From sequence record SRR16203515_818: a stretch of DNA of 41,191 nucleotides; one strand, 5' to 3'. The notes under the pieces were generated by a model, which had not been told where the DNA came from, searched no databases, and worked only from the letters and a program-made list of their open reading frames with translations. The translations under genes were made by a program, and so were the position numbers. Of this stretch, positions 1 through 41,191 are shown piece after piece (position 1 is the stretch's first letter; each line of letters begins with the position of its first letter).

Positions 1-516
1 GGCGAACCTTGCAACATTCTTGAAAACGAATATGTTAAACCCGGTAAAGGCCAAGCTTTTAACCGCGTAAAAATTCGTAAACTTATTTCTGGTAAAGTTT
101 TAGAGAAAACCTTCCGCTCAGGTGAGTCAGTAGAAGGCGCAGACGTAATGGATACGGAACTGGCCTACTTGTACACCGACGGTGAATTCTACCACTTTAT
201 GAATAATGATACATTCGAACAAATTGCTGCTGACGAAAAAGCGGTAGGTGACAATGTAAAATGGTTAGTAGAAAACGACGTCTGTACTATTACCCTATGG
301 AACGGTGCGCCTATTACGGTAACGCCACCCAACTTTGTTGAACTGGAAATTACCGAAACCGATCCAGGCCTGAAAGGCGATACCGCAGGTACCGGTGGTA
401 AGCCTGCTACCCTTAGTACAGGTGCAGTGGTTCGCGTGCCTTTATTCGTGCAAACTGGCGAAGTAATTCGTGTCGATACGCGCTCAGGCGAGTACGTTTC
501 GCGAGTACAAAAGTAA
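1..516 (+). CDS. efp: Elongation factor P, 5'-truncated by the window edge
   Basis: Frame 1 is open from base 1 ([20 protein letters not shown]), containing the PGKG modification loop; C-terminus has GDTA...KPATLSTG...VPLF...[13 protein letters not shown]. Confidence 0.97.
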
Positions 517-525
517 TAGCTTAGT

Positions 526-557
526 GCCGGTATTGAACGCTCAATACCGGCTTTTTT
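526..557 (+). terminator. Intrinsic terminator after efp
   Basis: GCCGGTATTGA(526-536)/TCAATACCGGC(541-551), 11-bp stem followed by T6. Confidence 0.85.
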
Positions 558-570
558 CCCTTCATATAAA

Positions 571-1548
571 ATGCTCCCTATGCACCAGTGGCAACCCACA
601 ACTTCTCATGCTAACCGCCTTGAACGGGCCAATTTACTGCGCACTATCCGCGACTTTTTTTATCACCGTAATGTATTAGAAGTAGATACCCCCACCTTGT
701 CACAAGGCACGGTAACCGATGAACATCTCGATGCATTTGTCACCGAGTTTCGCTATGCGTCAACGGGCAACGTTATCCCTTTGTATCTGCAAACCTCACC
801 AGAATACGCCATGAAGCGTTTACTGTGTGCCGATAGCGGCCCTATTTATCAAATCAGCAAGGCATTTCGCCATGAGGGTGAAGGGCGCTGGCATAACCCC
901 GAGTTCACCATGCTTGAATGGTATCGACCTGGCTTCACCCATATTGAGCTGATGGCGGAAGTGGATGCCCTGTTAATGGCTACTCTCGCCACTGAGGCTG
1001 GTGACAAAATCAGCTATCAGCAGGTGTTTATCGATGTATTGCAGATAGACCCGCTGACAGCCTCAAGTCAGGCCCTTAACCATGCAATGAACGCCTGTGG
1101 TATTAATATTGACGCGCCAGAGAGCTTAAGTGATGACAGTAAGTTACAGCTACTTTTCTCGATGGCGATTGAACCTGTAATAGGTCAACAACGGCCCTGT
1201 TTTATCTATGGTTTTCCGGCATCTCAGGCAGCCTTGGCAAAGATCAACGCACAGGATAATCGGGTAGCTGATAGGTTTGAGGTTTACTACCAAGGGGCAG
1301 AATTAGCCAATGGCTTCTACGAGCTATGTGCCCCTGAAGAACAACGCGCTCGTTTTCTTAAGGATAATGAAAAGCGTGTAGCGGCGGGGTTACCGACTAA
1401 ACCAGTTGATGAGCACTTCCTTGCTGCGCTTGAAGCCGGACTACCAGATTGTGCCGGCGTGGCATTAGGCATCGACCGACTCTTGATGATAAAAGTAGGG
1501 GCAGATCATATCAAAGAGGTGATCAACTTCCCGGTAAGCCGCGCATAA
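571..1548 (+). CDS. epmA: EF-P lysine-34 (R)-beta-lysine ligase (start may be ATG 580)
   Basis: LysRS catalytic-domain paralogue motifs YLQTSPEYAMKRLL, HNPEFTMLEWYR, ELANG, GVALGIDRL; adjacent to efp. Confidence 0.96.
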   Translation: MLPMHQWQPTTSHANRLERANLLRTIRDFFYHRNVLEVDTPTLSQGTVTDEHLDAFVTEFRYASTGNVIPLYLQTSPEYAMKRLLCADSGPIYQISKAFRHEGEGRWHNPEFTMLEWYRPGFTHIELMAEVDALLMATLATEAGDKISYQQVFIDVLQIDPLTASSQALNHAMNACGINIDAPESLSDDSKLQLLFSMAIEPVIGQQRPCFIYGFPASQAALAKINAQDNRVADRFEVYYQGAELANGFYELCAPEEQRARFLKDNEKRVAAGLPTKPVDEHFLAALEAGLPDCAGVALGIDRLLMIKVGADHIKEVINFPVSRA

Positions 1549-1617
1549 GGCGCTTCGTACGACTAATACGGTGAACGGTGCGATTAAACGCGGTTGACTT
1601 TTTAGTGCCGATCTTGA

Positions 1618-1640
1618 AGAATGTTATAACATCACATAGT
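1618..1640 (+). promoter_or_regulatory. Putative Zur box
   Basis: ATGTTATA-A-CATCACAT (1621-1637) versus gammaproteobacterial Zur core ATGTTATA-N-TATAACAT (2 mismatches), ~30 bp upstream of a His-rich TBDR. Confidence 0.7.
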
Positions 1641-1667
1641 TAATAATATAGCTTCAAAGGAAACCAC

Positions 1668-4100
1668 ATGAAAATGCGTTCACTGCTTAGCCTTACTATA
1701 GCAGGATTGCTTAGTACGCCTGTGCTAGCCACGACTGTTACGGGTAAAGTAACAGATCCCAGCGGTAAGCCCGTTGTAGGAGCCGAAGTCACCATTGAGG
1801 GCACACGTCGCGTGGCCATTACGGGTGAAGACGGTGTCTATCGATTTGATGACGTTAAGCAACCGCATATTCACTTGCATGTATTTTCTTCCCAATTTAT
1901 TCACGGCGACAATGATTTAGGTAATGTGAATACCGATCAAAACGTCGATTTTGTATTAAAGCCCGCGTCAGTAGAAAATATTGTGGTTACGGCCACCGCA
2001 TTGCAATCGTCGGTGTTAGAGTCGGTCACGCCGGTTACCGTTATTGGCGCTGAAAAGCTACGCAAAATAGAAGCCCCCACGTTAGGCGAAACCTTAAAAA
2101 ATTCCCCAGGGGTGCACAGCACCTACTTTGGTCCGGTTGCCAGCAGCCCAATTATTCGTGGTAACGATGGCCCGCGGGTGAAAATTGTGCAAAATGGTCT
2201 AGATGTTTCAGATGTATCCCGAGTGGGTCCTGATCATAACGTTGCTACCACTATGGCCAGCGCCACCCAGGTAGAAGTGCTCCGTGGCCCGGCTACCTTG
2301 CAATACGGTAGCGGCGCTATTGGTGGTGTAGTGAACGTGGTAGACAAGCGTATTCCTCAATATCAGGTTGACGGTGCAGAAGGTGAGGTAGAAGCCAGTT
2401 ACAGCACGGTTAACGAAGGCAAATACACCCGTGGCGATGTTACCGGCGGGGCGGGGAATTTCGTGTGGCACCTTGATGGTTTTTACCGTGATACCGACAA
2501 TGCGGATATCCCAGGTTATGCCTCCGTCGAGCCAGACGAAGACGAAGAAAAAGGCGTGTTAGAAAGCAGCGCCATGGAAACCACTAACATAGTGGGCGGC
2601 CTATCTTACGTTGCTGAGGAAGGTTATTTTGGCTTTGCTGTGGAGCAACTTGATAACGAATATGGCGTACCCGGTCATAGCCATGCACATGAAGACGAGC
2701 ATGAAGACGAGACGGAAGAAGAACACGAAGAACATGCCGATGAAGAAGGCACAGTGCTTGATATCGACATGACCCGTTATCAGGCGGCAGGGGAGTGGCA
2801 CTCACCGATTGAGGGCCTAACCAATATTAAGTTTGCTGGTGCTTATACAGATTATGAGCATGCTGAAATTGAAGACGGTGAGCCAGGCACAGTATTTACC
2901 AATGAGTCTAGCGATATTCGCCTCTCTTTGTATCATGAAGAAGTGAATGGCTGGCATGGTGTGTTTGGCTTTCAAGCCAACCACAGTAACTATGCGGCAG
3001 TTGGCGAAGAAGCCTATACACCTGCCAATACCACCTCAAGTTACGCATTGTATTTAATTGAGCAAAAAGTGGTGGGCGATGTCACCTTTGAATTAGGCGG
3101 GCGAGTTGAGCGTACCTCCTTTGACGCTGACGACAGTGACGTTGAACTGAACGTGCTGCATGATGAGCATGATGAGGAAAATCACGACGACCATGAAGGC
3201 GAAGAAGAAGAACACGAAGAACATGGTACCGAATTCAGTTTCCCAGAGTATGACTTTACCAGCACCTCGCTATCAGCAGGGGCGAACTGGGAGTATATTG
3301 AAGGTCAGTCGGTGGCGGTTACTCTTTCACGCAGTGAACGTGCGCCTAGCCAACAAGAGCTGTTTTCTGCCGGACAACATTTAGCGACCGAAAGCTACGA
3401 GGTAGGTTTGGTTTTTGATATGGACGATGAAGGTCATATTGAAGAGAACCTACAAGGTGTCAGCGAAGAAGTAAGCACAAACTTAGATGTAACCTTCCGT
3501 AAGTTTACTGGCGACTGGGGCTATAGCGTCTCATTCTTCTATAACCAAGCTGATGATTATATATTCCAAACCAACACTGGGCTGATTGCGCTATCTGAAG
3601 AAGAAGAGCATGAAGAGCATGATGAAGAAGAAGCGCATAGTGATGAAGAGGGGCTGCCGGTTTATTATTTCCAGCAGGCCGATGCCGATATCTGGGGTTT
3701 AGAAGCCGAAGCTTATTTTGACTTAACTAATAATTATCGGGTTACCGTATTTAGTGATTACATCAATGCTGAAGTGGAAGGCGATCACCTACCACGCACG
3801 CCGCCTATGCGTATTGGTAGTGAGTTAAGTTATGTGAATAATGGCTTAAGCGCTAATGTTGGTTTTACTTGGTATGACGATCAAACCGATGTGGCTGACT
3901 TTGAAACCACTACCGACGGTTACACATTGGTGAACGCCAACGTGCAATATGAATTTGCCGGCGAAGGGGTAGATTGGGTAGTATTTGCTAAAGGCAGTAA
4001 CCTCACTGATGAAGAAGCGCGGGTGCATACGTCTTATTTGAAAGATAAAGCGCCGCTTCCAGGCAGAAATATCACCCTTGGGGTAAGAGCGTTATTCTAG
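1668..4100 (+). CDS. TonB-dependent receptor, ZnuD-like (probable Zn uptake), with N-terminal carboxypeptidase-regulatory-like extension
   Basis: Signal peptide; VTGKVTD..GKPVVGAEV extension; ENIVVTA; plug motif EVLRGPATLQYGSGAIGGVVNVV; ERAPSQQELF, ARVHTSYLKD..PLPGRN; C-terminal F; His/Glu tracts. Confidence 0.9.
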   Translation: MKMRSLLSLTIAGLLSTPVLATTVTGKVTDPSGKPVVGAEVTIEGTRRVAITGEDGVYRFDDVKQPHIHLHVFSSQFIHGDNDLGNVNTDQNVDFVLKPASVENIVVTATALQSSVLESVTPVTVIGAEKLRKIEAPTLGETLKNSPGVHSTYFGPVASSPIIRGNDGPRVKIVQNGLDVSDVSRVGPDHNVATTMASATQVEVLRGPATLQYGSGAIGGVVNVVDKRIPQYQVDGAEGEVEASYSTVNEGKYTRGDVTGGAGNFVWHLDGFYRDTDNADIPGYASVEPDEDEEKGVLESSAMETTNIVGGLSYVAEEGYFGFAVEQLDNEYGVPGHSHAHEDEHEDETEEEHEEHADEEGTVLDIDMTRYQAAGEWHSPIEGLTNIKFAGAYTDYEHAEIEDGEPGTVFTNESSDIRLSLYHEEVNGWHGVFGFQANHSNYAAVGEEAYTPANTTSSYALYLIEQKVVGDVTFELGGRVERTSFDADDSDVELNVLHDEHDEENHDDHEGEEEEHEEHGTEFSFPEYDFTSTSLSAGANWEYIEGQSVAVTLSRSERAPSQQELFSAGQHLATESYEVGLVFDMDDEGHIEENLQGVSEEVSTNLDVTFRKFTGDWGYSVSFFYNQADDYIFQTNTGLIALSEEEEHEEHDEEEAHSDEEGLPVYYFQQADADIWGLEAEAYFDLTNNYRVTVFSDYINAEVEGDHLPRTPPMRIGSELSYVNNGLSANVGFTWYDDQTDVADFETTTDGYTLVNANVQYEFAGEGVDWVVFAKGSNLTDEEARVHTSYLKDKAPLPGRNITLGVRALF

Positions 4101-4118
4101 ATAGGAATACGCCATGTA

Positions 4119-4142
4119 GGCAGGCGACAAATGTCGTCTGCC
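4119..4142 (+). terminator. Hairpin after the TBDR (no U-tract; terminator or RNA-stability element)
   Basis: GGCAGGCGACA(4119-4129)/TGTCGTCTGCC(4132-4142) with one G-U pair. Confidence 0.45.
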
Positions 4143-4177
4143 CATTATGCTGCTGACGATAGAAGCTTTTAACCATA

Positions 4178-4828
4178 TTGAAAGGGGATCCGTTGAGTAC
4201 GCACGCACAAGAGCATCTTGTTAATTTCTTATCCACCACACAAGCGCAACATATCGTGTTAGGTTACGGCAGTTTACTTAGCCGCGATAGCCGAGAGCGC
4301 TACTCGCAGATTTTTACCCAAGGCATACCCGTACAGGTAGCAGGCTTTCAACGAGCCTGGGTAACACGCAGTATTGCCGAGCAACAAACCTATGTTGGGG
4401 CCATTGCCGATAGTAATAGTCAGTTGAATGCTCAGCTTATTCCCACCCCTATTAACCCTCAGTTGAAAGATAGGGAAAAAGATTACCGTTTTGTTGAGGT
4501 GAATGCCAAGGCGCTGTCTTTTGCTCATGTCCCTATGACTGAAACTTTAGCGCGTACATTGGACAGTCACACTTTCTGGTTATGTGAAACTTTAGATATC
4601 CTGCCCGCAGATCACCAGTTTCCCGTCAGTCAGACGTACATAGATACGTGCATATCAGGTTGCTTAGAGCATGGTGGAGAAGCCCAGGCACAGGCCTTTG
4701 TTCAGCACACTCAACTATGGGCACACCCTCGTATTAATGACAGGAAAGCGCCTAAGTACCCCCGTGCAGCCAAGGTGGATGAGTCTACACAGCGTAAAAT
4801 TGATGATATTTTGAAGCCGCAGGGTTAA
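4178..4828 (+). CDS. Gamma-glutamylcyclotransferase/ChaC-like fold protein (start uncertain, TTG 4178 or 4193)
   Basis: VLGYGSLL N-terminal motif, GFQRAW, and LKDREKDY acidic motif typical of the GGCT-like fold. Confidence 0.65.
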   Translation: MKGDPLSTHAQEHLVNFLSTTQAQHIVLGYGSLLSRDSRERYSQIFTQGIPVQVAGFQRAWVTRSIAEQQTYVGAIADSNSQLNAQLIPTPINPQLKDREKDYRFVEVNAKALSFAHVPMTETLARTLDSHTFWLCETLDILPADHQFPVSQTYIDTCISGCLEHGGEAQAQAFVQHTQLWAHPRINDRKAPKYPRAAKVDESTQRKIDDILKPQG

Positions 4829-4905
4829 CTCCACCTTGTGCATGGCGTTTCTGCAGCGCTATTATGCCTATCACCGTCGATGAGGGGACACCCCTTAGGA
4901 TCTTA

Positions 4906-5406
4906 ATGAACATTCAGACTACTCGGCTCCAATTACGCCCACTCGACTTCAATGACAGTGGCTGGGTGTTGGCACTTAATCGCGACCCCATGTGGCTAAA
5001 ATACATAGGCTGTAAAGGTATCTTAACCCTCGATGATGCCCGCGACTATATAGCGCAGACCCATGCCCAGCAGCAAGAATGGGGGTATGGATTACTGGCC
5101 ATCGAATGCAAAAAGACCCAACAGCCCCTTGGCGTATGTGGTCTGTTTAATAGATTTGCGTTTAGTTGTCCCGACCTCGGTTTTGCACTGCTTCCTGAAG
5201 GGCGTGGTAAAGGAGTTTGTCTCGAGGCCTGTAGTGGGGTCGTTGGCTGGGCAAAACGCCAGGGTTTTGAGTTCTTAACGGCAATGACCCACCCTGAGAA
5301 TAAAGCCTCTCAACACGTATTGCAGCGTTTAGGGTTTAACCGACGAGGGCACTACTACGACAAAGCGTTTCCCGGACAAACCTTATTTTGGTTAAACCTT
5401 GCTTAA
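4906..5406 (+). CDS. GNAT N-acetyltransferase, RimJ/RimL type
   Basis: TTRLQLRPL, DLGFALLPEGRGKG, PENKASQHVLQRLGF; ATG 4906 follows AGGA. Confidence 0.88.
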   Translation: MNIQTTRLQLRPLDFNDSGWVLALNRDPMWLKYIGCKGILTLDDARDYIAQTHAQQQEWGYGLLAIECKKTQQPLGVCGLFNRFAFSCPDLGFALLPEGRGKGVCLEACSGVVGWAKRQGFEFLTAMTHPENKASQHVLQRLGFNRRGHYYDKAFPGQTLFWLNLA

Positions 5407-5450
5407 CAATACGGCCTCGCCGCAGTAACGGTGAAGCTAGGAGGATCACT

Positions 5451-5912
5451 ATGGAATCATTAGAACTCAAAATCCCACCGGTAGTTGTGGTGGCCATTAG
5501 CGCAGGTGTTATGTGGTTCATTGCCGCTACTATGCCGGGGTTTGGTGTTGACCTACCCGTATCTGATTATTTGGCTCTGATGTTTGCCATCTTAGGGTTT
5601 ACCTTTGCTTTATGTGGGGTCTATGCGTTTCGGAAGGCAGGCACCACGGTTGACCCTAGAGTTCCTCACCAGACAGAAGCTTTGGTGGTCAATGGCGTTT
5701 ATCAGTTTAGTCGTAACCCAATGTACGTGGGCTTTTTACTGGCCCTAATAGGCTGGGGGATTTACTTAACCAACCTCATTAGCTTATTCGTACTTCCTGC
5801 TTTTATCCTCTATATGAATCGGTTTCAAATAGGGCCCGAAGAAAGTTTTATGGGCAATAAATTTGGCCAGGCATATGAGCAATATCAGCAGGCGGTAAGG
5901 CGGTGGCTGTAG
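5451..5912 (+). CDS. Isoprenylcysteine carboxyl methyltransferase (ICMT/PEMT) family membrane protein
   Basis: LVVNGVYQFSRNPMYVG and EE...FGQAYEQYQQAVRRWL motifs; AGGAGG precedes ATG 5451. Confidence 0.88.
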   Translation: MESLELKIPPVVVVAISAGVMWFIAATMPGFGVDLPVSDYLALMFAILGFTFALCGVYAFRKAGTTVDPRVPHQTEALVVNGVYQFSRNPMYVGFLLALIGWGIYLTNLISLFVLPAFILYMNRFQIGPEESFMGNKFGQAYEQYQQAVRRWL

Positions 5913-5942
5913 ACGACTAACGGTTTTTCTCCCCTTATACTT

Positions 5943-6143
5943 TTGTCTAACTTGGTGCAGTTACACTGCATTTTCGTGCAGCACTATTTTCCTCGCGCGC
6001 TTTCTTGTTAGCAGCTTGTTACCATGGTTACAGGTTTTTTGTGACTTTTCTCAGCGCTAAGTGACGAATCGGTCGTTTAACCTTGCTATCGGTTCATTCA
6101 TCTCGATTTTTCTTTGTGCTCATTATTTTGGTACGTCAGTTGA
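5943..6143 (+). promoter_or_regulatory. Possible NtrC half-sites plus a degenerate sigma54 promoter for the TBDR-dipeptidase pair
   Basis: GTGCA half-sites ending at 5959 and 5980 (21 bp apart); TGGTAC-GTCAG-TTGA (6129-6143) versus TGGCAC-N5-TTGC. Confidence 0.35.
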
Positions 6144-6241
6144 GTGTGTGGTGTAAACAACGCACCGCATAGGGAAGTGCGCAGAATAATAACAAGGTCC
6201 ACCCGCACGGGAATATTAACCTGACTGAGATAATAAGAAGT

Positions 6242-8584
6242 ATGACAACAAGACGCACATTTAAACCTTTCACGTTTTCAATTCTAGCTGGTGCTATCAG
6301 CCAAATTTTACTGACCTCGCCGGTTCAGGCGCAATCCGCCGAAGACCCAGAAGCGACACCAGAAGAAAAAATTGTGGTAACCGGCCGACGCGTATCACAA
6401 ACCGACATTGCTATTGGTACCGACGAAGCCACTAATACCTTAGCGGTTAGCCGAGAAGAGCTACTATCCGCACCTTCAGGCATTTCTGGGCTTAAAATGC
6501 TCGAAAGTCTGCCAGGCTTTAACGTACAAACCGATGGTGCGCTAGGCCTATATGAATTTGGAAACTCAGTGCAAGTACGGGCGTTTCAATTAAGTCAGAT
6601 GGGGTTTGTACTTGATGGTATCCCCATGGGGCGTTCTGATGCCTTTGGGGGCAGCCCCATCTTTCGTTATGTCGATAACGAAAACCTAGGTGCAGTTATC
6701 GCCTCCCCTGGGGCGGGCGACGTATCGGCGCCAACTTACGCATCGCTTGGCCCCATAGCCCTGTACAACACAGTGCGTCCCTCTGATGAAATGGGCGGCA
6801 TGGTGGCTATCACCGCTGGTGACTTTGACTTACAACGCACCTTTGTGAAGTTGGAAACCGGTGATATTGATGGCTTTAAAGCCTATGTCAGTCGCTCGAA
6901 AACTGACTCTGAACTATGGCGTGGGCCGGGCACCATAGACCGTGAACATATCGAAGGGAAAGCGCTGTATGAATTTGGCAGTAGCTATATTCGAGCCACC
7001 TACGTTGCAAATGACTTTTTTGACTATGACTCCCCCTCCGCCCCAGCCTCTACTTTTGAAGACGATTATTACTACAGTTATGCAGACAGCATCCCTGAAG
7101 GCTGTATTGGTGCACAAAGCGGTGTCTATGATTTCAATGGCGATGGCAGTATCGATGATAGCGACTTTACGCCCGTATTTACCGGGTCAAATTGCACCAG
7201 TTACTATGAAGATCGCATCAATATTCGTGATGATGAACTTTACTCATTAAGTTTCGGCACCTATTTGACCGACGAAATGCAGCTTGATATTACCGCATAC
7301 CACGAAGCAAAAGATGGCTATGGAGTGTCACCGGATAGCTATACCAACACCTTAAGTATCTATACCGGCCAAGCAGCAGCGGGATTAGATGTTGTGCACC
7401 CTCGCGGCGTACAATATGGCTTATCTACCGTGGGCGGCGAACGTGATGGCCTAGTCGCGGGGGTAACCTGGTTTTTAGGTGAGCACAAAATTGAATTTGG
7501 TGGTTGGGTAGAAGATGACACTTATAACCGCACGCAGGCGCGCTACAATAAAGTCGGTGGCAGTGCCGATGGAGCGGTGATAGAAGACGAAGTGGCCTAT
7601 TATCGCCGAGACTATACCGCGGTGCGCGAAACCACTCAGCTTTATATCAAGGATAACTTTGCTCTGTTAGATGAGGACTTATTACTGGAAGTAGGCTTTA
7701 AGTCGCTCTCGGTGGATTACTCCCTTGAAGGCTATCGTGATTATGATGATTATGAAATAGATGGTGAGTTAGGGTATGGCCCCCAATCAGTAGCCGCTGA
7801 ATACAGCGATAATTTTTTACCTATGGTTGGTGCGGTTTACCGACTGAATAATACCGATCAGTTGTTTGCCTCTGTGGCGCAAAACTTTGCTCTGCCCGCA
7901 GGCACCGATGATATCTTCGATAATGCGGTAGGGTTTAATGCTGAGGCACCAAAAGGGGAAGAAGCCGATAACTATGAGTTAGGCTTTCGTACCAATCGGG
8001 AAACCTATAACGGGGCGGTAGCCTTGTTTTACACTCGTTTTGACAACCGCTTAGTGGCGAGCAGTGTCATTAACCCCGCTACCCAGCAGCCTGAGACCTT
8101 CTATGTCAATGCCGGCGCTTCCAAGGCATATGGTATTGAGTTTAGCGGCGTGTTCCAGCCTCAGGCCTTCGATCGCAAGCTCTACTTTAATGCTAACGTG
8201 TCGTACAAGCGCGCCGAGCTAGTGGATGGCTTTGCGAGTAACCCAGCCGGCAGTCAACTACCCGACAGCCCAGAGTGGTTATTAACGGGTGGTGTGACGT
8301 ATGAGCCAACGGAATGGTTAGTGGCTAACTTGTCGGCTAAATACACAGATACCCGTTATACCGATTTCAATGAAACCTATGAGCTAGAAAGCTACCTAGT
8401 GGCGCAGGCCTACGTTGATATTGGGGGGCCAAACAACTTTGGCATGCCAGAAAATATGCGTTTGCGTTTTAATGTGGATAACTTGTTCGACAAGCAGGTG
8501 ATGTCCTTTGGCTTTACCGGGTCATCTTATGGGCGACCGCTGAGTCCTCGTACCTTCCAAGCAACTCTGACGGTAGATTTTTAA
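6242..8584 (+). CDS. TonB-dependent receptor, substrate unknown (possibly peptide or organic N)
   Basis: Signal peptide; EKIVVTG TonB-box-like; plug LDGIPM; C-terminal NVDNLFDK...PRTFQATLTVDF. Confidence 0.9.
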   Translation: MTTRRTFKPFTFSILAGAISQILLTSPVQAQSAEDPEATPEEKIVVTGRRVSQTDIAIGTDEATNTLAVSREELLSAPSGISGLKMLESLPGFNVQTDGALGLYEFGNSVQVRAFQLSQMGFVLDGIPMGRSDAFGGSPIFRYVDNENLGAVIASPGAGDVSAPTYASLGPIALYNTVRPSDEMGGMVAITAGDFDLQRTFVKLETGDIDGFKAYVSRSKTDSELWRGPGTIDREHIEGKALYEFGSSYIRATYVANDFFDYDSPSAPASTFEDDYYYSYADSIPEGCIGAQSGVYDFNGDGSIDDSDFTPVFTGSNCTSYYEDRINIRDDELYSLSFGTYLTDEMQLDITAYHEAKDGYGVSPDSYTNTLSIYTGQAAAGLDVVHPRGVQYGLSTVGGERDGLVAGVTWFLGEHKIEFGGWVEDDTYNRTQARYNKVGGSADGAVIEDEVAYYRRDYTAVRETTQLYIKDNFALLDEDLLLEVGFKSLSVDYSLEGYRDYDDYEIDGELGYGPQSVAAEYSDNFLPMVGAVYRLNNTDQLFASVAQNFALPAGTDDIFDNAVGFNAEAPKGEEADNYELGFRTNRETYNGAVALFYTRFDNRLVASSVINPATQQPETFYVNAGASKAYGIEFSGVFQPQAFDRKLYFNANVSYKRAELVDGFASNPAGSQLPDSPEWLLTGGVTYEPTEWLVANLSAKYTDTRYTDFNETYELESYLVAQAYVDIGGPNNFGMPENMRLRFNVDNLFDKQVMSFGFTGSSYGRPLSPRTFQATLTVDF

Positions 8585-9817
8585 ATGCTGACAACGATGA
8601 AACTTTCTTTATGTGCGTTAACGGTGGCTGCTTGTTGCAGCCCCGCTTTCGCGGCGAGTGACACCAGTAAAACCGATGACTTTCACAAGTCTTTAGTGGT
8701 TATGGACACCCACCTAGATACGCCCGCGCTATTAGTGCAACCGGGTTTCGACATTATGCATGCGCATACTTACAGCGACGACTTTTCACAAGTTGATGTG
8801 CCGCGTATGGATGAGGGGGGCTTAGATGGGGGCTTTTGGGTTATTTATACCCCGCAAGGGCCGGTAGATGCAGCGCACTTTATTGAGGCCCGTGATACCG
8901 CCTTATTACGTGCCATGGCAATCCACAAGATGGTGGCTGCCAACCCAGATGCCTTTGCCTTGGCCACGGAACCTGAAGATGCACAGGCGATTGCTAAACA
9001 AGGCAAAAAGATTGTCTATATCAGCATGGAAAATGCCTATCCACTGGGGGAAGATTTAACTCTGCTCGACACCTTTTACAAAATGGGCCTACGCATGATT
9101 GGGCCGGTGCATTTTAAAAATAATCAGTTTGGTGACAGTTCAACGGATCCTGACGGGCCCCAATATGATGGGTTATCTCCCTTAGGTGAACAACTGGTAA
9201 AACGAGCAAACGAACTGGGCATAGTATTGGATGGGTCGCACGCCCATGATGCACTAGTAGAAGACATGATTGCGCTATCAAAAACGCCGATAATCTTATC
9301 CCATTCTGGCACCAAAACCATTTATGACCATCCGCGCAATATTGACGATAGTTTACTTAAAAAATTGGTAGACAGTGGGGGGGTTATTCACGTTAATGCC
9401 TATGGCTCTTACCTAAAAGCGTTACCTAGCGATCCAGAGCGTCGCAAGGCCTATGGCGTACTGTTTAAGCAAATGGGCAATATTGCCAATATGACCGCAG
9501 AGGAAGTGGCGGCACTAAAAGCCCAGCGTAAACAAATTGACCTAGAGCACCCCGCAGTACGGGCCACTTTCGAAGATTATATGCAGCACTTTCTGCATAT
9601 TCTCGCGGTAGCGGGCCCGCAACATACCGGTGTGGGGGCAGACTGGGATGGTGGCGGCGGTGTGGAACGCATGATGGATGTAGCTGCCTTGCCGTTAATC
9701 ACCGAGCGACTGTTAGCCGAGGGCTATAGTCAACAAGACGTGGCGGATATTTGGGGAAATAATGCGTTACGCCTACTGCAACAAGCGCAAGACTACGCCG
9801 CCTCGCTAAAACAATAG
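8585..9817 (+). CDS. Exported dipeptidase, peptidase family M19
   Basis: Signal peptide; DTHLD, MENAY, DGSH, SHS, HPRNIDD, GVGADWDGG, WGNNALRLL; ATG directly follows the TBDR stop (TAAATG). Confidence 0.92.
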   Translation: MLTTMKLSLCALTVAACCSPAFAASDTSKTDDFHKSLVVMDTHLDTPALLVQPGFDIMHAHTYSDDFSQVDVPRMDEGGLDGGFWVIYTPQGPVDAAHFIEARDTALLRAMAIHKMVAANPDAFALATEPEDAQAIAKQGKKIVYISMENAYPLGEDLTLLDTFYKMGLRMIGPVHFKNNQFGDSSTDPDGPQYDGLSPLGEQLVKRANELGIVLDGSHAHDALVEDMIALSKTPIILSHSGTKTIYDHPRNIDDSLLKKLVDSGGVIHVNAYGSYLKALPSDPERRKAYGVLFKQMGNIANMTAEEVAALKAQRKQIDLEHPAVRATFEDYMQHFLHILAVAGPQHTGVGADWDGGGGVERMMDVAALPLITERLLAEGYSQQDVADIWGNNALRLLQQAQDYAASLKQ

Positions 9818-9826
9818 CACCGGGTA

Positions 9827-9872
9827 TAGAGGAAACAGGTTTACGCGCTGTTTTCTCTTTCCACCTCTTTTT
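9827..9872 (+). terminator. Probable terminator after the dipeptidase
   Basis: AGAGGAAACAG/CTGTTTTCTCT imperfect stem followed by a pyrimidine/T-rich tail. Confidence 0.5.
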
Positions 9873-10196
9873 GCAAAGTACGCCTCGTACGCCTTAAAAA
9901 CAGCGCTAACCTATTGTTATAGGGTTGAAGTTGTGAAGCCAACGCTAAAAAACGGTGACTAAGTGAACCAAAGTGGGTAGTTAGCGCATATTAAAAATAA
10001 TTAATTTAATATGTTAGCAAGGTTTCGTTCGAGCCTATTGTCAAAGTTAGGAAATAGCCCTTGCTTTGCTAATGCATTATGCGCCTGAGCAGGTCACCTC
10101 GACGATTGATAAATTGAGAAAATCATTGCAAAAATACAATCAAAAAAGCCGTCGAGGCTATGACATTGAGTGCCAAATAACGAGCGAGCTGGTGGC

Positions 10197-10805
10197 CTAA
10201 AACGGCGGTAACACGGTCACCTTTTTAATGATTATTGGCTCAATAGGCACGTTATTAGCGTTAAGCCTAAGAGAATACTCAGTTTCTACTTCTGACATCG
10301 CATCTACTACGTCTTCGCCCTCAACAATCATGCCGAAGACGGCGTAGCCCCAGTCACTGCCCGGGTTTAAGCTTTCGTTATCGTTAACATTAAAGAAAAA
10401 CTGACGATTCGCTGTATGCGGGTCGTTTTGCCGAGCCATAGCTATGGTGTAGAGATCATTGGTCAACCCATTGCCTGATTCATTGAATATATCGGGGTAG
10501 TTAGATTTACCATCAAAGTCAGTGGTGTAGCCGCCTCCCTGCACCACAAACCCTGGCACTATGCGGTGGAAAATTGTATCTTCGTAACTGCGTTTATCAA
10601 CATAGCGTAAGAAGTTATTCACCGTGATGGGCGCACGACGTCTGTCTAGCTCTACCACCACATCACCCATGGACGTCTCTATCTTCACCCGTGGATAATA
10701 ATTGTCGGGCTGAACGTGAGAGCCATCGTCCTTTTTCGCCGCCTGCGCGCTCAGGCTAGCCACGAGGCATGAAAAAACAAACACGGAAATGATTTTCTTC
10801 AACAT
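10197..10805 (-). CDS. Periplasmic cyclophilin-type peptidyl-prolyl isomerase (PpiA-like)
   Basis: Signal peptide; APITVNNF, IFHRIVPGFVVQGGG, IAMAR, QFFFN, GYAVFG. Confidence 0.93.
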   Translation of the reverse strand: MLKKIISVFVFSCLVASLSAQAAKKDDGSHVQPDNYYPRVKIETSMGDVVVELDRRRAPITVNNFLRYVDKRSYEDTIFHRIVPGFVVQGGGYTTDFDGKSNYPDIFNESGNGLTNDLYTIAMARQNDPHTANRQFFFNVNDNESLNPGSDWGYAVFGMIVEGEDVVDAMSEVETEYSLRLNANNVPIEPIIIKKVTVLPPF

Positions 10806-10816
10806 ACTGGGAGTCC

Positions 10817-12019
10817 TTAACGTTTTGCTGTACCCAAAATAACAAATTTATTATCACTGGCAATAACATTGGTACCACCAAACAAGCGCTTTAGTTTGAT
10901 GTGATATTCAAGATGTCGATTACCAACCACCACTAGGTGACCACTTTTAACCAACAGGTCCCGGGAGTCTTGAAACATCTGCCAGGCAATATGATCGGTA
11001 ATGGCATTTTGTTGGTGGAAGGGAGGGTTACACAGAACTTTGGTCACCCCAGGGCGTTCGCCCTTGTCTAACAAGGCTTCCAGGCAATTACTGGCAATAA
11101 ACTCGCATTGATCGATTTTATCGGGAAAGTTTTCAACCACATTGCGTCTGGCACTTTCTACCGCCATAAACGACTCATCGACAAAAATCACTCGACAATC
11201 AGGCGCCATAGACAGGGCATTTAAGCCTAATACGCCATTGCCGCAGCCTAGGTCGACCACCACATCATTACTGCTCACCGTCATATGGGGAAGCATAATG
11301 CGGGCGCCAATATCTAGCGACTGCCGTGAGAACACATTGGCTAAATTGGCTAACTGCACTGTCTGCCCTGTGGGTAAGGTGCAAGGCCAGGTAGTCGGGT
11401 AAGGGGAAGGGACTGCTGCAATGCTTTCATCCACCTGACAAAAAATGAGGCGGGACTTTTTCTTCGCCAGTGAGGTAGTCGTTGGGCCTAAAATTTTGTC
11501 AAACAAGGCCAATACCGTTTTGGTGATATTTTTCACTTTACCGGCCGCAATAATGCGGGTGTTGGCGGTAGCAACCCGTTTAATATCAATAAGCTGTTGC
11601 TCTAATAGCGCTAAGGTGCGGGGCACTTTTAGCAGTATTATATCGGGTGCACTCGGCGTGGTCAGAGTCAGGCTTTCCACACTCGTCATGCTTTGCACTG
11701 GTGCGGTGATGGCGCCAGTGTCTGACACCTCAGGGTTGGCGTCATTAAGGGTGAGGTTTTCACGCAAGCTGCGCAATGCGATGTAAGAGTCTGAAATCCA
11801 AATCGGGTTATAGTGCGTAAACCAACAACCTAATGCGCCAAAATCGTCATTGAAAATAACCATGGGGCCGCTTAAAGGCTTATCGCTTAATGCCGCCTCT
11901 ACGTGGTTAATAAGTAATTCGTCTGCGCTGTCCCACGCCTGTAAACTGACGTGCTGATGCTTTTCAGGATAACGAATTAGGGTAAACTGGCGATCAGCGA
12001 GTATAAATTCTGTGTTCAT
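10817..12019 (-). CDS. rlmG: 23S rRNA m2G1835 methyltransferase
   Basis: LQAWDSADE, NDDFGAL, TTTSLAKKKSRLIF, VFSRQSLDIGAR, DLGCGNG, NPPFHQ, VGNRHL. Confidence 0.93.
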   Translation of the reverse strand: MNTEFILADRQFTLIRYPEKHQHVSLQAWDSADELLINHVEAALSDKPLSGPMVIFNDDFGALGCWFTHYNPIWISDSYIALRSLRENLTLNDANPEVSDTGAITAPVQSMTSVESLTLTTPSAPDIILLKVPRTLALLEQQLIDIKRVATANTRIIAAGKVKNITKTVLALFDKILGPTTTSLAKKKSRLIFCQVDESIAAVPSPYPTTWPCTLPTGQTVQLANLANVFSRQSLDIGARIMLPHMTVSSNDVVVDLGCGNGVLGLNALSMAPDCRVIFVDESFMAVESARRNVVENFPDKIDQCEFIASNCLEALLDKGERPGVTKVLCNPPFHQQNAITDHIAWQMFQDSRDLLVKSGHLVVVGNRHLEYHIKLKRLFGGTNVIASDNKFVILGTAKR

Positions 12020-12048
12020 GTTAGTGCTATCTAAGGTTGTTGGGTATT

Positions 12049-12675
12049 ATGCAATTACCACTGTTTTCGAATAACGAAAAAGGCGCAAAGTCACCCATGA
12101 CGCTTGCGTTACCAGAAGCTCAAGTGCGCTATTATCCGCAATGGATCCCCACAGAGCAAGCCAACCTTTATAAGAAAGCGTTAGAACATGATTTACCCTG
12201 GCGCCAGGATAACCTTCGTATGTTTGGTAAAACCATTGCTATTCCTCGCCTGCAGTCGTGGCATGGCGATCCTGAGTGTCTGTATCGCTACTCTGGTTTG
12301 TCATTAACCCCTGCACCTTGGACCGATGTGTTAGGGGATATTCGTGATAAATGTAATGCTGAGTGTGGGGTTGTGTTTAATAGTGTATTGGCTAATTGGT
12401 ATCGCGATGGTCAAGATAGCATGAGTATGCACGCCGATGATGAGCCCGAATTAGGCCCTGATCCTGTGATTGCCTCGGTGACGTTCGGGGCAGCGCGTCC
12501 GTTTGTGTTGAAGCACAAAGAAACCGGGCAGCGTTATGTGCAAGTACTAGAACATGGCAGCTTATTGGTGATGTCGGGAAGTACGCAAAGTCATTATTTA
12601 CACGGGATTGCGAAGACGGCAAAACCAATAGGTGATAGAATAAACCTCACTTATCGAAAATTAATTAGCTGTTAG
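12049..12675 (+). CDS. AlkB-family (ALKBH2/3-like) 2OG-Fe(II) dioxygenase; start may be 12037, 12049 or 12097
   Basis: IPRLQSWHG, NWYRDGQDSMSMHADDE (HxD), H..K, RINLTYR. Confidence 0.9.
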   Translation: MQLPLFSNNEKGAKSPMTLALPEAQVRYYPQWIPTEQANLYKKALEHDLPWRQDNLRMFGKTIAIPRLQSWHGDPECLYRYSGLSLTPAPWTDVLGDIRDKCNAECGVVFNSVLANWYRDGQDSMSMHADDEPELGPDPVIASVTFGAARPFVLKHKETGQRYVQVLEHGSLLVMSGSTQSHYLHGIAKTAKPIGDRINLTYRKLISC

Positions 12676-12686
12676 TCGAGCAATTC

Positions 12687-13004
12687 ATGAACGTAAAAGA
12701 ATTTATCGAAACCACCCTCACAGATGCGCTTAGCCCCGCATTGTTAGAGGTAGTAGATGAAAGCTACATGCATAATGTGCCTGAGGGCGCACAGAGCCAT
12801 TTTAAGGTGACTGTGGTAACTGATGCCTTTGCAGGTAAACGCCTCATTGCCCGTCATCGAGAAGTTAACAGCTTAGTGGATGAAGCCCTGAAAGGGCCTG
12901 TGCATGCCTTAGCACTGCATACCTACACGGTAGAAGAGTGGCACAAGCGAGGGGGGGCAGCTATCTCATCACCGGCCTGCCTTGGCGGTAGTAAACGCGA
13001 CTAA
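12687..13004 (+). CDS. bolA: BolA family protein
   Basis: EVVDESYMH, SHFKVTVV, RHR, VHALALHT, SPACLGG. Confidence 0.93.
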   Translation: MNVKEFIETTLTDALSPALLEVVDESYMHNVPEGAQSHFKVTVVTDAFAGKRLIARHREVNSLVDEALKGPVHALALHTYTVEEWHKRGGAAISSPACLGGSKRD

Positions 13005-13044
13005 ATTACCGGTGTAACCAAACCTGTTAGGAGTAAATAGCAAC

Positions 13045-13716
13045 ATGGAAGTAAAGGGTACCCTTAGGGCGTACATGCAAATTCTTAAGACGCCCACCGT
13101 GCAGATAGTGTTATTAGGCGGCGGCTTTTTGTTGCTCATGTTGTTTGAGTCTATGGGCATACTTGGCGGCTTCGACAGCCAAGTACGCCACTATTTCATG
13201 CAATTTCCGCTTACCCATTGGCAACACGACCTGTTGCGTGATGCCACCGCATTAGGCAGCAATAGCGTACTTATTTTTATCACACTTGCGGTTGCTATAG
13301 GTTACAAACTTCAAGGTAAGACGAAATTAGCGGCAGGGGTGGTAGTAACCGTGGGGCTGGGGTTAGTGCTGGCCTTCGCGCTAAAATATGGTATTGACCG
13401 ACCACGTCCACCGGTGTCACAACACGATGTCGACGTGTATACCCAAAGCTTTCCGTCTGCCCATGCCATGATGTCTACTATTGTTTACTTTTATTTGGCA
13501 GGGTTACTCACGCGAAGAGTGAGCACCCTTAGCGTCAAACGCTGGGCATATGGCGTTGCTGCCTTACTGGTATTATTTATTGGTGTTAGCCGGGTAATGT
13601 TAGGGGTACATTGGCCCAGTGATGTGCTGGCAGGTTGGTTTGCTGGCGGTGCATTCGTCGCTTATTGTTTTTTCTTAATTAAATGGCAACGAAAGTTGCG
13701 TATTCGTCGTAAATAA
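13045..13716 (+). CDS. PAP2-family membrane phosphatase
   Basis: K..IDRPRP, SFPSAH, SRVMLGVHWPSDV motifs; several hydrophobic segments. Confidence 0.9.
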   Translation: MEVKGTLRAYMQILKTPTVQIVLLGGGFLLLMLFESMGILGGFDSQVRHYFMQFPLTHWQHDLLRDATALGSNSVLIFITLAVAIGYKLQGKTKLAAGVVVTVGLGLVLAFALKYGIDRPRPPVSQHDVDVYTQSFPSAHAMMSTIVYFYLAGLLTRRVSTLSVKRWAYGVAALLVLFIGVSRVMLGVHWPSDVLAGWFAGGAFVAYCFFLIKWQRKLRIRRK

Positions 13717-13841
13717 CCCGCATCGGGGTTATCAGACCGCTTTTTCCTGCTTGTTGCTGAATGCGACGAGCAGGTCTAATCGCCCCGATAAGGCGCCCCC
13801 GTCTCTACAGAAGGCCCCTAGCTTGGCTAGTTATCAGTCGC

Positions 13842-15227
13842 TCACGTTTTCTGGTGAGGCCGCTGAGCAATATCCACCACTTTCTGCGCAATACTGGCCA
13901 AGCTGGTATTTTCATTCATGGCCTGTTTTTGTAGCCGTCGATAGGCGTCATGCTCGCTAAGGTGAAATTGTTGCATTAATATGAGCTTTGCTCTGTCGGT
14001 TAGCTTGTGTTCGGTAATCGCCCGTTTCGCCTCTTCAAGCTCTTGGCTCATATCTTTAATGTACTGCGCCTGTCCTTGCAGTAAATCGTAGAATGAGCGG
14101 TGTGCTGATAATGCCTCGGTTTGACTATTGATTTGATAATTGTTGGTATGGTCGGCGTTAGTTTCAACGAGACTATTTTCAACGAGATTATCGTCAATAA
14201 GACTATCTTCAACGAGTCCAGGCATGTTGGGGTCGAATAACATAGTAAGTGGCGAGCCCTCGGGTACCTGTTCGTCAGAAAAGCTTTCAATTAATTGTTG
14301 ATGGTTTTTCATTTCATCTTGGGCATTGCGTACTTTCCCCTTAGCCGCCTTCACTAAACACTCTGTGACCTTATCTTCAATATCCTGCATGGCATCAATG
14401 CGACGTGTCGCAACATCAAACCACACTTCACTGATTTCCGGCGCAATAGGGCTGCCGTTGGCTAACTGTGCAATCATCTTTCGTAGTTGATTCACATCGT
14501 CACTCGTTGCACTGCATTCGAGTTGCTCAAGTAATTGGCGCTGGGGCGAGGATGAGAATTCACTAAACACGGAAAAATGATGCTGCTGGGCCTGTTGTAA
14601 CGCACAGAGTTTATCACACAGGCGCTTATCAAAATGGGTTTCCGCAAACCCTATGGCACCTCAGGCGCGCTCTTGTCCTGCATATTCTTTGCCTTGCATT
14701 AAGTTAAATAAGGCAACCAGCATACGGGTAATGGTGGGGTCGCTGGCAATATCTGCAGCTTCAAAAATTACCGTTAGTAGCCCAGCGACTAAGCGGCAGT
14801 AGGCGCGGGTCGACTCTAAGGCGGACAACGATAGCGAAGAAACCTTGTCTCTTAGTACTGGCAGATAATCAATGCCTTGTAGGGCTAAGGTCACGCTGCT
14901 GAGTAAGCGAGGGTTAGCATCAATGGTTTTATTGTTAAGAAATAACGACTTCAGTTGGCTGCGCAAGTTTTCCTCAGCGCTAATGGCTGACTGGATGTGC
15001 GTGTGGCGCTGGGCGGCGAAACGGGTACCTTTCGACGCAATATAGATATTACTGGCGCCCCGTTCCCGCTGCAGCGCATGCACCACCTGTTTTACGGCAA
15101 TCACTATACGGCAGTTACGCGATAGCTGTTCTAACACATGAATTTCTGCGTGTTTGGCGGCCAACAAAAAGCGCTTGGTGGCGTCACTCAAATGGCTAGC
15201 CGATGGGGTGTCGCTGTCAGTAAGCAT
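13842..15227 (-). pseudogene. nasR: Nitrate/nitrite-sensing antiterminator NasR (NIT + ANTAR), interrupted by one in-frame TGA at codon 189
   Basis: ORFs 14661-15227 and 13842-14570 share a frame and read continuously ...QGKEYAGQERA*GAIGFAETHF...; NIT motifs VHALQRERGAS and WFDVATRRIDAM; C-terminal ANTAR (TDRAKLILMQ...AYRRLQKQAMN). Full length would be 461 aa. Confidence 0.88.
14163..14216. repeat. Imperfect 15-bp tandem repeat (~3.6 copies) within nasR
   Basis: ttcaacgagactatt / ttcaacgagattatc / gtcaataagactatc / ttcaacgag; encodes L-VEDSL-IDDNL-VENSL-VE on the minus strand. Confidence 0.85.
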
Positions 15228-15352
15228 AGGACGAACCTAATTAATCTCGAAAGATAAAGGTAGCAACGTCATCAGGCGGTACTCATTGACCATTAGATCT
15301 ACGCCCTAATATCGCCTGATGAAGCAACTGAATCAATAGGTACGCAAAGGCA

Positions 15353-15368
15353 AGCAATGGCTATGCCT
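15353..15368 (-). promoter_or_regulatory. sigma54 -24/-12 promoter for nasR
   Basis: Minus strand AGGCAT-AGCCA-TTGCT with exact GG-N10-GC spacing. Confidence 0.7.
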
Positions 15369-15448
15369 TATTTAATGCTTATTTTGCTGTGATTAAGTGA
15401 TTGAATATTCGATGTTTAACCAAGTTTAATAGGAGAGGATGAGAACGT

Positions 15449-15509
15449 TGCTGTATGGCGGTGCATCTTGATGGGGCTGATACCGCAGTTTATGCGCAGT
15501 TATGGTGCA
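15449..15509. promoter_or_regulatory. NtrC-like enhancer sites for nasR
   Basis: TGCGC-N7-GTGCA (15493-15509), TGCAT-N7-GGGCT (15462-15478) and TGCTG-N7-GTGCA (15449-15465) versus TGCAC-N7-GTGCA; 80-140 bp upstream of the sigma54 site. Confidence 0.65.
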
Positions 15510-15532
15510 AGGCCATACTGCGCGCTATCCGT

Positions 15533-15820
15533 TTAGTTACGTACTACCCGTAAGAACCAGCCCACAAACAAAGAAATGAGAAAACCAAAAAAGGCCATTA
15601 ATACTGTCATGGTCATGAGCTTACCGGAAAAGTCAGCATTTTCCCCAGTCTGGTCACTGACCAACATACCCGATGCCTGAAAAATGAATAAGGTTGCGAT
15701 AGAAAACAACAGGATAACCACCGTCGATATTAGCGTAGCCTTCCAATAGTTTCTTGGCGCCATCCAGTGTATGGCCCCCGCTACAAGTACGCAGATAATA
15801 GTTAAAATATAAGGGACCAC
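15533..15820 (-). CDS. Small membrane protein (about 3 TM helices), unknown function
   Basis: 95 aa with three hydrophobic stretches; GTG start preceded by AGGAG. Confidence 0.8.
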   Translation of the reverse strand: MVPYILTIICVLVAGAIHWMAPRNYWKATLISTVVILLFSIATLFIFQASGMLVSDQTGENADFSGKLMTMTVLMAFFGFLISLFVGWFLRVVRN

Positions 15821-15896
15821 TTTTACTCCTTATGAGTGATGAAGGTTAATAGGTTTAATTATGCACGAGTGTCTCTTTAAGCGGCAGCATGTTAGG

Positions 15897-15913
15897 TGCA
15901 CCATGCTCGTGCG
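15897..15913. promoter_or_regulatory. NtrC-like box between the divergent small membrane gene and sulP
   Basis: TGCAC-CATGCTC-GTGCG, one mismatch to TGCAC-N7-GTGCA. Confidence 0.5.
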
Positions 15914-16249
15914 CGACAAAAGAACTTAGTATAAATCACTCGTTACGTATTAGAAAATAAGATGCCATGTATAGAGGACATTGTCAGCTTGTGTCGCTCA
16001 TTTAGTTGGTTAACGACTCGCAATCTTCTACGGCCACCGGCAATAGCGAGACGATACTCAGGCATAGGTTTACGGTTATTTGCTATTATTGGGAGTAAAA
16101 AAGCGCTAGCGCTTAACACGCTATTAAAAGATTTCGCCTATAAATGGTGATAGAATCGCCAACGAATTTCACAGGCCCGTTGGCTAGGGTTGATCTCCTC
16201 AACCGAGTACGCGATGCCTAAATTTTAATTTTTTGACTCCTGAGAAAAC

Positions 16250-17815
16250 ATGTTTGATTTAATTACGAATCGAGATAGCAACGTAAAAAATGACGTGCTT
16301 TCTGGTATTACTGTTGCCTTAGCATTGGTGCCAGAAGCCGTAGCATTTGCCTTTGTGGCCGGTGTTGAACCCATGATAGGGTTATATGCAGCCTTTATGA
16401 TGGGCCTTATCACTTCTGCCATCGGCGGGCGTCCGGGGATGATTTCAGGGGCCACTGGTGCCATGGCGGTCGTCATGGTTGCCCTAGTTGCCCAACACGG
16501 CGTACAGTACCTTTTTGCTGCGGTCATACTGGCCGGTTTGCTGCAAATTATGTGTGGCGTGTTTAAGCTTGGAAAGTTTATCCGCCTAGTGCCTTACCCT
16601 GTTATGTTGGGTTTCGTTAATGGCTTGGCCATTGTTATCTTCTTAGCGCAGTTAGGTCAGTTCAAAGTGGTTAATGCCATGGGAGAGCTGTCGTGGATGC
16701 AGGGCACTATGCTGTATTGGATGCTAGGGTTAGTCGCGTTAACCATGGCGATCATTTACCTGCTCCCTAAACTTACCACCGCGGTACCGGCGTCATTAGT
16801 CGCTATCGTTACGGTCACGGCCTTGGTGCATGGGCTTGATTTAGAAGCGCGCACCGTTATTGATTTTGTTAGAGACTTATTGCCGGCTGAGCAAAAGGCA
16901 CAGGCTACCCTTGCGGGTGAACTGCCTAGTTTCGCGATTCCTATGGTGCCCTTTAATTGGGAAACCTTGATGATTGTTTTGCCTACCTCCGTCATTCTTT
17001 GTTTAGTGGGTCTTATTGAGTCATTGCTGACCTTATCGTTAATTGACGAAATGACCGATACCCGCGGACGAGGTAATAAAGAATGCGTAGGTCAAGGTGT
17101 GGCAAACACGGTGAATGGCTTCTTTGGCGGTATGGGCGGTTGTGCCATGATTGGTCAAAGTATGATTAATATTAACTCAGGTGGACGCGGACGCTTATCG
17201 GGCATTACTGCCGCTCTGGTATTACTTGGCTTTATTCTTTTCGCTGCCCCGTTAATTGAAATGATCCCCCTTGCCGCGCTCGTGGGCGTTATGTTTGTGG
17301 TCGTCATTGCCACCTTTGAATGGGCATCATTTCGTATCGTGCGTGGTGTCAATAAAGAAGATGCCTTTGTGCTTTTCCTCGTTACCGGTGTCACGGTAAT
17401 CGCCGATCTTGCCATTGCGGTAGTGGTAGGGGTTATTGTTTCGGCCTTGGTATTTGCCTGGAAGCATGCCCGCCATATTGCTGTGAAAAGCCATATCGAT
17501 AACGACGGTTGGAAAGTTTATGAGCTTGAAGGGCCGGTGTTTTTTGGCTCCATTACTCATTTCAAAGATTTATTTGATATTGCCAATGACCCGCAAGATG
17601 TGGTTATTGACTTTAAGGAGTCGCGTATTTGGGACTCGTCAGGTATCGATGCATTAGACACCTTGGCCGATAAATACGAGCAACAGGGTAAGAAGCTGCA
17701 TATTCGTCATATTAGTGATGAGTGTCGCAGTTTATTACGCAAAGCGGATAAGTTCGTTGAAATTAATGTGAACGAAGACCCCCGTTATCGCGTGGCGACA
17801 GATAAACTCGCGTAG
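16250..17815 (+). CDS. SulP/SLC26 family anion transporter with C-terminal STAS domain
   Basis: [45 protein letters not shown] region GPVFFGS...DSSG. Confidence 0.93.
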
Positions 17816-17835
17816 CGCACCGGTATTGATAAGGA

Positions 17836-17873
17836 TGCACCATCAAAGGCCAATTTTGCTTTTGTTTGGTGCA
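17836..17873. promoter_or_regulatory. Tandem NtrC-like sites upstream of nirB
   Basis: TGCAC-N7-GGCCA (17836-17852) and TGCTT-N7-GTGCA (17857-17873), 21 bp apart. Confidence 0.65.
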
Positions 17874-17936
17874 TATAGTCAGTCTATTTATTCGGTTGTT
17901 TTGAGAAAAGCTATGTAAATTAGATATCTACTCAGC

Positions 17937-17951
17937 TGGCACTGATCTTGG
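17937..17951 (+). promoter_or_regulatory. sigma54 promoter of the nirB operon (non-canonical -12)
   Basis: TGGCAC-TGATC-TTGG versus TGGCAC-N5-TTGC. Confidence 0.65.
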
Positions 17952-18043
17952 ATACAAAGTAAGTGTATGTGTAAATGTGTGTAGAGCATTTCGCTCAAAA
18001 CAATGTGTGAGTTGTGATTAGTGTTTGATCGCAGCGTTAGATA

Positions 18044-18088
18044 GGCAAAGAAGCCCGCTCCAACTTTGGTTGGTGCGGGCTTTTTTTT
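18044..18088 (+). promoter_or_regulatory. ANTAR-type hairpin overlapping a leader terminator (nirB attenuator)
   Basis: GGC-AAAGAA-GCC (18044-18055; hexaloop A1/G4, C-G closing pair) overlaps the 5' arm of AAGCCCGC.CCAAC/GTTGG.GCGGGCTT + T-run (to 18088). Confidence 0.8.
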
Positions 18089-18111
18089 GTCCCGAATATA
18101 GAGGAGAGACC

Positions 18112-20661
18112 ATGACATCTCTGACATCAGCAAACCGAATTCTAATTGTGGGTAACGGCATGGTGGGACACCACTTTGTAGAGCAGTTGCATCAAGAATA
18201 CCCCGACGCCCAAATAACCGTGCTCTGTGGCGAGTCGCGTCTCGCCTACGACAGAGTGCACTTATCTTCTTATTTTAGTGGCGCCAGCGCAGATGACTTA
18301 GCCTTAACCGATGCCGACACCTATGGCGAGTGGGGAGTAGAGTTTGTTACCAATGCCATGGTAAGCGATATTTTACGGGATGAGAAAAAGGTAATAACTC
18401 AGGATGGTGCCGTTTACAGTTATGACAAGCTGGTGCTTGCGACAGGCTCTTATCCTTTCGTTCCGCCTATCCCCGGTAATAACCAGCCCCATTGTCTGGT
18501 CTACCGTACTATTGATGACTTAGAAGCCATTGAAGCCGCGGCCAGAGAAAGTAAAACCGGCGTAGTGGTCGGTGGTGGCTTGTTAGGGCTAGAGGCGGCC
18601 AACGCGTTAAAGGACGCCGGCCTTGAGACCCATGTGGTTGAGTTTGCGCCCCAATTGATGGCGGTACAGCTCGATGTAACAGGGGGCCAAGTACTAAGAG
18701 ATAAAATTGAAGATCTTGGCGTAACCGTGCATACCCAAAAAGCCACCCAAGTGATTGAGAAAGGGCAGCAGGCGCGCTATCGCATGGTGTTTGCCGATGA
18801 CAGTTTTTTAGAAACCGACATGATCTTATTTTCTGCCGGTATTCGCCCTTCAGACCAATTGGCGAAAAAAGCTAATCTGCAACTTGGCGAGCGAGGCGGT
18901 ATTGTCATCGATGATCATTGCCTGACCTCAGACCCAGATATCTACGCCATTGGTGAATGTGCCCTGTGGCAAAATCGTATTTTTGGCCTAGTGGCACCTG
19001 GCTATACCATGGCCCGCGCTGCGGTTAGTCATCTCACCGGCGGTGATACCCTATTTACCGGTGCCGATATGAGCACTAAATTAAAATTAATGGGGGTAGA
19101 AGTTGGCTCCATCGGCGATGCTCACGAGCGTACACCCGATGCGCAAAGTTACACTTATTTCAACCAGCCCGCAGGCGTGTATAAAAAGCTGGTGGTAGAT
19201 GGCGCGCAGAAAAAGGTATTAGGGGCGGTATTGGTCGGCGATACCAGTGATTATGACACCTTATTACAGTATGCCTTAAATGACATTGAGTTGCCCGCCC
19301 AGCCAGAAAGCTTGATCCTTCCCAATAGTGATGCGGCGCCCGCCTTAGGAGCTGACGCACTGCCCGATACGGCCACTATTTGCTCATGTCACAACGTAGC
19401 GAAAAACGACATAGTGTCGGCCATTGATACGGGCTGCTGCAGTTTAGGGGATGTTAAAGGCACCACCAAAGCCAGTACTGGCTGTGGGGGATGTACTGCG
19501 TTGCTGAAAAATGTGGTGGATAGTGAGCTTGAAAAGCGTGGGGTTGAGGTATCAAAAGCACTTTGCGAGCACTTCGACTACACCCGACAAGAGCTGTTTC
19601 ATATAGTGCAGGTTAACGGTATTCGTTCCTTTGATGCACTTATCGAAAGTCATGGAAAAGGCTTAGGCTGCGAGGTGTGTAAGCCGGCGGTGGGCTCAAT
19701 TCTCGCCTCGGTATACAACGACTATATTCTTAAAAATGAGCACCTGCCGTTACAAGATACCAATGATATCTATTTGGGCAACATGCAAAAAGACGGTACC
19801 TACTCTATTGTACCTCGGGTGGCAGGCGGTGAAATTACCCCAGATAAACTTATTCTGCTTGGTGAAGTGGCGAAGAAATATAATCTTTATACCAAGATCA
19901 CGGGCGGCCAGCGTATCGACTTATTTGGCGCGCGGGTAGAAACCCTGCCTGAGATTTGGCAAACCTTGGTAGAAGGCGGCTTTGAAACCGGCCATGCCTA
20001 TGCTAAAGCCTTACGTACCGTGAAGTCCTGCGTGGGCAGCACATGGTGTCGTTATGGTGTGCAAGACTCGGTGAAAACCGCCATCGATTTAGAGAATCGT
20101 TACAAAGGTTTACGGGCTCCTCACAAAATCAAATTTGCCGTATCTGGCTGTACCCGCGAGTGCGCTGAAGCACAAAGTAAAGACATTGGGGTTATCGCCA
20201 CCGAAAATGGCTGGAACTTATATGTCTGCGGTAATGGCGGCATGAAACCTCGCCATGGGGATCTGTTTGCCACCGACTTAGATACTGACACCTTAGTGCG
20301 CTATATCGATCGTATCTTAATGTTTTACATTCGCACCGCAGATAGACTCCAGCGCACCTCGGTGTGGATGGACAATTTAGAAGGCGGCTTGGACTACCTG
20401 CAAGAGGTGGTGATCAACGATGCCCTTGCGATCAATCAAGACCTTGAAGCGCAAATGCAGACAGTAATTGAAAACTACCAGTGCGAATGGAAAACCACCA
20501 TTGAAAATGAGGCGTCACGCAAACGTTTCCGTCAGTTTGTGAATAGTAAAGCCACCGATGCCAATATTCAGTTTGTTGATGAACGGGGGCAAGTGCGCCC
20601 AGCCACCGAGATGGAAAAGAAGCTGGGGGCCAATAAAGCCATTCCAGTTGAACTGGTATAA
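18112..20661 (+). CDS. nirB: NADH-dependent nitrite reductase large subunit
   Basis: GNGMVG FAD motif, GGGLLGLE, BFD-like CSCH..CGGC and CEH..CEVC, siroheme/4Fe-4S SCVGSTWC and SGCTREC; GAGGAG before ATG 18112. Confidence 0.97.
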   Translation: MTSLTSANRILIVGNGMVGHHFVEQLHQEYPDAQITVLCGESRLAYDRVHLSSYFSGASADDLALTDADTYGEWGVEFVTNAMVSDILRDEKKVITQDGAVYSYDKLVLATGSYPFVPPIPGNNQPHCLVYRTIDDLEAIEAAARESKTGVVVGGGLLGLEAANALKDAGLETHVVEFAPQLMAVQLDVTGGQVLRDKIEDLGVTVHTQKATQVIEKGQQARYRMVFADDSFLETDMILFSAGIRPSDQLAKKANLQLGERGGIVIDDHCLTSDPDIYAIGECALWQNRIFGLVAPGYTMARAAVSHLTGGDTLFTGADMSTKLKLMGVEVGSIGDAHERTPDAQSYTYFNQPAGVYKKLVVDGAQKKVLGAVLVGDTSDYDTLLQYALNDIELPAQPESLILPNSDAAPALGADALPDTATICSCHNVAKNDIVSAIDTGCCSLGDVKGTTKASTGCGGCTALLKNVVDSELEKRGVEVSKALCEHFDYTRQELFHIVQVNGIRSFDALIESHGKGLGCEVCKPAVGSILASVYNDYILKNEHLPLQDTNDIYLGNMQKDGTYSIVPRVAGGEITPDKLILLGEVAKKYNLYTKITGGQRIDLFGARVETLPEIWQTLVEGGFETGHAYAKALRTVKSCVGSTWCRYGVQDSVKTAIDLENRYKGLRAPHKIKFAVSGCTRECAEAQSKDIGVIATENGWNLYVCGNGGMKPRHGDLFATDLDTDTLVRYIDRILMFYIRTADRLQRTSVWMDNLEGGLDYLQEVVINDALAINQDLEAQMQTVIENYQCEWKTTIENEASRKRFRQFVNSKATDANIQFVDERGQVRPATEMEKKLGANKAIPVELV

Positions 20662-20676
20662 CCGAGGGAGAAGACA

Positions 20677-21033
20677 ATGACAGCAACAACTCAACTTGCC
20701 GCACAATGGTATGACCTATGTGGTTTGGACGATCTGGTTGAAAACAGTGGTATATGCGCATTAGTCAATCAGCAACAAGTGGCTATTTTTGCCGTTACCA
20801 TAGAGGGTGAGCAGCAAATTTATGCCATCAGCAACTGGGACCCAGTTGGTAAGGCGAATGTACTTTATCGCGGATTATTAGGCTCTGTGGGTGAGGAGAT
20901 TGTGGTTGCCTCCCCCTTATACAAAGAACACTACTCCTTGTCCTGTGGGCGCTGTTTAGAGCGGGATGATGTGAGTGTGATTGCCTATAAGGTGCGCCGT
21001 GAAGGTGAGCGTTTACAAATCGCCATGGAATAA
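20677..21033 (+). CDS. nirD: Nitrite reductase small subunit
   Basis: YAISNWDP..KANVLYRG, VASPLYKEHY..GRCLE; follows nirB. Confidence 0.95.
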   Translation: MTATTQLAAQWYDLCGLDDLVENSGICALVNQQQVAIFAVTIEGEQQIYAISNWDPVGKANVLYRGLLGSVGEEIVVASPLYKEHYSLSCGRCLERDDVSVIAYKVRREGERLQIAME

Positions 21034-21101
21034 ATGGCCTAGTAGGCCGCCTTTGCGCTAACGAATACCTAAATGACTTTGTTGAAAGAAATAGGATAAT
21101 T

Positions 21102-23849
21102 ATGACTACACCACGCCGCGAACTAACTAAGCAACAAATGAGGCAATCTACCTGCCCCTATTGTGGAGTAGGCTGTGGTGTAGATATCAGTTGCAACGTA
21201 ACCGGGGGGGCCGTTTCCCTAGACAATATTACTGGCACCCCAGAGCATCCGGCCAATCATGGTCGTCTGTGTGTAAAAGGAACCAACCTGTTAGAGACAA
21301 ACAGCCTAGATGGGCGTTTACTCAACCCAACCATAGCAGGGGAAAAGGTAGCGTGGGACACGGCGACTACCCTTATTGCCAAGAAAATATCACAGACTAT
21401 TGCCCAGTATGGTGCGGATGCCGTTGCCTTTTATGTTTCAGGGCAGCTATTAACCGAAGATTATTACGTTGCCAATAAATTGATGAAAGGCTTTATTGGT
21501 AGCGCCAATATTGATACCAATTCCCGCTTGTGTATGTCGTCCGCCGTCGCCGCGTATAAACGAGCCTTTGGCGAAGACGTGGTGCCATGTGATTACACTG
21601 ACATCGAGTCTACCGATTTATTAATCTTAACCGGCAGTAATACTGCCTGGGCGCATCCGGTATTATTTCAGCGTATTGCCCGGGCCAAATTACGTAACCC
21701 TGCCATGAAGGTAGTGGTGATAGACCCCCGTAAAACAGAAACCTGTACCATTGCCGATCTACACCTGCCTCTTAAAGGCGGCTCAGATGTGGCACTCTTT
21801 AATGGCCTGCTTAATTTTGCTTACCGCCACGACCATATTCATCAACCCCGAGTGAGCGCGTTTGCTGATGGGCTTGATAATGCCATCGAAGCCGCCTTGC
21901 CCTGGGATATTAGTAAGGTGGCACAGTATTGCGATCTGGACGCTAACGCGCTGGACACCTTTTATTCATGGTTTTGCCAAGCCAGTAGTGCGGTGACCTT
22001 TTATTCCATGGGCGTGAATCAGTCATCACAGGGAGTGGATAAAGCCAACGCCATTATTAATTGCCATTTAGCCTGTGAGCAAATAGGTAGGGTAGGCACT
22101 GGGCCTTTTTCTATCACCGGGCAACCCAACGCGATGGGGGGACGGGAAGTCGGCGGACTTGCCAATATGTTAGCTGCCCATCTAGATATCGAAAATCCAG
22201 CCCACCGAGATAGCGTGCAAGCGTTTTGGCAGGCACCTAGCTTATGTGAAACTCAAGGCTTAAAAGCGGTGGATATGTTCGATACCATGGCCGCGGGAAA
22301 GATTAAATTTGTATGGATAATGGGGACAAACCCTGTGGTGAGCATGCCAGATCGCGAGCAAGTCGAAGCGGCCCTGCGCGCATGCGACACTGTGGTGGTA
22401 TCAGATATTGTCACTCGCAATGATACCTTAGCGTACGCCGACATTGCGTTACCTGCCACAGGCTGGTCTGAAAAAGACGGCATGGTGACCAATTCAGAGC
22501 GTCGAATGTCCCGTCAACGAGGTATATTACCACCCCCGGGTGACGCCAAACACGATTGGCAAATTATCTGTGAAGTGGCAAAAAAAATGGGCTATGGCGA
22601 TGCCTTTGCCTATACCCACTCTTACCAAATTTTCGATGAATTCGCCCGTTTAACGGCCAAAGACAATCACGGTAAGCGGTTGCTTAATTTGTCACCGTTG
22701 GTGGGTATGACGAAAAAAGAGTATGACAAATTAGGCCCTCTTCAATGGCCTTTTACCAAGGCAAAAGATGGCGCCTTCCACAGTACTCGTCCGTTCTCTT
22801 CATTGTCCTTTTCAACGCCCACGGGCAAAGCGCGTTGTATTCCTGTAACCCCGTCATTGCCTAAGCAAGTTACGTCAGAAAAATATCCCTACGTGCTTAA
22901 TAGCGGTCGTGCGCGGGATCAATGGCACACCATGACCCGTACCGGCAAGGCCGCAAAACTCCATGCCTCTATGCCCCATGCTGCGGTATATGTGCATCCT
23001 AACGATGCGAAGGCGGCAGGCGTTCGCGAACATGGCTATGCCATGCTAACTAGTGCAGTAAGTGGCGAAGAACCCTGTATTTTCCCCGTTAAACTAGATA
23101 AAGGGTTACGGGCCGGTGATTTATTTGTGCCTATTCATTGGTCAGCCGCGTGGGGGTCTCACACTAAGCTAGCCAAGCTATATGCACCGGCTACCGATGC
23201 AATTTCAGGGCAACCTGAGCTAAAACATGGGGCAGTGCGTCTTAGCGCTAAAACCTTTACCACCTATGGCATGGTATGTATTCGCGAGCAGGACGCGGCG
23301 TTATTTTCTGTGGATAGCCTAAGCTATTGGGCGAAAACCCAATTAGAACATGGCGTGAAATGGGCCATGGCCTGTGAACAGTCATTAGATGAAAGCCTGG
23401 CAGCACTGGTTGCCAAACTGCCCAAGCATTGGGTGGTGTATCAACGCAAAACCGGCCAGTCTGCCCAGGTGGTCTGTACCGAAAAAGAGCGGTTATGCGC
23501 GTATTTTTCATTTGGCGATAGCTGCCCTAGTCAGGCTCCATCATGGCAAGTGCCTGATGCGTGGATAGATAGCCTGCTAAATGAAAGTCTATCCGCAGCG
23601 AACCAAAGCAATTTACTGCATGGCCATGTCGATGAGGCGTTCACTCAAGGCGAACTCATCTGCAGTTGCTTTAGTGTGCGCGAGAAAACCATTCAACACG
23701 CCGTGCAAAACGGGTGTCACAACCTAGATGCATTGGGCAAGCAGCTTAACTGCGGTACTAACTGTGGTTCATGTAAACCACGCTTAAGTGAAATTATAGA
23801 TGACACCTTATCGATGCTGGCGTTGCCCGTTGCAGCGTCACTAGATTAG
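21102..23849 (+). CDS. nasA: Assimilatory nitrate reductase catalytic subunit (Mo-bisPGD)
   Basis: CPYCGVGC..LCVKG, SGQLLTEDYY, DTNSRLCMSS, TGQPNAMGGREVG, DQWHTMTRT; C-terminal BFD-like CSC...CGTNCGSC. Confidence 0.96.
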   Translation: MTTPRRELTKQQMRQSTCPYCGVGCGVDISCNVTGGAVSLDNITGTPEHPANHGRLCVKGTNLLETNSLDGRLLNPTIAGEKVAWDTATTLIAKKISQTIAQYGADAVAFYVSGQLLTEDYYVANKLMKGFIGSANIDTNSRLCMSSAVAAYKRAFGEDVVPCDYTDIESTDLLILTGSNTAWAHPVLFQRIARAKLRNPAMKVVVIDPRKTETCTIADLHLPLKGGSDVALFNGLLNFAYRHDHIHQPRVSAFADGLDNAIEAALPWDISKVAQYCDLDANALDTFYSWFCQASSAVTFYSMGVNQSSQGVDKANAIINCHLACEQIGRVGTGPFSITGQPNAMGGREVGGLANMLAAHLDIENPAHRDSVQAFWQAPSLCETQGLKAVDMFDTMAAGKIKFVWIMGTNPVVSMPDREQVEAALRACDTVVVSDIVTRNDTLAYADIALPATGWSEKDGMVTNSERRMSRQRGILPPPGDAKHDWQIICEVAKKMGYGDAFAYTHSYQIFDEFARLTAKDNHGKRLLNLSPLVGMTKKEYDKLGPLQWPFTKAKDGAFHSTRPFSSLSFSTPTGKARCIPVTPSLPKQVTSEKYPYVLNSGRARDQWHTMTRTGKAAKLHASMPHAAVYVHPNDAKAAGVREHGYAMLTSAVSGEEPCIFPVKLDKGLRAGDLFVPIHWSAAWGSHTKLAKLYAPATDAISGQPELKHGAVRLSAKTFTTYGMVCIREQDAALFSVDSLSYWAKTQLEHGVKWAMACEQSLDESLAALVAKLPKHWVVYQRKTGQSAQVVCTEKERLCAYFSFGDSCPSQAPSWQVPDAWIDSLLNESLSAANQSNLLHGHVDEAFTQGELICSCFSVREKTIQHAVQNGCHNLDALGKQLNCGTNCGSCKPRLSEIIDDTLSMLALPVAASLD

Positions 23850-23862
23850 GTAGGAGAGAGCC

Positions 23863-24786
23863 ATGCATACCCTAACCAACCGACTTCAGCTGTTAACCAA
23901 AACCAGCCTTGATACCACACGGCTCTACAAATACTGCCGCGCTGGCTGGGAAAAGATGACCGGGTATATCACCGATAAACAGCATAATGAGTCTGTCGTA
24001 AGTACCACGAATGATCAGGGTAAAGTGTTTATTGTAGGCGCTGGGCCAGGGGATGCTGATTTACTTACCATGAAGGCAATAAAAGTGATCCAACAGGCCG
24101 ATATCGTGCTGTTTGATGCGCTAGTCAGTGAAGACGTACTGGCCATTATTCCAAATCATGTTGGCCGTGAGTTTGTCGGCAAACGTTGCGGCAAACATAG
24201 CATGAGCCAACAGGATATTTGTCAAAAAGTGGTTGCGCTCGCTGCCAGCGGGTTAACGGTGGTGCGATTAAAAGGTGGCGATCCTGCGTTATTCGCCAGA
24301 ACCTGTGAAGAAACCACGGCCTTAAGTGCCGCCCAAATCCCGTTTGCCATCGTGCCGGGCATTACCGCGGCTTCAGGGATGTCGGCCTACACAGGGATCC
24401 CGTTAACCGATCGCCGTTGCGCCCAAGCGGTGAGTTTTATTACCGCGCATTTTAGCGACCCCGATACTTGGCCTGATATGCAACGGTTAAGCGCAACCAT
24501 GCAACAACAAACCGTGGTGGTATACATGGGATTAAATCGTTTGGGTTTATTATCAGCGCGATTACAAGCGGCGGGATTAAGTGCCGATTGGCCCGTGGCG
24601 GCAGTGGAAAATGCCACCAGTGAAAAGCAAACCATACTCACAGGGTCCTTATCCACCTTGCCTCAACGGGTCAAACAAGCAAACCTTACCGGACCTACGT
24701 TACTTGTATTTGGAAAAGTGGTAGAGTCGAAGCAGGACGTTTCATTATCTCTGCTTCAATCGAATCACCATGTCACAGCAATTTAG
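23863..24786 (+). CDS. cobA: Uroporphyrinogen-III C-methyltransferase (SUMT domain only), N-terminal extension
   Basis: VGAGPGDADLLT, VRLKGGDP, VPGITAA, GIPLTDR, YMG. Confidence 0.92.
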   Translation: MHTLTNRLQLLTKTSLDTTRLYKYCRAGWEKMTGYITDKQHNESVVSTTNDQGKVFIVGAGPGDADLLTMKAIKVIQQADIVLFDALVSEDVLAIIPNHVGREFVGKRCGKHSMSQQDICQKVVALAASGLTVVRLKGGDPALFARTCEETTALSAAQIPFAIVPGITAASGMSAYTGIPLTDRRCAQAVSFITAHFSDPDTWPDMQRLSATMQQQTVVVYMGLNRLGLLSARLQAAGLSADWPVAAVENATSEKQTILTGSLSTLPQRVKQANLTGPTLLVFGKVVESKQDVSLSLLQSNHHVTAI

Positions 24787-25765
24787 CGAATATATAAAGA
24801 TAATTGGCAAAGGCCAAAAAGGCGGGCGTAGTTTAACCCGCACCGAGGCTTACCATGCCATGAAAATGGTACTGGCTAGGCAAGTTACCGGCGAACAACG
24901 TGGTGCATTTTTAATGCTACTGCGTACGCGAGAAGAAACCCCAGAGGAAGTGATTGGGTTTGTGGATGCGTGTAGAGAGTTACTCGCCCCTGAATTAGCC
25001 ACCTTAACCCCGCAACTCGATATTGGCTGTTATGCCGGTAAGCGGCGACAGCTGCCGTGGTATTTGTTAGCCGTTGCCATACTCGCACAAAAGGGGTATT
25101 CGGTGATGTTACATGGCGCTCATGAGCCAGGCTCGGGACGGCTTTATGCCAGTGCGGTATTACCCACCTTAGGGTTACCCGCTGCGCAAACCATTGAGCA
25201 GGCCCAAGAGCAACTGTCATCGGTGAATGTCACCTATCTCGACCTTTCCCACTTATTAGGCCCACTAGACGACTTAATTAAATTGCGTGAAGTCTTTGGC
25301 CTACGATCCTGTGCCAATACCCTTGCTAGGTTGCTCAATCCTACGCGGGCAAAATGTTGTGTGCAGGGGGTGTATCATATGCACCTTGACCATAAACACT
25401 GTCGTGTGAATGAAGCCTACCCTCAATTTGATGCCCTTTGTTTTCGTGGTGATGGTGGCGATCCTGAGGTAAATAGCGAACGGGATACCGAGTTGTATCT
25501 TACCCGTAATGGGCAAACCCAGACAGTCGTTTTACCCTCACAAATTGACACCTGGGCAATGAAAGACAAGCAGATGCAATGTGAAGCTATGCTAGGGTTT
25601 TGGCAGGGAAAGCGAGAGCACAATTATGCTGCCCAGTCGGTTATTGCCACCTTAGCCAGTTACATTCTGTTGTTAGAAAACTGCACTATGGAAGCGGCAT
25701 TATCACTGGCAAATCAATGGTGGTGCGAACGTAATCAAACACACTTGCCTTTTGCTACCTGCTAG
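24770..25765 (+). CDS. YbiB/TrpD2-like glycosyltransferase family 3 protein
   Basis: YIKIIGKG..GGRSLT, GAFLMLLR..EET, YAGKRR, GLRS..NTLARLLNP, FRGDGG; overlaps cobA by 17 nt. Confidence 0.85.
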   Translation: MSQQFSEYIKIIGKGQKGGRSLTRTEAYHAMKMVLARQVTGEQRGAFLMLLRTREETPEEVIGFVDACRELLAPELATLTPQLDIGCYAGKRRQLPWYLLAVAILAQKGYSVMLHGAHEPGSGRLYASAVLPTLGLPAAQTIEQAQEQLSSVNVTYLDLSHLLGPLDDLIKLREVFGLRSCANTLARLLNPTRAKCCVQGVYHMHLDHKHCRVNEAYPQFDALCFRGDGGDPEVNSERDTELYLTRNGQTQTVVLPSQIDTWAMKDKQMQCEAMLGFWQGKREHNYAAQSVIATLASYILLLENCTMEAALSLANQWWCERNQTHLPFATC

Positions 25766-25820
25766 CATCTTATATTTCATTGCCCGGGCTACGGGCAGCC
25801 GTGAGTTTTTCTAGTGAATA

Positions 25821-25859
25821 CGACCTTAAACAGTGCACCATGTGCACTTTTTTTGTTCA
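25821..25859. promoter_or_regulatory. Tandem NtrC-like sites upstream of nrtA
   Basis: CGACC-N7-GTGCA (25821-25837) and TGCAC-T7-GTTCA (25843-25859), 22 bp apart. Confidence 0.6.
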
Positions 25860-25922
25860 GTTTTAACCGTGGCATGCCAAGGGTTTTATGAAAACTTGTT
25901 ATATTTCATGGCGTTGAATTGT

Positions 25923-25938
25923 TGGCATAAACACTGCT
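25923..25938 (+). promoter_or_regulatory. sigma54 promoter of the nitrate transport operon
   Basis: TGGCAT-AAACA-CTGCT with exact GG-N10-GC spacing. Confidence 0.72.
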
Positions 25939-26077
25939 CTTCTCTAAATAGAACAATAATAAAACGCGCTCATTATATTCAGAGGTAGCGGAAAACGATA
26001 ACGTTTTAAAGAGCACCGTCTCTTTACTTAAAACAACAGTCGTTTGCACCCCATCGTAAGGTGTAGGTAGCAAACAT

Positions 26078-26136
26078 GGCAACGAAGCCCACCAGCAAGT
26101 AATGCTAATCCATTACTTGCTGGTGGGTTTTTTTTT
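26078..26136 (+). promoter_or_regulatory. ANTAR-type hairpin overlapping a leader terminator (nrtA attenuator)
   Basis: GGC-AACGAA-GCC (26078-26089; A1/G4 hexaloop) overlaps a terminator with 17 Watson-Crick pairs (26088-26104/26111-26127) followed by T9. Confidence 0.82.
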
Positions 26137-26153
26137 GGCTTCGAGGAACGCAT

Positions 26154-27557
26154 ATGTCGATATCAAATAAAATTTCACGGTTACAAGCACTACCCCGAAA
26201 GGTGACTCAACTACTGACCCTAGCGTGGCTAGTCACTACGCCACTGAGCATGGCACAAGATGACGACGCCGTGGGCTGGCCAGAAAAAGAAGAGCTTAAG
26301 TTTGGTTTTATCAAACTTACTGATATGGCACCGTTAGCTATTGCCTATGAGAAAGGCTTCTTCGAAGACGAGGGGCTTTATGTCACCTTGGAAGCACAAG
26401 CGAACTGGAAAGTGTTACTCGATCGGGTTATTGATGGGCAATTAGATGGCGCCCATATGCTGGCCGGGCAACCCCTTGGTGCAACTATTGGGTTTGGTAC
26501 CGAATCCCATGTGGTCACCGCCTTTAGTATGGACTTAAATGGCAATGGCATTACGGTTTCAAACGATGTGTGGCAGAAAATGCAGGCCCACATACCTCAT
26601 CAACAAGGAAAGCCGGTACACCCCATCAAAGCCGACTACTTAAAGCCGGTGGTGGATGAATATCGACAAGCAGGTAAGCCTTTTAAGATGGGCATGGTGT
26701 TTCCGGTTTCAACCCACAACTACGAGTTACGTTACTGGTTAGCTGCGGGAGGCATTCATCCTGGTTATTACGCACCCCATAAAGGAGATACCTCAGGTCA
26801 AATTGACGCTGATGCGTTGTTGTCGGTAACACCGCCACCGCAAATGCCGGCCACCATGGAAGCTGGCACCATACATGGTTACTGCGTTGGTGAGCCGTGG
26901 AATCAGCAAGCAGTATTTAAGGGCATTGGTGTGCCTGTGATCACCGATTATGAAATATGGAAAAACAACCCAGAGAAGGTGTTTGGCGTCAGCCAGTCAT
27001 GGGCTGAAGCCTACCCCAATACTCATATTCGGGTAGTCAAAGCGCTTATTCGCGCCGCCATGTGGTTAGATGAAAACAACAACGCCAACCGCCCGGAAGC
27101 GGTAAAGATTCTGGCTAAAAGTCACTATGTTGGGGCCGACGAAGAAGTGTTGGCCAATAGTATGACAGGCACCTTTGAGTACGAAAAAGGGGACAAGCGT
27201 GACGTACCAGACTTTAATGTGTTCTTTCGATATAACGCCACCTTTCCCTACTACAGTGATGCCATATGGTATCTCACCCAAATGCGTCGCTGGGGACAAA
27301 TTGCCGCGCCCAAAACCGATGATTGGTATAAAGATATCGCCCGTAAGGTCTATAAACCTGCGGTATACGCCAAGGCAGCCAAAGCACTTATTGCTGAAGG
27401 TAAAGCGAACCCGGCTGACTTCCCCGAATTCGACACTGAAACCGGCTTTAAACCACCGCAAAGTGAATTTATTGACGGCGTAACGTATGACGGCACTGCC
27501 CCGAACGCGTATTTAGAGCAATTTAGTATTGGTCTGAAAAGCGACACTGTCCTTTAA
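26154..27557 (+). CDS. nrtA: Nitrate ABC transporter substrate-binding protein (CmpA/NrtA/NasF family)
   Basis: [58 protein letters not shown]. Confidence 0.93.
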
Positions 27558-27590
27558 CCACGCAGCCAGATGGCGAACCACGGAGAAGTT

Positions 27591-28586
27591 ATGAGTAAAA
27601 TGACAAATATCCTTAGCATAGCGCCTGGTAGAGCGCCTAGCGAGGGCGCATTGGGAAAACTATATCAGCAGGCCCCTGTGGTACTGCTACCACTTATCGG
27701 CCTGTTAATGTTTTTGGCGGTATGGAACGGGGTAGCTAAAAGTATCGATACCTCACTAGGCGAGTTTCCCGGCCCGGTCCAGGTATGGGAGCAAGCAGGG
27801 GTACTTATAGACGAGCACGCGGTGCAGCGGGATAAGGCGGATGCGTTTTACTTGCGCCAAGAAAAGCGCAATGCAGCGCGGGTAGCCCAAGATCCCAGTT
27901 ACCAGCCCAAAGTCCGTGATTTCACCGGCGCCCCGACCTTCTTCGATCAGATATGGACCAGCCTCTATACGGTGATGGTGGGCTTTGTTATTGCCTCTGT
28001 TATCGCCGTACCCTTAGGCATAGTCTGTGGGTTAAGCAAGTCGGCCTATACTGCAATTAACCCGCTAATACAGTTATTTAAACCGGTATCGCCACTGGCT
28101 TGGTTACCCCTTGTCACTATGGTGGTCAGTGCCCTTTATGTCAGTGATGATCCGGCCTTTTCTAAGTCATTCATCACGTCGGCATTTACGGTGGCCTTGT
28201 GCTGCCTATGGCCCACATTGATTAATACAGCGGTGGGCGTATCTAGCATAGACAGTGATTTACTTAATGTGAGTAAGGTGCTGCGCCTGACGCCTCTGTC
28301 TCATTTAACCAAGATTGTTCTGCCGTCTTCCATTCCGATGATTTTTACCGGCTTACGCTTATCCCTAGGCATAGGTTGGATGGTATTAATTGCCGCTGAA
28401 ATGCTGGCCCAAAACCCGGGACTCGGAAAGTTTGTATGGGATGAATTTCAAAATGGCAGTTCAGAGTCTCTCGCTCGAATTATGGTGGCGGTATTAACCA
28501 TTGGTGCCATCGGATTTATTTTAGACCGCGTCATGTTATCAGTGCAGCGGTTAGTCAGCTGGGACAAGTCCAGCGTATTGCGCTAA
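27591..28586 (+). CDS. nrtB: Nitrate ABC transporter permease
   Basis: KPVSPLAWLP, WPTLINT, GLRLSLGIGWMVLIAAEM, GLGKFVWDE; GGAG before ATG 27591. Confidence 0.92.
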   Translation: MSKMTNILSIAPGRAPSEGALGKLYQQAPVVLLPLIGLLMFLAVWNGVAKSIDTSLGEFPGPVQVWEQAGVLIDEHAVQRDKADAFYLRQEKRNAARVAQDPSYQPKVRDFTGAPTFFDQIWTSLYTVMVGFVIASVIAVPLGIVCGLSKSAYTAINPLIQLFKPVSPLAWLPLVTMVVSALYVSDDPAFSKSFITSAFTVALCCLWPTLINTAVGVSSIDSDLLNVSKVLRLTPLSHLTKIVLPSSIPMIFTGLRLSLGIGWMVLIAAEMLAQNPGLGKFVWDEFQNGSSESLARIMVAVLTIGAIGFILDRVMLSVQRLVSWDKSSVLR

Positions 28587-28600
28587 TTAAGGAGCCAACC

Positions 28601-29467
28601 ATGCAATCTAAACACTTAGAATTATCGCAAGTAGGCATCGACTTCCCTACGCCAAAGGGGCCCTTCACTGCCTTAACCGATGTAAATTTAAAAATTGCCA
28701 AAGGTGAGTTTGTTTCGCTTATTGGGCACTCAGGCTGTGGTAAGTCAACGGTACTTAATATTGTGGCCGGGTTACATCAAGCTACCACTGGTGGCGTTAT
28801 CCTCGATGGCGCAGAGGTGACTAGCCCCGGACCTGAACGGGCAGTGGTGTTTCAAAACCACTCTCTGCTGCCTTGGCTAAGCGTGTATAAAAACGTGGAA
28901 CTCGCGGTTAAGCACGCCATGCGAGGGCAATCTAAAGCGCAAATGCGCGAATGGGTGATGCATAACTTAGAGCTGGTGCATATGACCCACGCCCTCGATA
29001 AACTGCCGAGTGAAATTTCAGGCGGTATGAAGCAGCGCGTGGGTATTGCCCGGGCCTTATCTATGCAGCCCAAAGTTCTGCTCATGGACGAACCCTTCGG
29101 TGCTCTCGATGCCTTAACGCGGGCGCACTTACAAGACGCGTTAATGGAGATCCACGCCAATTTAGGCAATACCGTCATTATGATCACCCACGATGTGGAC
29201 GAAGCCGTTCTGCTGTCTGACCGAATTGTGATGATGAACAATGGCCCAGCAGCAACCATAGGTGAAGTACTCGAGGTTGACTTACCTCGCCCTCGGGAGC
29301 GTCTGGCGTTAGCAGATAGCCCGGCTTATAACCACTATCGACATGAGGTGCTGACCTTCTTATACGACAAGCAAAAAAAGATTGAGCCGGTAGCACAACA
29401 TCGCAAAAACAATAGCACTAAGGCGACATCAAAGGGCAAAACCGCGAAGAGTACCGATGCCGCTTAA
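28601..29467 (+). CDS. Nitrate ABC transporter ATP-binding protein (NrtC/NrtD/NasD type)
   Basis: Walker A GHSGCGKS, ISGGMKQR, MDEPFGALD, THDVDEA. Confidence 0.93.
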   Translation: MQSKHLELSQVGIDFPTPKGPFTALTDVNLKIAKGEFVSLIGHSGCGKSTVLNIVAGLHQATTGGVILDGAEVTSPGPERAVVFQNHSLLPWLSVYKNVELAVKHAMRGQSKAQMREWVMHNLELVHMTHALDKLPSEISGGMKQRVGIARALSMQPKVLLMDEPFGALDALTRAHLQDALMEIHANLGNTVIMITHDVDEAVLLSDRIVMMNNGPAATIGEVLEVDLPRPRERLALADSPAYNHYRHEVLTFLYDKQKKIEPVAQHRKNNSTKATSKGKTAKSTDAA

Positions 29468-29612
29468 GCGGCTCGTCATCACTTAAGTAAACACACGTAA
29501 TGTTACGCACTCATCTTGGCTTTTTAGCCGAGCGGGGAGCCCTTTACCGTTTTATTCACGCTCTGCAAGGGCGCATTAGATCACGCGATACAGTTCAAAA
29601 AGGGAACGCACA

Positions 29613-30833
29613 ATGAAAATTCAACAGCAATTTACCGGTACATTCATCGCTTGTGCTGCTTTATCGGCACTTAGTCACCCGGTCAGTGCACAAGAGTGGC
29701 AAGAGGTACTTAGCCAATCTGACGCATGGGCGGACGTAAATTTACGCTACGAGAGTGTGGAGCAAGACAATAGCCTAGCGGACGCGAGCGCGCTCACCTT
29801 ACGTACCCGACTTGGTTTTCAAACGGGCACGCTCAATGGTTTTTCATTTACTGCGGAAGTGGAAGATAGCCGCATTGTTTTAGGGCAAGGCGACTATACG
29901 GTAGGGCCGACGAGGTATAATCTTGGCGAATATTCGGTGATAGCAGACCCGGAAACCACCGAAGTTGATCAAGCCTTTGTGCAATACAAAAAAGATAAGT
30001 TAACCCTTAAAGCCGGACGGCAGGTGATTGCATTAGATAACCATCGTTTTATTGGCCATGTGGGCTGGCGTCAAGATCGTCAAACCTTCGATGGGGTTAG
30101 TACCCACTACGCATTAAATGACAAGGTTGAGCTATTTTATGCGTATCTGAACCAGCGAAATCGTATTTTTGCAGAGGCGGCGGATATTGATAGTAGCGAC
30201 CATCTCATTCATGCCAGTGTCAGCACAGCGGTGGGTAAATTTAGCGGTTATGCCTATTTATTGGAAGTAGACAACCAAACCGAGAATAGTCTAGATACCT
30301 ACGGTATACGCTATAGCGGGGCATACACCAGTGACTCCCTCGCCTGGCAATACGGTGCAGAGTTGGCTACCCAGTCTAGCCAAACCGGTGAGGGTGAGAG
30401 TGAGGCGGATTTTGATGCCACTTACTTTAATGGCTTTTTAGCCGCTAAAGTATCAGGCATCACAGCAAAAATTAATTATGAAGTACTTGGCAGTGACAAG
30501 GGCGAATATGGGTTTGCCACGCCATTAGCGACCTTGCATAAGTTCAACGGCTGGACCGATCAATTCTTAACCACACCAGCACAAGGTTTAGTGGACACCA
30601 CCTTCTCATTAAGCGGTGGAGCAGTAGGGGGCAAATGGTTACTCGCCTATCATAATTTCAATGCCGATGAGCCTACCGAAGGGGTGGATGATTTAGGCAG
30701 TGAGATAGATATCCAATACACCACAAGGGTGATGCAATCGTTGAACGTAGGGGTAAAGTACGGCCACTATATGGCGAAGGATAGCAAGGTAGATGCCGAT
30801 AAATTCTGGCTGTGGGTGGGCACCCGTTTCTAG
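29613..30833 (+). CDS. Alginate-export-family outer-membrane beta-barrel (probable anion porin)
   Basis: Signal peptide; LRYE..LRTRLG, GRQ..DNHRFIGHVGWRQ..QTFD, FATPLATLHKFNGW; C-terminal F. Confidence 0.82.
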   Translation: MKIQQQFTGTFIACAALSALSHPVSAQEWQEVLSQSDAWADVNLRYESVEQDNSLADASALTLRTRLGFQTGTLNGFSFTAEVEDSRIVLGQGDYTVGPTRYNLGEYSVIADPETTEVDQAFVQYKKDKLTLKAGRQVIALDNHRFIGHVGWRQDRQTFDGVSTHYALNDKVELFYAYLNQRNRIFAEAADIDSSDHLIHASVSTAVGKFSGYAYLLEVDNQTENSLDTYGIRYSGAYTSDSLAWQYGAELATQSSQTGEGESEADFDATYFNGFLAAKVSGITAKINYEVLGSDKGEYGFATPLATLHKFNGWTDQFLTTPAQGLVDTTFSLSGGAVGGKWLLAYHNFNADEPTEGVDDLGSEIDIQYTTRVMQSLNVGVKYGHYMAKDSKVDADKFWLWVGTRF

Positions 30834-30839
30834 GAGGAC

Positions 30840-31490
30840 GTGATGTTGAAATACGCACCTACCACGACTGCTGTCCAAGCCTTTTTACTGTGCGGCGGGC
30901 AATCTCGCCGTATGGGCATCGATAAGGCTAAGCTAACCTATGGCGGCGAGTCGTTTGAGCAAAGAATAAAACAGGTTGCGCTCAAAAGTGGCGTGAAGCA
31001 CCTTTATACAGTAGGCGGAGCGAGTAGGGATATTGTGGATGAACGGCCTCATCATGGCCCCGCTGCGGCAAGCATAGCTGCAATGAACGAACGCTATAAC
31101 GACGAAAACCTATTACACGCTGACATACTGCTACTGTTACCGGTAGATATGCCTTTGCTCAGCGTATCGGTGTTAAGGCACCTTATCGATGCTACGCGCG
31201 ATCACCAGCAAAGTCATTATTTTAACCGCGACTGGTTTCCCCTTGCCATCTATCAGCCCTATCGTTATCTAAAGGCGTTAAATCAATTGCTTGCCGGTAA
31301 CCCGATGCCCGCGATGAAGTCGTTTGCTAAGGTATGCGAGGCGCAGACACTGGCGTTACCAACGGCACTGCATCATCAATTAATGAATGTGAACACACCG
31401 GTAGAGTTTACGGCATTAACAGGAAACGAGGAGTACTCGCCTCGTGCAGACACAAAAAAGGCCGATACGCTGAACGTATCGGCCTGTTGA
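30840..31490 (+). CDS. mobA: Molybdenum cofactor guanylyltransferase-like (divergent MobA)
   Basis: LLCGGQSRRMGIDKA, HGP, PVDMPLL, NVNTP; AGGAGG before GTG/ATG. Confidence 0.78.
   Translation: MMLKYAPTTTAVQAFLLCGGQSRRMGIDKAKLTYGGESFEQRIKQVALKSGVKHLYTVGGASRDIVDERPHHGPAAASIAAMNERYNDENLLHADILLLLPVDMPLLSVSVLRHLIDATRDHQQSHYFNRDWFPLAIYQPYRYLKALNQLLAGNPMPAMKSFAKVCEAQTLALPTALHHQLMNVNTPVEFTALTGNEEYSPRADTKKADTLNVSAC
31454..31485 (-). terminator. Intrinsic terminator of dsbA, lying inside the mobA-like 3' end
   Basis: AGGCCGATACG(31459-31469)/CGTATCGGCCT(31475-31485); A6 at 31454-31459 gives a U-tract on the minus strand. Confidence 0.82.
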
Positions 31491-31529
31491 ATCTACGACT
31501 GGCTAGACTCGCTGTTGACGAAAATGGGC

Positions 31530-32162
31530 CTATTTTTGTGTGGATAGCCACACAATCAGGTCAGAAATATCGTCTAGCGACATATCAGCGGTAAAGGTTG
31601 GCTGATATTTGCCGTTTACAATAAAGGTAGGGACACCTTTGATATAGCCTCGGTTGTCGTCAATAAGCTTTTGGTTTTTGCGCAGCATGCTGTTTACACC
31701 AAAGCTGTTGGCAAGCTTATCAAACTCAGCACCGTCAACACCGTTTACCACAAAGATATTGCGAAGATCTTTTAAGCTGGTTACTGACGCACGTTGCTTA
31801 TGAATATAGTTAAAAACCGCCGCGTTCATGGCGTCTTCTTGTTTCATTGCACGGGCAATAAGCATGGCTTTGGTAGCGGCATCTTGCACTTCTGGGCCGG
31901 TAAAGCCCATAAAGTTCACGTGTACTTTAGTGAACTTAGCGTTGTCGCCCATCTTTGATTTAATATCTTTTACGATTGGCTCGAACTGAAAGCAGTGCGG
32001 GCACCAAAAAGAGAAAAACTCTGTGATCACCGGCTTATCAGTCGCTTCTTCGTCAAGCACAGTGTAATGAGTGCCTTCTTTCCACTTGGTGTTTGCTTCT
32101 TGTGCGCACGCCGTCAGGGGCAAAAGTAACGCCATTACAAACAGTACTGCAAATTTTTTCAT
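31530..32162 (-). CDS. dsbA: Thiol:disulfide interchange protein DsbA
   Basis: Signal peptide; EFFSFWCPHC; cis-Pro loop GVPTFIVNGKY. Confidence 0.93.
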   Translation of the reverse strand: MKKFAVLFVMALLLPLTACAQEANTKWKEGTHYTVLDEEATDKPVITEFFSFWCPHCFQFEPIVKDIKSKMGDNAKFTKVHVNFMGFTGPEVQDAATKAMLIARAMKQEDAMNAAVFNYIHKQRASVTSLKDLRNIFVVNGVDGAEFDKLANSFGVNSMLRKNQKLIDDNRGYIKGVPTFIVNGKYQPTFTADMSLDDISDLIVWLSTQK

Positions 32163-32303
32163 TGAGTAAATCCTTCGCTGAGTTATTTCGTTGTCATTAT
32201 GCAGATTACCACAGGGTTTAAAAAGGCACTAGTTTCCGCGGTGACCAGGCGATTTTATGCAACGAAAGGATAATAGATAGCAACGCTGACAGGGAAGATA
32301 CCA

Positions 32304-32328
32304 ACAAGCCCTCATACTGAGGGCTTGT
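32304..32328. terminator. Hairpin, probable btuB terminator
   Basis: ACAAGCCCTCA/TGAGGGCTTGT, perfect 11-bp stem; weak U-tract. Confidence 0.6.
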
Positions 32329-32392
32329 GTACTTACGTGCTGCTATGTACAGATTGACCTAGTGGCAACCACGATACGGGTAGGCGTAGCCT

Positions 32393-34327
32393 TTACTCGT
32401 AATGGTAGTTAACACTTAATAAGGCGCGTCGCTCTTGGCCTGCAAAACCGACGATATCTTCATAATCGGTATCAAATAGGTTATTCACTTTCAGGGATAA
32501 CTGCCATTGCTTGGATAATTGATAACCTAAATTGACTGTCGCAAGCGTATAGGCTGAGAGTGCATCCGTTTGCGCCGCAGCAGGGTAGGGCGGATAAAAA
32601 GTATCAAAATGACTGCCCGTATAGGCCAATTTAGCATACAGACTAAAGCGTTCAGTGCCTAAGTCAGAATAGACACTGACAGAACCTTGATGACGTGCCC
32701 GGCGCAGTTCGGCGCTGGTCACACCGTATGATTCTTGGTCGGCATCTAGATAGCTGTATCCTGCGGACAGGGTGGCCCATTGAGCGTCCCAATTTACCTC
32801 AACATCCACCCCGTCGCGGCTACTTTCACCGTCAACGTTTGCGGCGCTATACAAACCTTGCTCAGCAAGATAAACAAAGCCGTTAATTTCATTTTCAAGC
32901 TCAGCTGAGTAGGCACTGATTTGCAGGTTGGTGGATTGCCATCTTGCTTTGAGCCCGAGTTCCCACTCTTCACTTTGTTCTGGGATCAGCTCGGGGTTAC
33001 CAATAAACGAAGCGGGATAATAGCCGAAACGCTCAGTAAAAGTAGGGGCTTTTACTGCTTTACCCACACTGCTAAATAGCGCGTAGTGGTTGCTTAATTG
33101 CCAGGTTAATCCCGCACGGTAGGTAAAGGCGTTATCAAACTCGCTGTTTTTATCAAAACGGGCACTTAAGGTAGTAAATAACGCGTCGGTTAAATCACCA
33201 TTGGCTTCAGCAAAAACACTCAGTGTAGTGTCATGACGCCTTTGATTAGGATCGCCATAGCCCACTAACCCACGCTGTGAATAAAAGCGCTGAAGATACT
33301 CACCGCCTGCCGCTAGTTGCCAGTTGTCTAGGCGATAAAATGAGGTGTGATTGAGATCAATACGTTCACCTGTGGTACCTGCCGTAAAGGCACCATCTGT
33401 GGTGTTATCAATATCATCCTGATGATAGTTTACGGTGGTCTTGGCACGGTAGGATGACGCATTATCAGCATAGTGCCAGGCGAGCTGCCCGGTGACCTGC
33501 TCACCGCGGGTCACATTATCCGCATCTGTCGGTAAGCCAGTGACAAAATAATCAATAGCATCGTATTCGTTTTGATAACCGGTATTACGTAGTGTGGCCG
33601 CCAGTTGGTGCTCGTTATTAATTTCATAACCTAGGTTAATGCCAACGGTCATGTTGTCGTATCCGTCGTCTTCACCACCTGAACGGGCAATATTATCGCC
33701 GTCTGTTTTAACGTAATTGGCGTAGGCGCGTAGTGAAATGGCCTCATCTTGAGCGGCAATGTTCACACTGCCTTGGTAGGTGCCTTGTGTCCCCATACCG
33801 GCAGAAAGGTCTGCGGTTGGCGTTTGCTGGGTGCTGTTAGCACCTTTGGTGGTGATACTTAATACCCCCCCAATGGCACCGCTTCCCCACATGGCGCTTT
33901 GCGGGCCTTTTAGAAGTTCGATGCGTTCGATATTCGCCGTGGTAAGGTGGGATAGGTCAATCAGACTGCCCTGCCCAATATCATTGGCGACTACCCCGTC
34001 TATCAGTACAAGTAAGTGGTTACTTTCGCTGCCGCGCACTCGTACCTCAGCAAGACCACCTGGGCTACCCGATTGGGCAAGGCTGACCCCTGGCAGGCCG
34101 CGAACTAAATCGGTCACTTGCACCGCGCCAGAGGCTTCAATATCCTCTTGTGTAAGTACCGACACCGAAGCCGGAAGCTTAGCAAGGCTTACCGGTAAGC
34201 GCGTTCCTGTGATGGTCAGGGTTTCCATATCTTCGGGAGCAGAACTGTGTGCCAGCGCAGCAGTGCTAAGCAGTGAAATAACCGCAGTGGTAACGGTGGT
34301 GAGTGTGGTTTTCGTGTGTAATGTCAT
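32393..34327 (-). CDS. btuB: TonB-dependent cobalamin receptor, BtuB-like
   Basis: ETLTITGTR TonB box; VRGSESNHLLVLIDGV; IERIELLKGPQSAMWGSGAIGGV; NNLFD..YE; cobalamin riboswitch upstream. ATG at 34327 chosen because the longer ORF starts inside the riboswitch. Confidence 0.85.
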   Translation of the reverse strand: MTLHTKTTLTTVTTAVISLLSTAALAHSSAPEDMETLTITGTRLPVSLAKLPASVSVLTQEDIEASGAVQVTDLVRGLPGVSLAQSGSPGGLAEVRVRGSESNHLLVLIDGVVANDIGQGSLIDLSHLTTANIERIELLKGPQSAMWGSGAIGGVLSITTKGANSTQQTPTADLSAGMGTQGTYQGSVNIAAQDEAISLRAYANYVKTDGDNIARSGGEDDGYDNMTVGINLGYEINNEHQLAATLRNTGYQNEYDAIDYFVTGLPTDADNVTRGEQVTGQLAWHYADNASSYRAKTTVNYHQDDIDNTTDGAFTAGTTGERIDLNHTSFYRLDNWQLAAGGEYLQRFYSQRGLVGYGDPNQRRHDTTLSVFAEANGDLTDALFTTLSARFDKNSEFDNAFTYRAGLTWQLSNHYALFSSVGKAVKAPTFTERFGYYPASFIGNPELIPEQSEEWELGLKARWQSTNLQISAYSAELENEINGFVYLAEQGLYSAANVDGESSRDGVDVEVNWDAQWATLSAGYSYLDADQESYGVTSAELRRARHQGSVSVYSDLGTERFSLYAKLAYTGSHFDTFYPPYPAAAQTDALSAYTLATVNLGYQLSKQWQLSLKVNNLFDTDYEDIVGFAGQERRALLSVNYHYE

Positions 34328-34395
34328 GTGCGTTCTCGTTATGCGCTCCGCCCGAGCACAAGAGTTAAGGGTGTAGCAGATGCACTCTGCCGTGA

Positions 34396-34596
34396 GGCTC
34401 AGGCCGGTATCCGGGCTCACTCACCAAACCATGGCTCTTTGCCTTCCCATCTTGTTGTACTAGCAACACATAGACAGTGGCATCGTAAGAAAATACGTAA
34501 CGTATTGAGTTTACCGTTGCGGGGGCAGCATCAGTATTTCACTGATTTCCCGTTTAACCCTTCATGAAATTATTTTAATGAAAGGCACCTAAGCGG
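34396..34596 (-). ncRNA. Cobalamin (AdoCbl) riboswitch
   Basis: Minus strand AGGTGC...TTAAACGGGAA.TCAGTGAAATACTGA.GCTGCCCCCGCAACGGTAA...GCCACTG...GGGAAGG...GAGCCCGGATACCGGCC (B12 box); TATACT -10-like at 34602-34607. Confidence 0.95.
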
Positions 34597-34704
34597 GCGG
34601 GAGTATAGCTAAGTGACTGAAAGAAAGCGATAGTTAGCAGAACAGAAACGGGGTAAACCAGCACTTCTGAGGTCAGGGCATGTGCCCCAACCTAACAACA
34701 AAGA

Positions 34705-35676
34705 TCAGTAGCCTAATTTTAATGGGGCTTCCTGCATGGCGGACATCTGCTCTTTAAGCGCCAATATTTGGCCTTCCCAATATTTGTCATCGGCAAACCA
34801 AGGAAATGCACGGGGAAAGGCGGGGTCTTCCCAGCGCCGCGACAGCCAAGCCATGTAGTGCACCATACGCATGGCACGTAGTGGTTCAATCAAGGCGAGC
34901 TGACTTGAGTCGAAGGGCTGGAACTCTTCGTAGGCCTCAATCAGGGTATCAAGTTGAATAAGCTGCTGCTGCCTATCGCCGCTTAACATCATCCATAGAT
35001 CTTGAATGGCCGGCCCCATACGGCAATCATCTAAATCGACGAAGGTAGGACCATCACGCCAGAGAATATTACCTGGATGGCAGTCGCCATGCAGGCGGAT
35101 AGATTGAGATTTCCCATAGCCTTGGGTGGCTTGCTCAATCACCGGGTTTAAAATGGCAAAAAAAGCAGTTTTTAAATGAGCAGGCAATAGGGTACTGTTT
35201 TCGAGTACTTCTTTAGGTTCTTGCAAGTAACTTTGAATATCGATATCTGGGCGGTTTTCAAAAGGTTTTGCTTGCGCGACCCGGTGAATACGGCCAATAA
35301 ACCTGCCCATCCATTCTAGTTGGTCAAGATTATCGTTTTCAAATTGTCTTCCGCCTACGGAGGGGAACACGGTATAGCGATAATCGCCATGGTGATGCAA
35401 GGTGCTGTCGTTGAGCACAAGAGGTGCAACGACAGGAATTTCATTGTCTGCCAACTCTTGTGCAAAGGCATGTTCTTCTAGAATTTGCGCGTCTGTCCAA
35501 CGACCTGGGCGATAAAACTTGGCCACATAGCGCTGGTTATCGTCCGCCTGAAACTGATAAACGCGATTTTCATAGCTGTTAAGCGCAAGCAGGCCGCTTT
35601 GTAAAAAAATGCCCTGGTTCTCCAGGGCATCTAGAATCGTATCTGGATTTAAGCCAGAAAAGGAAAAGTCTGTCAT
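34705..35676 (-). CDS. srkA: Stress response Ser/Thr kinase SrkA (RdoA/YihE)
   Basis: LNSYENRVY, KFYRP.RW, RLHGDCH.GN, DLDD, QDLWM, RRWEDPAFP. Confidence 0.95.
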   Translation of the reverse strand: MTDFSFSGLNPDTILDALENQGIFLQSGLLALNSYENRVYQFQADDNQRYVAKFYRPGRWTDAQILEEHAFAQELADNEIPVVAPLVLNDSTLHHHGDYRYTVFPSVGGRQFENDNLDQLEWMGRFIGRIHRVAQAKPFENRPDIDIQSYLQEPKEVLENSTLLPAHLKTAFFAILNPVIEQATQGYGKSQSIRLHGDCHPGNILWRDGPTFVDLDDCRMGPAIQDLWMMLSGDRQQQLIQLDTLIEAYEEFQPFDSSQLALIEPLRAMRMVHYMAWLSRRWEDPAFPRAFPWFADDKYWEGQILALKEQMSAMQEAPLKLGY

Positions 35677-37103
35677 CGATATATAAATTTCGTTGGCTCG
35701 TCCACGGTCACCACCTCACCATCATCGATAGAGGTAACCGTAAACTGGATTTCTGTTACCACATCTTCCAGATTATAGGGGTCGGTTGCAACCGAAATAG
35801 GCGTACTATATACCTCACCTCCCTGAACCGTTACGTCTTGATCGCCAATGAAGCGGTATTCAGGTAACCCAGAGACCTCTATGGTGTAGGTTCGCGTCTG
35901 TTGAGATTTATTAAGTACCTTGATGGTATAAACATTCTCAATTAGGCCATCGTTAGTTTCACGGTAGAGGGAGTTTCTATCACGAATAATATCTACTTCT
36001 AACGGAATTCGCGTCACAATATCGGCCACCAGCAAACCCACCATGACAAGTAATACCACAAAGTAGCTCACTAATTTGGGGCGCACTATATGGGTGGTGC
36101 CGCCAGAAAGTCGTTCTTCAGAAGTAAAGCTAATAAGCCCCTTCGGGTAGCCCATTTTATCCATGACCCCGTTACACGCATCGACACAGGCGCCGCAATT
36201 AATGCATTCGTATTGCAGCCCATTTCTAATATCAATACCCGTAGGGCAAACTTGTACACATAAGTTACAGTCAATACAGTCGCCCAACCCTTTTTCTTTT
36301 ACTGCGTCGTGACTGAGCTTGCGTGGTCGGGGGCCCCGTTGTTCACCGCGGTTGGGATCGTACGCTACCGTAAAGGTGTCTTTATCGAACATCGCCGATT
36401 GAAAACGCGCGTAGGGACAAATATGGGTACACATGATTTCACGCATATAGCCCGCATTGGCGTAGGTACACACGGCAAAGAAAAGCACAGAAAACGCTGC
36501 CCAAAAGCTGGTGTCAAAGGTAAAAAAGTCGATAAACAGCGCCCCAATGGGCGTGAAGTAGCCCACAAAGGTTAACGCTGTGAGTAAGGCCACAACCACC
36601 CACGCAGTATGCTTTAAGGTTTTGCGAATAAACTTATCGGCATCCATCTTACGCGCATCCAGCTTAATACGCTTGTTACGCGGCCCCTCTATTTTTTCTT
36701 CAAACCAGGTATAAATATACACCCATGTGGTTTGCGGGCACATGAATCCACACCACACACGACCGGCAAAAGTTGTCACGAAGAAAAGGGCGAAGGCAGA
36801 GACAATAAAGATATACGCCAGTAGGGTAAGATCTTGTGGCCACAGGGTTAACCCAAAAATACTGAAACGTTGCTCGCCAATATCAAGTAAAACCGCCTGA
36901 TTGCCATTATATTGTAGCCAGGGAATGAGGGCGAAAAGGCCTAAGAATATCAAGCCGAAAAAACGACGGAAGGTCTCTAGGGGGCCCTTAACGGCGCGCA
37001 CGTAAATACGACTTCGAGAATCGTGACGTTTCCCTTCTTGTTCCCGTGCAGGTTTGTGTACCTTCACCGGTGTGACGTTTTTTACTGGGATTTGTTCATT
37101 CAT
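35673..37103 (-). CDS. ccoG: Cytochrome c oxidase accessory 4Fe-4S membrane protein CcoG (FixG/RdxA family)
   Basis: GRVWCGFMCPQT, CPYARFQ, CIDCNLCVQVCP.GIDIR, CINCGACVDAC; overlaps srkA by ATGA. Confidence 0.94.
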   Translation of the reverse strand: MNEQIPVKNVTPVKVHKPAREQEGKRHDSRSRIYVRAVKGPLETFRRFFGLIFLGLFALIPWLQYNGNQAVLLDIGEQRFSIFGLTLWPQDLTLLAYIFIVSAFALFFVTTFAGRVWCGFMCPQTTWVYIYTWFEEKIEGPRNKRIKLDARKMDADKFIRKTLKHTAWVVVALLTALTFVGYFTPIGALFIDFFTFDTSFWAAFSVLFFAVCTYANAGYMREIMCTHICPYARFQSAMFDKDTFTVAYDPNRGEQRGPRPRKLSHDAVKEKGLGDCIDCNLCVQVCPTGIDIRNGLQYECINCGACVDACNGVMDKMGYPKGLISFTSEERLSGGTTHIVRPKLVSYFVVLLVMVGLLVADIVTRIPLEVDIIRDRNSLYRETNDGLIENVYTIKVLNKSQQTRTYTIEVSGLPEYRFIGDQDVTVQGGEVYSTPISVATDPYNLEDVVTEIQFTVTSIDDGEVVTVDEPTKFIYR

Positions 37104-37142
37104 GGGAAAACCTTAGCCAACTGCCTACTACTGCGAATACGC

Positions 37143-37183
37143 ATTATACCAGTGATTTAGCGGGCTGATTTAATGTAGATCAA
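37143..37183 (-). promoter_or_regulatory. FNR-type class II promoter of ccoG-srkA
   Basis: TTAAT-GTAG-ATCAA (37170-37183; one mismatch to TTGAT-N4-ATCAA) and TATAAT on the minus strand (37143-37148); box centre falls near -41. Confidence 0.72.
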
Positions 37184-37360
37184 TGATGCCATTTATGATC
37201 GCTTTTTTATATGTTTCAGTCAATACTGAAAGTTCAGAAATTATAATTAAAGCCGTGAGGATCATACCGATTTGCTATACTTGGGTATCGCTAACGAGTC
37301 GTTACTTTTGCGAATTTTTGTTTACACTATCTGTTTTACTGACTAGTTTAGGAGCAGGGC

Positions 37361-37723
37361 ATGCGGCGTTTGTTTGTTGTTTTCATCGAAATAGCATTAC
37401 TTATCATTGTATTGCGTACGCCTTTTGTTCAGTACCTGTTATCCGATATGCAAAGACACTTAGCTGACTGGCTGCTTCAAATAGAAGCGCTTCCACACCA
37501 GCAACAGTTAGGAGACATACGTCAACAGGTGCTCAAGGAAATGCCTACCCTCAAGCCCTATCAAAAAGACTATTTGCGACAAATTACGGCCAGCAAACAA
37601 GACTTTGTGCATTTTTACCGTACGTATTGTGTTACCGATGAAATTAACCCGAACTTTGCCGGTACAGATAGGGTCGTAATTTGTAATAAAGCAAAACAAA
37701 GCCAACTGCTAACGCAAAGTTAG
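37361..37723 (+). CDS. Hypothetical protein with N-terminal membrane anchor
   Basis: 120 aa; AGGAG before ATG; hydrophobic N-terminus; two Cys in the soluble part. Confidence 0.75.
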   Translation: MRRLFVVFIEIALLIIVLRTPFVQYLLSDMQRHLADWLLQIEALPHQQQLGDIRQQVLKEMPTLKPYQKDYLRQITASKQDFVHFYRTYCVTDEINPNFAGTDRVVICNKAKQSQLLTQS

Positions 37724-37795
37724 ATAATGTTCATTTGTTGTTCAGCTTTATATGCTAAATTAGCATGGTATGAATAGTTCTCAAGGAACCTTATT

Positions 37796-38344
37796 ATGTC
37801 AGTCATTAACGTTAACACACCTAAACGAGCAGGTGTACTTGGCACGCTAGTGGCCCTGTGTTTACTGGCACCCGCTGCTCAGTCGGCAGAAGTAAAAGTA
37901 GAATGGGTAAAACCGACGAAGTTCACCGATGTTAAGCCTAGTAATGAGTCGAGAAAGCGTTTTCGCGAACGTACGCTCAAGGAATTAACCACCTATCTAA
38001 CTGAGTTGGGTGAACAGCTGCCAGCGCAGCAAACCTTATCTATAAAAGTAACTAACTTAGATTTAGCCGGACAGGTGTGGCCAAGAAACTTTGTGGGTTT
38101 TGGCACCAGTGGCGGCGATATCAGAGTTATTCGCCGCGTTGATATCCCTCGTATGACCTTTGCTTATACCTTGACGGAAAACGGTAACGTTATTGCACAT
38201 AGTGACGAAGTGAAGTTAAAAGACATGGGCTTTATGGACTCAACCATCAGAACCTCTCAGCGTGAGCCTCTGGTGTATGAAAAAGCCATGCTTGAGCATT
38301 GGTTTGATGAGACATTTGTTAATGAGTACGCCAATAACCAGTAA
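37796..38344 (+). CDS. Exported DUF3016-like protein
   Basis: Signal peptide; W..P.KFTD, V.NLDLAG, IRVIR..DIPRM, YEK.ML..WF. Confidence 0.75.
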   Translation: MSVINVNTPKRAGVLGTLVALCLLAPAAQSAEVKVEWVKPTKFTDVKPSNESRKRFRERTLKELTTYLTELGEQLPAQQTLSIKVTNLDLAGQVWPRNFVGFGTSGGDIRVIRRVDIPRMTFAYTLTENGNVIAHSDEVKLKDMGFMDSTIRTSQREPLVYEKAMLEHWFDETFVNEYANNQ

Positions 38345-38359
38345 GCAATCATTAAGCAT

Positions 38360-38397
38360 AAAAAAATGCCGCTTAATTAAGCGGCATTTTTGTTTTT
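38360..38397. terminator. Bidirectional intrinsic terminator
   Basis: Perfect palindrome AAAAATGCCGCTTAATTAAGCGGCATTTTT (38362-38391) between convergent genes. Confidence 0.9.
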
Positions 38398-38420
38398 ATT
38401 GAGCCGTGTCTACTCGACGA

Positions 38421-40181
38421 TTACAAATAATCAAACTCGCTGCCTGATATTGCCAGTGTGCTTTCAGCACCGGCCAGGTAAGCTGACTTATGGGCATCCC
38501 GCCGTGGCAAAATGCGCGCCATATAAAAGTCGCGGGTCTTCTGTTTCGACGAAGCCAACACGGCGTTGTCGCCCTTTGCCGCCGCGTCAGCCATGCTGTA
38601 CCACAACACGCCTATCAGTGAATAAGCGGTATAAGCAAGGAAATCGCAGGCCGCTGCTGCTGCCGTCGTGCCATCCATGCCCAGGCAATCTGCTGACGCT
38701 GCCCGCCAGTCATCCAGTAAACCTTGCGCGAGGGCCTGGTTTTCACTGTCAGACATATCTGCGACTAAGGCATTAAATGCATCATAGGTGGCCGACAACA
38801 TATCACCGCCGTCGCGGGTTAGTTTGCGACCGATAAGGTCGAGGGCTTGTATACCATTTGTGCCTTCATACAACATGGCAATACGCACATCGCGCATCAG
38901 TTGCTCCATACCCCATTCGCGAATAAACCCATGGCCGCCAAACACTTGAACACCGATACTGGTGGTTTCAAGCCCCATATCTGTCATGTAGGCTTTGCAA
39001 ATAGGGGTGAGAAATTGCAGTACTTTTTCTGCCTGTACTTTTTCTTCATCACTGCCTAACTTTTCGATGTCCATGTATTTTGCATAGAAGAGAGACAGCG
39101 CTCGCGCACCTTCAATTTGCGACTTTTGCGTAAGTAGCATGCGCGCTACATCGGGCTGAAATACGATAGGATCAGCTTTGCCATCAGGGTTTTTAACCCC
39201 TTGAGGCGCTCGGGATTGCACACGTTCGCGGGCATAAGTTAAAGCGCCTTGATAGGATGCTTCAGCCGCTCCTAACCCTTGCAAGCCTACCTGAAAGCGG
39301 GCGTCGTTCATCATAGTAAACATGCAGGCTAGGCCTTGATTCTCTTCGCCCACTAACCATCCGGTAGCCTCGTCATAGTTCATCACGCAGGTGGGGCTTG
39401 CCTTAATCCCCATCTTATGTTCGATACTGCCTACCGATACCTTGTTTGCTTCGCCAGGTTCGTTGTTGTCATCTAGCAGTAACTTAGGTACTAAGAAAAG
39501 GCTAATCCCCTTCACACCTTTTGGCGCGTCTGGTAGGCGAGCTAACACGAGATGGATCACATTGCTGCTCCAATCCTGATCGCCCGCAGTTATAAATATT
39601 TTATTACCGGTTATTTTATAGCTGCCATCAGTTTGTGGCTCAGCCTTGGTGTTTAACAAGCTCAAATCTGTGCCCGCATGGGGTTCAGTGAGGTTCATGG
39701 TGCCCGTCCATTCACCACTAATTAGCTTAGCTAAATATTTGTCTTTTAATTCATTACTCGCGTGCTTAGTGACGGCTAATACCGCACTTTCTGTCAGCAT
39801 GGTGGTGAGTCGCCAACTTAAATTAGCCGCATTGAGCATCTCATGCACAGGCACGGCCATGGTATAGGGAAGATCTTGACCCTCGTAGTCCGCACTACCT
39901 AGCATGGCGTTCCAACCATTTGCCACATACTCTTGATAGGCATCGGCAAAGCCTTTCGGTGTTGTTACCTTGCCATTTTCAAGTTTACAACCCTCTTCGT
40001 CACCTTCGCGGTTTAGCGGTGCTACCACATCAACTGCGAACTTTGCGCCTTGAGAAATAATTTCTGCCGCTAACTCGTTATCAAAGTCGCTAATGCCGAG
40101 TTTTTCATAATGGGCATCTAGGCCCAGCCAATCTTTCAGCAGAAATTGAAAGTCGGCAGTAGGGGGGTGGTACAAAGGCAT
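38421..40181 (-). CDS. Acyl-CoA dehydrogenase (FadE5/DmdC-like long family)
   Basis: WTGTMNLTEPHAGTDL, GNKIFIT, EHKMGIKASPTC, MFTMMN, GGHGFIREW, YEGTNGIQ. Confidence 0.93.
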   Translation of the reverse strand: MPLYHPPTADFQFLLKDWLGLDAHYEKLGISDFDNELAAEIISQGAKFAVDVVAPLNREGDEEGCKLENGKVTTPKGFADAYQEYVANGWNAMLGSADYEGQDLPYTMAVPVHEMLNAANLSWRLTTMLTESAVLAVTKHASNELKDKYLAKLISGEWTGTMNLTEPHAGTDLSLLNTKAEPQTDGSYKITGNKIFITAGDQDWSSNVIHLVLARLPDAPKGVKGISLFLVPKLLLDDNNEPGEANKVSVGSIEHKMGIKASPTCVMNYDEATGWLVGEENQGLACMFTMMNDARFQVGLQGLGAAEASYQGALTYARERVQSRAPQGVKNPDGKADPIVFQPDVARMLLTQKSQIEGARALSLFYAKYMDIEKLGSDEEKVQAEKVLQFLTPICKAYMTDMGLETTSIGVQVFGGHGFIREWGMEQLMRDVRIAMLYEGTNGIQALDLIGRKLTRDGGDMLSATYDAFNALVADMSDSENQALAQGLLDDWRAASADCLGMDGTTAAAAACDFLAYTAYSLIGVLWYSMADAAAKGDNAVLASSKQKTRDFYMARILPRRDAHKSAYLAGAESTLAISGSEFDYL

Positions 40182-40192
40182 AAAGCGCTCCT

Positions 40193-40212
40193 ATTTAAAC
40201 GGTCGTTTAATT
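40193..40212. promoter_or_regulatory. Palindromic operator resembling a PsrA (TetR) site
   Basis: TTAAACG-GT-CGTTTAA (40195-40210) between a minus-strand TATAAT (40221-40226) and the RBS of the acyl-CoA dehydrogenase. Confidence 0.62.
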
Positions 40213-40394
40213 ATGGCTGTATTATAGACATAAAAAGCATAGACAAAGTAGTCCGTTAAGAGAAAGTTAATGAAAAATTTATACCGTCCCTTCATTTCAG
40301 TCCTTCTTATCACTAACTATCATAAGGCATTTGCAATTCCTCCTGTCGCTGGCATGCTATGCCAAGGTTGCGAATAAATAACGTAGAAGGCGCA

Positions 40395-41147
40395 ATGACA
40401 AAACAAAATAAACCTGTATGTGTGGTAACCGGCGGCAGCCTTGGTATTGGCTTTGCTGTGTGCAAACGCTTTGTCGATGACGGTTACCAAGTGGTAAATC
40501 TCGATATTCAACACTTTGCTGAACCTATTGATAACGCAGACTGGCTAGAGTGTGATGTGAGCCAAGTAGGGGAAGTAAGCGAGGCAATAGAAACGGTAAT
40601 TCGTCGTTACGGCAGCGTAGATGCCTTGGTATGCAATGCCGGTAAACACATCTCTGCCACCATCGAAGACACTGATGAGGATGTGTTAGATAGTATTATT
40701 AGCTTGAACATTAAAGGTGCCTACGCGGCAATAAAGGCCAGCCTGCCAATAATGAAAGCGAACCAGGCTGGCGCTATTGTGGTGATGGGCTCTGATCAAT
40801 GCTTTGTGGGTAAACGTAACTCCTTTGCGTATGGGCTTACAAAATCAGCGCTGGCGTCCATCGCGAAAACCACCGCGTTAGATTATGCAGCACATCAAAT
40901 CCGCGTGAATGCGGTGTGTCCCGGTACAATCGAAACCCCTTTATTTCATAACGCTATCGACAATTATGTTGCCCGCAGCGGCGCCAACAAAGAGGAAGTT
41001 GTGGCCGAAGAAGCCGCGGCCCAACCTTTAGGTTGTCTTGGACAGCCACAAGACGTGGCAGAATTAGTGTATTTTTTATGTAGCGACAAAGCTAAATTTA
41101 TTACCGGCAGTCTCTACGCCATAGACGGCGGCTACACCGCCCAATAA
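40395..41147 (+). CDS. Short-chain dehydrogenase/reductase
   Basis: TGGSLGIG, NAG, YGLTK (YxxxK), RVNAVCPGTIETP, ITG...DGG; ATG 40395 follows GAAGG. Confidence 0.92.
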   Translation: MTKQNKPVCVVTGGSLGIGFAVCKRFVDDGYQVVNLDIQHFAEPIDNADWLECDVSQVGEVSEAIETVIRRYGSVDALVCNAGKHISATIEDTDEDVLDSIISLNIKGAYAAIKASLPIMKANQAGAIVVMGSDQCFVGKRNSFAYGLTKSALASIAKTTALDYAAHQIRVNAVCPGTIETPLFHNAIDNYVARSGANKEEVVAEEAAAQPLGCLGQPQDVAELVYFLCSDKAKFITGSLYAIDGGYTAQ

Positions 41148-41191
41148 CGCACCCTATGTACTGGACACCCACAATTTCAGCTCATCAAAAG

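Follow-up and report, generated by a model that had tools for sequence, protein, structure and literature searches.

The stretch of DNA analysed here (the window, 41,191 nucleotides of record SRR16203515_818) comes from a marine Alteromonas-like bacterium, and the features of interest are collected in Table 1. On the minus strand, 15227..13842 translates as a single NIT+ANTAR frame of the NasR type, 461 codons long and closed by a terminal TGA, with exactly one internal stop: a TGA at codon 189 (14663..14661), in the context QERA*GAIGF. An earlier, sequence-only reading of this DNA had described a lone TGA in an otherwise continuous frame of that length and domain content, and both the translation and Pfam bear it out. 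When the stop is read through (protein P0001 in our alignments, with an X at the stop), the NIT domain (PF08376) covers residues 47-289 (profile 1-236 of 239, 174.5 bits, E 6.3e-51) and the ANTAR domain (PF03861) residues 398-451 with its full profile (1-54, 62.3 bits); the same protein matches chain A of the Klebsiella oxytoca NasR structure 4AKK with both domains aligned (E 2.3e-36). Taken separately, the pieces on either side of the stop divide the NIT profile between them, positions 1-138 falling to one and 171-236 to the other, and since they share one NIT model, they are one gene cut in two and not two genes. The split frame is confirmed as no chance pattern: among the 33 open reading frames of the window taken as genes (12,234 codons), the TGA at codon 189 is the sole internal stop. 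By descent the gene is a NasR-type NIT-ANTAR member, with NIT, ANTAR and NasR homology all in place; what it lacks is an uninterrupted frame from sensor to output, and at present it is a pseudogene or nonsense allele.

Table 1. Features of the nasR region and of the nitrate and nitrite assimilation genes in the window
Feature	Position	Strand	Basis or state
nasR-type gene of 461 codons with one interruption; NIT sensor plus ANTAR RNA-binding domain	13842..15227	-	frame, Pfam, 4AKK match
Premature TGA, codon 189; ancestral TGG (Trp)	14661..14663	-	frame; relatives; TGG in 5/5 loci
188-codon N-terminal ORF, first half of NIT only, no ANTAR	14664..15227	-	NIT profile 1-138 of 239
242-codon ORF from in-frame GTG (NIT tail, linker, coiled coil, ANTAR); hypothetical restart product	13842..14570	-	no visible ribosome-binding site
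Sigma-54-like promoter box TGGCAC-N5-TTGG, 5' of nirB leader; identical in A. profundi	17937..17951	+	post hoc pattern
ANTAR P2-type hairpin GGC-AAAGAA-GCC (hexaloop A1, G4), 3' arm forming the 5' foot of the nirB terminator	18044..18055	+	motif scan
Terminator in the nirB leader: G+C-rich stem with an interruption, followed by T8; 23 nt 5' of nirB ATG	18048..18088	+	fold, direct reading
nirB	18112-20661	+	open
nirD	20677-21033	+	open
nasA	21102-23849	+	open
cobA	23863-24786	+	open
Glycosyl-transferase-family-3 / YbiB-like gene	24770-25765	+	open
Sigma-54-like promoter box TGGCAT-N5-CTGC, 5' of nrtA leader	25923..25937	+	post hoc pattern
ANTAR P2-type hairpin GGC-AACGAA-GCC at the 5' foot of the nrtA terminator	26078..26089	+	motif scan
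nrtA leader terminator: 20-bp stem, then T run, ~15 nt 5' of nrtA ATG	26085..26139	+	scan, fold
nrtA	26154-27557	+	open
nrtB	27570-28586	+	open
nrtC/D	28601-29467	+	open
Alginate-export family porin	29613-30833	+	open
MobA-like NTP transferase	30840-31490	+	open

The order of the genes around nasR matches that of Alteromonas profundi on both flanks, with PAP2, BolA, AlkB-like and RlmG genes shared on one side and a 95-residue membrane protein, SulP, nirB, nirD, nasA and cobA on the other. The putative targets of the regulator look undamaged. End-to-end alignment with A. profundi accounts for 849/849 residues of NirB, 118/118 of NirD, 915/915 of NasA and 307/307 of CobA, and the products of nrtA, nrtB and nrtC/D cover their profiles in full, the integrity of the genes in 26154..31490 being judged from profile coverage alone. 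The claim that nirBD, nasA, cobA and nrtABC contain no stop or frameshift accordingly stands, on frames and profiles for all of them and on the A. profundi alignment for nirB, nirD, nasA and cobA. A NasS-NasT pair was searched for across the 41,191 nucleotides, and the window contains none.

In the AlphaFold model of the intact relative (mean pLDDT 80.3, pTM 0.71), residue 189 lies within a helix spanning 164-195, midway through the sensor domain and at a local pLDDT of ~93. As far as residue 318 the model consists of helices only; a low-confidence linker follows, in which residues 338-373 fall below pLDDT 50, and beyond it come one long helix (373-421) and the two short helices of ANTAR. The stop directly follows the GQERA motif, invariant in both of our protein alignments (A1 and A2). 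In K. oxytoca NasR, E175 and R176 of helix 5 are predicted to be residues of the nitrate pocket (Goodson et al., PMC7496416), and, judging by the alignment, they probably correspond to the E-R of GQERA. The 188-residue product is about half a sensor, without the RNA-binding domain.

A protein search with nasR returned 710 relatives at E <= 0.001, the best 120 of which supplied the two alignments. In A1, made of 22 of these relatives picked to span 99 % to 44 % identity, column 189 is Trp in every sequence (22/22); in A2, made of 34 of the best 120, it is Trp in 32, Cys in one (P0108, a distant relative) and Lys in one (P0116), and the residue of K. oxytoca NasR aligned with it in the 4AKK alignment is Leu. 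Species-representative genomes, scanned once, yielded five nasR loci, those of A. profundi (84 %), an Aestuariibacter, a Marinobacter MAG, an unclassified MAG and Motiliproteus sediminis, and all five read TGG at codon 189. The sequence-only reading had proposed aligning orthologues at this residue and asking whether TGA recurs there: it does not, and the answer is Trp in 22/22 and 32/34 proteins and TGG in 5/5 loci. With Trp in the relatives and TGG in the genomes, the lesion in nasR is a single transition that turned Trp189 into a stop (TGG>TGA), G>A on the coding strand and C>T at position 14661 of the plus strand. The ancestral stretch at this codon would have been a run of four G, one of which is now A. 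The ancestral CCTGG is a Dcm-type site, and a 5-methylcytosine hot spot was considered and rejected: in such sites the inner cytosine is the mutable one, and it is the outer C that lies opposite the changed base.

The same data leave next to no room for programmed recoding, with the TGA read either as selenocysteine or, in a TGA=Trp code, as tryptophan. What might speak for it is a 6-bp hairpin that starts 9 nt 3' of the TGA. The identical hairpin, however, follows TGG in A. profundi (locus L001) and thus stems from conserved coding sequence, while column 189 holds Trp in 32/34 relatives and Cys in a single distant one. A selenocysteine site, which would call for Cys or Sec at this column and for a SECIS element specific to the UGA-bearing copy, is rejected on these two grounds. 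A table 4 code is rejected as well: in the 12,234 codons, one internal TGA stands against 165 TGG codons used for Trp, and TGA serves as terminator of 4/33 frames in the window, among them nasR, which ends at the C-terminus seen in its nearest listed relative.

That relative, P0002, is the best match among the relatives listed, an intact protein of 461 residues and 99 % identity assembled from a read archive. It and the window protein differ at three residues only: 189 (Trp in P0002), 257 (Asp in P0002, Asn in the window) and 395 (Lys in P0002, Gln in the window). Residue 257 is Asp in P0002-P0008, the seven closest relatives among those listed, and the window's Asn257 therefore looks derived. 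No truncated twin of the 188-residue fragment was found: a homology search with it gave 11 short relatives at E <= 1e-30, out of 398 candidates, with identities of 45-79 %, and the sequences inspected among these 11 matches (P0122, P0105 and P0125) included no 188-residue twin. Nor did that search reveal an independent assembly with the same stop.

These observations bear directly on the possibility that the TGA is a sequencing or consensus error and that the organism truly has TGG and an intact nasR. Only one base separates the TGA from the expected codon, the nearest listed relative has Trp, the search with the fragment found no second assembly with the stop, and a single G read as A within a run of four G would suffice. 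On the other hand, the change is a substitution and not an error in homopolymer length, and the two further private amino acid differences from P0002 indicate a strain of its own, for which one more private mutation would be nothing unusual. The window, moreover, is free of N, and nasR is the only one of the 33 open reading frames to be broken, so the assembly is not visibly error-prone, which counts mildly against a miscalled base. We infer that the base call is correct and regard an error as unlikely, though far from negligible.

If the base call is accepted, the stop is young. The 272 codons that follow the TGA contain no further stop or frameshift, and the existence of an intact relative at 99 % identity together with this otherwise undamaged frame argues for a recent change. 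In comparison with A. profundi, synonymous sites of nasR are saturated (pS 0.74 upstream and 0.81 downstream of the stop), and non-synonymous change is low in both parts, with a pN/pS of 0.056 before the stop, 0.13 after it and 0.065 for coiled coil plus ANTAR; these ratios indicate long-term constraint and, with saturated synonymous sites, date the stop no more finely than that. To judge from them, nasR was under constraint for essentially all of its divergence from A. profundi, and such long constraint on both halves of the gene again points to a recent stop. Decay after the stop might have been read from Asn257 and Gln395, both of which lie 3' of it; this was dropped, the chance of such a placement being ~0.35 under uniformity.

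Both operons are preceded by leaders with strong terminators, as the sequence-only reading had noted: each has a G+C-rich hairpin followed by a run of T, and neither fold was equalled in stability by any of 200 shuffled sequences (nirB leader, z -4.84, 0/200; nrtA leader, z -5.42, 0/200). A consensus terminator scan ranked the nrtA terminator as its top match and did not list that of nirB, the stem of which is interrupted. In the targets of ANTAR proteins, the P2 hairpin has a stem of at least 3 bp and a hexaloop whose first base is A and whose fourth is G, and it overlaps the 5' base of an intrinsic terminator (PMC3369931). Hairpins of this description are found in both leaders, against a background of 3.8 such hairpins per kb per strand, and a 13-nt P2 box common to the two occurs at just these two places in the window, the pattern having been picked post hoc. 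Upstream of nirB, the arrangement with P2 at the foot of the terminator recurs in A. profundi and in locus L002, and in loci L003 and L005 it is present as GGAC-AACGGC-GUCC. From upstream of P2 to the nirB ATG, 82/83 aligned columns are the same as in A. profundi, despite the saturation of synonymous sites in nasR. For an upstream P1 hairpin with an A1/G4 hexaloop, there was no conserved candidate, and a strict scan gave none near P2. A hairpin at ~18012-18036 differs from its A. profundi counterpart by three changes in the stem, each on one side only and each leaving the pair intact; its loop has 7 nt and is not conserved. The only match in an Rfam scan of the window was a cobalamin riboswitch, with no ANTAR-target family. 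Farther upstream, the sigma-54 pattern matches twice, both times ahead of a leader; two or more matches arose in 38/100 shuffles, and the count, from a pattern chosen post hoc, has no statistical weight. The boxes may be likened to Klebsiella nasF, the promoter of which is sigma-54/NtrC dependent.

The reading that we favour, with a probability of about 70%, is that a recent nonsense mutation has inactivated the NasR of this Alteromonas-like strain and left its nitrate assimilation poorly inducible, in a manner that a single base change can revert. It was the first of the explanations offered from the letters alone, a recent TGG>TGA with the targets intact, and it has gained from what followed: Trp and TGG are ancestral, the near-identical P0002 is intact and the leaders have been kept. 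K. oxytoca NasR activates nasF by antitermination in the leader, and its ANTAR domain is needed for RNA binding (PMC7496416, PMC3369931). On this model, the nirBD-nasA-cobA and nrtABC operons would each start at a sigma-54-type promoter and run into the leader terminator; nitrate-bound NasR would bind the hexaloop hairpin, the 3' arm of which is the 5' foot of the terminator; and with NasR bound, the terminator could not form and transcription would go on. As the truncated protein has no ANTAR domain, and hence no means of binding RNA, transcripts of both operons should end within the leaders, and ~13.5 kb of nitrate and nitrite assimilation genes (roughly 17.9 to 31.5 kb) would become poorly inducible. 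A change of one base would undo the defect, which might also be somewhat leaky, with UGA misread by tRNA-Trp to give the native protein. That both operons require NasR is suggested by Klebsiella and by the anatomy of the leaders, and the crypticity of ~13 kb of nitrate assimilation is likewise predicted from the role of NasR in Klebsiella. A second ANTAR regulator encoded beyond the window, such as NasT with NasS, could take over.

The leakiness of the stop deserves separate consideration, since a premature UGA may be something less than a knock-out. Read-through of UGA is a competition between Trp-tRNA-Trp and RF2, and in E. coli it reaches ~2 % at 37 C and ~4 % at 25 C, with heterogeneity among cells (PMC10570021). 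Because tRNA-Trp is the misreading tRNA and Trp is precisely the ancestral residue at 189, each read-through event would yield authentic NasR, and a small dose of normal NasR, possibly varying from cell to cell, could still induce the operons, the allele then acting as a reducer of NasR dose. A further reporter gave ~12 % in E. coli; the same study, however, reports just 0.08 % and 0.04 % in two Pseudomonas species (PMC9481147). None of the 32 relatives with Trp at 189, nor the one at 99 % identity, has the stop, with no sign of selective maintenance, and there is no read-through structure specific to the allele, the small hairpin 3' of the stop also following TGG in A. profundi. Read-through limiting the dose of the regulator was among the explanations first offered; of this, the leakage itself, unselected and inserting the native Trp, is plausible, whereas a role in setting the dose gains no support from selection. 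A leaky stop that functions as a dose reducer is improbable in our judgment. We find it equally hard to favour the idea of the opal codon as a dose valve, which would hold the 13.5-kb pathway in a low-level, heterogeneous and condition-dependent state, reversible and resembling bet-hedging.

Translation might also restart 3' of the stop, at GTG 14570 or a later ATG, and produce a sensor-less fragment of coiled coil and ANTAR that would bind the leaders in the absence of nitrate and make the operons' expression independent of it. In-frame starts are indeed present. The GTG proposed by the sequence-only reading opens a frame of 242 codons and, as that reading had itself remarked, has no strong ribosome-binding site: nothing resembling a Shine-Dalgarno sequence precedes it, the computed duplex comes to +0.3 kcal/mol and the codon lies 30 codons 3' of the stop, so that a restart there has no support from the sequence. 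The best Shine-Dalgarno match downstream, at -6.4 kcal/mol, precedes ATG 14243 and is badly spaced, ~12 nt from the start being too far as a rule of thumb. Precedents for an active fragment do exist. In K. oxytoca NasR, breaking the contacts between NIT and ANTAR leads to constitutive RNA binding, and the ANTAR domain is regarded as intrinsically active (PMC7496416); a piece of EutV with the ANTAR domain and coiled coil binds RNA (PMC3369931). The constitutive NasR variants, however, are point mutants and not truncations (PMC7496416), and we consider a functional restart very unlikely indeed.

Inactivation of NasR by a recent nonsense mutation, our preferred reading, has some practical consequences. 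If the base call is real, nitrate and nitrite assimilation should be inducible barely or not at all in this strain, complete and well conserved as its gene set is, and surveys of gene content that score the presence of nasA or nirB would miscall it as a nitrate user. The allele would amount to a natural one-base switch, and selection on nitrate should yield revertants with codon 189 restored; such revertants could prove genetically the NasR-type antitermination of both Alteromonas operons, until now inferred from Klebsiella. As a kind of finding, this is already known, a nonsense allele in a well-known regulator family and in one strain, and the TGA in nasR is either an ordinary strain-specific loss-of-function allele or a base-calling error. 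A literature search by title and abstract found no report of a broken nasR, and among the matches listed there was no paper, by title or abstract, on a nasR gene in Alteromonas, the matches probably reflecting the surname Nasr.

Several known systems invite comparison. The classical leaky opal alleles of regulators likewise involve a premature UGA that tRNA-Trp can misread and that a single base change reverts; in contrast to these, misreading in the window's nasR would bring back the wild-type residue. NasS-NasT of Paracoccus, Pseudomonas and Azotobacter likewise uses an ANTAR antiterminator on nas and nirBD leaders, and P. putida cannot express nirBD without NasT (PMC10783516); there, however, sensing falls to a second protein, and NasT carries a receiver domain where the window's NasR has NIT. 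The closest counterpart is K. oxytoca NasR (4AKK), a one-component antiterminator of nasF responsive to nitrate and nitrite and with the same NIT-ANTAR architecture. As in the Klebsiella-type system, the window's nasR adjoins nitrate-assimilation operons, the leader terminators of which have an A1/G4 hexaloop hairpin at their foot. Unlike in Klebsiella, the targets are two leaders and not a single one, and no convincing P1 hairpin was found in them; the window copy is stopped at codon 189, where the aligned Klebsiella residue is Leu and not Trp, and the linker of the window-type protein is longer and predicted to be disordered (338-373).

Apart from the stop codon, the nasR gene, encoding the NIT+ANTAR antiterminator, differs at the amino-acid level from the intact 99 % relative, a 461-residue NasR-type protein, only at codons 257 (14459-14457, minus strand; Asn in the window vs Asp in the relative) and 395 (14045-14043, minus strand; Gln vs Lys). 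Both substitutions lie downstream of the premature stop; two changes are too few to demonstrate relaxed constraint.

Comparison of the nirB leader with the orthologous locus of Alteromonas profundi revealed a 9-bp hairpin (see table) whose stem is preserved between the two sequences, with three one-sided changes that all maintain the base pairing, and whose loop is wholly unlike. The hairpin may be a divergent P1, the upstream hairpin of the canonical dual-hairpin ANTAR target, or else an unrelated element of the leader.

The last 17 nt of cobA also belong to the YbiB-like (TrpD-like) gene, which over residues 1-169 shares 89 % identity with the A. profundi gene at the equivalent place. The porin and the MobA-like NTP transferase that follow nrtABC may both serve NasA, the former as a channel in the outer membrane and the latter at a molybdenum-cofactor step. 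Between nasR and nirB, the SulP-family transporter is 96.5 % identical to its A. profundi counterpart, above the values for the neighbouring nas genes (nirB 94 %, nasA 81 % and cobA 77 %). The small membrane protein predicted in the same interval matched no Pfam family; its position is conserved in A. profundi, with 90.5 % identity.

Features of the window outside the core nas genes
Feature	Coordinates	Strand	Location or basis
End of EF-P gene, then 325-residue class II tRNA-synthetase-like gene	1-1548	+	Domain matches
95-residue predicted membrane protein	15533-15820	-	Between nasR and sulP
SulP-family transporter with STAS domain	16250-17815	+	Between nasR and nirB; domain matches
9-bp hairpin, nirB leader	18012-18036	+	Leader fold; comparison with A. 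profundi locus L001 (nirB leader, - strand there)
Glycosyl-transferase-family-3/YbiB-like (TrpD-like) gene	24770-25765	+	Within nirBD-nasA-cobA operon
Alginate-export-family porin, then MobA-like NTP transferase	29613-31490	+	Immediately 3' of nrtABC; domain matches
Cobalamin riboswitch	34385-34607	-	Rfam RF00174, 100.5 bits

The gene pair opening the window is the usual EF-P/EpmA (lysylation) pair. Towards the other end, the cobalamin riboswitch precedes a gene for a BtuB-like TonB-dependent receptor; the GTG-started reading frame called mechanically for this gene (32393-34420) overlaps the riboswitch, and the true start must therefore be further downstream than the called GTG.
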